Shown: positions 1-51,897 of the stretch, piece by piece
Numbering within the stretch: position 1 is the first letter of the stretch
Layout: each line of letters starts with the position of its first letter
IMG/VR virus record: IMGVR_UViG_3300032893_000068
Location: 1 to 51,897 of that record
DNA length: 51,897 nucleotides
Source: a virus
Lineage: Duplodnaviria; Caudoviricetes
Reading direction: 5' to 3' (one strand)
Notes under the pieces: generated by a model
The model's database searches: none
Seen by the model: the letters and a program-made list of their open reading frames with translations, nothing else
What the model was told of the DNA's origin: nothing
Program-made: the position numbers and the translations under genes

Positions 1-431
1 GATGATTTTCAATACCGTGATCCAAAACTTGTAGAGTTGATTAAAGAACGCTACACTAGGGAGGCCGCTAATGCTTAAATTGTTCGTAGACGACATTCGT
101 AGATGTCCCGATGGATGGATACTAGCTCGTACCGTGACAGAGGCTATTCGTATCCTTGCTACGCAGGATGTTTCTGAAGTGAGGCTCAATCATAATATTA
201 TTTGTAAGCCAGAGACAGGAGAAAGTCATATAAGCTGGGAGACGTTTAAAGCTGTAGCTCGCTATTTAGCATTGCTCAATGTAGTGAGGGAACTCGACAA
301 CGGTATTCCAATCAAAGCTCATATTCATATAGCAAATGCGCAAGGCGGCAATCTGCCAAAAAGTTGTTGTTTATGAAATCAATGCCGGATAAAGGCCCAA
401 CTCATATCCAATATGATTCTCCATTTGGATT
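1..431. repeat. Terminal direct repeat, left copy (circular overlap or DTR)
   Basis: Matches 51467-51897. Identical over 1-366, then mismatches at 367, 372, 390, 399, 402 and 405. Confidence 0.95.
71..376 (+). CDS. Cyclic-phosphate-processing receiver (REC-like) domain protein, possibly degenerate or truncated
   Basis: MLKLFVDDIRRCPDGW...EAIRIL...RLNHNI...HIANAQG resembles the family pattern LFLDDxR.P.GW...SLDHDL...HSANPVG. Follows the LMW phosphatase gene across the repeat. Confidence 0.7.
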   Translation: MLKLFVDDIRRCPDGWILARTVTEAIRILATQDVSEVRLNHNIICKPETGESHISWETFKAVARYLALLNVVRELDNGIPIKAHIHIANAQGGNLPKSCCL

Positions 432-534
432 CTTGCTTCAATGGCCGTTGTGTTTCCATGTATGGTATCAGTTTAGACCCCAACAAACCGACATTAAAGG
501 AAAGCATATTCCTGAATATAAAGGATTGTTATGA
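373..534 (+). CDS. Small hypothetical protein or gene remnant (MKSMPDKGPTHIQYDSPFGFLLQWPLCFHVWYQFRPQQ...)
   Basis: Absent from the ORF track. All six differences between the repeat copies are synonymous in this frame. The stop overlaps the next ATG (ATGA). Confidence 0.6.
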   Translation: MKSMPDKGPTHIQYDSPFGFLLQWPLCFHVWYQFRPQQTDIKGKHIPEYKGLL

Positions 535-1013
535 AAACACCACTACAATATCTAAAAGACGAAGGATTGTTTGGTTGGAACTACTGGCATCTGATAAAAA
601 ATCCGCACAAACTATTCATTGAAATCTATTATCATATCAAGTGGTTCATTCAGAGAGGACGGCGGGGATGGGCTGATTGTGATGCTTGGAGTTTAGATCA
701 TTATTTGGCTAGTTGGATGCCGGAAGCTGTATTACGGCTCACAAAAGGCTCAGGATTTCCTGTGAACCTATACATGCAGATGTATCCATTGGCAGATCCG
801 TTTGGACAGAATTGGTCAAATGAGAATTGTAAGAGAGCACATGAAGAATGGGTGACGATTATTACGAAGATAGCGAAGGGATTTGCGGCAGGAAGGAAAA
901 TTCAAGAGCTTGATTTCGATTATCAAAAGCCGGAAGAAATGAAGGCTTTACAAGATGCACTGAATGAAGGGTTGGATCTATTCAATAAATATTATTTAAA
1001 TCTATGGAATTAA
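531..1013 (+). CDS. Hypothetical phage protein
   Basis: 160 aa ORF, AAGGA upstream, DCDAWSLDHYLA...GLDLFNKYYLNLW pattern typical of small phage proteins. Confidence 0.75.
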   Translation: MKTPLQYLKDEGLFGWNYWHLIKNPHKLFIEIYYHIKWFIQRGRRGWADCDAWSLDHYLASWMPEAVLRLTKGSGFPVNLYMQMYPLADPFGQNWSNENCKRAHEEWVTIITKIAKGFAAGRKIQELDFDYQKPEEMKALQDALNEGLDLFNKYYLNLWN

Positions 1014-1195
1014 TGAAAATTATATTTAGTTTTTTATTCATTGCTCGTGTTCTTATTCCAATGCACATTACCATTTATGATAATGTGGAATCGTGGGAGA
1101 AATTGGTAGGTTCGGAACAAATATATCTTCTTAAATTAAAGGGCGGAAAAGTGGTTGTTGTGCCGGTAATGTGGACTGTAATTGAGGAAAAATAA
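1013..1195 (+). CDS. Hypothetical protein, hydrophobic N-terminus
   Basis: TAATG coupling to the upstream gene. Confidence 0.55.
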   Translation: MKIIFSFLFIARVLIPMHITIYDNVESWEKLVGSEQIYLLKLKGGKVVVVPVMWTVIEEK

Positions 1196-1204
1196 GGAGG
1201 AAAG

Positions 1205-1360
1205 ATGAAAAAATTCAATGTATCATATACATATTCTATGTCAGATGAAGTGACAATTAAAGCTCGGAATGAAAAAGAGGCCATTAAGAAGTTTCGTGAA
1301 ATGTTTCCAAATGTTGATTTTGAGGATGTTTGGGAACTGAGAGAGACAACCAATGCTTAA
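1205..1360 (+). CDS. Hypothetical protein (51 aa, MKKFNVSYTYSMSDEVTIKARNEKEAIKKF...)
   Basis: AAGGAGG RBS. Below the ORF-track cutoff. Confidence 0.75.
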   Translation: MKKFNVSYTYSMSDEVTIKARNEKEAIKKFREMFPNVDFEDVWELRETTNA

Positions 1361-1466
1361 GTTGATTTGGTGTTTGCTGTTCCACCAATTTCATTATTGG
1401 GAGGAAGTAAATTTAAAATATCCACATCGCTTTGTTGGAATTCATTGTGGAAAATGTGGGGATTAG
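1353..1466 (+). CDS. Small Cys/His-rich protein (MLKLIWCLLFHQFHYW...HCGKCGD)
   Basis: Overlaps the upstream stop. C/H Zn-ribbon pattern. Confidence 0.5.
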   Translation: MLKLIWCLLFHQFHYWEEVNLKYPHRFVGIHCGKCGD

Positions 1467-1468
1467 GT

Positions 1469-1621
1469 ATGAAAATTCGCTTTACTGGGATATTTCCAGC
1501 ATTTTTTCTTGGGATTACTTTATCAAATAGGAATAGGTATTATGCGCTTGGTTTGGGATTTTGGTCCCTGGTATTGGATGGTTGGATGGATAAAATAGAG
1601 GTGGGAGATAATTCACTGTGA
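1469..1621 (+). CDS. Small hydrophobic hypothetical protein
   Basis: ATG inside ORF 1367..1621, packed between its neighbours. Confidence 0.45.
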   Translation: MKIRFTGIFPAFFLGITLSNRNRYYALGLGFWSLVLDGWMDKIEVGDNSL

Positions 1622-1643
1622 TGCTTCAAGTGCGGAGATTGAT

Positions 1644-1844
1644 ATGATTACTTTTGATTGTCATAGATACTTTTTAGGAAGGTGTAAGTATTGTAATCAA
1701 ATTCCACATGCAGCTAGAAGAAGTAGATATAACTATGCTTGGTGTGATAAAAAGCAAAAGAGGGACAATTTATTTGTCACTACTGACTGGAAAAAAGTTA
1801 AATGCAAAAAATGTAAAATAGCTGCTAAAAAATCAGACAGATGA
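1644..1844 (+). CDS. Small Cys-rich (Zn-binding) protein
   Basis: GGAG RBS; CKYC and CKKC motifs. Last gene of the plus arm. Confidence 0.6.
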   Translation: MITFDCHRYFLGRCKYCNQIPHAARRSRYNYAWCDKKQKRDNLFVTTDWKKVKCKKCKIAAKKSDR

Positions 1845-1862
1845 AAAGATAATAACTAGTTT

Positions 1863-2126
1863 CTAGTCTCCACTTCTACCATCTCGATACTGACAACTAC
1901 TACAATTACAGCCTTTCTTCCCTGGTTTGAATTTCACGGGAGGACGTAATTTTCCCTCATAATCCCAAGTAAACAGCCATTGGCATTCATTACATAGAAA
2001 GGTATTGTTCTGTCCCTTGACTAAGTATCCGAGGGAATCATCACAGACAGGACACTTAAGAGTTCTCCTGCCGTATCCGTACATGATACGGCTTATTTGA
2101 CGAGGAACTTTACGGCGATTTCGCAC
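1863..2126 (-). CDS. Zn-ribbon protein
   Basis: CPVC, CNEC and CNCSSC motifs. True start may be internal (MYGYG). Confidence 0.6.
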   Translation of the reverse strand: MRNRRKVPRQISRIMYGYGRRTLKCPVCDDSLGYLVKGQNNTFLCNECQWLFTWDYEGKLRPPVKFKPGKKGCNCSSCQYRDGRSGD

Positions 2127-2251
2127 AGTACCGCTACAAAAGCAGATGCACTAGAACCAATGCACAAATAGATGCCCTTCTTAATCCAATCTACATCGGC
2201 TTTAAGTGTGGCAACTTGCTGCATTAGAATGACAACTGTGTTTGTAGGCAT
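2093..2251 (-). CDS. Small membrane protein, XhlA/holin-like
   Basis: MPTNTVVILMQQVATLKADVDWIKKGIYLCIGSSASAFVAVLCEIAVKFLVK: short coiled coil followed by a C-terminal TM helix. AGGAG RBS. Confidence 0.6.
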   Translation of the reverse strand: MPTNTVVILMQQVATLKADVDWIKKGIYLCIGSSASAFVAVLCEIAVKFLVK

Positions 2252-2376
2252 GATACGTCTCCTAATTAGGTGTTAGAAATGTGCCAAGAGGATTTTTGAG
2301 GAAGTGGATTTTTATAGCGAGCCAGTGAGGGGCTGGCGAGCATACTTGGCAATGGAACCACTGAACCTATTTAGAT

Positions 2377-2538
2377 CTAGCTTTTGTTTTTCTTTAAATA
2401 CTCGTGTAACTTAGAACTCTCCTTGTGTTTATACTTGGGGAGTTTTTTACCCTTCGGTGTCTCTGCCTCCCATCTTTTTGCTATCTCTGGGAGCTGTGAA
2501 AACATAAATTTTCTTTGCTGCTCGGATTGGAACGGCAT
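2377..2538 (-). CDS. Small basic phage protein (MPFQSEQQRKFMFSQLPEIAKRWEAETPKGKKLP...)
   Basis: Recognisable MPFxSxxQR...AKRW motif of small phage late proteins. Below the ORF-track cutoff. Confidence 0.75.
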   Translation of the reverse strand: MPFQSEQQRKFMFSQLPEIAKRWEAETPKGKKLPKYKHKESSKLHEYLKKNKS

Positions 2539-2539
2539 A

Positions 2540-2926
2540 TTACTTTGGAGAAACCATAAAAAGATTTACACCAAGATTTACATCTTGAGTATTTCCAGTA
2601 CTTGTATACTTTAATCGGACATAAAGGCCCGCTGGAATGCTTGAAGTCATATCACTTTTTACCACCCAATAATTTTGATTCATGGGTACAAACCATTTTT
2701 TAATCCATGTCGCTACCACAAAGTCATTTCCATAACCTAAAATATTATCCACATCAACCAGCATCATTTCTATAAAATCACCAAAACAAGAATTTTCATA
2801 AACCATTTCTGCGCCATAAATCATTCTTGTTTCATCAAGTTGATAATCAAATGATGTAGTTGTATTTTTAGTTGCTGTTCCTGAGAATGAATCTCCTAAA
2901 AAGCGATAAGTTGTATCAATCAGCAT
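2540..2926 (-). CDS. Putative virion protein
   Basis: 128 aa, beta-rich, in the late operon with an AAGGA RBS. Confidence 0.7.
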   Translation of the reverse strand: MLIDTTYRFLGDSFSGTATKNTTTSFDYQLDETRMIYGAEMVYENSCFGDFIEMMLVDVDNILGYGNDFVVATWIKKWFVPMNQNYWVVKSDMTSSIPAGLYVRLKYTSTGNTQDVNLGVNLFMVSPK

Positions 2927-2934
2927 AACTTTCC

Positions 2935-3771
2935 TTATTCATATACAACAACAATATCAGGCCCCGACGTTGTGACGATTGTGAGTCCTGTTGTGAATGG
3001 TATATCGTAAAAAATGGTCCCTTGGGGATTTGTGCCACTTAGTGTATGAATAATGGTTCCTGAACCTGCAGTATTGTCATAAATCGTGACGTTTCCACCC
3101 TGTGATTTAATAATACGACGTAACACACCCGCCCCTGATTTAACAGTTACAGTTGTGTTTGTGCTTATACGAGTATAGGTAGTAGTAGGCCCAAGTTCTG
3201 TGGTAGGAACATTTGTTTGATTACTAGCAATCGCTATAGGAACACTAGCAGACAGTATAGTTTGTCCAAGCGTGATTGCAGTACCACCAACTTTTGCTAA
3301 GTTTCCATTGGTAGAACCGTCTGAATTTACACTTGCAATGTTTGTTCCATCAGTGCGTTTAATCGGCCAAGCGTTTGCTACGGTGTTAGCTGAGCCTTGG
3401 GTTGCTGTTACTGTTCCACTGACAGGTTGAGTAACGGCAGAACCATCTACTTTAGCTGCTCCGGCGGCTGAGATGCTAAGAGTATTGGTTCCACCTGAGT
3501 CAATAACTTTTGTTTTTTGTGTTCCGCCTGTTAGGGTGGCATCTAAGGCCAATCCATTGGTTGTACCAATGTTAGCAGTAACTGTACCATCAACAGTTAA
3601 ACTCCCATTATTGTCATTAACAGGAATAACTGTTTGGTTGGACGCAAGCACAACAGGAACAGAGCCGGTCATTGTTGTTTGACCGAGTAACTCTGTTCCC
3701 GTCGAGGTTCTTAGATTTACTTCTTCTGCGCCGTTACTATCAACATCAGGATCGTGATAGACGCCACTCAT
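2935..3771 (-). CDS. Thr/Gly/Val-rich fibre or decoration protein
   Basis: VDGSAVTQPVSGTVTA and GQTTM..SVPVVLASNQ modules, C-terminal beta-sandwich. Confidence 0.75.
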   Translation of the reverse strand: MSGVYHDPDVDSNGAEEVNLRTSTGTELLGQTTMTGSVPVVLASNQTVIPVNDNNGSLTVDGTVTANIGTTNGLALDATLTGGTQKTKVIDSGGTNTLSISAAGAAKVDGSAVTQPVSGTVTATQGSANTVANAWPIKRTDGTNIASVNSDGSTNGNLAKVGGTAITLGQTILSASVPIAIASNQTNVPTTELGPTTTYTRISTNTTVTVKSGAGVLRRIIKSQGGNVTIYDNTAGSGTIIHTLSGTNPQGTIFYDIPFTTGLTIVTTSGPDIVVVYE

Positions 3772-3774
3772 GGA

Positions 3775-4437
3775 TTAAACTCCGATTGTTGTAACCTGCA
3801 CGTTGGTCGTACCAGACTGTTTCGCAGCTGTGATTACGCCATAATAAGTGTCAACTTCGAGGGTTGTATTGGCTGTTAGACGATAAGAATAGTCTGTACT
3901 AGATGCCGCTGACCCTAATTTAACATAGAGTGTTCCAGCTTCATTGAAAATAACAATTTTGATTCTAGCAGAGTTGGATGTTGCGAGTGTAACAGCAGAT
4001 GTTCCAACCGAGTTAGATGTTACGGTAGCAGTGCCAGTCCCACCTTGAACAACCGGCAAAGCCGATTGATCGGAGGCAATAACAACTGGGGTACTATTAG
4101 CCATAGTTTTTTGGCCAAAGGTATTAATTCTACCAGTAAATGTTGCGCTGGTTAAAAGAGTCGCAAGTGTTGCTTCCGTAGCTGCACCCGTGGGAAGTGG
4201 CAATGCAGCAGCAGATATTGGTTGTGTATGAGCCGAACCATCAACCAAGAATGTACCAGTACCAGCATTAGCTGTTACTGTGCCTGAAACTGGCTGTGTG
4301 TGGGCTGACCCATCAACAAGAAAGGTGCCTGTTCCTGCATTAGCAGTTACAGTACCTGAGACTGGTTGTGTTACACCAGAACCGTCAACTGGTAAGGGTG
4401 TATTAGAAACTACTTCTTCATTTGTAAACAATGGCAT
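3775..4437 (-). CDS. Fibre or decoration protein with tandem 24-aa repeats
   Basis: TQPVSGTVTANAGTGTFLVDGSAH occurs twice in tandem. Shares modules with 2935..3771. Confidence 0.75.
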   Translation of the reverse strand: MPLFTNEEVVSNTPLPVDGSGVTQPVSGTVTANAGTGTFLVDGSAHTQPVSGTVTANAGTGTFLVDGSAHTQPISAAALPLPTGAATEATLATLLTSATFTGRINTFGQKTMANSTPVVIASDQSALPVVQGGTGTATVTSNSVGTSAVTLATSNSARIKIVIFNEAGTLYVKLGSAASSTDYSYRLTANTTLEVDTYYGVITAAKQSGTTNVQVTTIGV

Positions 4438-4447
4438 TTAATTTCTC

Positions 4448-4843
4448 CTAGGAAAACTCAGTAACTTGGATTGCACCGTTTGTACTTGAGCTAATTACGT
4501 CGATTTGCCCAACAAAAATTGGTTGAGCTACTTCATAAAATACTTGTGGGACTAATTTGACTGTAAAATCTGTGGTAGACGCTGTGACTCCCATTTTTAC
4601 ATATTGGGTGGCTGTACTGTCATTATAAAAAAGTAATCCTTTTCTTAAAGGATTTGCAGCAACAAGTGTGACACTAGTAAGTGATGATGGTACTCGTGAA
4701 ACTACCGAATTGGTTACAGTAGTAGTTATTACCAGTGTTCCGGTAACTGGAACTGGACTAGGACTAACAATATTAACATCTTGTGTCCCACTGGGAATAA
4801 ATGTGCCTGTTACAGGTAATGGAGTTTTAAAATTACTTGGCAT
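4448..4843 (-). CDS. Small beta-sandwich virion protein
   Basis: NPLRKGLLFYNDSTATQYVKMG resembles the C-terminus of 3775..4437. Confidence 0.7.
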   Translation of the reverse strand: MPSNFKTPLPVTGTFIPSGTQDVNIVSPSPVPVTGTLVITTTVTNSVVSRVPSSLTSVTLVAANPLRKGLLFYNDSTATQYVKMGVTASTTDFTVKLVPQVFYEVAQPIFVGQIDVISSSTNGAIQVTEFS

Positions 4844-5154
4844 TATAACTGCTCCATAAATACCGTGTAACTAATTAATTGATCTGTAGTTTCTGGATGC
4901 TGCCCATAAAGCTGAATAACATAATAGGGCTGTAGTCCAATCTCAGACCCAAAAGTTAGTTGTATTGTTGGCATTGATGCGCTTGTTCTTCCACCAGCTA
5001 CCCAGTCAGTATTTTTATACAAACTGAACTCCACATCTGCTGTTCCCCAAATAATAATGCTAGGAACCTGCATTGCCACATTTGCAGGAACAATATACTG
5101 AAATAAAAGCTGGTTGGTATTAGGTGCGACAGTCACCGTTCCGGTGTGTAACAT
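4843..5154 (-). CDS. Putative virion protein
   Basis: GAGGG RBS, beta-rich, coupled to the next gene. Confidence 0.65.
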   Translation of the reverse strand: MLHTGTVTVAPNTNQLLFQYIVPANVAMQVPSIIIWGTADVEFSLYKNTDWVAGGRTSASMPTIQLTFGSEIGLQPYYVIQLYGQHPETTDQLISYTVFMEQL

Positions 5155-5167
5155 TTTCTACCCTCAA

Positions 5168-6877
5168 TTACTGATTGATATTCTCTGCTTGTTCATTCAC
5201 AAGTTTCTGATAATCTGGATCACTTGTAGAAAGAACGAAGTGTGTAGCGGCTAACTGATTGCCTCCCTGCTTCGCAGCATTTGCCAAAATAGCTCCGTAC
5301 TTATTTAGTGCGGCATTTGCTGAGCTTCCTCTAAATTTGATGTATTGATCGAGGATGCTTTTAGCCATTCTTCCTCCATCAACACTATGTCCTACCAAAC
5401 CTCCCAACAAAGAGCCGACCAAACGGCCTCCTGGGATGTTGGATATAGCACCAGCCCCATATCCCAAAGTGTGATACAGAACATTGGCTCCTTGTCCACC
5501 GCCAGGTTGATTGAATCTTCCTGCAATTTCAGCTTTCTTTGCTAAGTCAAGAAAATCAATTCCTGTCAACTCTTTCAGATGTTCCAAATAGGCTTGGCTC
5601 TCTGGTTTCTGATCGCCAATGAGTCCTTGCACTTTACCAATCGTAGCATCTGTAGGTTTGTAGCCTTCTGGTGTTTCTTCCAGTTTAAATTTGTCTGCAA
5701 TGTCTCCAAGGAGTTCTTTACGCTCGGCCACGGGTTGAATAGCTTCAGCATAAGGCTCATTTGCTGTTTTGAGTTCCTTATTCAAGGCTCCGCTGAGATT
5801 CCGCATGGCCCCTTTAGATGCAGCAACATCTGATCCTTCACCAAATGAACTACGAGCAATGTTTTGAAGCTCTACGATTTGATCCTTTAGATCAGCCTCC
5901 GTAAGCTTTCCACCATTAGCCTGAGCAATTTGGGCAAGTCTATCATACTGCTTATCAAGAGCATTAACAGCAGCTTGAGCAGCGTCCGATTTTGGTACAC
6001 CATTCTGTAAATATCTCTCTTTGAGTTGATCAAAAATTGGCTTTAGTGTATCAACGTCAGTAGGTGCCTGTTCAGCAGCCGCTTTGATTATTGGTTTCCC
6101 AAATTGATCGACAAGTCCTGTGTTAGTTGGGGCAGCAGAAGGAGTTTTAATTGGAGCAGAAATTGGTGTTGCTTCAGGATTGATGAGATTGCGAGCATTG
6201 GCACTCATCTGTTCTGTCTCTTTTCCCAATCCAGTTGTCGTTTCAGCTAGTTTGTTAGCCAAACCAGTTTTGTCCAAAGCATTGTTGATGGCTTCAGGAT
6301 TCTCTAAATAGGATGTAACATCTGCTCTTGTAGGCGCACCGATTGAAGCTACACCAGCTTTTCCAGCAGCAGAAAGCCCTGAAGTGAGTAAATTGCTTGC
6401 TCCTTGTAGCACAGCTCCCGTAACAGCTCCTGTAGCAGCTCCTTTAGTCACCTTTGCCATAATATCAGCAGGACGTTCAGCTATATCAGCCCCTGAAGCA
6501 GCTCCAGTGATGGCACCAGCAGCTAATGCACCTGGAATGGTGGCAGGAGCGGCTAAAGCAGCCGCAGCCCCAGTTCCCACGATTCCTGTAGTCTTTCCAG
6601 CACCATAGGCAACAGGATGGGCATTCCAAGCCTCATTCTTGGCATTTTCAAGCTCTTGATGAGCCTGTTCATACGTTTTGTCAGGAGATAGGGATTCAAG
6701 CCATGAAATTGCACTTTCAGCACCAGGAACGCCTGACATAAAGCCCAAAGCCCCTGATTTCAGTATTCCTGGCCCTTCTTCTCCATTCAGTTGCTTCAGG
6801 AGGTTTGGATCAGTTACTTCAGTGCCTTGACCTTCGTTGAGTTGTTTTAAAATTTCTGGATCGGTAACTTCTTGCAT
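5168..6877 (-). CDS. Internal virion / ejection protein
   Basis: 569 aa, Ala/Gly-rich and helical, with an N-terminal EVTDPxLLKQLN repeat. Lies downstream of the tail genes. Confidence 0.65.
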   Translation of the reverse strand: MQEVTDPEILKQLNEGQGTEVTDPNLLKQLNGEEGPGILKSGALGFMSGVPGAESAISWLESLSPDKTYEQAHQELENAKNEAWNAHPVAYGAGKTTGIVGTGAAAALAAPATIPGALAAGAITGAASGADIAERPADIMAKVTKGAATGAVTGAVLQGASNLLTSGLSAAGKAGVASIGAPTRADVTSYLENPEAINNALDKTGLANKLAETTTGLGKETEQMSANARNLINPEATPISAPIKTPSAAPTNTGLVDQFGKPIIKAAAEQAPTDVDTLKPIFDQLKERYLQNGVPKSDAAQAAVNALDKQYDRLAQIAQANGGKLTEADLKDQIVELQNIARSSFGEGSDVAASKGAMRNLSGALNKELKTANEPYAEAIQPVAERKELLGDIADKFKLEETPEGYKPTDATIGKVQGLIGDQKPESQAYLEHLKELTGIDFLDLAKKAEIAGRFNQPGGGQGANVLYHTLGYGAGAISNIPGGRLVGSLLGGLVGHSVDGGRMAKSILDQYIKFRGSSANAALNKYGAILANAAKQGGNQLAATHFVLSTSDPDYQKLVNEQAENINQ

Positions 6878-6886
6878 TTTATTCCC

Positions 6887-8344
6887 TTATTGGGTGTACC
6901 ATTTTCCATCTTTCTGAATGTATGTCTTTCCACCGATTGTCTTGGTTACAGGTGCAGCATTTCCCCCAGCAGTGGGAACTTGGCCTCCATGCTGGGAAAT
7001 ATAGTCCTTCACACTGTTGCCAAATGTTTGATTTAGCAAACGATCACGCTGGTCTTTATTCAATCCAGACGGCGCTGTGGCTTTCTGTTGATCCAAATAG
7101 TTATTTCTCAAATCTTCCGACACAGTTCCCTGTCTTTCAATTGAGTGACGAAGATTCTGAAACACAGACTGAGTTGAGCCACCCAAGGTTTTTGGATCAA
7201 ACCCAAGATAGGTTAAGGCTCCATTTAGATCGCCTTTGGCTGTTCTGGATTCAATTTCTCTACGTGTTCCTTCAGATGCCTGTCCTGTCGGAGAAATTAC
7301 ATTCGCCAAACCAAGAGCTAATTCTGCATACTGAGAATTCGGAATATTGTAGTTGCCATTCTTATCTTTGTACTGATCCATCAAGTTTAGTAAGTGGATT
7401 GATCCATTCACTTTGGCATCTTGCTGTCCAATCTGTCCATTACGAGCTTTGGTAAGATTGTCTACCCATTCACGAGTTTCTTTTTCAAGCTTGTCTTGAC
7501 GATTGGCATTCATCATCGTCATCTGCATTTCTTTGTTGGCTTGAATTTGTTTTAGTTGCAGTTCTTTCATGTCCTTCTGATTTTGCATTGCAGCCAATTT
7601 CTCAATGGCAGGAATCTGTTCAGCAATTTGGGCTGCACTTCTTCCTTGAATCATCGGATCATTTGGATCTTTCTGTAAAAATTTACTCAGCAATCCCTGA
7701 TACTGCTTAGAAATATCTGAATTCGGATCATGACGAAGCTTATCTTCAAATTGTTGCTTAGCTTCAGCCGTATCTTTTTCTTCTCTTTCTCCTTCAGCCT
7801 TAGCATGCCCTTGTGAGACATTGGCTCCAAAAGCAGAAGCAGCCCCAGCTACAGCATCAGAAGCCTGAGCCAAAGCCATAGGAAGGATATTGAGTTTACG
7901 CCGTTTATTTAATTCATCCAGCATAGCCTTACGTTGAGCATCATCATTTGATGTTGCAAGTCCCTGGATTACATCTTTGTTAGACAAATCTGGATCAACA
8001 CTATTTTCATCTTCTTCCTCATCACCCGATTCAGCCTGTTTTGGTGTTACTTTGGGCATTGATGCAGACGGAGGAGGTGTTGGTGTTGCTTGTGAATTCA
8101 TGTCCGGTGGGGTTGTCGGAGCAGGAATCGAAGACATATTTCCATTCTGTGTTACTGTATTGTCCGATGTATTCACATCGAATGAAGAAGGAATTGAATT
8201 CGCATCAGGAATATTCAAATTTGTACTAGGCATAGTGAGTTGCGGCGCAACCGGAGCTAATGGTGTATTACCCAATACCTGTTGCACCTTATCAGGGTTT
8301 TGGCCCTGAAAAAGCTCTTTAAGTTTCTCGTAATAGTTTTCCAT
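6887..8344 (-). CDS. Internal virion / ejection protein
   Basis: 485 aa with a low-complexity N-terminus, coiled coils and a C-terminal KTIGGKTYIQKDGKWY hairpin. Confidence 0.65.
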   Translation of the reverse strand: MENYYEKLKELFQGQNPDKVQQVLGNTPLAPVAPQLTMPSTNLNIPDANSIPSSFDVNTSDNTVTQNGNMSSIPAPTTPPDMNSQATPTPPPSASMPKVTPKQAESGDEEEDENSVDPDLSNKDVIQGLATSNDDAQRKAMLDELNKRRKLNILPMALAQASDAVAGAASAFGANVSQGHAKAEGEREEKDTAEAKQQFEDKLRHDPNSDISKQYQGLLSKFLQKDPNDPMIQGRSAAQIAEQIPAIEKLAAMQNQKDMKELQLKQIQANKEMQMTMMNANRQDKLEKETREWVDNLTKARNGQIGQQDAKVNGSIHLLNLMDQYKDKNGNYNIPNSQYAELALGLANVISPTGQASEGTRREIESRTAKGDLNGALTYLGFDPKTLGGSTQSVFQNLRHSIERQGTVSEDLRNNYLDQQKATAPSGLNKDQRDRLLNQTFGNSVKDYISQHGGQVPTAGGNAAPVTKTIGGKTYIQKDGKWYTQ

Positions 8345-9888
8345 TATGATTGCCTCGGAAAATCAACCTTCGCATTACGCAATCGTTTCAAAGCAAGTTC
8401 TGTTGGATTGTGTGTAATGGCCTTATTCACAAAATTTGGTATTGACTGGGGATGAGCCACTGCTGTTCTTGGCAACACTACCTCACCAGGACTTAATTTA
8501 GCCTTTACTGTATCATTCATGATGTTATTCCCAGGAAGTTTGGCAATTCCAGGGACTTGTCCGCCTTTTCTAAAATCTTTCTCATGCGGCTGCTTCTCAC
8601 GCACTTTATCAGCATATTGAGCAGCCTCAGCATAATGCTCAAAACTTCCAATTGGCTGTCCATTTGGATCTTTGATTTGAAACTCACCAGGATTTTGGTC
8701 ATCAGGAGCAATTGGTAAAGGCGGCGTAGCTTTATTCTGATTGTTTTGTTTGGATGGTTTCACATGTACTTCTCCACCATCTGCCATGTTAATCTTTCCA
8801 CCATAACAATATTTTTTGGTAAAAGAATTATAGGCATCTTCCAAAGAAGGCTCATCTTCCACCATACCGCCTTCACTATAAAGACTGAGTGAATTATTGG
8901 TCTTAGGCATGTAGCCATTAGGAACAGTATTTGATGTAGCTGCATTAGCTGCTGCTCCACCAGCGGGGCCACCAAAAGCACCTCCAAGGGCCGTAGCACC
9001 AATGCCCAATGCCCCGGATGTAAGGGCTAAATTTCCTGCTTGTTCTTTATTAGCGTCTGAATTAGCTTGATTGGCCCAATTACTAAGCACACCAGCTTCT
9101 CCTTGGGCTTTCTGTAGGGCATCATTAAATAATGTTTGATTCTGTTGAGCATTGTATTCTGTCCCAGCATTCTGTGTGCTTGTATTCAGATTGGCTGTAT
9201 TTTGCTTATTTGCCAAGTTAGCTGCCTGAGCTTGATTAGCTGTCTGTGTATTAAATAGATTCGTAGCATTTGCTGTCTGAGCATTGAATTGATTGATGGC
9301 ATTCTCGGCGGCAGCTTTGTTAGCTTCTTCTCCGTAAGCTTGGTTTTCAAGTTGGGTTCCCAGTCCACCAGCTTGCTGCATAGCTTGCAATGCTCGTTGT
9401 TCCGCGTTGGCAGCAACAGATGTACCAGCTTGATTAGCCGAATTGGAAGCATTCTGTTGATTGATTAGACGATTAACTGTTTCAAGTCCAGACCCTCCAA
9501 CTCCTCTGGCTTTGGCATTCTGCATAATGGCTTGATCTTGGGCATTACGTTGTTCATTTTCTTGATTCTCAATGTCTTGAAGCTGCGCCTTATCAATCGC
9601 TGTCATTCCACCTTGATTCGCAACATCTTGCATCTGTTGCAAAGCTTGCTTAGCAGCACCAGTGTAAGAAGGATCAGTCTTTATTGCATTGAAAGCATTT
9701 GAATTGATGAGAGTGGCTTCTGCTTGTTCAGGAGTAAGCTGACCAGCATCAACATAATTTTGAAGTTGAACTTGAAGGGATGAAAGTTCTGGCGTTTTGA
9801 TTGCATCGAACGCATCATAAGCTTCCTGCCTAAGTTTGTCTGCTTTATCAGACCCCGTACTACCAAATAAACTCGAAAACATTCCCAT
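8344..9888 (-). CDS. Internal virion / DNA pilot-like ejection protein
   Basis: MGMFSSLFG start, Q/A/N-rich helices, Gly-rich TM-like segment, C-terminal GGQVPG...DTVKAKLSPGEVVLP domain. Confidence 0.7.
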   Translation of the reverse strand: MGMFSSLFGSTGSDKADKLRQEAYDAFDAIKTPELSSLQVQLQNYVDAGQLTPEQAEATLINSNAFNAIKTDPSYTGAAKQALQQMQDVANQGGMTAIDKAQLQDIENQENEQRNAQDQAIMQNAKARGVGGSGLETVNRLINQQNASNSANQAGTSVAANAEQRALQAMQQAGGLGTQLENQAYGEEANKAAAENAINQFNAQTANATNLFNTQTANQAQAANLANKQNTANLNTSTQNAGTEYNAQQNQTLFNDALQKAQGEAGVLSNWANQANSDANKEQAGNLALTSGALGIGATALGGAFGGPAGGAAANAATSNTVPNGYMPKTNNSLSLYSEGGMVEDEPSLEDAYNSFTKKYCYGGKINMADGGEVHVKPSKQNNQNKATPPLPIAPDDQNPGEFQIKDPNGQPIGSFEHYAEAAQYADKVREKQPHEKDFRKGGQVPGIAKLPGNNIMNDTVKAKLSPGEVVLPRTAVAHPQSIPNFVNKAITHNPTELALKRLRNAKVDFPRQS

Positions 9889-9902
9889 TGTATTGCCTCT
9901 AA

Positions 9903-11531
9903 TTATAGTCCTGTAGTTTTATGAAAATATTGTTTGCCCTTAGTATAAGCATTTAAGGCCGAACCTGTTGCTCCTGATCCATACGTATTAACCAAATTAA
10001 TGATTGGTTGAATATATGAATTAAATGTGTCTTTATCTAATTGACCATTTTTAAGAAGTCCTTGTAATGCTGTAACTTTTGCTGCTGCATCATACAAAGC
10101 ACCTTCGTGATATGTGCCTGCGCTAGAAAATGGCGTATTAAAAACACTTGTAAGAGTATTAATTGTGTCTGGCGTTGCATTAGCCGGAAATTGGATTGTT
10201 GCTGGCCCAACCCCTAATGAAGATTTGAAAGAATTTCCTGTAGCTGGCGTAGCTGGAAGTCCCGGTATTCCAGGAGTAGCAGGTGTTGCAGGAGTAAGTG
10301 GCGTCCCACCAAGAGCGCCTTGTTGATATTTACTCTTCAAATAATCTACTAAATTGGTAGAATTAATTCCTGTTAAAGCATTCGGAGCCGTACCAGCCTG
10401 AGACGCATTCGCTGGATTTAAAATCCCGGTATAATCTACCCCAGTAAGCGCTTGATAAGCCGCTGCATTTGCATAATCTTCTGGTGTTACGGCATTGGCT
10501 GTAGTTATGGCTGTGTTAGGATTAAAGCTATAAAATTGCGAAAGATCTGTAGGTTTACCAGACTGAGTATTTAATGCAGTAAGGTATTGTTGAATTGTTT
10601 GAGCATCCACATTAGGATTAATCTGTTTTAAATCAGCAATAACTTTATTTGGATCACCGGAAGCAAAATCAGTTTGTAATTGTTTAGCAGCAGTTGCAGC
10701 AGGAGTTTGAGCAGCAGTAACTTCTGAGTTAATTTTGTTTTGAAAATTAGAAACATTGTTTGTAAAAGCATTCTGTGTATTTGCTTGAGTTGCTGCTGTG
10801 TTTGTTGCGGCATTGGTAGCTGCTGTATCAACATTTCCTGCTGCATTCGTCAAATAGTCCTGAATTGATTGAAATTGTTTTTGTTGATTCTGTAGGGTTG
10901 GGAAAGCGCTGGATGATTGCAGTAATGCTGTGTCAAGTCCTTTATTTCCCTGCCCATAAACATTGAATTGATCTTGTAAAAGTTGTTGTTGTCCCCCGGT
11001 TGTGCCAAGTTCTTGCGCCCTAGTATTGGCCTCATTAGCCGCAGCCGAAGCAGTATTATATTGATCTGATGTCTCAAATGAACTGGGGCCACTATAAGAA
11101 GCATTCCATTGTTTTTGGAATGCCGAAAGTTTATCAGGATTGTTGGCTACAGAAGTGGGAGTATTGACAGCCTCATTGACTAATCCTTGATCGAAATTAA
11201 CTGTTCCAGCTTTAATTGCATTCTGTGCATTCTTCGCTGATGTATCAATGGCACCTGTCTCTTGCCCATAAGTATTAGCCAAAGAACCAGAAACCTTCTG
11301 TCCCAAATCCTCAGCTTGTGTTTTGTTGGCACCAAGATAATCCTGAATTGTCGCAAATTGCTGTGTCGGCGGCGTAGGGGTAGACGGAGAGACAGTCGAA
11401 GGATTACCTTGCGATGTATTAGAACTAGATGGAGATGAAGTAGTAGTTCCTCCACCAGCGCCAATATTGGCATTGGTATTATTTTGTGCTCTACCGTATG
11501 GGTCTTGTTGATCTTCTTGATCTATCCACAT
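9903..11531 (-). CDS. Internal virion protein
   Basis: 542 aa, A/T/Q/N-rich. First gene of the ejection-protein block. Confidence 0.65.
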   Translation of the reverse strand: MWIDQEDQQDPYGRAQNNTNANIGAGGGTTTSSPSSSNTSQGNPSTVSPSTPTPPTQQFATIQDYLGANKTQAEDLGQKVSGSLANTYGQETGAIDTSAKNAQNAIKAGTVNFDQGLVNEAVNTPTSVANNPDKLSAFQKQWNASYSGPSSFETSDQYNTASAAANEANTRAQELGTTGGQQQLLQDQFNVYGQGNKGLDTALLQSSSAFPTLQNQQKQFQSIQDYLTNAAGNVDTAATNAATNTAATQANTQNAFTNNVSNFQNKINSEVTAAQTPAATAAKQLQTDFASGDPNKVIADLKQINPNVDAQTIQQYLTALNTQSGKPTDLSQFYSFNPNTAITTANAVTPEDYANAAAYQALTGVDYTGILNPANASQAGTAPNALTGINSTNLVDYLKSKYQQGALGGTPLTPATPATPGIPGLPATPATGNSFKSSLGVGPATIQFPANATPDTINTLTSVFNTPFSSAGTYHEGALYDAAAKVTALQGLLKNGQLDKDTFNSYIQPIINLVNTYGSGATGSALNAYTKGKQYFHKTTGL

Positions 11532-11924
11532 TTATTTTACCACGAATGTTAAAGTGTAAATCTTACCTGTTGTCAAACCCTTGATTCCATTTACTACAAT
11601 ATTTGTTCCAATATAATTCCAACTTACTTGAGGATATACCACTTCATAAGTTCCATCCTGTCTAGTTACATGAAGGGTAAGTTCTATTGGCTGTCTTGTC
11701 ATTCCCCAAGGAAAACTCACTGTATTTAATGTATCATCTGTTACCGCTTGTAAGGGAAGTTGTTTCACTACGCAGGAAATATTATCCTGAAGTGTCAATT
11801 GATTCGTCAATGCTGTTGTTACCTGGGTAATAAACAACTGCAAAGGATACAAAAGTTTACTTAACCAATTAGGAGCATCGGGAAAATCACTTCTATCTAA
11901 TTGTGGCGGCGTTGTGAGTTTCAT
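11532..11924 (-). CDS. Tail-associated protein
   Basis: 130 aa, coupled to the nozzle gene. Confidence 0.6.
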   Translation of the reverse strand: MKLTTPPQLDRSDFPDAPNWLSKLLYPLQLFITQVTTALTNQLTLQDNISCVVKQLPLQAVTDDTLNTVSFPWGMTRQPIELTLHVTRQDGTYEVVYPQVSWNYIGTNIVVNGIKGLTTGKIYTLTFVVK

Positions 11925-14428
11925 TAATGGAACCGTTGAGACATCTTTGAATAATATAAAGCAAAACCATCCAAAGCAAAATTACTCAAAGCATCTGAAT
12001 AATTAACTGAAATATTTAACCAATGACCTCTACGTTGACTTATTGGCACCAATCCACGAATAACTTGAAAAGGTGGTACTCCACTTCCCCACGGGCTAGT
12101 TCCCCAAGTTCCTTGTCCCCAACCATCCGAAAATTTTGGCACTAGAGTAGAAAAAGACACAGAAGGATAAAAATCAGTAGAAAATCCAAGGTCAAAAGAA
12201 TCGAAATCAGCCGTTGAAAAAATCGCATGACATTCCTTAAAGTGCTTTACAATTCCTGGATTTCCAAATGCTTCAGGAGTGAAAATTAAGGACACTAAAA
12301 TTGGTCGATAGATTGTTGCATCTCCCGTATCCCAAACCAAAGACATATCAAGAGTAATATGTGTTGCATCAGGAATTGCTGTAATAATTGCAAGATTACC
12401 TGTACTAGCCTGATATACTGTATATCCTAATACTGCACTACTGCTATCTATAACTGCAATCGTATTATCAGAATATCCTGTAATTGTTATCGGAAATTCA
12501 TTATCAGCATAATCAAATGACGTATAATTCTTTCGTTCTTGATAAAGATAGAGTGACCCATTATCTGAAGAACCAAGATATAATTTTCCATCAGTTGGAT
12601 TGATAAATCCACATCCCATTGTATAAGGATACTGATAAGTTGTCCAAGTATCTGTGAGATAGTTATAGACATAAAACTGAGTTACCGTTGTATCAAAAGT
12701 TGATGTTACCGTACCAAACAAGTATTGATTTTCAGATTCGTAGGTAATACCAAAACTAGCACTATCAAAAGCTGGATAAAGCGGTGATGAAAGCTGTAGC
12801 AAATCCTGTTTGATTGGCAAAGCTTTCAAAACAGCCCCTTCATTATAAGTCATTGAAATGATAGTCTGATTTGTGAAGCAGTAAACCTTGTTATTAAGCG
12901 ACACTGCACTCTCAATTCCACGAAGGATAATCGTACTATCTACCAATTGAACCTGGAAACTACTTGTATCTGTACCCGAAATTTGATAAACTCCATCTTG
13001 TTTGAAGATTAAGATGTAGTCGCGTAATGCAATAATGCGTAAAATTGTTTTGTCAGCACTTCCTGCAAAGAGTTCTTGGCCTAATGGAGTGGCTTCCGGT
13101 TGCTGAAACTTGGAGATACGAATTCCATTGGGATGATTCTCATTGGCTGATGTTGCAGTAGTTGTACCAATATCAGGAACAAACGCTCCTGCACGACTCG
13201 ATGCAGTATTAAAAGTCCCTGTTGAAAAATCTCTAGTCTGAAGTTGAATGCGCCCAGGAAGATCCGAGTAACCCGACACATAGTATGCGTAGATTGTTGT
13301 ATTCGAGGCATACCGATTTATCACTCTCACCAAGCTATTTGCTGTGTTTGTGATGTTCTGTGACGGGGTTCCACCTGTAAAAATCTGAAATTGTCCACTG
13401 GCAATCACTTCACTGGCTGCACCTGTGTATACAACACCGTTGATGGTGACTGTATCGCCATTCTGAAGTCCTGGCGCCCCAACACTAACCAAAGTGAGAA
13501 GTTGCTGATCTAACGATGTGTTGTTCGCATAGAAGGCATAGCCTTTGAAATAAGTGATGTCTGTCGCAATGGGCGGCTGATAATTGGCTTGTGAAATTCC
13601 TTCTTGGCTAGACGCTGTATAAATTGCTGCTCCACGAAGACTATCATTCACTGTATCAGTGAAAGTGATGGTTCCTGCTGCCAATTGTCCTGCTGTTGGA
13701 TTTCCACTGAACACCAAATCACATTCATCGTTCGGTTCAGTATTCAAATCAACAGACATCGGGCTTCTGTACACTTCATAGTTCCAAGAACTTGTAAGTC
13801 CTGCTGGAAGTGTGAAAGTAAGAGACACATTTGTTGCCCCACCTGAACTGTTGCTAACGACGATACGCTGCGAAGGCGCACCTTGAATCAAATTACTGTT
13901 GGCATCCGTGTAACTAAACACAATGCGATAGGCCACCTGAGTATTGTTGGTGAACCAACCAGAACCAGTTGTTGTTCCACTGCCGTCAAGTCCTGCTGGT
14001 GCTCCTGCAAAAGTAATGCTGTTGGCGTAATTATCAAGTTTCTTGATGCCAGTATCAGTAGAAAAATAGATGTTTTTATTCGACTGAATTGAATGAATCC
14101 TCAATGCAGTTGATGGAGGATTGTAAGTACCTGTATAATCAGTGCGTGTGCTAAAATCACTAGAATAATAGGCTAATGTAGTTCCACTATGCGAAATCAC
14201 ATGGTTCTGAAAGCTGAAAAGACTTAGAACACTTGAACTGAAAACCGGCCCAACTGGAACTTGTCCTCTACGTTGTTCAAGAACGCTAGGTCTGGAAATC
14301 CGAACATTAATAGCTTCAGTTAAAGATCCAGGAGGAGACTCTGAAAAAGTATTAGGATATGTCCAAATTCCCGCTGGTTTAAGTCTAAGTTCTTCCAGTT
14401 CTTGTAATGGACTTTGTTGCGAAGCCAT
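11924..14428 (-). CDS. Tail tubular protein B / nozzle (P22 gp10 or T7 gp12-like)
   Basis: 834 aa with beta-propeller-like composition (LIFKQDGVYQI, YVYNYLTDTWT) and a WGxGxWGxSPWG motif. Follows the adaptor gene. Confidence 0.75.
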   Translation of the reverse strand: MASQQSPLQELEELRLKPAGIWTYPNTFSESPPGSLTEAINVRISRPSVLEQRRGQVPVGPVFSSSVLSLFSFQNHVISHSGTTLAYYSSDFSTRTDYTGTYNPPSTALRIHSIQSNKNIYFSTDTGIKKLDNYANSITFAGAPAGLDGSGTTTGSGWFTNNTQVAYRIVFSYTDANSNLIQGAPSQRIVVSNSSGGATNVSLTFTLPAGLTSSWNYEVYRSPMSVDLNTEPNDECDLVFSGNPTAGQLAAGTITFTDTVNDSLRGAAIYTASSQEGISQANYQPPIATDITYFKGYAFYANNTSLDQQLLTLVSVGAPGLQNGDTVTINGVVYTGAASEVIASGQFQIFTGGTPSQNITNTANSLVRVINRYASNTTIYAYYVSGYSDLPGRIQLQTRDFSTGTFNTASSRAGAFVPDIGTTTATSANENHPNGIRISKFQQPEATPLGQELFAGSADKTILRIIALRDYILIFKQDGVYQISGTDTSSFQVQLVDSTIILRGIESAVSLNNKVYCFTNQTIISMTYNEGAVLKALPIKQDLLQLSSPLYPAFDSASFGITYESENQYLFGTVTSTFDTTVTQFYVYNYLTDTWTTYQYPYTMGCGFINPTDGKLYLGSSDNGSLYLYQERKNYTSFDYADNEFPITITGYSDNTIAVIDSSSAVLGYTVYQASTGNLAIITAIPDATHITLDMSLVWDTGDATIYRPILVSLIFTPEAFGNPGIVKHFKECHAIFSTADFDSFDLGFSTDFYPSVSFSTLVPKFSDGWGQGTWGTSPWGSGVPPFQVIRGLVPISQRRGHWLNISVNYSDALSNFALDGFALYYSKMSQRFH

Positions 14429-14431
14429 TAT

Positions 14432-15340
14432 TTACCACCATCCCCATAATCTATTTCTTAGTGGGAATTTCGCAGGAGTACCATCCACTCTTGGTGTTAG
14501 TACTTGAATCAAACTTTTCTTACAATCTTCTGCTTGCATTTGAAACACTTGAAATGCTGGATCACCTGTATATTGGAGAATACGAGCAGCCGTGAGAGCT
14601 TCCAAGAGTCGTTGTGCTTCTACTGGAATTTGTGGAATAGGAGAAGTATTTGCTTCACTCACCCAATCGCCGATGGTAAGAGCAGAAGGTACAGAAGTAA
14701 AAGTAAGGATAAAGCCATTGATAGCTGTAATAGTTTGGTCATCGCCATGACTCGAAAAAGGAGATTGTGAAGCAATGCAGTCAAAAGTTGTTGATGTAGT
14801 CCATGTTGTCGGAACAAACGTCAGTGTCACTTCACCTGTAGTTCGATTGATTGCAACTACTTGTCCGGCATCACTTGTTGAGCAAAGAGTATTGGGTCTA
14901 CGAAAATAATTCATCCGAACAAATTGATAATTTGCAGCACCAAGAAGATTTCCAAGTACCAAAACAATATGATTATCCATTGGATAGAAACCAAATTGAT
15001 ATGGAGCATAAGCCCAAGAAGATTTCATATCTTCCGGTTGAATGTAATTTAGAAGTACTTCATTGCCTTGATTGTCAACAAGCATGACATCACGAAGTTT
15101 AGATCCACTTGCTCGTTGAGGAATTTCATACGTCAAAGTTCCCTGAACAAAAGGATTGTCCTTCATTGTCACCCAATATTCTTGCTTCACACTCTCAATG
15201 AATGGAATGATTGTAGATTGCAATTCTTCCGAAGCAATACGAATCATATCATCATCTGAAACAAGACTCTGATTTGAGGCATTCATACTGCGAGTCTTGA
15301 CAGATGTGAGCAAAGCATCTGTGCTATAATCTACGGCCAT
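14432..15340 (-). CDS. Tail tubular protein A / head-tail adaptor
   Basis: Size and position, helical N-terminus, GTLTYEIP motif. Confidence 0.65.
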   Translation of the reverse strand: MAVDYSTDALLTSVKTRSMNASNQSLVSDDDMIRIASEELQSTIIPFIESVKQEYWVTMKDNPFVQGTLTYEIPQRASGSKLRDVMLVDNQGNEVLLNYIQPEDMKSSWAYAPYQFGFYPMDNHIVLVLGNLLGAANYQFVRMNYFRRPNTLCSTSDAGQVVAINRTTGEVTLTFVPTTWTTSTTFDCIASQSPFSSHGDDQTITAINGFILTFTSVPSALTIGDWVSEANTSPIPQIPVEAQRLLEALTAARILQYTGDPAFQVFQMQAEDCKKSLIQVLTPRVDGTPAKFPLRNRLWGWW

Positions 15341-15353
15341 TGTGTTCTCCTAA

Positions 15354-15375
15354 TTAGCAGTTTGCGAATTGCTAA
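15354..15375 (-). promoter_or_regulatory. Hairpin directly upstream of the adaptor-gene RBS
   Basis: Minus strand TTAGCAATT-CGCA-AACTGCTAA followed by TTAGGAG. Confidence 0.45.
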
Positions 15376-15387
15376 TACTGGGGTAAA

Positions 15388-15909
15388 TTATTTGTGATGC
15401 CAGTGTTTTGCGTTTTCTGCGAATTGAGCACGCTTGCGAAGGGTTTCATCCTCAGAATGAGTAGCCTTTTCAAGCTTTCCAGAAGGAATTGGCTTGCTTT
15501 CAGGAACATGAAGATCATGATGAAGCGCACCTTTCTTAAGTCCTTCCAAAAAATGAGGAGTTTTCACCTCTCCACCTTCGGCCATTCCCTGCTCTTGTTT
15601 CTTTTGGGAAACAATCGCCGCAATAGACGGATCAATATGTTCTTCTTTATCTTCAGGCAGATTACCTTCATCATCAGCAGAACTTGCTTTATCCATCAAT
15701 TCCGGTAGATTATCTTGACCATCTTCCTCATCATGTTCCGTTGGTTCTGGTTCATTATGAGCTTCCACCATAATTTCAGCATGTTTTGGTTTCATGTGAT
15801 CTGGTAAGTAGCCATCCGCATCCATCTGATCCATTTCATCAGCTATTTTGCGGAGAACTTGACTTATCATATCAGCATCTTGTTTTTCATCATCGTGCAT
15901 TGGTTGCAT
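15388..15909 (-). CDS. Acidic/His-rich virion-associated protein
   Basis: Likely start MQPMHDD after GGAG. C-terminal KKGALHHDLHVPESKPIP...RKRAQFAEN motif common in phage late proteins. Confidence 0.7.
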   Translation of the reverse strand: MQPMHDDEKQDADMISQVLRKIADEMDQMDADGYLPDHMKPKHAEIMVEAHNEPEPTEHDEEDGQDNLPELMDKASSADDEGNLPEDKEEHIDPSIAAIVSQKKQEQGMAEGGEVKTPHFLEGLKKGALHHDLHVPESKPIPSGKLEKATHSEDETLRKRAQFAENAKHWHHK

Positions 15910-15925
15910 TGTATTCTCCATTAAA

Positions 15926-16084
15926 TTAAAGTTGTGATTGCAAAGCTGCAAGTGCAGTTAAATAATCTGATTCTGATAAAATGGTTCCTGTAAGTCCTTG
16001 AGCAATAAGCATTGCTAAAATATCTTCTTCAGACATTCCGTCAAATTTACAAAGTGCGCCATCTGATCGAATAAGATAAACCAT
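15926..16084 (-). CDS. Small protein after the tail spike, possible fibre chaperone (52 aa)
   Basis: AAGGG RBS; MVYLIRSDGALCKFDGMSEEDILAML... Confidence 0.6.
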   Translation of the reverse strand: MVYLIRSDGALCKFDGMSEEDILAMLIAQGLTGTILSESDYLTALAALQSQL

Positions 16085-16093
16085 AGTATTCCC

Positions 16094-19000
16094 TTATCGA
16101 ATTCTAACTGCTGAAATTCGACCGTAAAATTGTGGTTGAGTTCCACTACTAAAAGTAGTACTGACTTTTAAATAATGGGTTGTCGTTCCTGACAAAGAAA
16201 CTCTATATCCTGGAATTGCTGCTGAAGTTTGTGTACTACCAGTAATTTGAAAATATCCAGTTAAAGAAATTTCATTATCTCCCAAACTAAGTCCAGTTCC
16301 ACTATCTCCTGAGGTAGTACTAACTCCCATAGCATAATTAGAAACTGTTGTATTGGTATTGTCTAAAAAATTTCCAATTACTGAAATTAACCAGTCACCC
16401 GCTGTAAGACTAATTGATGTAGCATCAGCCCAAGTAACACTATTACTAAGTGAAACAGCAGATACAGCAGATGAAACAGTTTGTCCAACATTTCCAGCAG
16501 CAGCATTATCATTTGTTGTTGTACCAACAATTCCTTGAGTGGATGTTGAAGTAAATGCAATATTTCCTGAGAATGTACTAGCACCAGCAGAAGAAATACT
16601 TTGTCTAGCTCCCCAAGATGATCCATTAAATGTCCAAAATTCTAATCCTGTTCCAGCCGATTGGGTAGCAGCTGCCACAATTCCACTTGTACCAGCATTA
16701 TTATACCCAAGAATTATACCTGGTTTATCAGAAATTTGAGAAGAAGTTGATTTGCCCCGAATAACTGACATAAATGCGCCGCCAGTTATATTTGTACCAG
16801 CTTCTACATCTAAACTTAATTGGGGAGTTAAACGAATACCAACTTGATGATTCGTACTATCTACATATAAATCATTCGTATTAACTGCTAGTGTATTTCC
16901 AGATGATCCAGATACTGCCAAATTCGGAGTAGTTGCTGTTCCAGTAAATGTTGGACTTGCTATAGGAGCTTTAGCATTCAGTTGTGTTTGTATAGCTGAA
17001 GTTACGCCAGAAACGTACCCAATTTCTGTGGCTGTAGTTGTAGCAGCAATAGGAAGGCCATTTGAATCTGAAACAAGTGCGCGACTTCCTGTAATAAGAG
17101 TAAGTCCAGAAACAGTTGTTCCATTAGCAGCATAATAAGTAAGTTGATATTGAGTACCTGAGGATACTGTACCACTTCCACCACCAACTGAAAGAGGAGT
17201 CCAAACACTACTTGCTCGCAAAAATAATTCAGCTAAATCTGTATCGTAAACAACTAATCCATCAGTAGGACTTGAAATAGCATTGCGTTGCATAGTAGTC
17301 ATACGCGGTGGCAAGAAACCTTTAGTCGTTGAAGTCAAACTTAAAATTGAAGATGAATCAAGAGTAGAACCAAGAGCAAGTGTTCCAAATTGAACATTGG
17401 CTGAAGTATCAATATTTTGCGGAGTACCAAAAGTGACTGTTCCAGCACCATGAGTAATAGTTACTTGATTAGTTGTTGGAGTAAGAGTTTTATACTCATT
17501 TGCCGTAGCGCCAGCATTTGCACCAATAATCTGATTGGCTATTCCAGGAGCTATTTTTGTAATAGCAATAGCAGCCGAAGCTGAAATATCAGCATTTACA
17601 ATCTGACCCCAACCTGAAAGAATAAAATTAGATGTTCCACCAGCATCAGGTACAGTATATATACGACTGGCTGCTGGGGCGCTTACTGAGATTGTAGTAG
17701 TATTTGTAGTACCAAGAACTAATTGATTGGATGTTGCACTTATAAGTAATGCAGTTGATAAATATAAATTTTTCCAATGATTAGTTCCAGCTATACCAAG
17801 ATTATATGTATTAGTTGAAGCGGGATAGAAACCATTGCTACTTTCAGTAATCCAAACTGCTGCGCCATTTGATGTATAGCCCAGCATATTAGTTCCAGCT
17901 TTATAAAATCCGGTATTTACAGCATTAGATAATTTTAATGATGGAGAACTCGATGATCCATCAGCAAATGCTAAAGGTGTTTCAATAGTAAAAATACTGA
18001 CAGGAGATGTACTATCTAAGGTAACAGTGCCACCTGGAAAATTATTTCCATAAAGTGTATTTTTATTGGTTTGTCCAGCAGTACCTTCACTGTAATAAAG
18101 AGTTGTAGAACTTACAGTACCAGTATTTCCAGCAATGACACAACCAGTAGTTCCGATAGCTGTATTTGGGCCACCAAGAAGTGCAATAGCAGCAGCCCCA
18201 GATAAAGTTGTATCCCAACTTGGAATACTATTATTAGCAATGACAATCCCAGGAGCATCTTGAGCAACAATAGCATTATCAATACAACCATCAATTATAT
18301 TATTGACAATTTGACAGCCAGTTGCTACTCGTGTATCGCCACTTACTTGATTTGCAGCAGAAACAAAAATTGCAGATGATCCACCGTTGGAAATATAATT
18401 TCCTTGAATTAATACATTGCTTGGAGCACCTAATAGTCCAGGAGCAAGATAACCGTAAATATGAATAGACCCATTCTCAATATAGTTATTGATAATTCGA
18501 GATTTTACCATCCCAAAATCAGACCAAATTTGACCATTATGGGATGAAGCTCCTGTAGATTTATTCCCAATCCATAGAGCATCAGTTACATGAACATTGT
18601 CAATTGCAGTTCCATTTGGAGATTTGATCCAGTTAAAAGCAAAAGTTGAATGAGATGTATTTCCTCCACCAATAGAATCTTGATTACCATGTTTTCCACA
18701 ATCCTCAATTACACAGAAAGCAACTGTAGGATTAAGCAATCCATAAGTTCCATCATCTGCTGCCATGTGGAATCCATATCCCTGAGAACTAAGAACATGA
18801 ACACGAGTAGCTAAGAAATCGGTCATGTTAAATACGCCATATCCTTGACCAGTTCCATCCCCAGTAGCATTTGGCATACCAGAACAATCAAGTTTTATAT
18901 CAACAATAGCTGCGCCCATTCCAGGAGAAACAGTAGTGTAAAGTGTTCCATTAGCTTGGGCGCTGTAAACAAGAGCAGTATCAACTGGAAAAGATCCAGA

Positions 19001-19705
19001 TTTTGCAATGATAGATGATCGCTCAATTCCTGCACCCTTTAACATAATATTAGAAGGATGATAAATACTATTTGTTACTGCGTAATTTTTTGTAAGTAAA
19101 ACAGTGCCACCACCAGCAGCACTAACTGCTGTTATAGCATTACGAATGGCTGTAGTATCATCAGTAGTTCCATCACCAATAGCTCCATATTGCTCAACTG
19201 GCACAATAAGCATATTGTATTGTTTATTATTAAGTTGAGTTTGAATGGATGAAGTTACCCCATTGACATAACTAATCTCAGTTGCAGTAGTAGTTGCTAC
19301 AACTAAATTTCCACTTCCATCAGTAACTATAGCGCGAGATGGGGTATAAATTCCCCCACCGCCAATTGGAACACCATTAAAAGTAAGTTGGTCTGAAGAA
19401 TTAACTAAAAGAGAAAGATCAGCATTATTAGCAGCATTTCTCCATGAAATAGAGTCTGAAGTATTTGCAAGGCGCAGAATTCCAGTAGAAGCAATATTAA
19501 TTGTTTTGCTTTTGTAATAAAGAGACTTTAGACCAAAAGAAGCGCCAAAATCTGTCTCTGTAGACAGAGTAAAAGCTCCTCCGGTCTTTTGCAAACAACC
19601 AGCAGCAATAGCAATAAGGTAGTTGCTAACATTATTTCCCCACCCTACTTCTCCCGTTGCGGGGATGATGTAGTTCTGACCATTAAATGTAACCAATGAC
19701 GACAT
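16094..19705 (-). CDS. Tail spike/fibre with a right-handed beta-helix (pectate-lyase-like depolymerase)
   Basis: VEQYGAIGDGTTDDTTAIRNAI...GGGTV beta-helix entry motif, many (I/V)xxNxI repeats, N-terminal attachment domain. Confidence 0.85.
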   Translation of the reverse strand: MSSLVTFNGQNYIIPATGEVGWGNNVSNYLIAIAAGCLQKTGGAFTLSTETDFGASFGLKSLYYKSKTINIASTGILRLANTSDSISWRNAANNADLSLLVNSSDQLTFNGVPIGGGGIYTPSRAIVTDGSGNLVVATTTATEISYVNGVTSSIQTQLNNKQYNMLIVPVEQYGAIGDGTTDDTTAIRNAITAVSAAGGGTVLLTKNYAVTNSIYHPSNIMLKGAGIERSSIIAKSGSFPVDTALVYSAQANGTLYTTVSPGMGAAIVDIKLDCSGMPNATGDGTGQGYGVFNMTDFLATRVHVLSSQGYGFHMAADDGTYGLLNPTVAFCVIEDCGKHGNQDSIGGGNTSHSTFAFNWIKSPNGTAIDNVHVTDALWIGNKSTGASSHNGQIWSDFGMVKSRIINNYIENGSIHIYGYLAPGLLGAPSNVLIQGNYISNGGSSAIFVSAANQVSGDTRVATGCQIVNNIIDGCIDNAIVAQDAPGIVIANNSIPSWDTTLSGAAAIALLGGPNTAIGTTGCVIAGNTGTVSSTTLYYSEGTAGQTNKNTLYGNNFPGGTVTLDSTSPVSIFTIETPLAFADGSSSSPSLKLSNAVNTGFYKAGTNMLGYTSNGAAVWITESSNGFYPASTNTYNLGIAGTNHWKNLYLSTALLISATSNQLVLGTTNTTTISVSAPAASRIYTVPDAGGTSNFILSGWGQIVNADISASAAIAITKIAPGIANQIIGANAGATANEYKTLTPTTNQVTITHGAGTVTFGTPQNIDTSANVQFGTLALGSTLDSSSILSLTSTTKGFLPPRMTTMQRNAISSPTDGLVVYDTDLAELFLRASSVWTPLSVGGGSGTVSSGTQYQLTYYAANGTTVSGLTLITGSRALVSDSNGLPIAATTTATEIGYVSGVTSAIQTQLNAKAPIASPTFTGTATTPNLAVSGSSGNTLAVNTNDLYVDSTNHQVGIRLTPQLSLDVEAGTNITGGAFMSVIRGKSTSSQISDKPGIILGYNNAGTSGIVAAATQSAGTGLEFWTFNGSSWGARQSISSAGASTFSGNIAFTSTSTQGIVGTTTNDNAAAGNVGQTVSSAVSAVSLSNSVTWADATSISLTAGDWLISVIGNFLDNTNTTVSNYAMGVSTTSGDSGTGLSLGDNEISLTGYFQITGSTQTSAAIPGYRVSLSGTTTHYLKVSTTFSSGTQPQFYGRISAVRIR

Positions 19706-19737
19706 AGGTTATCCTTTGAGACTAAAGATGAACTGAC

Positions 19738-20277
19738 TTACGATGCGGAACCGTAGTTTTTAGAAACCTGTTTGCCGTCCGATCCACCTGAAAAGGCTGT
19801 TGCAGTGACATTGGTAAGACCTTCAGAAATCTGAAGTCCATTGCCCATTTTGCCAGGAACAACTGCTGTGATTGTTACAACACCCAAAGCAGATGTAGCT
19901 GTAACCACGCCAGACAAAGCTGCAACACTGTTGATAGCAAGAGCAATATTGGCAGCTTGAGTTGTTGGTGTAGCACTAATATTGAATTCACCATTGGCTG
20001 GAACTGCCCCAGATGTTTTCGCTGTGAGAGTCGTGTTAGCTACCAATGCTGTTTCACTATCTACAGCAGATCCAGTTGAGGTCATTGTAGCTGTGGCTTG
20101 AACCACTCCTGTAGCAACTTTAGTATATGAAGTTTGATTTCCGTCAACAATGGAGGTAAACAAAGCCTCAACAGCTTGTTCACTATAGGATGTGGCATTG
20201 GTATCAATGTCAAGTTTGGCTTGCATTGTTGTGGCTGAATCTGGAACTGAATGAATTATACGAACGAAAGATGACAT
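19738..20277 (-). CDS. Virion structural protein (head fibre or decoration-like)
   Basis: Directly after the capsid gene; AINS...VTATSALGVVTITAVVPG.GN motif. Confidence 0.65.
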   Translation of the reverse strand: MSSFVRIIHSVPDSATTMQAKLDIDTNATSYSEQAVEALFTSIVDGNQTSYTKVATGVVQATATMTSTGSAVDSETALVANTTLTAKTSGAVPANGEFNISATPTTQAANIALAINSVAALSGVVTATSALGVVTITAVVPGKMGNGLQISEGLTNVTATAFSGGSDGKQVSKNYGSAS

Positions 20278-20301
20278 TTAATTTCTCCTAAAAATATGAT
20301 T

Positions 20302-20382
20302 GATGTGTTGGATGATAGGCCCTAGAAGGAATAAAACCTTCTAAGGCCCATTTTTTCAACACACCATTACAGTGTGTTTGAA
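20302..20382. terminator. Hairpin set downstream of the major capsid gene
   Basis: GGCCCTAGAAGG-AATAAAA-CCTTCTAAGGCC stem followed by a T run on the + strand. Flanking GTGTGTTG/CAACAC arms can also pair. Confidence 0.6.
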
Positions 20383-20387
20383 ACTGA

Positions 20388-21665
20388 TTAGCTTAACGAA
20401 ATGTTGTAGATCAACACGCAGCGAGCCGGAAGCTCAATGAAGATTTGCTGGTTTGTCCACAGACGCAACTCATAAGCATTGTAGCCAGGAACATATTGGA
20501 AGAATTCATCACTGCCCATAACTTGCGGCATGAATTCAATATCCATAGAACCAATACGTTGCATGTGTTCAAAAGGCAAAATGAAGCAATCGCCTTGTTT
20601 CACATACAGGCTAGGAGTGATATTCATCGTACCATTCTGCGAATAGAACGTGAGCTTCTCAGCGCCATTCTCCATAACAGATTTCTTATACGAGCTATCA
20701 AACCGACGCGCACCAGATTGAGATGTAACCAAGTTCGCCCAAACTTTCGGGTTCACCAGAACATCCACTTCTGTATCCAAACCACGACCAACAGCAATAG
20801 CAACAGCATTTTGCAGAGCCAAGAAGGTTAGTTTACCAGAGTTGTTATCGACAGTGTTAGCTTTCCACAAGTCATAGGTCGCAGCACTGATATTGAATAG
20901 CGTACCTGTGTTTGTTAGGATTGTATACACACCTGTCATTTCATTTCCATAAGCACTATTGAAATAAATATCCAGAGTTGTAGGAGTCGTCACAACTAAC
21001 GCATGAAGGGCAGCAATACCAGTTGTAGAGCCACTTACTGTCAATGTGCGAAGGGTCGGGTTAACTGCTGTAATTGTAAAGATTGAATCAGCACCCGAAC
21101 TAACAAGTGTAACACCATTATAGAACTGAACTTGGTTGTTCACTGTCCCGGCCCAAATACCATCACTCCAAGAAGCTTCTGTGAAAGCAACGATTTCATG
21201 CGTTGTGTCCACATTCGAGGAACCAGTAAGAGCCGTTTTACCTAAACCCGCACCACCATACAACGCAGCCAATTCGACACGTTTGGACATCGAATCAATC
21301 ATACGCTTTGTGATGAGTTTGGTAGCCGACAAGAACGCTGCGCCCGATCCGAGGGACTGGGAGAGAGCGTCATAAGAGATTTGAGAAACCAGCGTGATTT
21401 GCGCGGGACGCACTTGAGCATCCGGCACGTTCAAGCTGATAGGGCCGTTCAACGCATAGTTACCAGCGTTATTCGCGGCATAGGTGAAGCCAGCTTCATC
21501 CGACAAGATAACGGGGGTGTGGAAAGCGTTACCGACGAGTGTAGCTTTGTTGAATTCTACGTTCTTCAACAGAACGCGGGACTCAGGGATCGCATCTTGA
21601 ATACCTTTCGGATTGTAGCGTTCCTTAAAATCACCGATAATTGACGAGGGAATTGTTGCAGCCAT
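20388..21665 (-). CDS. Major capsid protein (HK97 fold)
   Basis: 425 aa, between scaffold and tail genes, strongly biased codons, ends in PARCVLIYNI. Confidence 0.85.
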   Translation of the reverse strand: MAATIPSSIIGDFKERYNPKGIQDAIPESRVLLKNVEFNKATLVGNAFHTPVILSDEAGFTYAANNAGNYALNGPISLNVPDAQVRPAQITLVSQISYDALSQSLGSGAAFLSATKLITKRMIDSMSKRVELAALYGGAGLGKTALTGSSNVDTTHEIVAFTEASWSDGIWAGTVNNQVQFYNGVTLVSSGADSIFTITAVNPTLRTLTVSGSTTGIAALHALVVTTPTTLDIYFNSAYGNEMTGVYTILTNTGTLFNISAATYDLWKANTVDNNSGKLTFLALQNAVAIAVGRGLDTEVDVLVNPKVWANLVTSQSGARRFDSSYKKSVMENGAEKLTFYSQNGTMNITPSLYVKQGDCFILPFEHMQRIGSMDIEFMPQVMGSDEFFQYVPGYNAYELRLWTNQQIFIELPARCVLIYNISLS

Positions 21666-22046
21666 TGTAGATTACTTCCTTTTAAATGAATTTTTATTTG
21701 TTACGTTTTATTCAATAGGAACTTAGACAGGAATAGACTTAGGTGTGTCATCAACAGTTTTCACCATTTCTATTGCGTTATGGGCTTCTATTTTGCTCTG
21801 CCACCGTCCCTACATTGCAGGGGTGGGAGGACTTATATGGTAGCGGAAGATGGAATCGAACCACCGATCTTAAGCTTATGAGGCTTACGAGATGCCATTT
21901 CTCTATTCCGCGAATTGGCTTGATTTTTTACATGGATTGCAAGCCAGCGGCCATGTTGCTCAATCTTTCGATATTTTGCGAATTATAGGCTTTCCCTGAC
22001 CAGGGGCGTCATTACGCTAGGGGAAGTCAACCCCAAAACGCCTAAA
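21666..22046 (-). ncRNA. Structured intergenic RNA modules flanking tRNA-Met (four-way junction, two pseudoknots, long stems)
   Basis: Complementary segments read directly from the sequence; see findings. Confidence 0.5.
21838..21912 (-). tRNA. tRNA-Met(CAU), initiator-like, CCA encoded
   Basis: CGCGGAA TA GAGA AATGGCA TCTC G TAAGC CTCATAA GCTTA AGATC GGTGG TTCGATT CCATC TTCCGCT ACCA. C1:U72 mismatch and A11:U24 pair. Confidence 0.93.
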
Positions 22047-22259
22047 TTATGCGAATTGTTTACTAAGTGCTGCTTCAAGAACCAGAATTGATTGATCCCA
22101 GGCATCAGCATCACTAAGTCGCTTCGTCCCTAATACTAAATCTTCTTCTATATATGCTTCATGTACTTCATATCCACCATTTTTTTCAAGAAGAAAATAG
22201 GCAATAATTGGCTTTACTTTTCGTACTTCAGCAATAGATTTAACAGTTTCCTTAGCCAT
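22047..22259 (-). CDS. Hypothetical protein
   Basis: 70 aa, TAATG-coupled to the scaffold gene. Confidence 0.7.
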   Translation of the reverse strand: MAKETVKSIAEVRKVKPIIAYFLLEKNGGYEVHEAYIEEDLVLGTKRLSDADAWDQSILVLEAALSKQFA

Positions 22260-23221
22260 TATCTTCCACCTCGCTCTCTTTCCTCTTTTGCAGCACGATC
22301 AATGGATTTCCAATACTCATGTGAATTTTTCCATTTCTTTTCTTCTGGCTTCGCAGATCCAGCCTCACCTGCTGCGCCAGCTTTACCACCTTTCAACGGA
22401 TCTTTCACTTTGGTAAGGCTATGTTTCAAAATTGCATCTACAGCTTCTTGGCCGATCAATTCAATCAATTGTTCTGGTGAAGCACCGCGAAGAACACCGC
22501 TCAGTCCACTACGAACTTCTTTGACAACCAATGGAGCTACTTCTTTCATCGAAAGAAGAACACCATGCTTCTGTCGAACTTGATCTACTGCACGAGCTAA
22601 TTCAGCGACAATTCGTGCTGTCTTAGGCAACTGCGGAAAGGCTTCAAGAGCCTCAATTGCTTCTGCATGAAACCGCTGTTCCAATGCTTTAGCTTCTCGT
22701 TCAATCTTGGCTTGTTCTCGTGTTTGTTTTTCAGCAGCTTCTCTTTCTTCGTACTCTTTGATTTTCTTTTGGGCTTTTTCAAGCTCAATTTCACGAGGAT
22801 CACGAAGTTGATTTTTTACATCCTCTGCAACCTCATCATAAGCAAATTTCTTTGGGTCAAGACCAGTTTTTTCAAGAAATCCTTTCGGATCTTCTTTCGC
22901 CATTTTGAAAACTCGCATGGCTTCTTTCTTGGCTTTGCTGGCCTCTAAAAATTTCTTATCGGCACCCTTGGCTTTTTCAATCAAAGCTTTCATTTCGGCT
23001 ACAGTATATTCTTCACCTTCGCCAATTTTAATCTTCTCAATCGCCGTCTTTACTTCAGCTTTATCTGCTGCTGTAACAGAGGCAGCTTTTGTGTCTGTAC
23101 CTTTGTTTACTGGTTCACCATTCGGTTTAACCAATGCACCTTCTGCTTTGACATTGCTCAGATTGGATAAATCTGGCGTTGCATTGGGTGTAGCTGGTGC
23201 TACTGGGGCATTGTCTGCCAT
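22259..23221 (-). CDS. Capsid scaffolding protein
   Basis: Highly charged coiled coil between portal and capsid genes. AAGGAG RBS. Confidence 0.8.
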   Translation of the reverse strand: MADNAPVAPATPNATPDLSNLSNVKAEGALVKPNGEPVNKGTDTKAASVTAADKAEVKTAIEKIKIGEGEEYTVAEMKALIEKAKGADKKFLEASKAKKEAMRVFKMAKEDPKGFLEKTGLDPKKFAYDEVAEDVKNQLRDPREIELEKAQKKIKEYEEREAAEKQTREQAKIEREAKALEQRFHAEAIEALEAFPQLPKTARIVAELARAVDQVRQKHGVLLSMKEVAPLVVKEVRSGLSGVLRGASPEQLIELIGQEAVDAILKHSLTKVKDPLKGGKAGAAGEAGSAKPEEKKWKNSHEYWKSIDRAAKEERERGGR

Positions 23222-23286
23222 ACTATTTCTCCTTTAACGCTGTTCTCTTAATACTGCGGAACCTACGTGGCCTCAACTACTACTGC

Positions 23287-23640
23287 TTAAAGATATTCGA
23301 TGTTGACGATAACTTGATTCGCGGCAGGAGCCGTGTTATCATTATCAGCTACGCCAGTAGAAGCCCTCATGCTTATTCCTGTCGTAAAATTGATTCCATC
23401 TACTGAACTCCACGGTAAAGTTTGATTCGCTTGCAACGGAATCGTATGCGTGGGAGTGTCACTACTTGTCGGGGCTGTTGCTTTGTCGTACAACTTCACA
23501 TACACAATAGAACCAGCCGTGTTAGACAAAAGTGCTGTGAAAATTTGTCCTGCATTCGCTTTAGCAATCTGACCTGTTGTAGACAGATTGATATTACGAT
23601 ATGTTTTGTAGGGAAAATTCCCTGTTAGTAAGTTTGACAT
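23287..23640 (-). CDS. Small beta-sandwich virion protein
   Basis: VYVKLYDKATAPT...GINFTTGIS, similar to the C-terminus of 2935..3771. Confidence 0.7.
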   Translation of the reverse strand: MSNLLTGNFPYKTYRNINLSTTGQIAKANAGQIFTALLSNTAGSIVYVKLYDKATAPTSSDTPTHTIPLQANQTLPWSSVDGINFTTGISMRASTGVADNDNTAPAANQVIVNIEYL

Positions 23641-23649
23641 TTGAAATCC

Positions 23650-25878
23650 TTATTGTGGCATCCCTGGATGTTGGGGTACAGTTTGTTGTAAATTTTTGTA
23701 GGCATCTTGTATCATTGCTGGTGATCCCTTCGGAAGATTCGGCATTCCAGGTATAGCAGGAGCATTTGCCTTATCATTCGCCGGAACATTCTGCATCACA
23801 CCAGGAAGATTTGGTGCCGCTGGCACCTTTGATCCTCTTGGATTAGTTATCTGCCCTGGCACTCCTGGCGCATTTGGCGGGTTTCCGGCGGGATTCCCTT
23901 GCTGCGGAGGTTGCGGCGGTGTAACCGGCAAACCAATCTTTTGATCCAATTCAGCTTGTGCTTGCGGAGGCAAGTCTTTGTAATTGACTTGGATGTTGAT
24001 TCTATCATCTGACCCAGGAGCCGGAGGCTGTTGAGCTTGCGGTCGAGGCGGAATGTTTTGAATCGCCAGCATAGCAGGATTGTTTGCTGTGATTTGCTGC
24101 CACATTTGGTCATGCTGCATAAATAGATCAAGCGTATTCTTAACAATCGGACTATTAGCCTGACGACGAATTTCTGGATCAGACAACAAAGTGAGAAGTT
24201 CACGCATCCACAATGGATGATTGTCAGTTGTCAAAGCAACAACTTGTTTTCCATTCTGCAAATCTTCAAGTGCAGCTTTAATGGACATGAGTTCTGCTCT
24301 TTCATAAGCATACAAGGGCTCAAGTTGACCTGTACGAAGCACTGTAAAATATTCCTCTTTCGTTAGGACACCTGAGTTCATCAATTCCTGAGCAATTTGA
24401 ATTCTTCCAGCCAATGTGTTCATCAACGGATTTCCAGCTTCAACAAGAACACGGTCAATGTCTGCAATATCAGTATTAACAAACTCTCTCGCCAATGAAC
24501 GATTGTTCACACCAGAAATCAGAATGAGTCGTGGAGTTGTAGCGAATTCTTTGAGAATATCAATGATGCCAGTCCATGTTTCTTCCATTAAGGAATTATA
24601 TGAACGAGCAAGGGGACTGATAAAAGTTAGAGCTTGCGATGCAATAAATGCTAAAGCTGTCCCTGATTTTAGATTGGCTTCTGGATTTCCTTGAATCGTA
24701 TCATTGACACCGGAAATTTGGGCCATCTTCTGTTCAAGATACTCAATCCATTTAAAGATTTCCCCAGCCGTGGCGAGGAGATTAAGTGGCTCTGGTTTCG
24801 CTCCCTGAGTAACTGCTGCATCATAATAGATAGCGTTAAGTCCTTCAGTGAGTTGTTTAAGAGCAACTGATGTTTCTCTAGGAATAAGAATATTTTGCAC
24901 ACCGAATGCAGCTTGATTCGTTGTGATAGTCGAACAAAGGGCATTATACACCTTTTGAATCGGAAGAAGATCCATTGACACTGTATACGGGAATGGTGTA
25001 TTGAGTTGACGATCTGTAGCGATCCGACTCAGCGGAATTCGCTTATACGGCAATTCACCATCGAACAAGCATGTGTTCCCATCAATGAAAAGAGTAGCTC
25101 TACCACTTGGCAGAGTTGAAGTTTTCTTATGATAGAATGTATACAAAGGCACCAAGTCTGTATTTGGTTCATTGACCAAATGCCCAAGACGATGCCGCTT
25201 AACTACAGGAGAAATTGAAAGAGCTTTGATTTGCTCAGCATATTGTGGGAACTTGGCAACCAAATCCCAACGATTCACATATTTCCGCAAAATGTACCAA
25301 CTGCATTCTTCCCAAGATGATGCTGAATAGTCAAAAATGACATCTAGGGGATTGTAGGTCGAGATAACGAAATCACCTTTTGTTGTATTCGTTCCCGTTT
25401 CAGGATCAGACCCGTATACATCACCAAGGGTAGCATCCCACTCACGGGCGACGTAAGAACAACCCATAAGTAAAGCAATTTCAGTAGCGTTTTCATACAT
25501 ATCCTCTAAACGCTTTTCTTTTTCTACATAGTTCAGAATGTTTTTGCAAAAATCTACTTGAGCTTGGGATTCATAATCGCTGTTCACAGCAACAGGAATC
25601 GGGGTAACACGTTGCGCCGTCACCAAAGACAATAGATGGCGAAGAATGGCTCTGAAATGGTTTATGTTAAGACGCATAAAACCATCTGCTCCATAAGTCG
25701 GAAATAGATAATTTTGTTCATTGACTAAAAAATAATGATAGTACAAATCACGCCAATTAATCCAGCGCCCCGACATATCAAGATAACGATCAAATTCATC
25801 CACTTTATCGGTAAGAATACCGCAAAGTTGAAGGGGATCAACTGTAGCCCAATATTGGTCAAAATTTGTTGAATTCAT
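23650..25878 (-). CDS. Portal protein
   Basis: 742 aa directly after terL; QISGVNDTIQG...SGTAL podoviral portal motif; long Pro/Gln-rich tail. Confidence 0.9.
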   Translation of the reverse strand: MNSTNFDQYWATVDPLQLCGILTDKVDEFDRYLDMSGRWINWRDLYYHYFLVNEQNYLFPTYGADGFMRLNINHFRAILRHLLSLVTAQRVTPIPVAVNSDYESQAQVDFCKNILNYVEKEKRLEDMYENATEIALLMGCSYVAREWDATLGDVYGSDPETGTNTTKGDFVISTYNPLDVIFDYSASSWEECSWYILRKYVNRWDLVAKFPQYAEQIKALSISPVVKRHRLGHLVNEPNTDLVPLYTFYHKKTSTLPSGRATLFIDGNTCLFDGELPYKRIPLSRIATDRQLNTPFPYTVSMDLLPIQKVYNALCSTITTNQAAFGVQNILIPRETSVALKQLTEGLNAIYYDAAVTQGAKPEPLNLLATAGEIFKWIEYLEQKMAQISGVNDTIQGNPEANLKSGTALAFIASQALTFISPLARSYNSLMEETWTGIIDILKEFATTPRLILISGVNNRSLAREFVNTDIADIDRVLVEAGNPLMNTLAGRIQIAQELMNSGVLTKEEYFTVLRTGQLEPLYAYERAELMSIKAALEDLQNGKQVVALTTDNHPLWMRELLTLLSDPEIRRQANSPIVKNTLDLFMQHDQMWQQITANNPAMLAIQNIPPRPQAQQPPAPGSDDRINIQVNYKDLPPQAQAELDQKIGLPVTPPQPPQQGNPAGNPPNAPGVPGQITNPRGSKVPAAPNLPGVMQNVPANDKANAPAIPGMPNLPKGSPAMIQDAYKNLQQTVPQHPGMPQ

Positions 25879-25881
25879 TTA

Positions 25882-27315
25882 TTACCTTAATTTAAACATT
25901 CGTCTAATAGCATCATCTGTGGTAGATGTATCTTGTTGTGGAATTTGATTATTCGGAAACATAGTCCGTGAAACATCTAGATTATACAATGGCGGAATTG
26001 GATTGATATTTTGTACTGTTGGGATGAGTCCAGCGATCAAATATACAAAAGCATCAACAAAATCATAATGTCCAAGTTCTGCACTTCGCTCAAAATCCTC
26101 TCGATTACGTTTCCAGATTCCAAATTCGAGTGAAGTAATAAGCATCCGACACCGAGGGTGGATAACCACCTTGCCAGACCTGACATATTGACGAGCCTGG
26201 TTGACCATCCATTCTTTGCCACTTTTTTTACTTACCGGAGCAAAAGGTAATTTGTATATCCGAGCAAGATCTGCAATAATATTAAGATTATTATTATCGG
26301 CAATACGTCTAATGCGAACGTTGTTGCTATCTCTATAATTTCCTTCAAGCTTTGTTACTTCCTCAGCAAACTTTTCTGTTGTAAATTCATTCTCTCGTAA
26401 AGCTAGTTCATACTCGATAACAAGCCGAGCGTTGTTAAAATCATAATAACCCAAAATCCAGGCTGTGAAGTCTCGATAGCCCACATCCATTGACTCAACT
26501 GGGATATAGAAACGGAAGAAATCATTTTTTTCAACTTCTCCAACAAACTTGGTTGAGTCCCATTCAGGGATGATTTGAAGGCTGCTCTCTGTAACAAACT
26601 TACAGAAATATTCTCGTTGGCTAGTGGTGCTATCCCGTCCGCCAGATTCTTCCAAAAATCGCTGTATTTCATCTTTTGTGTACCAACTTTCATCAATCGT
26701 GTATTCGCTGTACGCCCCCCTTGCTTTGGCTTTCTCAGCATACACTTTGTATGGATGATCTGGTGTTGTGGGAGGTGTAGATGGAAGAATGATCTTCTTT
26801 CTTGGGCTGCTGCTGCTCAAAAGCTGTGGCAAGGCAATGTCTTTAATCACTGTTGTCAAATCATCAACGTCACGAGCCTCATCAATGACGAATTTATCTG
26901 ACTTGTTTCCACGCAAATTGTTGTACTGAAGATTGTTACAGCCGCAAAGTTTGATAAAACTGCCATTATCAAATACTACTTTGTTTTCTAAGCTCTTAAA
27001 TTTCGGCCTCAAATCTTCAGGGCAATCTTCAAGCAGTTGATTCAAGATGGGAATGAGATATTCCTTCACTTGATTCTGATAAGGAGCAGCAAAATGAATG
27101 TGAGACTTGGGAGTGCGAATGGCTTCTTCGATACAGATAAGAAGCATTGTAGTGGTTTTTCCCAAACGACGAGAACAATTCACTACATCAATTAATTCTT
27201 TACTCTCCGTTACCGTCTTGTAAATCTTTTTCTGGACTGGTTTCAGCTTGTAGATCAGATTTCCCTGAATCCACGCTTGTCGGATTGCTTGTTCCCGTTG
27301 TTCCGGTGTGAGCAT
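25882..27315 (-). CDS. terL: Terminase large subunit
   Basis: Walker A SRRLGKTT, Walker B FVIDEARD, coupling motif PSTP, RNase H-like nuclease MDVGYRD...HYDFVDA. Confidence 0.95.
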   Translation of the reverse strand: MLTPEQREQAIRQAWIQGNLIYKLKPVQKKIYKTVTESKELIDVVNCSRRLGKTTTMLLICIEEAIRTPKSHIHFAAPYQNQVKEYLIPILNQLLEDCPEDLRPKFKSLENKVVFDNGSFIKLCGCNNLQYNNLRGNKSDKFVIDEARDVDDLTTVIKDIALPQLLSSSSPRKKIILPSTPPTTPDHPYKVYAEKAKARGAYSEYTIDESWYTKDEIQRFLEESGGRDSTTSQREYFCKFVTESSLQIIPEWDSTKFVGEVEKNDFFRFYIPVESMDVGYRDFTAWILGYYDFNNARLVIEYELALRENEFTTEKFAEEVTKLEGNYRDSNNVRIRRIADNNNLNIIADLARIYKLPFAPVSKKSGKEWMVNQARQYVRSGKVVIHPRCRMLITSLEFGIWKRNREDFERSAELGHYDFVDAFVYLIAGLIPTVQNINPIPPLYNLDVSRTMFPNNQIPQQDTSTTDDAIRRMFKLR

Positions 27316-27682
27316 CGGTTTCTTTTTCCAATTCCTTCAGTAGATTGAATGCAACATCTGCTGCTTTTTTTGATTCCTCTTGTTTTTGCTCTTTCTCAGT
27401 GACGGGTTTTCTCTTGGCTTTCTGATATTCCAAAAGTTCCATCCAAATCTTCATTTCTGCTTCCAAGGCTTTCCGTTGATATTCCAAAGGACAAGTACGA
27501 AGAAGTGCAGCAATCTTAATCAACTCTTCCGCAGGATCTTTTCTAAACCGATCAAATACTGTCTTGGGCTTATTCTTAACTCCCTTTGGGCGGCCAGTTA
27601 AATTGGCGTGAGGAAATTCTCGTTTACGACCTGTAAGGGGACTAATCTCTGGTTCTTTTGATATTTCTTTATTTTCTTCCAT
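27200..27682 (-). CDS. terS: Terminase small subunit (putative)
   Basis: GRPKGVKNK motif, directly upstream of terL and overlapping it by 116 nt. Confidence 0.7.
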   Translation of the reverse strand: MEENKEISKEPEISPLTGRKREFPHANLTGRPKGVKNKPKTVFDRFRKDPAEELIKIAALLRTCPLEYQRKALEAEMKIWMELLEYQKAKRKPVTEKEQKQEESKKAADVAFNLLKELEKETDAHTGTTGTSNPTSVDSGKSDLQAETSPEKDLQDGNGE

Positions 27683-27691
27683 AAAATTTTT

Positions 27692-27763
27692 AGCCCCCTA
27701 AAGGAATCGAACCCTTGTCAGCGGTTTACAAAACCGATGCTCTACCGATTGAGCTAAGAGGGC
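27692..27763 (-). tRNA. tRNA-Thr(UGU), CCA not encoded
   Basis: GCCCTCT TA GCTC AATCGGTA GAGC A TCGGT TTTGTAA ACCGC TGAC AAGGG TTCGATT CCTTT AGGGGGC T. Confidence 0.9.
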
Positions 27764-27769
27764 ACCGAT

Positions 27770-28138
27770 TTACTTGTATATTTCTTCGGATCGAGGAGAC
27801 TGAAGCTTTTTGAAGGCAAGTTCCGCTGCGGCAATGGCCAGAAATAGTTCATCTCCGGCTGTCGGCTGAAAACTAGGCTGTGTAGACAAAGACAAAACAG
27901 CAAACATATCCGCTCCACATTGATTCAGAGCAAGATCAATTTGCTTATCTGCCGTCTCTCTACGAATATCTTTAAAAATCGTCATGGCGCGAGACTGAAT
28001 CCAGCCTTGTGCTCTCTTCGCTGCCCAGCGTTCAATGAAATTGGGCTTCTCATGAATTACAAAATTGTTTAAGAAAGTGTTGAAAGACCGCAGAGCCAAG
28101 ACATCATTAACAGCAAAAACCAAGGCTACGCTTAGCAC
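27770..28138 (-). CDS. Hypothetical protein with N-terminal signal or TM segment
   Basis: GTG start, packed in the operon. Confidence 0.6.
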   Translation of the reverse strand: MLSVALVFAVNDVLALRSFNTFLNNFVIHEKPNFIERWAAKRAQGWIQSRAMTIFKDIRRETADKQIDLALNQCGADMFAVLSLSTQPSFQPTAGDELFLAIAAAELAFKKLQSPRSEEIYK

Positions 28139-28365
28139 GTCAGAGTTCCACCTTGAATTGTGTTCGAGCCAGTTGTGCTACAACCCACAATGTTCGGTTG
28201 ATACCGCCACCAAGGATACCAATAGTTCGATGGTTGTCCACAAGTGGGACATCTGTGGCACGTAGGACACACACCTACTTGTTGAATATAGCCAGATGTG
28301 TGTTGTTGGTTCAAATTAAAATTCTGGCCTTCTGTATTGTTCCATTCCGGTAAATTATTTTCCAT
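28132..28365 (-). CDS. Small protein with a CPTCHRCPTCG motif
   Basis: Start MENNLPEW after GGTGG. Confidence 0.6.
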   Translation of the reverse strand: MENNLPEWNNTEGQNFNLNQQHTSGYIQQVGVCPTCHRCPTCGQPSNYWYPWWRYQPNIVGCSTTGSNTIQGGTLTC

Positions 28366-28774
28366 AATTAATCCACCGGACATCTTTACTTTTAAGGTAG
28401 TTTGACGCAATATGTACTAAGAAAGACGTGATTTTATCTGTCTTTTTTTCTTTCTTTTTTGATTCTAAGGATTCTAATTCATACAACTGTTCTTTGAACA
28501 AAAAATCATTGAGTTTTTTACTTTGAGTAGGAGATAAATTAATCTCTTTACTTATTTTTTCAATAAAGGCATTAACAAAACCAAAAGGGATGTAGCAATA
28601 ATTTTTATCTACAGCTTTATCATCTTCTTTCCATCCCTCATTGGTAAAAATATTTCTTCTTCCGTCACCTGGTGCTCTGATGATAAACTGCACACTATCA
28701 TAGCCTGGGATATATGAATGCCACAGTTGAGCTGTTTTTGTTAAAAATAGACTATCGTTAGAAATATTAAACAT
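28355..28774 (-). CDS. Hypothetical protein (AT-rich)
   Basis: 139 aa ORF, coupled to its neighbours. Confidence 0.6.
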   Translation of the reverse strand: MFNISNDSLFLTKTAQLWHSYIPGYDSVQFIIRAPGDGRRNIFTNEGWKEDDKAVDKNYCYIPFGFVNAFIEKISKEINLSPTQSKKLNDFLFKEQLYELESLESKKKEKKTDKITSFLVHIASNYLKSKDVRWINYGK

Positions 28775-28890
28775 TATTTATCTCCGAAAATCTTGTTCAA
28801 TTCTTCCCAAAGCATCTTCGCTTCCTCAAAAGTCATTTCAATCGGTTCGCCTTGCGGACTGTACACTTTTATCTCAATCCTCATTCCCAT
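28774..28890 (-). CDS. Small hypothetical protein (MGMRIEIKVYSPQGEPIEMTFEEAKMLWEELNKIFGDK)
   Basis: AAGGA RBS, fills the gap, TAATG coupling. Confidence 0.6.
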   Translation of the reverse strand: MGMRIEIKVYSPQGEPIEMTFEEAKMLWEELNKIFGDK

Positions 28891-28896
28891 ATCCTT

Positions 28897-29154
28897 TTAC
28901 CACCCTCTCGCCTTTTCTCGTGTCACCATCGCTGTCACAGCAGCCTCAAGCTGTTCAACTTTATGTCTCAAAACGTCATCCACCTTACTCACCTTTGTCT
29001 CTTGAAGTTTATCAAATCCATCCTTCATATACCCTAAGGCTAGTGCCAAGCAAGCGGCATAGGCAAAGCCAACAGAATGAAATACAGTAGCCAGCACAAA
29101 AAACTTAAAAGGAAATACATACGTTATCGGCTTAGGCAACAAGTTCTTCCACAT
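28897..29154 (-). CDS. Membrane protein (2 TM segments + coiled coil)
   Basis: Start MWKNLL after GAGGAG; hydrophobic N-terminal half. Confidence 0.6.
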   Translation of the reverse strand: MWKNLLPKPITYVFPFKFFVLATVFHSVGFAYAACLALALGYMKDGFDKLQETKVSKVDDVLRHKVEQLEAAVTAMVTREKARGW

Positions 29155-29488
29155 TTTTCTTCTCCTCAATCGTTCTATTCGGTTCCTCAACCGAGCGTAA
29201 AAAATACGCAATGTTCTCTCTGCTCCACTTATGGATGTCATTCAGATGCCATAAGGTATTTCCCATCTGCCAAGAAATGTGACAAACAGGGCATTCTATC
29301 TGACCAAATTTGTAATTCAAATCTTCTACCAGCCGCCAGGCATCCATGTGACAAGATTCCAAAGCCTTTTTCCCGAAGAATCCTTCAAACATGGCTCCAA
29401 CAGCACAAGTGCCTTGTCCATCAAACATACTGACGAAGGCTTGTGGCCTCAATTTACTGCCTTTCAGCATCGCTTCCCAATACTTCAT
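29132..29488 (-). CDS. Hypothetical phage protein
   Basis: TCAVGA...CPVC...WHLNDIHKWSRENIAYFL pattern. AAGGA RBS. Confidence 0.7.
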   Translation of the reverse strand: MKYWEAMLKGSKLRPQAFVSMFDGQGTCAVGAMFEGFFGKKALESCHMDAWRLVEDLNYKFGQIECPVCHISWQMGNTLWHLNDIHKWSRENIAYFLRSVEEPNRTIEEKKNVEELVA

Positions 29489-29735
29489 TTCCTTTGTCCT
29501 TTAATCTCAATTTTGTTACTTTGTTTGTAGCCAATTCCAAAATATTTGCATCATGGTCATATTTCAGGTGCTTTATTGCTGGAAGAAGGAGACTTTCTTT
29601 TGTATCCCCCCATTCATTGTATTCTTCCCAGGTTCCTGCCATACCAAAAAGCATGTAAGCATAGCTCTTTAAAACCCCACCTGGCTTCCTAGCTCTTGAT
29701 TTCCGGCCCTTTTTTGGGTGTTTTGATCCCATCAT
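29454..29735 (-). CDS. Hypothetical protein with basic N-terminus
   Basis: Part of ORF 29454..29828; start uncertain (MMGSKHPKK). Confidence 0.45.
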   Translation of the reverse strand: MMGSKHPKKGRKSRARKPGGVLKSYAYMLFGMAGTWEEYNEWGDTKESLLLPAIKHLKYDHDANILELATNKVTKLRLKDKGNEVLGSDAERQ

Positions 29736-29769
29736 ACGTTTTTCGTCTTTTTCCCCCCAAAATCCCTGT

Positions 29770-30039
29770 TTAATGTGTTTGATTTTGGGAAGTGGGAGAG
29801 AATGCGAAGATTTCTCTCCATTGACCAAGCTTTTCTAGTTTCTTAAGCATGGCAAAGCCTTTCGGAATGAACCATTCTACAGCGATCAAGGTTTCATGAT
29901 CGAAATACTCTCGACTGGGTTTTCGCATGTCTGAGAGGATTTGGTACAGGTCTTTAGTTTGATTGTCCAGTGGGAGATAGATGTTCAATATCCCATCTTC
30001 TACTTGATAATCAGAGATTTTACTATAATACAATGACAT
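29770..30039 (-). CDS. Hypothetical protein
   Basis: 89 aa ORF on the arm's strand. Confidence 0.55.
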   Translation of the reverse strand: MSLYYSKISDYQVEDGILNIYLPLDNQTKDLYQILSDMRKPSREYFDHETLIAVEWFIPKGFAMLKKLEKLGQWREIFAFSPTSQNQTH

Positions 30040-30137
30040 TCTTTCTATGCTCTATTCTTTAAGGTATCTAAGAAAAATCTTTCAAACCTAAAGGGAACGA
30101 TGCCACTACTTCCCCCGCCCTACCTACCGGCCTATTC

Positions 30138-30353
30138 TTAAGCAACAATCTCAGGCTCAATTGTTTTGCTCTTGGCTTCCGCTTCGCTTTGCTTCCTCAA
30201 AGCTTCTCTTTCTTGTGTGAGATTAAAGGCAGCTTGTCTTAAGAAGTCGATAACGGCTACAACCTCGCTACGTTTAGGGCTATCGCTTACCACTACGTTA
30301 TGCGTTAGCTCTAGGCTTTTTAGTAAAGCATCGATTTCTTCAATCCTGGTCAT
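30138..30353 (-). CDS. Small coiled-coil protein
   Basis: GAGGA RBS, first gene downstream of motif copy 1. Confidence 0.7.
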   Translation of the reverse strand: MTRIEEIDALLKSLELTHNVVVSDSPKRSEVVAVIDFLRQAAFNLTQEREALRKQSEAEAKSKTIEPEIVA

Positions 30354-30476
30354 TGTTTCCTCTCTTGTTAGCTTATTCTGTGTTATATTGCTCTGTTTAT
30401 AGCTTTTTAGCTTAAATCTTTGTTTAAATCGTTTGTTTTTAGCTTTGCTATTCTCTAGCTTTCAATAAGTCCCTCT

Positions 30477-30513
30477 ATTAGTAGTAGGCAAAAACCCCAT
30501 TTTAACAGACAAG
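30477..30513 (-). promoter_or_regulatory. Phage-specific bipartite promoter-like motif, copy 1
   Basis: Minus strand CTTGTCTGTTAAAATGGGGTTTTTGCCTACTACTAAT. Confidence 0.75.
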
Positions 30514-30517
30514 CTTT

Positions 30518-30649
30518 TTACTTTTCTTTTAAAATAGTTGTAACTATCGCTCTAAATTCCTTAGAAAGCTCATCATTCATGTCTAGCTGTTCTTTAGAAG
30601 GCATTACTATTGGTTGCTTATTCTTATCAATTAAATACTTGTCTTTCAT
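30518..30649 (-). CDS. Small hypothetical protein (43 aa)
   Basis: MKDKYLIDKNKQPIVMPSKEQLDMNDELSKEFRAIVTTILKEK; weak RBS. Confidence 0.4.
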   Translation of the reverse strand: MKDKYLIDKNKQPIVMPSKEQLDMNDELSKEFRAIVTTILKEK

Positions 30650-30902
30650 TCTCTTTTAATTTGGGCAGCACGCTACTTTTCTTTTTTCTTAAGATAGCCG
30701 TTAGGGGGCGAAGGTAAGAAGAAAGATTGTTGCGAGTCTTAATGTCCCAATAACATTAAATATGAGTCTTATGGTATCTTAATCGGGGCCGTTAATCGTA
30801 AGTAGCCAAAACCAAACGGATGAGTCCCCTCTGACACTTCTTTCTAGCTTAGGTCTTTTATCGGAGTAACCTTACAGAAATCGTTTAAGCGTATACCTCT
30901 CC

Positions 30903-30939
30903 ATTAGTAGTAGGCAAAATCGGGGTTTTAACAGACAAG
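30903..30939 (-). promoter_or_regulatory. Phage-specific bipartite promoter-like motif, copy 2
   Basis: Minus strand CTTGTCTGTTAAAACCCCGATTTTGCCTACTACTAAT; both flanking blocks identical to copy 1. Confidence 0.75.
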
Positions 30940-31005
30940 AATTTGATATTTATTTTTAGATGCAATGAAAATGCCTAATTATCACGAAGATTTCATATAA
31001 AAGAC

Positions 31006-31035
31006 TTGATGTTGTCACAATTCTCATGGTAGACT
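31006..31035 (+). promoter_or_regulatory. Host sigma70-type early promoter
   Basis: TTGATG-N18-TAGACT with extended -10 TGn, upstream of the first plus-arm gene. Confidence 0.55.
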
Positions 31036-31081
31036 TAGACAGAAGCAAAGAAACAAAATTGACGGATAAGGAGATTTCACA

Positions 31082-31321
31082 ATGACCTTAAATAAACTCG
31101 GAACAAATCAGACGGAAATCACATTCGGAAAAGATAATCATGTTTTGTTTTCGTACAATACACCGGTTGCAGCATATTTTAACGGAGTGTTTTACAGAAC
31201 GTCTAAGAAATGGAGCAATACAACGTCGAAGCATATCAACAAATGGCTTGCGGGGGCAAATGGTGTAGTGGAAATCAAGCCACAAGAGTTTTTCACAAGT
31301 TTAACGCAGTACATGGGTTGA
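31082..31321 (+). CDS. Conserved early phage hypothetical protein
   Basis: TAAGGAG RBS; LFSYNTPVAA...WSNTTSKHINKW motif. Confidence 0.8.
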   Translation: MTLNKLGTNQTEITFGKDNHVLFSYNTPVAAYFNGVFYRTSKKWSNTTSKHINKWLAGANGVVEIKPQEFFTSLTQYMG

Positions 31322-31600
31322 TGATATGACCAAAATACGAACGGTGACGCTTACACCAAAAGAAGCGCGAGAATTGGAACATAAAGGCTTTATCCTGAAA
31401 TTTAAAATGATGCACTTAGACGGGACAGACACATTTGATGTGTACGTGAGCAACACAGAGCAACAAGGGGCGAGCCTATGAAATTGGTCAAAATCATTCC
31501 GATTGAACTTGTCACCAATTTTTCATTCGATTGTCCTGGTTATATCTTTGTGTATGGTGTAGACTGTTTGAGAATCTACAAACAAGTGAGGAAATAAATC

Positions 31601-32803
31601 ATGCGAACGCTTTATAAAATAGATCGACGTTTCGAGAGTAGGGGGAGACAGTACGCCGTTGATGCGCTCACGCGCTTGATGACAATGCGAGAAGTGACAG
31701 CGGCCTACGTTCGGGAAGCAATCAAGTTAGGTGCAAAGTTTAACAGCAACAACCGCTTAGACAGTATGCGCCACGACATGAAAGAATTACGGCAACGATT
31801 CAAAAATGGTTTGATGGTGTATCATGATGACGCGCTTATGCGAACTGTGAACGGATATTCGTTTAGATCAACTATTCCGTCGGATAAACCGCGAGTAATG
31901 GCCTTAAAGATAGCTAAGGAAAGCCTCATTCGACAAATCAAAGAGTATCGACGCATGAGCAAAGTATTATACGACACTAAGGGCGCGAAAATCTTACGAC
32001 GCAAGCCGGGTCAGTTTATGATGGAAATTTTAGTTAGGCGCTTACGTGATCCGAAAACGCCAGTGACAAATGACCAATACATAGGAATTGAAATCGAGTG
32101 TGTAATGCCACGAACTGCCGATTTCACGGCGCTTGCGCCATTCCACAAATATGTAGCCGTCGGAACAGATGGAAGCGTGAACTATGAAAGCGGAGAGGAA
32201 GGCAGAGAAATCCGAGTGTGCTTAAAGCGTAGCGAAGTGAGGGACATATTGCCCAAAATCTTAGACACACTTCGGAACCTTGGCGCGTATGTCAACACGT
32301 CATGCGGGCTACACGTACATTTAGACCAGCGCAACAATCCAAGACCGGATATTGCTTTCAACAATCTTGTGCGAAGCCTTAGCCTCTTGTATAAGGTAGT
32401 CCCAGCGAGTAGACATAAAAACGGATACTGTCACCGTAACCGTACCGCAAACTGGAATGACGCAAGATATCAAGAAAGATACAAAGCAGTCAACGCAACG
32501 GCCTATGACCGATACAGAACGCTAGAGGTACGGCTTTTCGGTGGCACGTTGAACGCGACGAAAATCATAAACTGGGTTGAAACCCTAGAGGGAATCGTAG
32601 ATATGCCCGAAATGATGATGCGCTGCCCTGGTACTTTCAAACTTGCCCAAAAGAAATGGAAGCTATCAGATGAAAATGTAGCATGGCTAGAAATGCGTGA
32701 AAAAATGTTTAGTGACATAAATGTTAGTAGGACAGAAGCGGATCTAAACGGCGATGTGAACGTGCCGATAGCTGTAAACCAATTCGAAACTGTACCATTT
32801 TAA
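31601..32803 (+). CDS. Putative amidoligase (COOH-NH2 ligase, Amidoligase_2-like)
   Basis: YIGIEIE, TDGSV, GREI, VNTSCGLHVHLD, RYKAVN and TLEVRLFGGT motifs in the expected order. Confidence 0.85.
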   Translation: MRTLYKIDRRFESRGRQYAVDALTRLMTMREVTAAYVREAIKLGAKFNSNNRLDSMRHDMKELRQRFKNGLMVYHDDALMRTVNGYSFRSTIPSDKPRVMALKIAKESLIRQIKEYRRMSKVLYDTKGAKILRRKPGQFMMEILVRRLRDPKTPVTNDQYIGIEIECVMPRTADFTALAPFHKYVAVGTDGSVNYESGEEGREIRVCLKRSEVRDILPKILDTLRNLGAYVNTSCGLHVHLDQRNNPRPDIAFNNLVRSLSLLYKVVPASRHKNGYCHRNRTANWNDARYQERYKAVNATAYDRYRTLEVRLFGGTLNATKIINWVETLEGIVDMPEMMMRCPGTFKLAQKKWKLSDENVAWLEMREKMFSDINVSRTEADLNGDVNVPIAVNQFETVPF

Positions 32804-32815
32804 GGAGAAATGAAA

Positions 32816-33835
32816 ATGTGTAAACTTTACGCAGTGGTGGAAATTGAAAACAAAAAGAACGCGGAACTATTCACACGGGCAGCATTGCCAATCATAACGA
32901 AAACAGATAATCACGGGTTAGGCATTATGAGACTTGGCGAGCGGGGCGTACATATACAGCGATGGCTAGACTTGCCCGCCGTAGTGAGAAAGAATAAAAG
33001 CAAAGTGTTGATGAAATATGAGAAAGCATTAAAGCATCAAGCAAATGAGGAGGGAAATAGATCAAACAAATTGTATGCAATCGCAGTGCATGGAAGATTT
33101 GCAACTTGTGCAAAGACTCTAGCAAATACGCATCCGTTTTACAGAAACGGGACGGCCCTAATGCACAATGGAATCATAAGCAACGCGGAGAAATACGACA
33201 AGCCTTTAAGCACTTGTGACAGCGAAGCCTTACTAACTCAATACTTACAGCATGAAGTAAGAGCAAACAATATACGATTGACAGACGCGCTTAAGGATGT
33301 GAGCGGATATTATGCGACGATAGTGTTTAACGATAACGGGATAATTGACATTTGGCGAGATGAGACGGCAAGCCTTTACATCGCGCATGTTAAAGGCGTC
33401 GGGGTGGTGATAGCGACAACCAAGGAAATAATTACGGGCGCGGCCAGGAAATGCAAAGCATACATAACAGGCATTGATGAAATGCTCCCGTGGACTACAA
33501 TACGATGGCATAATGGGGTAAATCCTCGCATCGGCACGTTTGAGAATGGCAAGCCGTACCAGCTAACACATTACACAAGCGCCGCATCGGTTGTCGATGA
33601 TGAGTACAAAAAATGGTGGCAAAAACAAGACGGGACGGGCAGCATCGACGACGTGCCAGGGTATCAACCACGTGAATGGAGCAAAACAGAGAGATGGAAA
33701 GACTACGACAAGGGCAGTGGAGCGCCCGACGTGGTGGATGCATCAGAAGGACAAGGGCATAATTGGCCGGAAGGCGGCGATAGTGACGAGGATTTAGAAG
33801 CGAAGTTTCTAGCACATTTACAAAAAGGAAAATAA
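32816..33835 (+). CDS. Class II (Ntn) glutamine amidotransferase
   Basis: Start M-C 8 nt after AAGGAG gives the N-terminal Cys nucleophile; HGRFAT, NTHPF, HNGII and DSE motifs. Confidence 0.9.
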   Translation: MCKLYAVVEIENKKNAELFTRAALPIITKTDNHGLGIMRLGERGVHIQRWLDLPAVVRKNKSKVLMKYEKALKHQANEEGNRSNKLYAIAVHGRFATCAKTLANTHPFYRNGTALMHNGIISNAEKYDKPLSTCDSEALLTQYLQHEVRANNIRLTDALKDVSGYYATIVFNDNGIIDIWRDETASLYIAHVKGVGVVIATTKEIITGAARKCKAYITGIDEMLPWTTIRWHNGVNPRIGTFENGKPYQLTHYTSAASVVDDEYKKWWQKQDGTGSIDDVPGYQPREWSKTERWKDYDKGSGAPDVVDASEGQGHNWPEGGDSDEDLEAKFLAHLQKGK

Positions 33836-33945
33836 AATGATGGTCGAAGCGTTTTGTAACCCATGTGGAATATGGCAAAACTTGCGAGTGAGCGACAAAA
33901 ATGCTTGCAAACATTGCGGAACGCCATTAAGTAGAATGGAAACGG

Positions 33946-34404
33946 ATGAAACAGAAGATCATAAACGTGATGCTTATGAGCGAAGCAAAGGAGGAAACAA
34001 CGATGACCTTTAATCTAATGGGGAAATGGCGGGAAGCTAAGAAGCGAGCGGATGCAATTGTGCAAGGGGATGTTGTGCCAATCATACCAGCTACAGTGGA
34101 GGAAAAGCTGAAACAAGTTTATCGGCCTAAGCGATACAACATCCACAAGCGAAGCTTGCCAGTTGGCATTGACAAAGTAGTAGTGTACAATATAGAGTCT
34201 TACGCGGCGGCGGTTGAACTGATAGACAAAGCGACGGACAAATTTGGGAGAGCGCGATTGTTTCAAGAGAAAGTCTTTTACAATGACGACACACGAACAA
34301 AGACCGTGATTTATTATGAACCCGTGGCCGTGGATGCGTTACCAATTGAGCGGAGCGTATTCTACAATCCACCGGAAACACAAAACATTGATTGGAAAGG
34401 ATAA
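33946..34404 (+). CDS. Hypothetical protein
   Basis: 152 aa ORF; an alternative start follows an internal AAGGAGG. Confidence 0.65.
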   Translation: MKQKIINVMLMSEAKEETTMTFNLMGKWREAKKRADAIVQGDVVPIIPATVEEKLKQVYRPKRYNIHKRSLPVGIDKVVVYNIESYAAAVELIDKATDKFGRARLFQEKVFYNDDTRTKTVIYYEPVAVDALPIERSVFYNPPETQNIDWKG

Positions 34405-34408
34405 AAAA

Positions 34409-34654
34409 ATGAGTGAACAAATTAAAAATGGGACTTGTATTGAGTGCGGAGCACTAGAAGGAAATGAGCATTTATATAATCCAGTATGTGAATGGCATAA
34501 ATCACACCCTTATGTATGTGACGCCTGTTGGTTAAATCAAAAAAATGGTCATAGTTGTCCAATGGAAAATCAAATAAAGCTTCGGACTAAAGCAATAAAA
34601 TCTGCATTTACAAGACTAAAAGAAGCTCAAACTATCTTTTCTGAATGGATTTAA
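34409..34654 (+). CDS. Cys-rich hypothetical protein
   Basis: AAAGGA RBS; CIEC and CDAC motifs. Confidence 0.6.
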   Translation: MSEQIKNGTCIECGALEGNEHLYNPVCEWHKSHPYVCDACWLNQKNGHSCPMENQIKLRTKAIKSAFTRLKEAQTIFSEWI

Positions 34655-34902
34655 AATACAATATATTTTATAAAAATGGAAAATAATATGAACCTAAAAT
34701 TGAATGAATTAGTAGAGGATGTGCAAAATGAACTTAACGGAATCACAGATGAAATGCTTAGATCCGAAATGTAACAAGCCGTTGATTGGTAAAGAATATT
34801 TTGAGGGACTACCAATCTATATTTGTGAGGATGGCCATAGAACCGGGCATTATCAAGAGGAAAGCAAAGACAACTATCTTAAGGTAGCATAGAGGTGATG
34901 CG

Positions 34903-35109
34903 ATGGAAAGACAAACGGTAGACCAATTGATAAATGAATACGGGCAACGTCTAGCAGACTTAGAAGGGATGTATTACCAGATGAACGGCTATTATCCATA
35001 TTTCGATTGCCATGAGTTTTGGGATGATCGCGCCGTCCGTTCAACGGATGCTCTGCTAGAGTTTTGGTGGAGCGTCAAGAAAGCGAAGGAGGGACGCCAT
35101 GCAAGCTAA
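34903..35109 (+). CDS. Hypothetical protein
   Basis: GAGGTG RBS. Confidence 0.65.
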   Translation: MERQTVDQLINEYGQRLADLEGMYYQMNGYYPYFDCHEFWDDRAVRSTDALLEFWWSVKKAKEGRHAS

Positions 35110-35281
35110 GGATAGCGCGGAAGGGCAGCGATATATCCTACCAGACCGTATAGGAAACAACGTGATAGGTATTCAATACGGATGGAATCATAATAAAGAA
35201 TATATTTTGTTTTTATTGGAGAGAGGAAAAGAGCGAATTATTAAAATTGTAATGCCACAAGAGGAAATAAAGAGTGTGTAA
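35099..35281 (+). CDS. Hypothetical protein
   Basis: GGAGG RBS, overlaps its neighbours. Confidence 0.55.
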   Translation: MQAKDSAEGQRYILPDRIGNNVIGIQYGWNHNKEYILFLLERGKERIIKIVMPQEEIKSV

Positions 35282-35711
35282 ACTTCTTATCATCGCATGG
35301 CTTGTCGGGAAGCTAACTATAACCAGTTACAGAAGCATTCCCCAACAAACCGATGACAGCCCATTGTACACATCAACGAATCAACACGTGTACAAGGGAG
35401 GATGTGCCATTAGTCGAGACTTGCTATGCAAAGCTTGCCGAAGGCTACATCATAGGTGCAAGCGCCCCGATGACCGGCGATACATTCATTACGGAGACTA
35501 TCTATACGTACAAGGGCATGGCATTGTACAGGTCAATGATGTAATGGGGGCAGTGGAGCATTACACAGTACGAACAAAGGGAGGCAAGAAAATTAGATTT
35601 CATACTATCCGCAATCAAATTGATATTTGGTGTGCTAGTTATGCAGAAGAAAAACGGTATGGAGTATCAAAAGTATTTGTATGGAGGTTAGAGATTAATG
35701 AAAAAATGTAA
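35274..35711 (+). CDS. 3D-domain (MltA-like) peptidoglycan-active protein
   Basis: TITSY...QTDDSPLYTS...CAISRDL...YGDYLYVQGHG...VNDVM...IDIW; hydrophobic N-terminus. Confidence 0.75.
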   Translation: MCKLLIIAWLVGKLTITSYRSIPQQTDDSPLYTSTNQHVYKGGCAISRDLLCKACRRLHHRCKRPDDRRYIHYGDYLYVQGHGIVQVNDVMGAVEHYTVRTKGGKKIRFHTIRNQIDIWCASYAEEKRYGVSKVFVWRLEINEKM

Positions 35712-36135
35712 TGTGTGTAATAAATATTTATTTCTAGAGGATTTTCACAAAAATCCTAAACATCCACAAGAGCATCATCGAACTTGTAAGAATTGTAGAA
35801 AAATAGAAACTAAAGAGCGATATAAAAAATATACTGATAAAATTAATCAACAAACTTTAGCATATAATAAAACGCATAAAATCTATCGTCGAATTGCAGT
35901 TGAAAATTATAGATGCAAAAAATTGGGGCTAACTACAAAAGTTTCTTATGATAGTTGGAGATCTATTTTATATCAACAAAATTTTAAATGTGCTAAATGT
36001 AAAGGAAAACGAAAATTGGAGATGGATCATATAATCCCAATCCTTAAAGGCGGCCAACATACTGTATCAAACATTCAAGCATTATGTAAACCATGTAATG
36101 TCCGTAAGGGAGCATACTATGATGGAAGCAAATAG
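35698..36135 (+). CDS. HNH endonuclease
   Basis: CAKC...EMDHIIPILKGGQHTVSNIQALCKPCNVRK; N-terminal CxxC pairs; AT-rich. Confidence 0.92.
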   Translation: MKKCNVCNKYLFLEDFHKNPKHPQEHHRTCKNCRKIETKERYKKYTDKINQQTLAYNKTHKIYRRIAVENYRCKKLGLTTKVSYDSWRSILYQQNFKCAKCKGKRKLEMDHIIPILKGGQHTVSNIQALCKPCNVRKGAYYDGSK

Positions 36136-36631
36136 ATGTGAAATGACGAAACATGGAAAGCGATGCAGTGCGCCCGTCTATTGTTTGTTCCGTAAAGAAG
36201 TTTTTGAAAAGGGAAGCATTGTCCATAAACATTTGTACGTGTGTGAGCAGCATGCTTCGAATCGAGACAGAAGCCACGACACTTACATCAAGACAGTGGA
36301 AAAGGACTATTCCGGCGAATCAAGTCCGTATTGGGAAGCGCAAGAGTTTTTCCAATTTGCCGATGGTGAGATGTTGGAAGATCCACAAGCCAATCCTGAT
36401 ATGCTTTCCGATGAGAGCGCGGGACGCTTATCGGAGTGTGATGAGGAAAAGCTAGAGAGGATTAAAGAAGGCTACAAGCTTCTGTCATTTCGTGAGGGAC
36501 AAATACTAAATTTATTGTATTACAAACAAATGACACAGCAACAAATAGCTGAATTTCTCAATATAAAACAACAGTCGGTGCAATTGTACATAAAACGCAT
36601 CAAGAATAAGCTACAAAAATTTTGTCTGTAA
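36119..36631 (+). CDS. Sigma-70 region-4-like HTH transcription factor with N-terminal Cys/His cluster
   Basis: LSFREGQILNLLYYKQMTQQQIAEFLNIKQQSVQLYIKRIKNKL; AAGGGAG RBS before the ATG at 36119. Confidence 0.8.
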   Translation: MMEANRCEMTKHGKRCSAPVYCLFRKEVFEKGSIVHKHLYVCEQHASNRDRSHDTYIKTVEKDYSGESSPYWEAQEFFQFADGEMLEDPQANPDMLSDESAGRLSECDEEKLERIKEGYKLLSFREGQILNLLYYKQMTQQQIAEFLNIKQQSVQLYIKRIKNKLQKFCL

Positions 36632-36656
36632 AATCGTAAATTTGCCTACTACTAAT
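36621..36656 (+). promoter_or_regulatory. Phage-specific bipartite promoter-like motif, copy 3
   Basis: TTTGTCTGTAAAATCGTAAATTTGCCTACTACTAAT, overlapping the stop codon of the sigma-like gene. Confidence 0.75.
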
Positions 36657-36678
36657 AGGGAGACTAAGGGAGAACCAA

Positions 36679-36861
36679 ATGTTACCAGAGCCACAATATC
36701 GCATCACAAGAGTAAAGGGCAGTATGGACAGATACAACCTAGATGATGAGTACAGCCAAATCTTAGGCAACACCAGACTCAATGCCATATTTGAATTCAT
36801 ACGGACTAGAGAGGCCGATGAGGGAATGGATGTTCCCGACGTACAAGAGTTGGAGTTTTAA
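36679..36861 (+). CDS. Hypothetical protein
   Basis: AAGGGAG RBS. Confidence 0.65.
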   Translation: MLPEPQYRITRVKGSMDRYNLDDEYSQILGNTRLNAIFEFIRTREADEGMDVPDVQELEF

Positions 36862-36862
36862 G

Positions 36863-37063
36863 ATGGACAAACTTATCTATAAAAATCGCACGGTGGAAGT
36901 AGTGCAATTTGTGAACTTTTACAAAGAGAAAATGTTCTCAATTCGATTTAGAGTAGACTCAGCGAGTGATGACAGCTATCGAGGATTCAAAATCAAAGAT
37001 GCAAAGAAAGTGTCGAAATGGTTGAAAGAAATTAGCGAAGCCATTGAAAGCTTAGAGGATTAA
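36863..37063 (+). CDS. Hypothetical protein
   Basis: GGAG RBS, start MDKLIYK. Confidence 0.65.
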   Translation: MDKLIYKNRTVEVVQFVNFYKEKMFSIRFRVDSASDDSYRGFKIKDAKKVSKWLKEISEAIESLED

Positions 37064-37067
37064 TACA

Positions 37068-37475
37068 ATGCCAATACTTGATATTTTAGGACCGATTGTT
37101 GGAAAAGTGCTAGATTTTATTCCAACACCGGAGAAACGCGCCGAAGCACAGCTTGCTTTACAACGTGAACTTGACGCCAATCAGCAAGCCTTGATCGCCG
37201 CTGTATCAGCGTTGAACAAAGGACAAACAGATATTGACGTAGAGGAAGCTAAAAGTGGAAGCTTGTTTGACAAATGGCGAGACTTTATTGGCTGGGTTTG
37301 TGGCGCTGCCTTCGCTTGGCAATATGTAGTTGAACCCATTTTAACATTTGTGTTGACAGCCGTTGGGCATCCGGTTACATTACCAGCACTAGACTTTAGT
37401 GCTATGTCTCCGATTCTTACAGGCATGTTGGGCTTAGCTGGGATGCACCTATATCAGAACGTAAAAGCAAATTAA
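37068..37475 (+). CDS. Holin of 3TM (GTA-type) family
   Basis: GKVLDFIPTPEKRAEAQL...EAKSGSLF..WRDFIGWVCGAAFAW...LTGMLGLAG. Confidence 0.85.
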   Translation: MPILDILGPIVGKVLDFIPTPEKRAEAQLALQRELDANQQALIAAVSALNKGQTDIDVEEAKSGSLFDKWRDFIGWVCGAAFAWQYVVEPILTFVLTAVGHPVTLPALDFSAMSPILTGMLGLAGMHLYQNVKAN

Positions 37476-37559
37476 AATAGATTTGTCGGCCACACTGGAC
37501 ATTCATGGTTAGGGGTTTGCCTAGTGAAAAATGGCCGCAAAATTAAGGGAGAAATTAAA

Positions 37560-38078
37560 ATGACGAGTACAGAGATTCTTGGTGTAGCATCATTAACGCA
37601 ATATGGCTTCAGGGGAGTGGATGGAAAAAATTATAGCTCTGGTAAGTTTCTAAAAAACCAGAACTATCCGATTGGCCGGAACATTAAGGCCGAAGTTTAT
37701 ACGGGGCCGAAAGGAGGCAAGAGCATCAACAGTTGGCTATTGTATGAAGAACCTGTGTTGACAACGCCAGCGGCCACGCTTCCCCCAGTTCCCTCGGTGC
37801 CGTCGTTGCCAGCAACCTCAGTAGCTCCGAAGCCGAATCCAAGTGGTGTTAGTCCAGTTGCCCCAGTGCGAGCCGATGGCAATGCAATGACGAAACAAGA
37901 CTGGAACAATCGTCAGGATGGAATCTCAATTGATGCAATTCATAAGAGTGTGTTAGAGAGTCCGGCAGTTGCCAATTTGGTGATTGGGAAAAGTCAATCG
38001 GAAGTATATGATACGGTGCGAGACTTCTTTAAGTTCAACTTGGAACTTAATCGAGCAGCGAAACGCGGAGAACTCTAA
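37560..38078 (+). CDS. Putative ssDNA-binding / annealing protein
   Basis: Beta-rich N-terminal domain, Pro linker and helical C-terminal domain, directly before the exonuclease and primase. Inferred from context. Confidence 0.45.
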   Translation: MTSTEILGVASLTQYGFRGVDGKNYSSGKFLKNQNYPIGRNIKAEVYTGPKGGKSINSWLLYEEPVLTTPAATLPPVPSVPSLPATSVAPKPNPSGVSPVAPVRADGNAMTKQDWNNRQDGISIDAIHKSVLESPAVANLVIGKSQSEVYDTVRDFFKFNLELNRAAKRGEL

Positions 38079-38726
38079 GTGGGAAGAAAAGCTAGTCCAT
38101 TCACTCGTGTAACAACCGTCCTTGGTTGGATTGATTCAGCGTGGTATGAGTATTGGCTTAAGGGATTGGCGAAGGTAACGAACAATCCAGTTGCAGAGGC
38201 GGGGCGCATATCCACCGAGTCGGCGGAGTTTGGTACGGGAGTGCATAAGCTTGTAGAGGCATATTTGCGGAAAGAAATGCCCAAAGAAATCTTTATGCCA
38301 CGTCAAATTGAATGTGCTGGTCACATCATCCAATGGCTTAAAGAAGTGAACGCAGAACCGTTGATGATACAAGGCAAGCCAGCAATCGAGTTTGAAGTGA
38401 AAAGCTTAGGACTTGGATTGATTGGACACTTCGATGCCGTAGTGCAAGTCAATGGAGTGCCTTGGATAGTGGATTGGAAAACATCAAGTAAGATGCGCCG
38501 TAGTTTTCCACTACAGAAGTCGGCTTACGCCATGATGTTAGAAGAAGAATATGGAATACACGTTGATGATGGAGCTACCATCCGGGTTGACCGTGACCCC
38601 GCAGCCGAATCTCAGTTCGAGGTGAAGGAGTATCATAATCTTCACAGCAAATACTGGCCTGTGTTTCAAGAAGCATTGAATGTCTACAATTTCTTTAACA
38701 AAAAGGGAAAATGGAAGGAGAGTTAA
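38079..38726 (+). CDS. PD-(D/E)xK (Cas4/RecB-like) exonuclease
   Basis: RVTTVLG, GTGVHKLVE, GHFDAV, IVDWKTS and LQKSAY motifs. Confidence 0.9.
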   Translation: MGRKASPFTRVTTVLGWIDSAWYEYWLKGLAKVTNNPVAEAGRISTESAEFGTGVHKLVEAYLRKEMPKEIFMPRQIECAGHIIQWLKEVNAEPLMIQGKPAIEFEVKSLGLGLIGHFDAVVQVNGVPWIVDWKTSSKMRRSFPLQKSAYAMMLEEEYGIHVDDGATIRVDRDPAAESQFEVKEYHNLHSKYWPVFQEALNVYNFFNKKGKWKES

Positions 38727-38966
38727 ATGAAATTTAAGCTACGAACTTCTGGAAATTTTTATTCCCCAAAGGATATTGAACCTTTAGAAGCTTTAGGCTT
38801 TAAGTTTGAGGATACTTCTTTGGTTGATAAGAAAACCAAATACAAAATAGAAGATGCTGAAGTAGAAATAAATTCTCTTGAACAATTGATGGAATTTGTT
38901 TCAAAATATGGGGAAATAGTTTTGAGTAACGATGCTATTGAAATTTATGACGATTATAGGGAGTGA
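38727..38966 (+). CDS. Hypothetical protein
   Basis: EINSLEQLMEF...IEIYDDYRE motif common in phage small ORFs. Confidence 0.75.
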   Translation: MKFKLRTSGNFYSPKDIEPLEALGFKFEDTSLVDKKTKYKIEDAEVEINSLEQLMEFVSKYGEIVLSNDAIEIYDDYRE

Positions 38967-38968
38967 AT

Positions 38969-40480
38969 ATGAGCGCAATGCTCGATTGGGCGTTGCATTA
39001 TGCAACGCAAGGATTAAGCATCATCCCAGTAAAAGGAAAGACGCCATTAGTACAATGGAAACAATTTCAAGAAAGGAGAGCAAATGAGCAAGAACTTAGA
39101 GCATGGTGGAACCAGTGGCCGGACGCCGATATTGGAATGGTCACTGGTAGAATCTCCAACCGCTTTGTTATTGATTTTGACGGAGAGGAAGCACACAAAG
39201 CTTTTATCGAAGCTGTGTTCCCGATTACTTATGAAGTCAGAACGAAGCGAGGAAAGCAGTTACATTTCCTTTTTCCTAAAGACTTTACAGGAAAAACAAC
39301 TCTTGCGGGAATCGCTCCTCTTGTGGATACCAGGGGTGAAGGAGGATACGTTAAACTCCCACCGAGCGCGTATTCCGACGGTTCAGGGCGTTACACAGCC
39401 ACCACAACACCTGATAGAATCGCAGAACTCCCTGACTGGTTTTTCAGAATTCTAAAGGAAGAAAATGCGCCAAGAGAACCATTATCAACCGGCGATAGCT
39501 GGCTAGAGGAGAAATTAAATGGACTCAAAGACGGAAATCGTAATGATACTTTCACTAGCATTGCTGGTAGCTTACGCAGTAGGGGATACACTGATAAAGA
39601 TATTTTCATATTTCTTGAACCTCACGCTCGTACAATAGACTTTCCTCTTGACGAACTGAGGACAATCAGTGAGAGTGTTGGCAGCTATCCGACGAAAGTC
39701 GTTGATGAGAACGCAGAAAGTTTCAGCAAATTCTTAGAGCATCAAGAAAAGATCGAGTGGCTTCTCCCAGGAATCATAGCACGTAACAGTTTGAATTTTA
39801 CAGCAGGATGGCCGATGACAGCTAAGACGTGGATGCTTATGGACTTGGCGATTGAGGCAGCTAAAGGTGGTGGATGGTGGCTAGGAAAGTTCCCAACAAA
39901 AAAAGCAAAAGTGTTGTTCATAGATCAAGAAAGGTTTCGCGGAGAAACACAAAGAAGGTTCAAGGCATTACTTGCTGCCAAGAATCTTGCAGCAGCTTCT
40001 CTGAAAGATAATATTAGGGTGAAATGTGGATCAACCATTAGACTTAACTTGCAGCAAAGCTTCGATGCTTTCCGTAGAGAGCTTGCAGAGTATCGACCAG
40101 ACCTTGTTATTGTGGATAGTTTCGCCACATTCCATACAGCAGCAGAGAATGACCGTATGGAAATTCAGAAAGTACTTGAATTGGTCAAACAACTTAGGAC
40201 AGAATTCGGATGCGCTTTCATCTTTATCAATCACGAGAACAAAGGAATAATGAACAAGGCAGATGGAGAGGAACACCGGATGCCAAGCATGACAGACATG
40301 GCAGGAAGCATCGGAATACCAGCAGCAGCGGAAGCAATGCTGACAGTGAGACGGAAGGATTCAAACACATGCGTGGTGTATATGACAAAGAACAACTTAG
40401 CACCAGTGATTGACCCGTTTGAAGTCGTGGTAGAAGATTTAGATGTGGAGAAAACTAAAATCAGGGTAAGGGCTTTCTAG
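38969..40480 (+). CDS. Bifunctional primase-polymerase / PriCT / RecA-type (AAA_25, RepA-like) helicase
   Basis: IIPVKGKTP, DIGMVTG, VIDFD, GKQLHF, DTRGEGGYVKLPPS; GNRND; Walker A GWPMTAKT, Walker B LVIVDSF, INHENK. Confidence 0.92.
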   Translation: MSAMLDWALHYATQGLSIIPVKGKTPLVQWKQFQERRANEQELRAWWNQWPDADIGMVTGRISNRFVIDFDGEEAHKAFIEAVFPITYEVRTKRGKQLHFLFPKDFTGKTTLAGIAPLVDTRGEGGYVKLPPSAYSDGSGRYTATTTPDRIAELPDWFFRILKEENAPREPLSTGDSWLEEKLNGLKDGNRNDTFTSIAGSLRSRGYTDKDIFIFLEPHARTIDFPLDELRTISESVGSYPTKVVDENAESFSKFLEHQEKIEWLLPGIIARNSLNFTAGWPMTAKTWMLMDLAIEAAKGGGWWLGKFPTKKAKVLFIDQERFRGETQRRFKALLAAKNLAAASLKDNIRVKCGSTIRLNLQQSFDAFRRELAEYRPDLVIVDSFATFHTAAENDRMEIQKVLELVKQLRTEFGCAFIFINHENKGIMNKADGEEHRMPSMTDMAGSIGIPAAAEAMLTVRRKDSNTCVVYMTKNNLAPVIDPFEVVVEDLDVEKTKIRVRAF

Positions 40481-40485
40481 GAGAA

Positions 40486-42330
40486 ATGATGGACTTGTGG
40501 ACGCCAGAAAATGTTCCAATTCTAATAGACAACTATAGTGATTTCCCCAAAGCCCCTATTGTGTCCTTAGATATTGAAACCAATGGGAGGGAGATTGACG
40601 ATGTGGACTTTCGTTTTGTGTGTATCGGCTTTTGTGACGGGATTCGCTGCTGGTGTTATTTTGATATTAGTGACAAGTTAATTGATTATCTCCACAAGTC
40701 GCGTTGGATTGTTCAAGATGGAATTCATGCTGAGCTTCCGTGGCTCAATAAGCTCTATGGTGGATTCACACCAGAACACATCTATGCAGACACTAAAATT
40801 GGGAGCTACGTTCATGACTCAACTCGAAAAAATTACAGCCTTAAGCCTACAGTTAAAGAATATCTTGGCGTTGAATACCCAACTTATACAGACATCACTC
40901 ATAATGCAAGCTATATCGCAGCGGCTTGTCAGAGAAATCCGAATCTACGAGTCCGAACGAAGAAAGAAACGAAAGACCCCAAGAATCTTACTCTCGACCA
41001 ATTAGAGAGAGGGATTGTAGCGAACTACAATGCAGCCGATACTTATTACACATGGAAACTGCATGAATTCTTGGTAAAAAGTCAGACAACCATGGAGCGT
41101 CAGTTCCTTACCAACATTGAAATGCCGATGAATCGGCTCATCTACCGAATGGAGACACGAGGAATCAAGATTGATACATCGGAGATACGGAGAATTCACA
41201 ATGCGACAAGCAAAGAACGCCGCAAGATCAAAAAAGAATTGTTATCCCTCGCGGGAGCGCCGTTCAATCCCAACAGCCCAAAGCAAGTCTTGGAACTGCT
41301 CAAAATGCACGGCATTAATTCCAAGTCAAGCGGGGTTGACGATCTTGCGCGTTACAGAGAATCTTCAGCCTTTGTGCGACAATTGCTGGAATATAGAGGA
41401 CTCCAAAAAATTTGCAGTACTTACACCATTCCTCTTTATTTTAACGCTGTACGTGAAAAAAGCAATCGCATTCATGCTAAATTTGGTCAGAACACTATTA
41501 CAGGGAGGCTTAGCAGCAGTGACCCAGTTAATCTCCAAAATCAACCTCCCATTGTACGAAGTGCCTTCATTGCAGACAGTGGCAATTCATTCGTCGATGC
41601 TGACTGGTCAAACATCGAAATTTACATCCCAGCCCATCTCAGCGGGGAGCCACGATGGATTGACGTACTTCGTCGGCCCGACGGGGACTTACACATGGCA
41701 ACCGCAGCAAGACTATTCGGAGAGTCGGTGTACTCTCTCCCCGAAGCTGAGAGGAAAGCGAAGCGGAAGATTGCTAAAGAAACTCTCCTTACTATCACAA
41801 ACAGCGGCACCTACCGATCTCTCGCTCGAACTTTGGAATGCGATGAATCAACCGCGCAAGAGTTCGAGAGAGCTACTAAAGACCTATACCCAACTTTTGT
41901 CCACTGGCTCACGACGACGAAAAGGAAAGCGAGGGAACAAAAAGGGATAAGTTCATACTTTGGACGTTGGGTGAGTTTTCCACAGCTAACCCTTTGGTGT
42001 GGACGGCCAAATTGTGATGAGATTTGTGCGAAGAATCGAGAATTCTGTAAGCCATGTTTCATGCGCCAAGAGACAGAAAAGCAAGCTATCAGTGTCAAAG
42101 TGCAGGGAACGGCGAGTGACTTGTGTAAGATGGCAGCATTACGATTGTATCGAGAGTATGGCTATGTCCCGAATGCCTTAGTACATGATGAGATTCTGTT
42201 AGAGACGCCCGACAACAAAATTGAGGAAACACAGCAGCGAGTGAAATATGTGATGGAACATTTATATGACTTCGTTGTTCCATTGAAAGCAGAAATTAAG
42301 ATTGCTAAAAACTGGTTGGAGGCTCACTAA
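40486..42330 (+). CDS. polA: DNA polymerase family A with 3'-5' exonuclease (atypical motif B)
   Basis: LDIET, YNAAD, FNPNSPKQV, TGRLSSSDP.NLQN, DADWSNIE, DLH, VQGTASD and VHDE motifs. Confidence 0.95.
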   Translation: MMDLWTPENVPILIDNYSDFPKAPIVSLDIETNGREIDDVDFRFVCIGFCDGIRCWCYFDISDKLIDYLHKSRWIVQDGIHAELPWLNKLYGGFTPEHIYADTKIGSYVHDSTRKNYSLKPTVKEYLGVEYPTYTDITHNASYIAAACQRNPNLRVRTKKETKDPKNLTLDQLERGIVANYNAADTYYTWKLHEFLVKSQTTMERQFLTNIEMPMNRLIYRMETRGIKIDTSEIRRIHNATSKERRKIKKELLSLAGAPFNPNSPKQVLELLKMHGINSKSSGVDDLARYRESSAFVRQLLEYRGLQKICSTYTIPLYFNAVREKSNRIHAKFGQNTITGRLSSSDPVNLQNQPPIVRSAFIADSGNSFVDADWSNIEIYIPAHLSGEPRWIDVLRRPDGDLHMATAARLFGESVYSLPEAERKAKRKIAKETLLTITNSGTYRSLARTLECDESTAQEFERATKDLYPTFVHWLTTTKRKAREQKGISSYFGRWVSFPQLTLWCGRPNCDEICAKNREFCKPCFMRQETEKQAISVKVQGTASDLCKMAALRLYREYGYVPNALVHDEILLETPDNKIEETQQRVKYVMEHLYDFVVPLKAEIKIAKNWLEAH

Positions 42331-42335
42331 GTTTT

Positions 42336-42569
42336 ATGGACTGGATTTATCAACTTATTGAAAAAGAACTCCATAAACAGGATTTGAAATGGGGAAAGAA
42401 TCAAAAACATACAATAGAACAGTGGCATCTCATTCTTTCTGAAGAATTTGGAGAATTAAGTAAAGAATTAAATGAAGTTGTGTTTAGAAATAAAGAAACG
42501 AAAAGTGCAATAAACGAGGCAATTCAAACCATGGCTGTTATTTGCAGATTATTGGAGAATATTAAATGA
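42336..42569 (+). CDS. MazG-like NTP pyrophosphohydrolase
   Basis: QDLKWG...ILSEEFGELSKE...EAIQTMAV (EExGE...E acidic helix motif). Confidence 0.7.
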   Translation: MDWIYQLIEKELHKQDLKWGKNQKHTIEQWHLILSEEFGELSKELNEVVFRNKETKSAINEAIQTMAVICRLLENIK

Positions 42570-42952
42570 AATTATTTTCTTATGCAAAAGATGGTGGCAA
42601 TAATTCTAATGTTGATGGGTTTTGGTTGATTGAGATTAAATCTTTATTTTCTATTGTAATATTGAAATTTAATAGAGGCAGTAGAGAGGCATTTCATTCA
42701 CATGCTTTTAACGCATTAACATGGTGGCTTAAAGGTAGGGTAACGGAGCATCATTTAACTGAGAAGAGTAAAGAATGGCACCCGTCATTTTTGCCTAAAT
42801 TTACGCCAAGGAATTGTTTTCATAAAGTATTCGCTAATGAAGATACGTATGCCATTTCATTTCGTGGCCCGTGGCAAGATAAATGGCAAGAATACCACCC
42901 GAAAGAAAAGAAATTTATTACACTTACACATGGGCGAAAGGTGGTTAATTAA
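42566..42952 (+). CDS. Cupin-like (double-stranded beta-helix) protein
   Basis: FHSHAF...GRVTE...FHKV...FRGP metal-binding His pattern. Confidence 0.6.
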   Translation: MKLFSYAKDGGNNSNVDGFWLIEIKSLFSIVILKFNRGSREAFHSHAFNALTWWLKGRVTEHHLTEKSKEWHPSFLPKFTPRNCFHKVFANEDTYAISFRGPWQDKWQEYHPKEKKFITLTHGRKVVN

Positions 42953-43464
42953 TGAAAGTTTACTTAGCAAGAGGAATGTCAGGACGTGTAAAATCGGAAG
43001 TGGTGAAAGAGGCACGTCAAGATCGCCGCAAGCTTGACAAATTGGGCATAACTCCATTATGCCCAGTGCTGTCAGAGAATGTTCGAGCAGGAAAATCAGC
43101 CATTGCTTCTACAGTTGAACAGATGAACAATTACTGGTTTCGTGATAAACAGATGATTCGTGAAGCCAATGTAGTGTTCGACATGACGCCCGAATTAAAG
43201 AGCGAGGGAGTGGCGCATGAGATTGGATATGCACGATATTTCCTTTACAAGCCAGTTGTTCGAGTGTACAAGAACGGACAGCTACCACCGACAAGTTCAG
43301 TTGCATTCTATGAGGATGACCTGATTGTATCAAGTGTTGAAGAAGGTGCAGTGGAGGCACTTCGGCGGTGGGGAACTTGGTATCGTCGAATATTGTGGCG
43401 GTTTAGCTTGTACAAACGATGCTTACCAGGAATGATTAAAGCTTGGCTGGGAGGATGGAAATAA
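42952..43464 (+). CDS. Nucleoside 2-deoxyribosyltransferase / nucleotide N-glycosidase family protein
   Basis: KVYLA.GMSG, DKQMIREANVV and SEGVAHEIGYA...KPVV motifs. Confidence 0.75.
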   Translation: MKVYLARGMSGRVKSEVVKEARQDRRKLDKLGITPLCPVLSENVRAGKSAIASTVEQMNNYWFRDKQMIREANVVFDMTPELKSEGVAHEIGYARYFLYKPVVRVYKNGQLPPTSSVAFYEDDLIVSSVEEGAVEALRRWGTWYRRILWRFSLYKRCLPGMIKAWLGGWK

Positions 43465-43673
43465 TGTTATTCAGTAAGAAAACCTATGGAATCTTTGCGT
43501 TGTTTGGATTCGCTCTTAATTTCAATGCAGCCGTGCTATTTGTTCTCTTGCATAGCTATCTGTCATTGCTCTACATAACCCTTTCTTTCTTGTGTTATGA
43601 ATATGTGACCCAAAACTTTATGAATGAAGGAGAACAAGATGCGGACACAGGGCCGGATTCTGAGAGTAAGTAA
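43464..43673 (+). CDS. Small membrane protein
   Basis: Two hydrophobic segments; GGAGG RBS. Confidence 0.55.
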   Translation: MLFSKKTYGIFALFGFALNFNAAVLFVLLHSYLSLLYITLSFLCYEYVTQNFMNEGEQDADTGPDSESK

Positions 43674-43914
43674 GCAACAGATTGAGAAGCGGATAGAGAA
43701 GCTTAAGAAACGCATGAACAAGCTGTATGTTGAAGTGATGGCAGCAGAGAGGGCTTTGCAATTGTTCGCTCCATTGACACAGCAAGAAGTGGATGCAGCC
43801 AAGGACAAAGAAACACAGCTTCGAGAACAGATTGTGGCGGAAGTATCTAAAGTACAGCAAGAGAAACCAGAGCAGCCGACAGGGGAAGTTCCCCCAGTTG
43901 TACAAGGAGAATAA
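43624..43914 (+). CDS. Coiled-coil hypothetical protein
   Basis: AAGGAG before the internal start MRTQ. Confidence 0.65.
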   Translation: MKENKMRTQGRILRVSKQQIEKRIEKLKKRMNKLYVEVMAAERALQLFAPLTQQEVDAAKDKETQLREQIVAEVSKVQQEKPEQPTGEVPPVVQGE

Positions 43915-43915
43915 T

Positions 43916-44041
43916 ATGTTATTATTAATACTTATGGGAATCAGTGTTGTTTTTATTAATTTAGTTATTTGGGGCGGATCAATTTATCTTATTTATTTCT
44001 TAATTAAGAAACTTATTAAATATTATAAAGATAAAAAATAA
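43916..44041 (+). CDS. Small single-TM protein
   Basis: AAGGAG RBS; hydrophobic stretch followed by a basic tail. Confidence 0.55.
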   Translation: MLLLILMGISVVFINLVIWGGSIYLIYFLIKKLIKYYKDKK

Positions 44042-44055
44042 GGGAGGGTATCTAT

Positions 44056-44478
44056 ATTCCGTACATTAAAGAAGGACTCCGTAAGGAGCTTATGACCGAG
44101 CCTCAGCGAGCCAAAGACAATGTAGGTGCGATGAATTTTCTTTATTCAGAGGCTATTCTGAAAGTTTGGAATGCCAATCCGAAATATGAGACGATTCATA
44201 AACTTAGAGATGCTGTTAATTTTCATTCCCATATCCCTCAAATAGCAGAAGTTACTAAAGTTCTTGATAATAGTGGTGTTGACACTGCGGATAGCGCTGT
44301 AGCTTTAGAACTTGCTTTCTTAGAATTTTACCTTCGAGTGGGACAGCATTATGAAAGGGAAAAAAGAGATGAATCAGGTGATCTTCCAGGTTATGAGACA
44401 GCTATCAAGCATCTGAATGACATGGCACAAGCCAATTTCAATCGACGGATTGGCTTCACTCCAAAGGAGGCAAAATAA
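44056..44478 (+). CDS. Conserved phage protein (DUF6899-like), probable ATT start
   Basis: (I)PYIKEGLR...GAMNF...LELAFLEFYLRV..YEREKRDESGDL; GGGAGG precedes ATT at 44056. Confidence 0.7.
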   Translation: MPYIKEGLRKELMTEPQRAKDNVGAMNFLYSEAILKVWNANPKYETIHKLRDAVNFHSHIPQIAEVTKVLDNSGVDTADSAVALELAFLEFYLRVGQHYEREKRDESGDLPGYETAIKHLNDMAQANFNRRIGFTPKEAK

Positions 44479-45035
44479 TGGGACTGATCGGAGTATCAGG
44501 TAAAGCAAAGGCTGGGAAAGATTTACTTTGCAGTTTTGCAAATAAGGATGGCTGGACTCGATTGGCATTTGCTGATGCTTTGAAGAATAAAGTTAAAAGA
44601 GAGTTTGGACTAGAAGAAGATCATGTAAATGGTTGGCTGAAAGAAGCTGAAACAGATCTTCTTAATGGCCATAGCCCCCGCGAACTCATGATTGACATTG
44701 GCAACATCTATCGTAAATATGACCCAAATTATTGGGTGAAAACAGTGCTGGATGTCATCAAATCAAATCCAACAAAGAAAATCATGATTACAGACGTTCG
44801 CTTCCCAAATGAGGCAGATGCCATTCGCAATCATGGTGGTATTCTGGTTCGCTTGAATCGTCATCCGAAACGAGACAATTTGGTTAGTGATGAAACGAAG
44901 AAAAGCATTTCAGAAACGGCATTGGACAATTACAAGAAATGGGACTTCGAGCTTGAAGCACAAAATAATGAGACACCGGATCAATTGGCGGCTTTTTGGC
45001 AAGTTGTTTCCGCTGCCATAGGGATGAAACTCTAA
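44478..45035 (+). CDS. Deoxynucleoside monophosphate kinase
   Basis: LIGVSGKAKAGKD, AFADALK, PRELM, YWV, ITDVRFPNE and SETALD motifs. Confidence 0.9.
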   Translation: MGLIGVSGKAKAGKDLLCSFANKDGWTRLAFADALKNKVKREFGLEEDHVNGWLKEAETDLLNGHSPRELMIDIGNIYRKYDPNYWVKTVLDVIKSNPTKKIMITDVRFPNEADAIRNHGGILVRLNRHPKRDNLVSDETKKSISETALDNYKKWDFELEAQNNETPDQLAAFWQVVSAAIGMKL

Positions 45036-45250
45036 TGAAAATACCTTTTAGAGTAAAATATGCAGAATTTGTGAATGAAGATACTTTACAAATCTGGTCC
45101 GGCGATTATAATGCTCCTAAATCAAAGGCAGCTTATTTAAAACTTCCAAAATGGTTGTTGGCTGTCATTGATAAAGAAAATGAGCAATTTGCAAAACAAA
45201 AAATACAGGCGCTTAGAAACGAACTTAAATCTATTATGGGGATTGAATAA
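45035..45250 (+). CDS. Hypothetical protein
   Basis: TAATG-coupled on both sides. Confidence 0.6.
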   Translation: MKIPFRVKYAEFVNEDTLQIWSGDYNAPKSKAAYLKLPKWLLAVIDKENEQFAKQKIQALRNELKSIMGIE

Positions 45251-46173
45251 TGCACTCATATTCTTCGATATATAATTTAGGGCATAAGATGGCCGCCAAT
45301 CTATTCCAAGGGCCAGTGACAATAGAAGAAAAAGTGGATGGGAGTCAATTCTCATTCGGTATGTACGATGGACAGCTTCGCTTGCGCTCTCGTGGCAGTG
45401 AATTGTTCATGCCCCATACGAACAAGCTCTTTCTCCCTGCTTGTCAGTATGTAGAAACCATTAAGGACTATTTAGTGCCTGGCTGGACGTATCGCGGAGA
45501 AACTCTGCATCGGCCAAAGCATAATTCCTTGGCCTATGAGCGTGTTCCGAAGAACAACTGCGTTATATTTGATATTGACAAAGCTGAGTGTGATTATCTA
45601 ACTTATGATGAGAAAGTGGCTGAGGCGACAAGGCTTGGTTTTGAGACAGTTCCATTGCTCTATCAAGGCACTATTTCTTCTTATGAAGAACTGAAGGATT
45701 TCTTCGAGCGAAATTCATTTCTTGGAGGAGCCAAGATTGAAGGTATGGTGATTAAGAATTACAATAAGTTTGGGCCAGACAAGAAAACTCTCATGGGAAA
45801 GTGGGTGAGTGAGGCATTCAAAGAAGTGCATAGTGCAGAATGGAAGAAAGCCAATCCTGGCAAGAGAGATGTGATTCACAACTTGATTGCTATGTACAAA
45901 ACAGAAGCGCGATGGAATAAAGCAATTCAGCATTTGAAAGAAACTGGCGTCTTGCAGAATGCTCCGCAAGATATTGGCCCATTAATGAAAGAAATCAATG
46001 TTGATGTTCTAAAAGAATGCAGCGAAGCTATCAAGGAAGAATTATTCAAACAGGCATGGCCGCAGATTGCTCGTGGATTAACAGGTGGCTTCCCTGATTT
46101 CTATAAAAATAAGTTGGCACAAAGTCAATTTGCTCCTGTGGAGACGAAAAGTGAAGAAACGACCGTATCCTAA
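45250..46173 (+). CDS. RNA ligase (Rnl2-like nucleotidyltransferase)
   Basis: Motif I EEKVDGSQFSF, YRGE, IFDI, VPLLYQG, EGMVIK and GKWVSEAFKE. Confidence 0.85.
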   Translation: MHSYSSIYNLGHKMAANLFQGPVTIEEKVDGSQFSFGMYDGQLRLRSRGSELFMPHTNKLFLPACQYVETIKDYLVPGWTYRGETLHRPKHNSLAYERVPKNNCVIFDIDKAECDYLTYDEKVAEATRLGFETVPLLYQGTISSYEELKDFFERNSFLGGAKIEGMVIKNYNKFGPDKKTLMGKWVSEAFKEVHSAEWKKANPGKRDVIHNLIAMYKTEARWNKAIQHLKETGVLQNAPQDIGPLMKEINVDVLKECSEAIKEELFKQAWPQIARGLTGGFPDFYKNKLAQSQFAPVETKSEETTVS

Positions 46174-46360
46174 TGTCATTGAGTGCCTTAGCTGTGGGAC
46201 TGTGCTAGTGAGTTTTCATAGGCATGACTTTAAGCAGTGCAATTGTTTGAATGAAACTTTTGTTGATGGTGGATCTGACTATCTACGTTTTGGTGGTCAC
46301 AATATAAGTAAAATCAAGGTATTGAAAATTATTGCGATGCCAAGGAGGAACCATGCCTGA
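46151..46360 (+). CDS. Small Zn-binding phage protein
   Basis: NVIECLSCGTVLVSFHRHDFKQCNC...VDGGSDYLRFGG. Confidence 0.8.
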   Translation: MKKRPYPNVIECLSCGTVLVSFHRHDFKQCNCLNETFVDGGSDYLRFGGHNISKIKVLKIIAMPRRNHA

Positions 46361-46790
46361 TAGTCAATCAGAAACATCTGGCGCTATTACTTTTGAACAA
46401 CTTCAATCTGCGGTAGCTAGAATTAATCTCATGGCCGAAAGTCAGTTTCCTAATCCAGCAACGGATGCACAGCAGGAACGAGAAAGACGCCACAATCAAG
46501 TGACTTATAATTATTGGACTTCTAGTGTTGTACCAAATCCAGTACGGCCATCATTTCAGAGAGAATATGAAAGAGTGGCTGAACATGCACGACAAGTGCA
46601 TAATCAACATGTAATAGAAACATTATTTTATGGAACTGGAATACAGGAGTCACTAGGGCAAAGAGAGAACGAAAACAACGCCCGTTACGATCATACATTA
46701 TTTCCGGCCTTGGTAAAGTGTAACTGCGGAACAACTGCCTGTTTGTCTAAATATAGGGGCAAGAATAAAGACGAGGAAGTACCATTTTAA
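46353..46790 (+). CDS. Hypothetical protein
   Basis: AAGGAGG RBS. Confidence 0.65.
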   Translation: MPDSQSETSGAITFEQLQSAVARINLMAESQFPNPATDAQQERERRHNQVTYNYWTSSVVPNPVRPSFQREYERVAEHARQVHNQHVIETLFYGTGIQESLGQRENENNARYDHTLFPALVKCNCGTTACLSKYRGKNKDEEVPF

Positions 46791-47110
46791 TGAAAAAGTC
46801 CAAACTTAAATCTTCGAAGCCCTATGGATTATGTAAGTATTGGCCTGAATTAACTCAAGCGAATGCGGAGAAAGAAAGGCAGAAATTGTTTGATAAACAA
46901 AAAGGGCGATGTGCTATCTGTGGGAAGGAAGAAAAAGAGTTTAAACGAAGATTGAATGTAGATCATAATCATAAAACAGGGCAAGTGCGGGGCCTATTAT
47001 GCTATCGTTGTAATAAGTTTGTAGTAGGACGCCATACCTATGAATCAGCTTCCAAGGTATTGAATTATTTGAAAGTAGAATTAATTACAAAAGGAAAAAA
47101 TAATGACTGA
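46790..47110 (+). CDS. Recombination endonuclease VII family
   Basis: QKGRCAICG...LNVDHNHKTGQVRGLLCYRCN. Confidence 0.9.
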   Translation: MKKSKLKSSKPYGLCKYWPELTQANAEKERQKLFDKQKGRCAICGKEEKEFKRRLNVDHNHKTGQVRGLLCYRCNKFVVGRHTYESASKVLNYLKVELITKGKNND

Positions 47111-47297
47111 ATGTATAGCGGCGGGTGTTCAGCATGTCATGGAGTGGATTGTTGCTGCATTTGGTTCACAAGTTTTCAAATGTAAGCTGTGCGGCTATGT
47201 TGAAGATGTGCCGGAGGATTCATTGAATGGATAGTTCAGATATGTTTATTAATAGTTACAAAGATTGGGAAGATAGTTTGTTCAAAGGAGATTACTA

Positions 47298-48092
47298 ATG
47301 AATAACGGGCCGCGAGTGTTGATTTTTGACGTGGAAACAGCGCCAATTGTAGCCTATACATGGGGCTTGTTTGATCAGAATGTTGGGCTTAATCAAATCA
47401 AAAGTGACTGGCACTTCCTGGCTTGGGCAGCGAAATGGTTGGGTGATCCGGCTTCAAAGACTGTATATATGGACAACAGCAAGGCTAAAAATATCTCAGA
47501 TGACAAAGAACTGATTACAGAGCTTGTCAAAATGATTGAACAGGCTGACATTGTTGTGACGCAAAACGGTGAGTCATTCGACATCAAGAAACTCAATGCA
47601 CGAGCGATTATCAATGGCTTGCCTCCAATTCGGCCAGCTAAGTCTACTGATATTCTCCGTGAAGGACGCAAGGTGTTCAAATTCACGTCTCACAAATTGG
47701 AGTACATCTCTGATACATTGAACACGAAATACAAGAAACTCAAACACAACAAGTATCCTGGCTTCGAGTTGTGGGCTGCGATTCTCAAAGGCGACAAGCG
47801 AGCATGGGCAGAGATGCGAAAATACACGATTCATGATGTGTTGTCTACAGAAGAAGCTTATGTGCGGATTCAAGGTTGGATTAAGACACAAAATCTAGCT
47901 AAATACACAGATGATGAGACAGTGCGATGTTTCTGCGGAAGCAAGAACTTACAGCATCGTGGAGTGACATATACAGCCGTGGGGCGGTATCGCCGGTATC
48001 GTTGCAATGATTGTGGAAAATGGACACGTGGAAGTAGCAACTTGTTGGCTTTTGACAAGCGTAAAAATCTAGTAAGGGAAGGTACGAAATAA
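47298..48092 (+). CDS. DnaQ/RNase H-like 3'-5' exonuclease with C-terminal Zn ribbon
   Basis: LIFDVET, QNGESFD, MRKYTIHDV; CFCGS...YRCNDCG. Confidence 0.88.
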   Translation: MNNGPRVLIFDVETAPIVAYTWGLFDQNVGLNQIKSDWHFLAWAAKWLGDPASKTVYMDNSKAKNISDDKELITELVKMIEQADIVVTQNGESFDIKKLNARAIINGLPPIRPAKSTDILREGRKVFKFTSHKLEYISDTLNTKYKKLKHNKYPGFELWAAILKGDKRAWAEMRKYTIHDVLSTEEAYVRIQGWIKTQNLAKYTDDETVRCFCGSKNLQHRGVTYTAVGRYRRYRCNDCGKWTRGSSNLLAFDKRKNLVREGTK

Positions 48093-48790
48093 TGAAGCAG
48101 TTAATTGGATTCTTGTTGGGACTCTATGGATTCGGAGCTATTGCAGCAATTGGAATTCCGTTGTATGCTGCTTCAACAGACACAGTAAAGGTGGAGGAGA
48201 AGGTAGTGCAGCTTCACATTATCAAACCAGATCCGAAACCAGTCGAGGAAAAGGCAATACGTTCCTTCCGTAAAATTGACATAGCAAAGAAGCAAGACCT
48301 TAGTCGTTTTGTCTGCTCTGGTGCCTTCGTTAGTCCTTATGGACACATTCTTACAGCACGGCATTGCACGAATGAGGCTTTGGAGATTGAAGTGGAGACG
48401 TATGACCGGCAGTTATACAATGCGACGATTGTCTATGTCTCATCGACAGCAGATTTAGCCTTGCTGCATGTGAATAAACGTAATAGCCCGTATTTCGAGC
48501 TTGCCAAAGAAGTGACTCGCGGACAGAAAATCTATGTCCTTGGAAGTCCTCTTGGAATCGGTGATACATTGGCTACAGGCATCGTGGCTAAGTTGTGGGG
48601 TGACTTGATGTTGATTGATTGCTCTGTCTTGCCAGGGAACAGCGGTGGGCCAGCGTTTGATGAAAATGGTCATTTGGTTGGTGTCACTACGGCTGGATTT
48701 GTTGTGTTCCTTGGAATGACTCACTTGAACATTGCACAAAGCTTAGATGGTATCTACTATTTCTTACTGGAAGCGGCACGGAGGAGCTAA
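48092..48790 (+). CDS. Trypsin-like serine protease with N-terminal membrane anchor or signal
   Basis: ILTARHC (His), ADLALL (Asp), PGNSGGP (Ser). Confidence 0.92.
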   Translation: MKQLIGFLLGLYGFGAIAAIGIPLYAASTDTVKVEEKVVQLHIIKPDPKPVEEKAIRSFRKIDIAKKQDLSRFVCSGAFVSPYGHILTARHCTNEALEIEVETYDRQLYNATIVYVSSTADLALLHVNKRNSPYFELAKEVTRGQKIYVLGSPLGIGDTLATGIVAKLWGDLMLIDCSVLPGNSGGPAFDENGHLVGVTTAGFVVFLGMTHLNIAQSLDGIYYFLLEAARRS

Positions 48791-48928
48791 TGGACTCTGA
48801 TTTCCTGAAACTTGTCCTGGCAGTTGAGGGGCTTACACGAGCAGTGCTGGAAGTGAAAGAAGAGGTGCGTAGAATCAATGAGGAAGGCATTGTGGTGGTA
48901 GCTGCACCTGACTCAACAAATAATTAAG

Positions 48929-49138
48929 ATGTATATAAATCCTGACTACGTAGTTAGAATAGTTCCAATAATAAAATATGGAACAAATTCAACAATGTTT
49001 ACAGACTGTTGCACAGTAGCTATTTGTGATGATGAGGCTTGTTGTCCCCATTGTGGAAAAAAAGTTATTGGTTATGATGCAGAAACTTCGCATAAAAGGC
49101 ATATCATTCGGTGGGAAAATGCGACAAGGTACTGGTAA
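48929..49138 (+). CDS. Small Cys-rich protein
   Basis: TDCCTVAICDDEACCPHCG. Confidence 0.6.
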   Translation: MYINPDYVVRIVPIIKYGTNSTMFTDCCTVAICDDEACCPHCGKKVIGYDAETSHKRHIIRWENATRYW

Positions 49139-49148
49139 AGGAGAAATT

Positions 49149-49307
49149 ATGTCTGAATGGAATGAGGAGCTTGACAATGATGAAGAAACTTTGGACGCTG
49201 TTTGGTGCGTGGATAGTGAATCTGGTATGGAGGCGCTCATTGATCGAAAAACAAATAAGGTCATTGCCATCAAGAGGGATGGAAAAATCACCGAACCAAA
49301 TTCCTAA
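49149..49307 (+). CDS. Small acidic hypothetical protein
   Basis: AAGGAG RBS. Confidence 0.6.
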   Translation: MSEWNEELDNDEETLDAVWCVDSESGMEALIDRKTNKVIAIKRDGKITEPNS

Positions 49308-49536
49308 GCTTACGACAGCATTCACAATGGATGCTGGGACAGCAATGGAATTCTATCGTCGCTGTATGGAACGAAAGGCTATGATAGAACTTGAAAAGCA
49401 TAATATCCTCATGGAGATGGTACATGAGGGACTTATCAAGAATGTTGTAGTGACGAAGAAAAGCAAAGAAGAATACATCAAGCATCTTTCTAAACATTTT
49501 AATGTTTTAGATTCTCGAAAGGAAGATAAGAAATGA
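49279..49536 (+). CDS. Hypothetical protein
   Basis: GAGGG RBS, start MEKSPNQ. Confidence 0.55.
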   Translation: MEKSPNQIPKLTTAFTMDAGTAMEFYRRCMERKAMIELEKHNILMEMVHEGLIKNVVVTKKSKEEYIKHLSKHFNVLDSRKEDKK

Positions 49537-49667
49537 TAACGAAAAATGATCTTGAAAAAGCAAGAGAGGTCGGGGGCATAGACAAGATTGCCTATGTATT
49601 GAATCAACTTGTTTGTGAACTTCTTAAGGAACGAGACGCTTACCGGAAAGTGGCTATTGATAAGTAG
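49533..49667 (+). CDS. Small hypothetical protein, possibly interrupted by TAG
   Basis: ATGA coupling; the frame stays open past the TAG to 49727. Confidence 0.4.
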   Translation: MITKNDLEKAREVGGIDKIAYVLNQLVCELLKERDAYRKVAIDK

Positions 49668-49743
49668 TGGGATAGGCCAAGCAAAGAAGATGAAATAGAC
49701 GCAAAGAAGCCCAGAAGAGCATGGTAGGAAGAAGGAGAGAAAA

Positions 49744-50118
49744 GTGAAGCTCGAAGATCAAATTTGTTCATTTGAACTTGCTAAGAGTTTGAAAGAATTG
49801 GGCGTGAAGCAGGAGAGCCATTTTTATTGGATTCCTGTTGGAAATGGTTATATAGCGGATTGCTTTATGTACTCAGAGCAGTACGAAGAAATTGATAAAG
49901 AAATTTCTGCCTTCACCGTGGCCGAGCTGGGGGAGATACTGCCGCCATTTGTTACGACAGAAAAATACTTCTGTAAAGAAAAACCACGCTTCAATACTCA
50001 TGAAGAAAAAACTATAGAACAGCATTCTTTTCATGATGATAAAGAAGCCGACGCTCGCGCCAAGATGCTAATTTATTTGATCGAAAAAGGATTATTGAAG
50101 TCGGCAACGAAGGACTAG
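49744..50118 (+). CDS. Conserved phage hypothetical protein
   Basis: QICSFELAKSLKELGVKQES...SAFTVAELGEILP...EADARAKMLIYLIE. Confidence 0.8.
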   Translation: MKLEDQICSFELAKSLKELGVKQESHFYWIPVGNGYIADCFMYSEQYEEIDKEISAFTVAELGEILPPFVTTEKYFCKEKPRFNTHEEKTIEQHSFHDDKEADARAKMLIYLIEKGLLKSATKD

Positions 50119-50237
50119 AAAAATTCGGGGATTGTTGTGTGCTAATTGTAATACTAAAGTTGTTAAAGTTGTCGAGGACTATGGCCCATTGATAATCCAA
50201 GCCCAGCAATACTTAAAAAAGTATGAGGAACTAACAA

Positions 50238-50642
50238 ATGAAAATTGAAGTGGTAAGATATGAGTTTTATGAAGATAGAACATTGGGTATATTGTACCTT
50301 GATGGGGTAGAATTTTGTAAAACTTTGGAAGATCGAGTTAGGCCAGATGGGATAAAAATATATGGAAAGACCGCGATTCCAGAAGGTACTTATGGACTGA
50401 CAATGGAGCCATTTCGAGGAGATGCACAAAAAATCTATCCGCATCTTCATAATGTTCCAAATTTCACTGGAATCTGCTTGCATGGAGGCAACATTCCCGA
50501 AGATACGGTGGGATGTATTCTGGTGGGATTCATTAAGAATGACTCAGATCATACAATTCACAATGCAGCAATTGCATCTCTTTGTCAACGGATTGGAAAA
50601 GCTACAAGTCCCTGGCAAATCACTGTGAGGAATGGAGGATAA
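50238..50642 (+). CDS. DUF5675 family protein (candidate cell-wall enzyme)
   Basis: TLG.LY...CKTLED...TAIPEGTY...NVPNFTGICLHGGN..EDTVGCILVG. Confidence 0.85.
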   Translation: MKIEVVRYEFYEDRTLGILYLDGVEFCKTLEDRVRPDGIKIYGKTAIPEGTYGLTMEPFRGDAQKIYPHLHNVPNFTGICLHGGNIPEDTVGCILVGFIKNDSDHTIHNAAIASLCQRIGKATSPWQITVRNGG

Positions 50643-50643
50643 T

Positions 50644-50778
50644 ATGCGCCGTGGAAAGAAAATAGCTAGAGAACTTGCTCGTCGTATTGCAGCCTGGGAA
50701 GCTACTACACAGAATAAGGCTTCTGACATTGCTCGGAAACATCCAAATGGCTTCAAAAAGCCTGGAAGTGGGAAATAA
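50644..50778 (+). CDS. Small basic protein (44 aa)
   Basis: GGAGG RBS; MRRGKKIARELARRIAAWE...FKKPGSGK. Confidence 0.6.
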   Translation: MRRGKKIARELARRIAAWEATTQNKASDIARKHPNGFKKPGSGK

Positions 50779-50779
50779 T

Positions 50780-50944
50780 ATGAATACTGATGCCTATGTA
50801 ACTTACAAAGCAGCAGCCCTTACTGGACTCTTGGCAGGACTTGCCATTGAGCCAAAGAATCAGAAAGAAGAAGTGAGTAATGACGATTTGATATATTTGG
50901 AACTTTTGTGTGATAGAATTGCACAAGCGATGGTAAAGGGGTAA
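50780..50944 (+). CDS. Small hypothetical protein
   Basis: AAALTGLLA...IAQAMV motif common in phage small ORFs. Confidence 0.65.
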   Translation: MNTDAYVTYKAAALTGLLAGLAIEPKNQKEEVSNDDLIYLELLCDRIAQAMVKG

Positions 50945-50945
50945 T

Positions 50946-51173
50946 GTGAGAGAACATAAGCCGCCAGCAGATTGTACGTGCGGACATACATGGGAAGATC
51001 ATCACCACGGATGTATCATGAATCCGAAATATCCAACTGAAGATCACAAACGAGGAATCTGTAGAGCAGTAATGGCACAAGAGTGTGAAGCTACACAAAT
51101 CAATGGAGAATGGATTGTTCCTGAGCAGGAGAGATGTTATTGTGGACAATATAGGGTTGGGAGGAAACATTAA
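50946..51173 (+). CDS. Cys/His-rich small protein
   Basis: CTCGH...CYCGQY; AAGGGG RBS. Confidence 0.6.
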   Translation: MREHKPPADCTCGHTWEDHHHGCIMNPKYPTEDHKRGICRAVMAQECEATQINGEWIVPEQERCYCGQYRVGRKH

Positions 51174-51544
51174 TGGGCTTGATGAATCGTCTCACCAATG
51201 CTGCAAATCCCTATCAAGGGGAATTCAAAAAAGTGCTATGCGTTTGTTCAGCAGGACTCTTACGTTCTCCGACAGCAGCTTGGGTGCTGTCCCAAGAGCC
51301 ATTCAATTACAATACGAGAGCAGCAGGAATAGAATCTGAGTTCGCTCTTATTGTAGTTGACAAAATATTGATTGCTTGGGCTGATGAGATTGTTTGCATG
51401 ACACGAGAGCAAGAAAAAAAGCTTAAAGAGTTGACCAATAAATCAATCATCAATCTTGAGATTGAGGATGATTTTCAATACCGTGATCCAAAACTTGTAG
51501 AGTTGATTAAAGAACGCTACACTAGGGAGGCCGCTAATGCTTAA
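51173..51544 (+). CDS. Low-molecular-weight protein tyrosine phosphatase family
   Basis: P-loop VLCVCSAGLLRSPTA; WADEIVCM; IEDDFQYRDP. Confidence 0.9.
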   Translation: MGLMNRLTNAANPYQGEFKKVLCVCSAGLLRSPTAAWVLSQEPFNYNTRAAGIESEFALIVVDKILIAWADEIVCMTREQEKKLKELTNKSIINLEIEDDFQYRDPKLVELIKERYTREAANA

Positions 51545-51897
51545 ATTGTTCGTAGACGACATTCGTAGATGTCCCGATGGATGGATACTAGCTCGTACCG
51601 TGACAGAGGCTATTCGTATCCTTGCTACGCAGGATGTTTCTGAAGTGAGGCTCAATCATAATATTATTTGTAAGCCAGAGACAGGAGAAAGTCATATAAG
51701 CTGGGAGACGTTTAAAGCTGTAGCTCGCTATTTAGCATTGCTCAATGTAGTGAGGGAACTCGACAACGGTATTCCAATCAAAGCTCATATTCATATAGCA
51801 AATGCGCAAGGCGGCAATCTGCCAAAAAGTTGCTGTTCATGAAATCAATGCCGGACAAAGGCCCGACCCACATCCAATATGATTCTCCATTTGGATT
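51467..51897. repeat. Terminal direct repeat, right copy (includes a duplicate of the 71..376 gene at 51537..51842)
   Basis: Offset 51466 from the left copy. Confidence 0.95.

What the first reader, a model, noticed from the sequence alone, without database searches (positions are those of the whole stretch)
21910..22057. Two tRNA-sized structured RNA modules stacked 5' of tRNA-Met, each delimited by AATTCGC
Seen on the minus strand: AATTCGC occurs at 22057, 21984 and 21916 (spacing 73 and 68 nt), and the last copy spans the tRNA 5' end (AATT^CGC). Module 1 is a four-way junction: TAGGC(G)TTT/AAAGCCTA closes GGGG-TTGACTT-CCCC, GCGT-AATG-ACGC and CCCT-GGTC-AGGG, with possible TGAC/GTCA loop-loop pairing. 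Module 2 is an H-type pseudoknot: CATGG/CCATG crossed by TGGCTTG/CAAGCCA. Inference: an array of small processed RNAs or a new cis-regulatory motif at the scaffold-capsid junction. Caveat: the first AATTCGC is in coding sequence, and a TATAAT in module 1 could instead be a promoter.
Basis: partly seen in the sequence, partly recalled or inferred. Interest (0 to 1): 0.75.

Follow-up and report, generated by a model that had tools for sequence, protein, structure and literature searches.

The report
Swappable folded-RNA cassettes before phage capsid gene
Between the scaffold-side genes and the capsid gene, this uncultured phage and its relatives carry a hypervariable string of interchangeable tRNA genes and small folded RNAs; the first module is a conserved, uncatalogued RNA fold, and the second has no support beyond a simple hairpin.

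Summary
The letters are as described, but the reading needs correcting. AATTCGC does occur three times. That is not unusual: the genome has 24 such heptamer triples. Copy 1 encodes the end of a conserved small protein. Copies 2 and 3 lie in a 19-nt imperfect duplication.

Module 1 (22046-21984, minus strand) is real. Two other phages carry it in the same spacer. Nine of 22 pairs, including the proposed loop-loop contact, show compensatory changes.

Module 2 has no relative. Its pseudoknot is within chance.

In 25 distinct spacers of related phages, tRNA-Met, tRNA-Asn and at least eight folded-RNA families swap places. Each unit ends in a stem plus an A/U-rich linker, ahead of a constant capsid leader. 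Rfam 15 matches only the tRNAs.

Best reading: co-transcribed RNA cassettes that punctuate and process the late message. No RNA data exist, so processing is inferred.

This scan has noted similar RNA-cassette arrays in other phages.

The parts
22047..22259 (-). Conserved small ORF (70 aa), directly after the scaffold-like gene. Its last codons hold AATTCGC copy 1 (22051-22057).
   Evidence: ORF list. Homologues of 60-76 aa sit upstream of the spacer in the relatives. No Pfam or PHROG family. AF2 model pLDDT 82 with a three-strand sheet and one helix; no clear fold match.
21984..22046 (-). Module 1, a conserved structured RNA. P1 is 22046-22040 with 21990-21984. P1b is 22039-22037 with 22018-22016. 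P2 is 22034-22031 with 22023-22020, loop 22030-22024. The single-stranded junction is 22015-22006. P3 is 22005-22002 with 21997-21994, loop 22001-21998. Loop-loop pairing is 22028-22025 with 22001-21998.
   Evidence: Homologues in L018 (77% over 61 nt, E 4e-11) and L010 (65% over 68 nt, E 0.004). Alignment A2. 22 pairs, 93.9% of cells paired, 9 pairs with changes on both sides, 0 of 500 shuffles reach this, slid controls give at most 1. RNAalifold consensus. No Rfam match at E up to 10.
22006..22015 (-). Nearly invariant 10-nt junction of module 1 (GUAAWGACGC).
   Evidence: One variable position and one gap among three homologues, while the flanking stems vary by compensatory changes.
21978..21984 (-). 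AATTCGC copy 2, the A/U-rich linker after module 1. It opens the 19-nt imperfect repeat.
   Evidence: D1: 21966-21984 against 21898-21916, 79% identity, spacing 68.
21913..21983 (-). Module 2, a lineage-specific unit. It has a 3-bp GAAA-loop mini-hairpin (21972-21963). A 7-bp hairpin (21946-21940 with 21922-21916) ends 3 nt before the tRNA. The proposed crossing stem is 21955-21951 with 21935-21931.
   Evidence: Sequence. Fold z -0.1. Chance rate of such crossing stems is 0.14 per 72-nt window. No homologue in 24 other spacers or among 75 IMG/VR pattern hits. The hairpin-plus-linker arrangement before the tRNA recurs in relatives.
21910..21916 (-). AATTCGC copy 3, made of the linker AATT plus the first three bases of tRNA-Met.
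21838..21912 (-). tRNA-Met (CAU) with encoded CCA. It is one of the interchangeable cassettes.
   Evidence: ARAGORN. Rfam RF00005 60.1 bits with the first acceptor pair non-standard. tRNA-Met sits in the same spacer in 9 of 25 distinct spacers.
21666..21837 (-). Constant structured capsid leader that every cassette array abuts. This is a neighbouring finding, used here only as the anchor.
   Evidence: The leader-start motif was located in 25 of 25 spacers, 23 by pattern and 2 by hand.
20388..21665 (-). Major capsid protein gene, used to fetch relatives.
   Evidence: PHROG major head protein. 83-92% amino-acid identity over the best segment in 36 of the 38 loci fetched (the short-fragment loci L029 at 78% and L038 at 98% fall outside), and 89% in the locus.

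Best explanation
The finding sits in a hotspot for RNA cassettes. In this group of uncultured phages, the non-coding spacer between a small conserved ORF and a constant capsid leader holds zero to several independent units. The units are tRNA-Met, tRNA-Asn and at least eight families of small folded RNAs. Each unit closes with a helix followed by a short single-stranded A/U-rich linker, AAUUU or in this window AAUUC.

The units lie in the sense direction inside the long late operon. No promoter or terminator is recognisable among them. The tRNA starts 0-2 nt after the linker in 8 of its 9 copies (5 nt after it in L018), so they must be transcribed together.

Most likely mechanism (inferred, not shown): the folded units with their A/U-rich linkers are cutting points for host endonucleases. 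RNase P would cut at the tRNA 5' end, and an RNase E-type enzyme at linkers next to structured units. Cutting would release the tRNA, leave small stable RNAs, and give the capsid message its own protected 5' leader.

Module 1 is one such cassette and a true conserved RNA. It is a three-way junction whose two hairpin loops pair with each other, around a nearly invariant 10-nt junction. That is more specific than a mere spacer needs, so it probably also binds something. What it binds is unknown.

Module 2 is a lineage-specific filler. It is a hairpin plus linker before the tRNA, and its first 19 nt are a diverged copy of 'linker plus tRNA 5' end'.
For: Cassette nature.
- 25 distinct spacers of 195-642 nt. 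24 of them hold between one short hairpin and several units; one (L038) holds none.
- Local similarity groups the units into recurring families.
- In three sister phages (a clade with 99/98 support on the capsid-gene tree), the left unit and the leader align. The slots between hold tRNA-Met plus tRNA-Asn, or hairpin plus tRNA-Met plus module 1, or tRNA-Asn plus another family.
- Module 1 lies before the tRNA in the window, directly after it in L018, and without any tRNA in L010.

Boundaries.
- 27 of 28 non-tRNA unit ends have at least 4 bases of a 3' stem strand in the 12 nt that end 3 nt before the boundary. The figure is 40% for 1947 control positions.
- 23 of 25 leaders are preceded by ATTT.

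Co-transcription.
- There are 0 promoter-like and 0 terminator-like sites in 21400-22500.
- Counts across 15000-31500 are at chance level.
- The tRNA 5' end abuts the linker.

RNA rather than DNA.
- Compensatory changes occur in module 1.
- G-U pairs exist only on the sense strand: U-G at columns 13/34 in 3 of 3 sequences.
- Weaker covariation is seen in other families.

Precedent.
- RNase E prefers RN|WUU in single-stranded A/U-rich RNA (PMC5222698, passages read).
- The capsid gene is also followed by two hairpins without a U-tract.
Against: - No RNA evidence exists. No RNA run holds the region, so transcription, ends and stability are all inferred.
- The host is unknown, so its set of RNases is unknown.
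- Module 1 has only three members. They are related sequences, so the shuffle controls overstate significance.
- Single-sequence folding energies of the three are unremarkable (z -1.4, -0.4, -0.5).
- A 4-nt P3 loop fully engaged in loop-loop pairing is sterically tight unless the closing pair opens. That pair is unpaired in 1 of 3 sequences.
- If any stable hairpin were enough for punctuation, the invariant junction of module 1 and the sequence-conserved cores of other families remain unexplained.
- The A/U-rich linker also matches what recombination at microhomology would leave behind. The boundary motif alone therefore does not prove processing.
Confidence: 0.5

Rival explanations
1. The cassettes are trans-acting accessory RNA genes, like the tRNAs they swap with. 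Module 1 would be a small stable RNA that binds a host or phage factor or a small molecule, for example as a decoy against a host defence. The spacer would be a highly expressed landing pad for such genes.
For: - Module 1 keeps its fold and a nearly invariant 10-nt junction, but not its position relative to the tRNA or the leader. That fits a self-contained RNA better than a position-dependent cis-regulator.
- It occupies the very slot that a tRNA-Asn gene fills in a sister phage.
- Its distribution on the capsid-gene tree is patchy, as for accessory genes.
- T4-type tRNA gene regions also carry 'RNA species I and II' (PMC2330249, figure legend passage).
Against: - No target was found. The complement of the invariant junction is not enriched in the genome: 6 matches with up to 1 mismatch against 3.9 +/- 2.0 expected, including the module's own site on the opposite strand.
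- No partner protein was identified.
- The family has only three members, all in one phage group.
- There are no expression data.
Confidence: 0.2
2. DNA- or transcription-level cassettes of the PeSL type. Each unit would be a terminator-like stem-loop plus a promoter-like A/T-rich box. These would drive modular shuffling by recombination and set transcription levels.
For: - The stem-loop followed by a conserved A/T-rich box recurs at every boundary.
- The mosaic distribution implies recombination at these boundaries.
- In some loci the same 9-nt A/T-rich word flanks a unit on both sides (L022).
- PeSLs of T4-type phages are stem-loops plus promoters that mediate exactly such shuffling (PMC2839356, abstract read).
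Against: - In 8 of 9 tRNA-Met copies the tRNA starts 0-2 nt after the box (5 nt after it in L018), so the box cannot be that tRNA's promoter.
- No sigma-70-type promoter or U-tract terminator was found in 21400-22500.
- The -10-like letters are not conserved. The window has TATAAG where relatives have TTAAAT or TAAAAT.
- The box does not recur elsewhere in the genome as a general promoter would. There are 4 AATTTAAA sites, none at other late genes.
- Complex folds with loop-loop covariation and sense-strand G-U pairs point to RNA function.
Confidence: 0.1
3. One or both modules are small self-cleaving ribozymes of an undescribed class. They would cut the late transcript next to the tRNA, as theta (HDV-like) ribozymes, hammerheads and twisters do in other phages.
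For: - Module 1 has a compact three-way junction with tertiary loop-loop pairing and an invariant junction, as hammerheads do.
- In L018 it starts 1-4 nt after the tRNA CCA. That is the position that theta ribozymes take at phage tRNA 3' ends (PMC10879173, abstract and section 7 read).
Against: - No known ribozyme family of Rfam 15 matches at E up to 10, or at E up to 0.5 in 13 related loci.
- The hammerhead core letters are not present. This is my own comparison with the consensus as I recall it, not a tool result.
- In the window module 1 lies 5' of the tRNA with another module between them. In L010 there is no tRNA at all.
- The tRNAs here encode CCA, unlike 95.5% of theta-associated tRNAs.
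Confidence: 0.07
4. The modules are decayed tRNA genes or functionless debris of recombination, and their stems are chance. This applies mainly to module 2.
For: - Module 2 has no homologue, no unusual stability and a chance-level pseudoknot.
- Its first 19 nt are a 15/19 copy of the linker plus the tRNA-Met 5' end.
- Both modules are tRNA-sized.
Against: - Neither module aligns with any of 10 tRNA genes of this phage group better than shuffles do (p at least 0.08 for module 2, at least 0.70 for module 1).
- There is no tRNA match by Rfam at E up to 10.
- ARAGORN finds none at thresholds lowered to 60%.
- Compensatory changes in module 1 exclude drift for that module.
Confidence: 0.08

Closest known systems
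tRNA gene clusters of T4-type phages that also encode small stable RNAs ('RNA species I and II')
   Same: tRNA genes and tRNA-sized non-tRNA RNAs lie side by side in one phage locus whose content varies between related phages (PMC2330249, passages and figure legend).
   Different: Here the locus sits inside the late morphogenesis operon, directly before the capsid leader. The non-tRNA units belong to many unrelated families, and none resembles a catalogued RNA. That the T4 species are co-transcribed and processed with the tRNAs is my recollection, not something read here.
PeSL (promoter-early stem-loop) regulatory cassettes of T4-type phages
   Same: Short stem-loop plus A/T-rich box units mark the borders of swappable modules, and the pattern of differences between relatives implies recombination at them (PMC2839356 abstract).
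   Different: PeSLs flank protein-coding ORFans and contain strong sigma-70 promoters and working terminators. Here the cargo is itself RNA, no promoter or terminator consensus is found, and the box abuts the mature tRNA 5' end.
Theta ribozymes (minimal HDV-like ribozymes at phage tRNA 3' ends)
   Same: They are small folded RNAs placed directly beside phage tRNA genes and thought to process them (PMC10879173). Module 1 of L018 starts just after the tRNA.
   Different: No HDV-like match was found in Rfam. Module 1 is a three-way junction with kissing loops, not a nested double pseudoknot. In the window it lies upstream of the tRNA. The tRNAs here encode CCA.
RNase E processing of polycistronic tRNA precursors and mRNAs (structured unit plus single-stranded A/U-rich site)
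   Same: Structured units, whether tRNA or simple stem-loop, are interchangeable and flank A/U-rich linkers that fit RN|WUU (PMC5222698; PMC9841416).
   Different: This is a mechanism, not a family. The host and its RNases are unknown and no cleavage has been mapped.
Purine riboswitch aptamer (three-way junction, L2-L3 kissing loops, conserved junction)
   Same: The overall architecture of module 1 is similar: P1, two side-by-side hairpins joined by loop-loop pairs, and conserved junction letters. The comparison with the purine aptamer is from my own knowledge.
   Different: No Rfam match. P3 is only 3-4 bp. There is no expression platform. The position relative to downstream genes is not fixed.
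t-elements of plant mitochondria (tRNA-like structures that define mRNA ends)
   Same: Folded RNA units in place of tRNAs punctuate a polycistronic transcript (PMC1920247, title and start of abstract from a search listing).
   Different: t-elements are tRNA-like and are cut by RNase P and RNase Z. The modules here are not tRNA-like by any test run.

Membership tests
tRNA (Rfam RF00005) | Cloverleaf with a 7-nt anticodon loop and conserved D- and T-loop letters, detectable by the covariance model or ARAGORN | tested here: not met
   There was no tRNA match on the modules at E up to 10. ARAGORN found none at default, 80% or 60% thresholds; only noise appeared in metazoan-mitochondrial mode at 80%. 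Alignment to 10 tRNAs of the group is no better than shuffles. In the four-way reading the 'anticodon' loop has 4 nt.
HDV-like / theta ribozymes | Nested double pseudoknot (P1, P1.1, P2, P3) with a catalytic C in J4/2 | tested here: inconclusive
   No HDV-family match in Rfam 15 at E up to 10. The covarying helices of module 1 form a three-way junction instead. No dedicated descriptor search (RNArobo) was run.
HDV-like / theta ribozymes | Cleavage site within 5 nt of a tRNA 3' end | tested here: not met
   In the window both modules lie 5' of the tRNA. L010 has no tRNA. Only the L018 copy follows a tRNA.
Hammerhead, twister, twister-sister, pistol, hatchet ribozymes (Rfam) | Match to the family covariance model | tested here: not met
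   No match at E up to 10 in 21500-22400, nor at E up to 0.5 in 13 related loci totalling 52,859 bases.
Purine riboswitch (RF00167) | Three-way junction with L2-L3 kissing loops | tested here: met
   Architecture only. P1, P2 and P3 plus 4 loop-loop pairs, 2 of them with compensatory changes.
Purine riboswitch (RF00167) | Conserved junction letters and a match to the family model | tested here: not met
   No Rfam match at E up to 10.
PeSL cassettes | Strong sigma-70-like promoter in each unit | tested here: not met
   0 promoter-like sites in 21400-22500. The box abuts the tRNA 5' end.
PeSL cassettes | Stem-loop that terminates transcription | not testable with these tools
   Stems are present at 27 of 28 unit ends, but none has a U-tract. 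Termination itself cannot be tested here.
PeSL cassettes | Module exchange between relatives at the cassette borders | tested here: met
   Sister phages differ by whole units between shared borders.
Type III antitoxin RNA arrays (ToxI-like) | Tandem direct repeats of one unit of about 34-36 nt | tested here: not met
   Tandem Repeats Finder found 0 arrays in 21500-22400 at score 30. Modules 1 and 2 share only the linker word.
Pan-phage GAAAGA-loop leader hairpin (earlier notes of this scan) | Hairpin of at least 4 bp with a GAAAGA-type loop a few nt before tRNAs | tested here: not met
   A script scan for stems of at least 4 bp around seven loop words found 0 in the 25 spacers. Module 2 has only a 3-bp GAAA-loop mini-hairpin.

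The most novel reading that the evidence does not exclude
The spacer before the capsid leader is a dedicated, highly expressed landing pad for accessory non-coding RNA genes. They are exchanged between phages like gene cassettes. Module 1 would be the first member of a new class of compact RNA: a three-way junction locked by kissing loops around an invariant GUAAWGACGC core. It would act on its own, as a ligand- or protein-binding RNA, a decoy against a host defence, or a new self-cleaving ribozyme.
Probability: 0.2. Interest if true: 0.85.

Novelty: new variant of a known kind. Interest (0 to 1): 0.6.

Why it matters
Phage genomes are annotated almost entirely by their proteins. Here a short non-coding stretch in front of the most conserved and most expressed gene is the most variable part of the locus. 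The capsid protein is 85-90% identical across the aligned relatives, while the small ORF beside the spacer is 27-51% identical.

This spacer is built from interchangeable folded RNAs that swap with tRNA genes. If the units are processing signals, they show how a phage without internal promoters sets the scaffold-to-capsid ratio and matures its tRNA. If they act in trans, they are a pool of at least eight uncatalogued phage RNA families. Module 1 is small (63 nt) and has a clear, testable tertiary contact, so it suits structure probing.

Tried and rejected
- **Known RNA family.** Rfam 15 at E up to 10 on 21500-22400, and at E up to 0.5 on 13 related loci, matched only tRNAs.
- **More members of module 1.**
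  - An exact 29-mer found 0 hits in IMG/VR.
  - A 17-nt degenerate core gave 3 hits. One is the known L010 contig and two are coding chance hits.
  - A gapped pattern gave 70 loci, 69 of them new. With model R1 the best E was 0.09, and the two I inspected (L083, L109) read as coding sequence.
  - R1 over 34 sources (218 kb) found only its three training sequences.
  - R1 over three whole virus records found only L010's copy; L018 and L014 are not held.
- **Module 2 homologues.** blastn-short against 24 other spacers gave a best E of 0.86. A gapped IMG/VR pattern gave 75 generic hairpin hits, none similar beyond the pattern (best E 0.12).
- **Family F outside this phage group.** A 31-nt pattern found only the two known contigs.
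- **Decayed tRNA.** Rejected.
- **Promoter reading of TATAAT.** Rejected.
- **Antisense or seed target of the invariant junction.** Not enriched.
- **RNA evidence.** No RNA holder is listed. The two listed runs are DNA contigs of wetland metagenomes, and one may be the source. Laying them gave no cover of the modules in the independent run. It showed only that the source sample holds a second related phage with a different spacer.
- **Small ORF as an RNA-binding partner.**
  - The AF2 model is good (pLDDT 82).
  - Foldseek's best match is E 0.12, with weak dsRBD rows.
  - The VIA-align wide search's best match is Z 5.5, below the usual noise level.
  - No conclusion can be drawn from these.
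- **Isolated relatives.** The best phage record shares 29.7% identity over 43% of the capsid protein. DNA-level hits fall only on the tRNA.
- **Literature.** PMC10690425 reports 10,006 candidate structured RNAs in viruses, five of them upstream of a capsid family (passages read). Its tables are supplements, which are closed, so I cannot say whether any of these modules is among them. Five full-text searches turned up no description of this spacer system. That is the basis for 'not found in print'.
Full report
**What is at the coordinates.** The window is a complete 51,897-bp virus record. PHROG profile matches name a large terminase, a portal, a major capsid protein and a DNA polymerase, so the record is a tailed phage; nothing here fixes its morphotype.

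On the minus strand the order is:
- a scaffold-like gene (23221-22259);
- a 70-aa ORF (22259-22047);
- 381 non-coding bases (22046-21666);
- the major capsid gene (21665-20388).

ARAGORN and Rfam place tRNA-Met at 21912-21838. AATTCGC lies at 22057, 21984 and 21916 as reported.

**Is the heptamer repeat meaningful?** It is not meaningful by itself.
- The word is not enriched: 10 matches against 8.1 expected.
- Three same-strand copies of some heptamer within 150 nt occur 24 times in this genome. They occur at least once in 97.5% of 200 shuffled genomes.
- Copy 1 encodes the last residues of the small ORF.
- Copies 2 and 3 belong to a 19-nt imperfect direct repeat (15/19, spacing 68). It consists of the linker plus the first 15 nt of module 2 or of the tRNA. 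This local duplication explains the tRNA-like spacing.

**Relatives.** No isolate is close. The capsid protein fetched 12 IMG/VR loci, 26 metagenome loci and one contig of a metagenome-assembled genome labelled Actinomycetes.
- Best-segment capsid identity to the window is 83-92% in 36 of the 38 loci. The exceptions are two short fragments, L029 at 78% and L038 at 98%. The locus is 89% identical. The 12 full-length relatives aligned are 85-90% identical.
- The small ORF is only 27-51% identical to the window's across the 21 aligned relatives.
- The spacer between the small ORF and the capsid gene is hypervariable. There are 25 distinct versions of 195-642 nt.
- All 25 end in the same structured leader.
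- Upstream of the leader, one locus (L038) has nothing. The others have between one short hairpin and several units.
- tRNA-Met is present in 9 of 25 and tRNA-Asn in 2 of 25.
- Local similarity groups the remaining units into recurring families: A (module 1) and B-H.
- Rfam matches only the tRNAs in 13 of these loci.

**Module 1.** It has two homologues:
- In L018 it lies directly after that phage's tRNA-Met (77% over 61 nt, E 4e-11).
- In L010 there is no tRNA in the spacer (65% over 68 nt, E 0.004).

On the three-sequence alignment I tested two foldings.
Six of 17 pairs have changes on both sides, and 0 of 500 shuffles reach this.
- However, its GCGT/ACGC helix never covaries and is broken in two of three sequences.
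- RNAalifold prefers a three-way junction in which that C pairs with the G next to the closing stem, and this pair is compensated (G-C to C-G).
Nine pairs have changes on both sides, 0 of 500 shuffles reach this, and slid controls give at most 1.
- The loop-loop helix reads GACU/GGUC in the window and AAUC/GAUU in L010.
- The 10 nt between P2 and P3 are nearly invariant.
- G-U pairs occur only on the sense strand, so this is an RNA fold, not a DNA cruciform.

There are caveats. The family has three related sequences, single-sequence stabilities are ordinary, and no further members were found.

**Module 2.**
- Its two crossing stems exist. Such pairs occur about 0.14 times per 72-nt window in this genome.
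- The fold is no more stable than shuffles.
- Nothing similar was found in the other 24 spacers or in IMG/VR.
- One feature does recur. A hairpin ends a few bases before the linker that precedes the tRNA, as in the relatives.

**The general rule.** In 27 of 28 non-tRNA unit ends, a 3' stem strand lies just upstream of the boundary. The same holds for 40% of control positions. The boundary itself is A/U-rich, with ATTT before 23 of 25 leaders.

On the capsid-gene tree the families are scattered. Within one well-supported clade, the sister phages L004, L018 and L002 share the left unit and the leader. Between them they carry different units, and module 1 of L018 occupies the slot that tRNA-Asn fills in L004.

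**Mechanism.**
- No promoter-like or terminator-like site lies among the units.
- In 8 of 9 tRNA-Met copies the tRNA starts 0-2 nt after the linker (5 nt after it in L018), so the upstream units are its 5' leader.
- The units are therefore co-transcribed within the late operon.
- Structured units separated by single-stranded A/U-rich linkers are what RNase E-type enzymes use. Adjacent tRNA units can be replaced by simple stem-loops in that role (PMC5222698; PMC9841416).
- RNase P must cut at the tRNA.
- I therefore read the array as RNA punctuation that frees the tRNA and gives the capsid message its own structured 5' end. The capsid gene also has hairpins at its 3' side.
- All of this is inference, because no RNA run holds the region.
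- The specific, conserved core of module 1 suggests an extra role that I cannot name.

**Rivals.** I considered four alternatives:
- trans-acting accessory RNAs;
- PeSL-like promoter-terminator cassettes (PMC2839356);
- new self-cleaving ribozymes, by analogy with theta ribozymes (PMC10879173);
- decayed tRNAs.

Each is weighed in its own section. The last is rejected for module 1 and remains possible for the start of module 2.

**Earlier notes of this scan.** They describe comparable RNA-cassette arrays in other phages. They gave me the theta-ribozyme lead. Their GAAAGA-loop hairpin is absent here.

Noticed in passing
L010:3349-4000 and L011:3379-4021: In two relatives the capsid gene is split after about codon 46-47 by an insert of roughly 0.65 kb. 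The insert carries its own ORF with Cys and His motifs, which looks like a group I intron with a homing endonuclease. I did not run a family scan on it.
   Followed up: no
L035:880-1284: One relative has a free-standing ORF with Cys pairs and a His-rich motif, which looks HNH-like. It is inserted between the capsid leader and the capsid start codon.
   Followed up: no
window 22047-22259 (-): A small protein of 60-76 aa always precedes the RNA cassette array. It has an invariant GG and a D-x-W motif. It has no Pfam or PHROG family, a confident three-strand-plus-helix model, and no clear fold match.
   Followed up: partly
related spacers, e.g. L003:3738-3812, L007:3687-3761, L015:1901-1975 (family B); L027:1054-1134, L054:1167-1245, L010:2933-3021 (family G); L002:3574-3676, L004:3571-3672, L018:2047-2146 (family F): At least seven further recurring folded-RNA families share the spacer. 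Some have compensatory changes: 3 of 16, 4 of 20 and 2 of 26 predicted pairs. None is in Rfam. Family G has a hairpin with a covarying stem and a conserved 10-nt loop.
   Followed up: partly
window 20278-20387 (-): Two strong hairpins without a U-tract follow the capsid stop codon. Together with the 5' leader they bracket the capsid message.
   Followed up: no
window 20388-21665 (-) versus neighbours: The capsid protein is 85-90% identical across the aligned relatives. The adjacent small ORF is only 27-51% identical. That is an unusually steep contrast within one operon.
   Followed up: no
window 27692-27763 (-): The second tRNA (Thr) has no encoded CCA and different flanks. It has no stem-plus-linker unit before it. 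The cassette grammar is therefore specific to the capsid spacer.
   Followed up: partly
run X1, contig record 3: The probable source sample holds a second related phage. Its contig matches the capsid start and the scaffold gene but replaces 21666-22833 with 1174 other letters. This is another spacer variant in the same community.
   Followed up: no

What the first reader, a model, noticed from the sequence alone, without database searches (positions are those of the whole stretch)
41594..42120. Family A polymerase with a rewritten nucleotide-selection helix and a five-Cys insert
Seen: motif B reads RKIAKETLLTITNSG and aligns without gaps to the canonical RxxAKxxNFGxxYG. R and K are kept, but N>L, F762>L, G>T, Y766>N and G>S (E. 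coli numbering). Motif A is DWSNIEIY (canonical DYSQIELR). The pre-QG motif is EKQAISVKVQG (canonical ERxAxNxxIQG) and is preceded by an insert CGRPNCDEICAKNREFCKPC. Catalytic Asp residues and the steric-gate Glu are intact. Established: these positions shape base-pair geometry checking. Inference: altered substrate specificity (modified base) or fidelity, plus a Zn or Fe-S module.
Basis: partly seen in the sequence, partly recalled or inferred. Interest (0 to 1): 0.78.

Follow-up and report, generated by a model that had tools for sequence, protein, structure and literature searches.

The report
Phage DNA polymerase lacking conserved tyrosine
This is the replication polymerase of an uncultured phage, from a clade that has swapped a tyrosine thought universal in this enzyme family for asparagine and added a four-cysteine, probably metal-binding, loop; it is a new natural variant of a textbook enzyme, and there is no sign that it serves modified DNA.

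Summary

It belongs to a metagenome-only clade. In the 67 aligned family members:
- The residue that ends the O-helix (E. coli Tyr766, position B4) is Asn in 67 of 67.
- Gly767 is Ser in 67 of 67.
- Four cysteines in an insert before motif 6 are kept in 66 of 67; the exception is truncated.
- The fifth Cys is private to a few members.

The window sits in a 4-member subclade that also changed Asn761 and Phe762 to Leu. Leu762 itself is common in viral PolAs.

The catalytic Asp residues, the steric-gate Glu, the O-helix Arg and Lys, and the exonuclease carboxylates are conserved. The AlphaFold model is a confident Klenow fold.

No thymidylate-synthase, PurZ, TGT or ThyX homologue is present. The neighbouring nucleotide-metabolism genes also occur beside canonical-Tyr polymerases, so the modified-base idea is unsupported.

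No family member was found in cultured phages or in 185,579 bacterial species genomes.

Verdict: a working replicase with a remodelled base-pair pocket and a probable Zn knuckle, and a new variant of a known kind. The biochemistry is untested.

The parts
40486..42330 (+). polA: 614-aa family A DNA polymerase with a 3'-5' exonuclease domain and a polymerase domain (P0001)
   Evidence: ORF and translation. Pfam DNA_pol_A 2.3e-63 over residues 233-612. phrog_17 2.1e-106. Best solved relatives are Taq at 5e-46 and Klenow at 5e-38. AF2 model pLDDT 94.8, pTM 0.91. Foldseek top hit is Klenow 8oo6, E 1.7e-32.
40486..41085 (+). 3'-5' exonuclease domain (about residues 1-200). Exo I is LDIETNG (D29, E31). 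Exo II reads D78...A82-E83 in place of N...Y-D. Exo III is Y181-x3-D185.
   Evidence: Pfam DNA_pol_A_exo1 is weak (7e-4, 19.8 bits, below the cut-off), residues 22-198. In the family rows: D29 66 of 67, E31 66 of 67, E83 65 of 67, Y181 67 of 67, D185 67 of 67. Foldseek aligns about 655 columns to the Klenow fragment. Activity is inferred, not shown.
41602..41625 (+). Motif A, DWSNIEIY. D373 is the catalytic Asp705 and E378 is the steric-gate Glu710. Tyr706>Trp, Gln708>Asn, Arg712>Tyr.
   Evidence: In the family: D 67 of 67, E 67 of 67, Asn at 708 in 66 of 67, Trp at 706 in 56 of 67, Tyr at 712 in 10 of 67.
41764..41808 (+). Motif B (O-helix), RKIAKETLLTITNSG. R427=Arg754 and K431=Lys758. L434 is at Asn761, L435 at Phe762 (B3), T436 at Gly763, N439 at Tyr766 (B4) and S440 at Gly767.
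   Evidence: The AF2 helix 420-438 ends just before N439. Asn at B4 in 67 of 67 family rows; Leu at B3 in 5 of 67.
41998..42057 (+). Cys insert, CGRPNCDEICAKNREFCKPC. It adds 18 residues to the loop between the GRW strand and the long helix that carries motif 6. The conserved pattern is C-x4/5-C...C-x2-C (C505, C510, C521, C524).
   Evidence: The baseline loop is 21 residues with no Cys in P0072, P0123, P0128, P0130 and P0145, against 39 residues here. The AF2 model has a short helix at 510-517, and C521/C524 lie at the start of helix 522-558; block pLDDT is 76-90. Metal binding is inferred.
42076..42108 (+). Motif 6, EKQAISVKVQG. K532 is at Arg841, S536 at Asn845, and Q540=Gln849.
   Evidence: In the family: Ser at 845 in 66 of 67, Gln849 in 66 of 67, and position 841 is Arg 56, Lys 4, other 6.
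42178..42192 (+). Motif C, LVHDE. H567, D568 (catalytic Asp882), E569.
   Evidence: H 66 of 67 and D 66 of 67. Position 883 is Glu 50, Ser 14, Ala 2.
38963..40480 (+). Upstream partner gene: a Prim-Pol (AEP) primase fused to an AAA_25/DnaB-like helicase. It ends 5 nt before polA.
   Evidence: Pfam Prim-Pol 4.4e-29, PriCT_1 8.3e-8, AAA_25 6.8e-32. It is syntenic with polA in L001, L002, L003, L004, L006, L007 and L008. That the two proteins work together is inferred from adjacency only.

Best explanation
This is the replicative, proofreading family A DNA polymerase of a roughly 51.5-kb uncultured tailed phage. It most likely works with the Prim-Pol/helicase encoded just upstream.

Chemistry is expected to be the ordinary two-metal mechanism:
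- Asp373 and Asp568, with Glu569, as the catalytic acidic residues.
- dNTP phosphates held by Arg427 and Lys431 of the O-helix.
- Ribose selection by Glu378.

What differs is the pocket that gates and checks the nascent base pair.
- The tyrosine that ends the O-helix (E. coli Tyr766) stacks on the template in the open state and pairs with Glu710 in the closed state. Here it is Asn.
- Gly767 is Ser, and Gly763 is Leu in the family (Thr here).
- Gln708 is Asn, and Asn845 is Ser.
- The window's subclade has gone further, with Asn761 and Phe762 both changed to Leu.

I infer that the bulkier residue at 763, one helical turn before 766, partly fills the space left by the tyrosine. I also infer that the enzyme closes and selects nucleotides with different kinetics from Pol I. 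Lower intrinsic insertion accuracy at A/T templates is expected from Klenow Y766A, and the retained exonuclease would clean up the errors.

The 18-residue insert with four invariant Cys is most likely a structural Zn knuckle. It stiffens a loop beside the template-binding residues that precede motif 6. It may add a contact to the single-stranded template or to the helicase.

Shown: the sequence features, their conservation, the fold, single-clade placement and the gene context. Inferred: activity, metal binding and the effect on fidelity.
For: - Family assignment and fold.
- Conservation in 67 family rows: D705, E710 and K758 in 67 of 67; R754, D882, H881 and Q849 in 66 of 67; exonuclease D29/E31/E83/Y181/D185 in 65-67 of 67; Asn at B4 in 67 of 67; Ser at 767 in 67 of 67; Leu or Thr at 763 in 62 and 5; all four Cys in 66 of 67.
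- Among the 268 retrieved PolAs, Asn at B4 occurs only in this family and its nearest outgroup (P0072, P0123, P0136). That is 74 rows, against 187 with Tyr and 3 with Phe.
- Tree of 55 rows: the Asn clade of 36 rows has SH-aLRT 95, and the Cys-insert clade of 34 rows has 100. This is consistent with a single origin of each trait.
- The gene is the only polymerase found. It sits in a conserved module of PD-(D/E)XK nuclease, Prim-Pol-helicase and PolA, with an NDT-like gene, EndoVII, an RNA-ligase-like gene and a trypsin-like peptidase downstream.
- Function of Tyr766 and the Y766A mutator phenotype: passages of Hohlbein 2013, PMC3715850.
- An engineered KlenTaq pairing a bulky residue at 668 (= E. 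coli 763) with a small one at 671 (= 766) is an active enzyme: passages of PMC5768020.
- Taq Glu742 contacts the template. Environmental PolAs carry 3- or 9-residue insertions at Taq 738/739, within a residue or two of where HMMER places this insert (Taq 735-737): passages of PMC4153296, alignment.
Against: - No biochemical data exist for any member.
- Klenow Y766A and Y766S are impaired mutators, so a natural Asn could equally mean a slow or specialised enzyme.
- I could not inspect model coordinates. The geometry of the four Cys and the proximity of residue 436 to 439 are not verified.
- 16 of 66 family members have Ser or Ala at Glu883, so the active site is looser than in Pol I.
- The exonuclease Pfam match is below the cut-off.
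- The tree used the quick LG+G4 search only.
Confidence: 0.7

Rival explanations
1. The rewritten pocket is an adaptation to a non-canonical nucleotide. On this view these phages carry a modified base, the polymerase is tuned to insert or copy it, and the neighbouring MazG-like, cupin, NDT-like and dNMP-kinase genes remodel the dNTP pool.
For: - Several base-pair-contacting positions are changed together.
- A MazG-like gene, a cupin (phrog_4786), a weak NDT-like gene and a dNMP kinase lie directly downstream.
- The NDT-like gene is syntenic with PolA in L001, L002, L004 and L006.
- Changes at KlenTaq Y671 alter the response to a modified template base.
- DpoZ shows that PolA clades can specialise for a modified base.
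Against: - No ThyA/hydroxymethylase-type, PurZ-type, TGT/DpdA-type or ThyX homologue in the 99%-complete record.
- No base-modifying family among the 28 different plus-strand ORFs and the 2 structural genes (terminase, major head protein) scanned.
- The NDT-like gene also accompanies canonical-Tyr PolAs in L007 and L008. The dNMP kinase was found only in L001/L006. The MazG-like gene and the cupin were found in none of L001-L008. So no neighbour co-varies with Asn at B4.
- The B4 residue is Asn, not the Phe reported for DpoZ.
Confidence: 0.12
2. The four Cys bind an iron-sulfur cluster rather than Zn. I found no report of one in a family A polymerase. The role could be redox-sensing or structural, by analogy with the CysB motif of eukaryotic B-family polymerases (that analogy is recalled, not from a call).
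For: Four invariant Cys in two pairs. Cys4 sites that look like Zn sites have turned out to hold Fe-S clusters in viral replication proteins (search listing and abstract starts only).
Against: - The short spacings (C-x4/5-C and C-x2-C at a helix start) are typical of Zn knuckles.
- Nothing in the window encodes Fe-S assembly functions among the ORFs scanned.
- Related lineages carry inserts with only 3 Cys at the same loop (P0141, P0155).
- No data separate the two metals.
Confidence: 0.12
3. The enzyme is a deliberately low-fidelity or lesion-tolerant polymerase (a natural mutator) that raises the phage's mutation rate, rather than an accuracy-compensated replicase.
For: Klenow Y766A is a mutator that populates the partially closed state. 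Asn845, changed here to Ser, is recalled as another fidelity residue of Klenow (recall, not from a call).
Against: - The exonuclease motifs are conserved.
- The family is old and diverse, and its genomes are syntenic.
- In the window's subclade Phe762 is Leu. That change is reported to make Taq slower but more accurate (Suzuki 2000, as cited in passages of PMC6302109).
Confidence: 0.1
4. The gene is a decaying or non-catalytic polymerase homologue.
For: Loss of a residue described as universally conserved, and Glu883 lost in 16 of 66 relatives.
Against: - All the other catalytic and substrate-binding residues are conserved in 66-67 of 67 rows that span 44-68% identity.
- The ORFs are full length in many independent contigs.
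- The model is confident.
- It is the only polymerase gene seen in a 99%-complete genome.
Confidence: 0.03

Closest known systems
Bacterial DNA polymerase I large fragments (Klenow, KlenTaq, Bst LF)
   Same: Same two-domain exonuclease plus polymerase Klenow fold (Foldseek E 1.7e-32, TM about 0.78; phmmer 5e-46 to Taq). Same catalytic Asp pair, steric-gate Glu, O-helix Arg/Lys, and Gln849/His881.
   Different: About 24-31% identity. No 5'-3' exonuclease domain. Changed positions: Tyr766>Asn, Gly767>Ser, Gly763>Leu/Thr, Gln708>Asn, Asn845>Ser, Ile679>Gln. Exo II reads A-E instead of Y-D. There is an 18-residue Cys4 insert before motif 6.
Engineered O-helix variants: Klenow Y766A/S/F and KlenTaq G668Y/Y671A
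   Same: They lack the O-helix tyrosine. The KlenTaq double mutant pairs a bulky residue at 668 (= E. coli 763) with a small one at 671 (= 766), the same two positions that are changed in this family.
   Different: Those are laboratory mutants with impaired closing, or raised error at a modified template base. Here the change is natural, fixed in a whole clade, uses Asn, and comes with further pocket changes. Its effect is unmeasured.
DpoZ polymerases of Z-genome phages (phiVC8-like and Wayne-like clusters of Czernecki 2023, PMC10201439)
   Same: Phage PolA clades singled out by a substitution at position B4 of motif B.
   Different: DpoZ has Phe at B4 and occurs with PurZ. The phiVC8-like cluster has an insertion in motif B. 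Here B4 is Asn, motif B has no insertion, and no PurZ-like gene is present. DpoZ was not among the 60 best solved-structure matches.
Leu762 viral PolAs (Leu762 groups I/II of Nasko 2018; SPO2-like and APEX clusters of Czernecki 2023)
   Same: The window's protein has Leu at position 762 (B3), as do 5 of 67 family members.
   Different: Those groups keep Tyr766. They neighbour SNF2, RecB-like or UvrD-like helicases. The window's Leu762 arose inside a Phe762 family that uses a Prim-Pol/AAA_25 helicase.
Environmental PolA fragments with 3- or 9-residue insertions at Taq 738/739 (Yamagami 2014, PMC4153296)
   Same: An insertion in the same template-facing loop that precedes Taq Glu742.
   Different: The passages I read do not say whether those inserts contain Cys. 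The insert here is 18 residues with four conserved Cys.

Membership tests
Family A DNA polymerase (Pfam PF00476) | Significant match to the family profile over the whole polymerase domain | tested here: met
   E 2.3e-63, 214.8 bits against a cut-off of 34.3; residues 233-612 cover profile positions 3-381 of 381.
Family A DNA polymerase (Pfam PF00476) | Catalytic carboxylates of motifs A and C (Asp705, Asp882) and the O-helix Arg754/Lys758 | tested here: met
   D373, D568, R427 and K431 are present, and conserved in 66-67 of 67 relatives.
Family A DNA polymerase (Pfam PF00476) | Tyr at the end of the O-helix (Tyr766, B4), described as universally conserved in A-family polymerases (PMC3715850) | tested here: not met
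   Asn439 here, and Asn in 67 of 67 family rows. The literature statement was read in passages. This is a conserved residue rather than a criterion of homology, so membership stands.
Family A DNA polymerase (Pfam PF00476) | Klenow-type fold with thumb, palm and fingers plus a 3'-5' exonuclease lobe | tested here: met
   AF2 pLDDT 94.8. The Foldseek top 50 are all Pol I large fragments, E about 1e-30 to 1e-32.
DpoZ (Z-genome PolA) | Phe at B4 | tested here: not met
   Asn at B4. The criterion comes from passages of PMC10201439.
DpoZ (Z-genome PolA) | Co-occurrence with PurZ (an adenylosuccinate-synthetase homologue) | tested here: not met
   PF00709 has 0 matches in the 99%-complete record, and the control rang in 14 of 14 genomes.
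DpoZ (Z-genome PolA) | Phylogenetic placement in the phiVC8-like or Wayne-like clusters | not tested
   No DpoZ sequence was fetched. The nearest relatives by search are phage-size PolAs and bacterial Pol I.
Leu762 viral PolA groups (Nasko 2018) | Leu at position 762 | tested here: met
   L435.
Leu762 viral PolA groups (Nasko 2018) | Neighbouring SNF2 / RecB-like / UvrD-like helicases, and descent within a Leu762 clade | tested here: not met
   The neighbour is a Prim-Pol plus AAA_25/DnaB-like helicase. The window's subclade is nested among Phe762 members.
Zn-knuckle / Cys4 metal site | Four conserved Cys in two closely spaced pairs | tested here: met
   C-x4/5-C ... C-x2-C in 66 of 67 rows.
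Zn-knuckle / Cys4 metal site | Tetrahedral geometry and bound metal | not testable with these tools
   Model coordinates are not exposed, and there are no metal data.

The most novel reading that the evidence does not exclude
These phages use a family A replicase that gates and checks the templating base without the O-helix tyrosine. On this reading, the reason is one of two things. Either the genome carries a non-canonical base made by an undescribed route, or the Cys4 module is a redox-active Fe-S cluster, for which I found no report in family A, that couples replication to the host's physiological state.
Probability: 0.12. Interest if true: 0.85.

Novelty: new variant of a known kind. Interest (0 to 1): 0.6.

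Why it matters
Tyr766 is a cornerstone of the textbook model of nucleotide selection by Pol I-type enzymes. [quoted passage not shown] In the passages I read it is described as universally conserved or invariant. The only natural exception named there is Phe in DpoZ.

A diverse natural clade with Asn at this position gives enzymologists an evolved solution to compare with the crippled laboratory mutants. It is also a set of compensating substitutions chosen by nature. The members would be candidate enzymes with unusual substrate tolerance for biotechnology.

The Cys4 loop would be a metal site of a kind I found no report of in family A. The same loop has gained Cys-rich inserts in several lineages, which suggests a general function at the point where the template enters.

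All of this can be tested by expressing a 614-residue protein.

Tried and rejected
- **Pairwise register of motif B.** HMMER against Taq introduces a 4-residue gap. I rejected it in favour of the gap-free family alignment. Both registers put Asn439 at Tyr766.
- **"Five-Cys" module.** Rejected; only four Cys are conserved.
- **Modified-DNA link.** I looked for ThyA, PurZ/AdSS, TGT/DpdA and ThyX and found nothing. I scanned 28 different plus-strand ORFs and 2 structural genes with Pfam and/or PHROGs and found no base-modifying family. Most minus-strand structural ORFs and most ORFs under 100 aa were not scanned.
- **Co-variation of neighbours with Asn at B4.** None found. Only 10 kb on each side of 8 loci was compared.
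- **Single origin of the second O-helix state** (the window's subclade plus P0022). The AU test rejects it: p 0.0024, lnL difference 72.8, 40 rows, motif B columns removed. The group was named after I had seen the first tree, so the p-value is optimistic. Transfer of the segment by recombination is not excluded.
- **Host or cultured relative.** All 1689 matching phage records are under 60% identical in PolA, and those listed are at most 31%. The terminase matches only 2 records, at most 26.5% identity. No family member is among the best 80 of 155 GTDB hits, where the highest identity is 32%. The host stays unknown.
- **Protein atlas on residues 480-560** returned only generic PolA clusters.
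- **Literature.** I searched for a metal site in family A and for natural Tyr766 variants, and searched within PMC10201439, PMC6302109 and PMC9069017 for zinc, cysteine and 766. None of these described an Asn-766 clade or a Cys insert. They are word searches of an open-access library, and supplements were closed, so the motif logos of PMC10201439 (figures are not held) and its supplementary tables were not seen. Absence from print is not proven.
- **Earlier scan notes.** By sequence, no look-alike. By words, nothing relevant.
Full report
**What is at the locus**

The window is one IMG/VR virus record of 51,897 bases, estimated 99% complete. Bases 1-431 are repeated at 51467-51897. The first 366 are identical, and six mismatches follow.

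Structural genes (terminase, portal-size ORFs, major head protein) lie on the minus strand. An early and replication arm lies on the plus strand.

The finding sits in ORF 40486-42330 (+), 614 aa, kept as P0001. The evidence that it is a family A polymerase:
- Pfam DNA_pol_A, 2.3e-63, over residues 233-612.
- A sub-threshold 3'-5' exonuclease match over residues 22-198.
- phrog_17, 2.1e-106.
- Best solved relatives are Taq (5e-46) and Klenow (5e-38).

An AlphaFold2 model built on a 72-row alignment has mean pLDDT 94.8 and pTM 0.91. Its 50 best Foldseek matches in the PDB are all Pol I large fragments; the top one is 8oo6 at E 1.7e-32 and TM about 0.78.

**Checking the observation**

- DWSNIEIY, 41602-41625
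- RKIAKETLLTITNSG, 41764-41808
- CGRPNCDEICAKNREFCKPC, 41998-42057
- EKQAISVKVQG, 42076-42108
- LVHDE, 42178-42192

The stated start, 41594, is one base out of frame. That does not matter for the claim.

**The family**

A word-seeded search of 5.8 billion proteins returned a discrete group of 70 proteins, P0003-P0072, at 36-68% identity. All come from metagenomic sources, many on contigs of 40-53 kb. Identity then drops sharply to about 30% for bacterial Pol I.

I aligned P0001, P0003-P0068 and five outgroups as alignment A1. I left out P0002, the window's own record, and the 357-358-aa pieces P0069-P0071.

In the 67 family rows:

| Position (E. coli numbering) | Residues found |
|---|---|
| Tyr766 (B4) | Asn 67 of 67 |
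| Gly767 | Ser 67 of 67 |
| Gly763 | Leu 62, Thr 5 |
| Phe762 (B3) | Phe 62, Leu 5 |
| Asn761 | Asn 61, Leu 4, Met 1, Asp 1 |
| Asp705, Glu710, Lys758 | kept in 67 of 67 |
| Arg754, Asp882, His881, Gln849 | kept in 66 of 67 |
| Asn845 | Ser 66 of 67 |
| Gln708 | Asn 66 of 67 |
| Exonuclease residues D29, E31, E83, Y181, D185 | kept in 65-67 of 67 |
| C505, C510, C521, C524 | all four present in 66 of 67 (the exception is truncated) |
| C514 column | Cys in only 1 of 67 |

So the family consensus for motif B is R-x-x-A-K-T-C-N-F-L-L-T-N-S-G. The family-wide oddity is Tyr766>Asn with Gly767>Ser and Gly763>Leu.

**How unusual this is**

- Tyr in 187 rows.
- Asn in 74 rows. All are the family, or P0072, P0123 and P0136.
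- Phe in 3 rows.

The sample is biased towards near relatives, so these are not global frequencies.

An exhaustive HMMER pass over 1.84 billion 50%-identity representatives found 26,209 PolA-like proteins. Only two full-length representatives of this family were among the best 150 (P0017, P0054), plus fragments. The next hit was P0123, at 38%.

Further searches for family members:
- IMG/VR holds five family loci: L001, L002, L003, L004 and L006. L001 and L006 look like the same phage. It also holds one Asn-type outgroup, L005.
- The one-genome-per-species GTDB set (185,579 species) holds none. The best of 155 relatives is 32% identical.
- None of 1689 matching cultured or deposited phage records reaches 60% identity, and those listed reach at most 31%.
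- The terminase is only 26.5% identical to its best phage match.

The clade is therefore uncultured, apparently not a prophage, and distant from known phages.

**What the literature says**

- Passages of Hohlbein et al. 2013 (PMC3715850) describe Glu710 and Tyr766 as universally conserved in A-family polymerases, and the 710-766 hydrogen bond as invariant. [quoted passage not shown] Y766A is a mutator that favours the open and partially closed states and handles A and T templates poorly. Y766F behaves like wild type.
- Passages and three sections of Czernecki et al. 2023 (PMC10201439) sort PolAs into 19 clusters. They call B3 (Phe762) the most variable conserved position, with Leu in the SPO2-like and APEX clusters. 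They state that Phe at B4 is a unique substitution of the two DpoZ clusters. Word searches in that text found no mention of zinc or cysteine. The figure logos and supplements were not available to me.
- Passages of Nasko et al. 2018 (PMC6302109) report Leu762 as the commonest type in viromes (934 of 2,045 and 624 of 1,215).
- Keown et al. 2022 (PMC9069017) expressed 14 Leu762 enzymes. The text does not mention position 766 or cysteines.

The Asn766 part does not.

**Order of events**

I built a quick maximum-likelihood tree of 55 rows (LG+G4, SH-aLRT support, rooted on three bacterial Pol I).
- The core family of 34 rows is a clade with support 100.
- Its sister is P0072+P0123, support 99. These have Asn at B4 but the canonical motif A (DYSQIELR) and no Cys insert.
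- The joint Asn clade of 36 rows has support 95.
- The next branches out have Tyr at B4.

L005 is a third Asn-type, insert-free polymerase. L007 (33% identity) and L008 (28%) have canonical F..Y motifs. Even so, they share the PD-(D/E)XK nuclease and/or the Prim-Pol-helicase, the NDT-like gene, the PolB-exo-like gene and the trypsin-like peptidase with the window.

The simplest reading, rooted on the bacterial Pol I outgroup, is descent within one phage group in three steps: Tyr>Asn first, then the Cys insert together with DWSN in motif A, then Asn761/Phe762>Leu in the window's four-member subclade (support 100).

P0022 carries a very similar second O-helix state (K-E-A-M-L-T-I-A-N-S-G) but lies outside that subclade. 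With the motif B columns removed, an AU test rejects joining them: p 0.0024, lnL difference 72.8. The caveat is that the group was defined after I saw the tree. The second state either arose twice or was moved by recombination. Either way it looks like a coherent alternative solution rather than drift.

**The wider pocket**

I compared the 74 Asn rows with the 190 Tyr/Phe rows. These positions are at least 90% one residue in the Asn clade and at most 10% that residue elsewhere:
- Ile679>Gln
- Gln708>Asn
- Gly763>Leu
- Ile765>Thr
- Tyr766>Asn
- Gly767>Ser
- Met768>Gly
- Arg822>Val
- Asn845>Ser
- Exo II Asp424>Glu

The remodelling therefore extends beyond the O-helix to motifs 2, A and 6.

Positions 763 and 766 are one helical turn apart, so a Leu at 763 could fill part of the space a tyrosine would occupy. 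This is an inference. An engineered KlenTaq with G668Y plus Y671A, which are the same two positions, is an active enzyme with an altered response to m6A templates (PMC5768020 passages).

**The Cys insert**

The loop between the conserved G-R-[WR] strand and the A-E-R of motif 6 is 21 residues with no Cys in P0072, P0123, P0128, P0130 and a bacterial Pol I. It is 38-39 residues with 4-5 Cys in the family.

In the model, C505 and C510 flank a turn that leads into a short helix (510-517). C521 and C524 sit at the start of the long helix 522-558 that carries motif 6. Block pLDDT there is 76-90. Two closely spaced pairs, one of them at a helix N-terminus, is the usual layout of a Zn knuckle. I could not check the geometry.

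Other phage-size PolAs with canonical Tyr766 carry separate Cys-rich inserts in the same loop: P0132 with 4 Cys, P0133 with 4, P0154 with 4, and P0141 and P0155 with 3 each. Each of P0132 and P0133 has an insert-free sister in the tree. The loop is therefore a recurrent site for such modules.

HMMER places the insert at Taq residues 735-737. Yamagami et al. 2014 (PMC4153296 passages) report two relevant points:
- Taq Glu742 contacts the template in the closed complex, and charge at 742/743 controls DNA affinity and extension rate.
- Environmental PolA fragments carry 3- or 9-residue insertions at Taq 738/739.

Arg841, just downstream, is described as stabilising the template strand (PMC9324360 passage). 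It is Lys in the window's subclade.

I therefore read the module as a metal-stiffened extension of the template-binding surface. Zn is the default metal and Fe-S is not excluded.

**Modified DNA?**

Directly downstream of polA are:
- a MazG-like gene (phrog_2831, function unknown);
- a cupin (phrog_4786);
- a weak NDT-like gene (Pfam 6.7e-5, below the cut-off);
- a dNMP kinase (phrog_139, 1.9e-37).

Further on come an RNA-ligase-like gene, EndoVII, a PolB-exo-like RNase H-fold gene and a trypsin-like peptidase. An amidoligase and glutamine-amidotransferase pair opens the arm at 31601-33835. The scan's first-reader notes on this window list the same clusters.

Against a modification pathway:
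- ThyA, AdSS/PurZ, TGT and ThyX profiles find nothing in the record, while the controls ring in 5-14 of 14 genomes.
- The NDT-like gene also accompanies Tyr-type PolAs (L007, L008).
- The kinase was seen only in L001/L006.
- The MazG-like gene, the cupin and the amidoligase pair were found in none of L001-L008 within 10 kb.

No neighbour tracks Asn766. The hypothesis is not excluded, because a new pathway could be hidden in the unannotated ORFs, but nothing here supports it.

**Verdict**

The gene is a bona fide family A polymerase and very probably the phage's working replicase. It represents a previously undescribed natural variant of the active site, as far as my searches can show, together with a probable Zn module.

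The functional consequences (closing kinetics, fidelity, substrate range, metal) are inferred and need biochemistry.

Limits of this work:
- The trees are quick searches.
- Paper supplements were closed.

Noticed in passing
window 1-431 and 51467-51897: The two ends of the record repeat each other. 366 bases are identical, then there are 6 mismatches in the next 65. The same small ORF (phrog_1479) is read at both ends. IMG/VR labels the record linear. This could be a direct terminal repeat, or a circular assembly overlap with microdiversity.
   Followed up: partly
relatives of P0001, motif C column 569 (window 42190-42192): 16 of 66 family members have Ser (14) or Ala (2) in place of Glu883 in motif C (HDS or HDA instead of HDE). 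The window keeps Glu.
   Followed up: no
L004:1649-3876: In this family member polA is split into a 263-aa exonuclease/thumb ORF (1649-2437) and a 360-aa polymerase ORF (2797-3876). Between them lies a 133-aa ORF (2418-2816) with Cys pairs that looks like a free-standing homing endonuclease. P0069-P0071 (357-358 aa) look like the same stand-alone polymerase half.
   Followed up: partly
P0022 versus window 41764-41808: A near-identical second O-helix state (K-E-A-M-L-T-I-A-N-S-G) occurs in P0022, outside the window's subclade. The AU test rejects joining them (p 0.0024) with the motif columns removed. This points to convergence or to local recombination of the helix.
   Followed up: yes
P0132, P0133, P0141, P0154, P0155 (loop equivalent to window 41998-42057): Other phage-size PolAs with canonical Tyr766 carry their own 3- or 4-Cys inserts in the same pre-motif-6 loop. 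P0132 and P0133 each have an insert-free sister in the tree. The loop is a recurrent site for Cys-rich modules.
   Followed up: partly
window 31601-33835: An Amidoligase_2 gene (4.5e-14) is followed by a class II glutamine amidotransferase-like gene (3.4e-5, below the cut-off) at the start of the plus-strand arm. No counterpart lies within 10 kb of polA in L001-L008.
   Followed up: no
window 42336-45035: The cluster holds a MazG-like gene (77 aa), a cupin (phrog_4786), an NDT-like gene and a dNMP kinase. The NDT-like gene and the ORF at 44092-44478 are syntenic with polA in several relatives, including L007, which has a canonical-Tyr PolA. The NDT-like gene is also in L008.
   Followed up: partly
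window 47298-48092: A stand-alone RNase H-fold protein with weak PolB-exonuclease matches (RNase_H_2 6.4e-9, DNA_pol_B_exo2 2.1e-5). It is conserved in L003 (61%), L008 (43%), L007 and L005. It may be a second exonuclease of the replication module.
   Followed up: no
window 35698-36135: An HNH endonuclease (9.2e-13) whose N-terminal part gives a weak match to the C4 zinc finger of DNA polymerase delta (zf-C4pol, 1e-3, below the cut-off).
   Followed up: no
window 21838-21912 and 27692-27763: Two tRNA genes on the minus strand, inside the structural arm: tRNA-Met (CAT) and tRNA-Thr (TGT).
   Followed up: no
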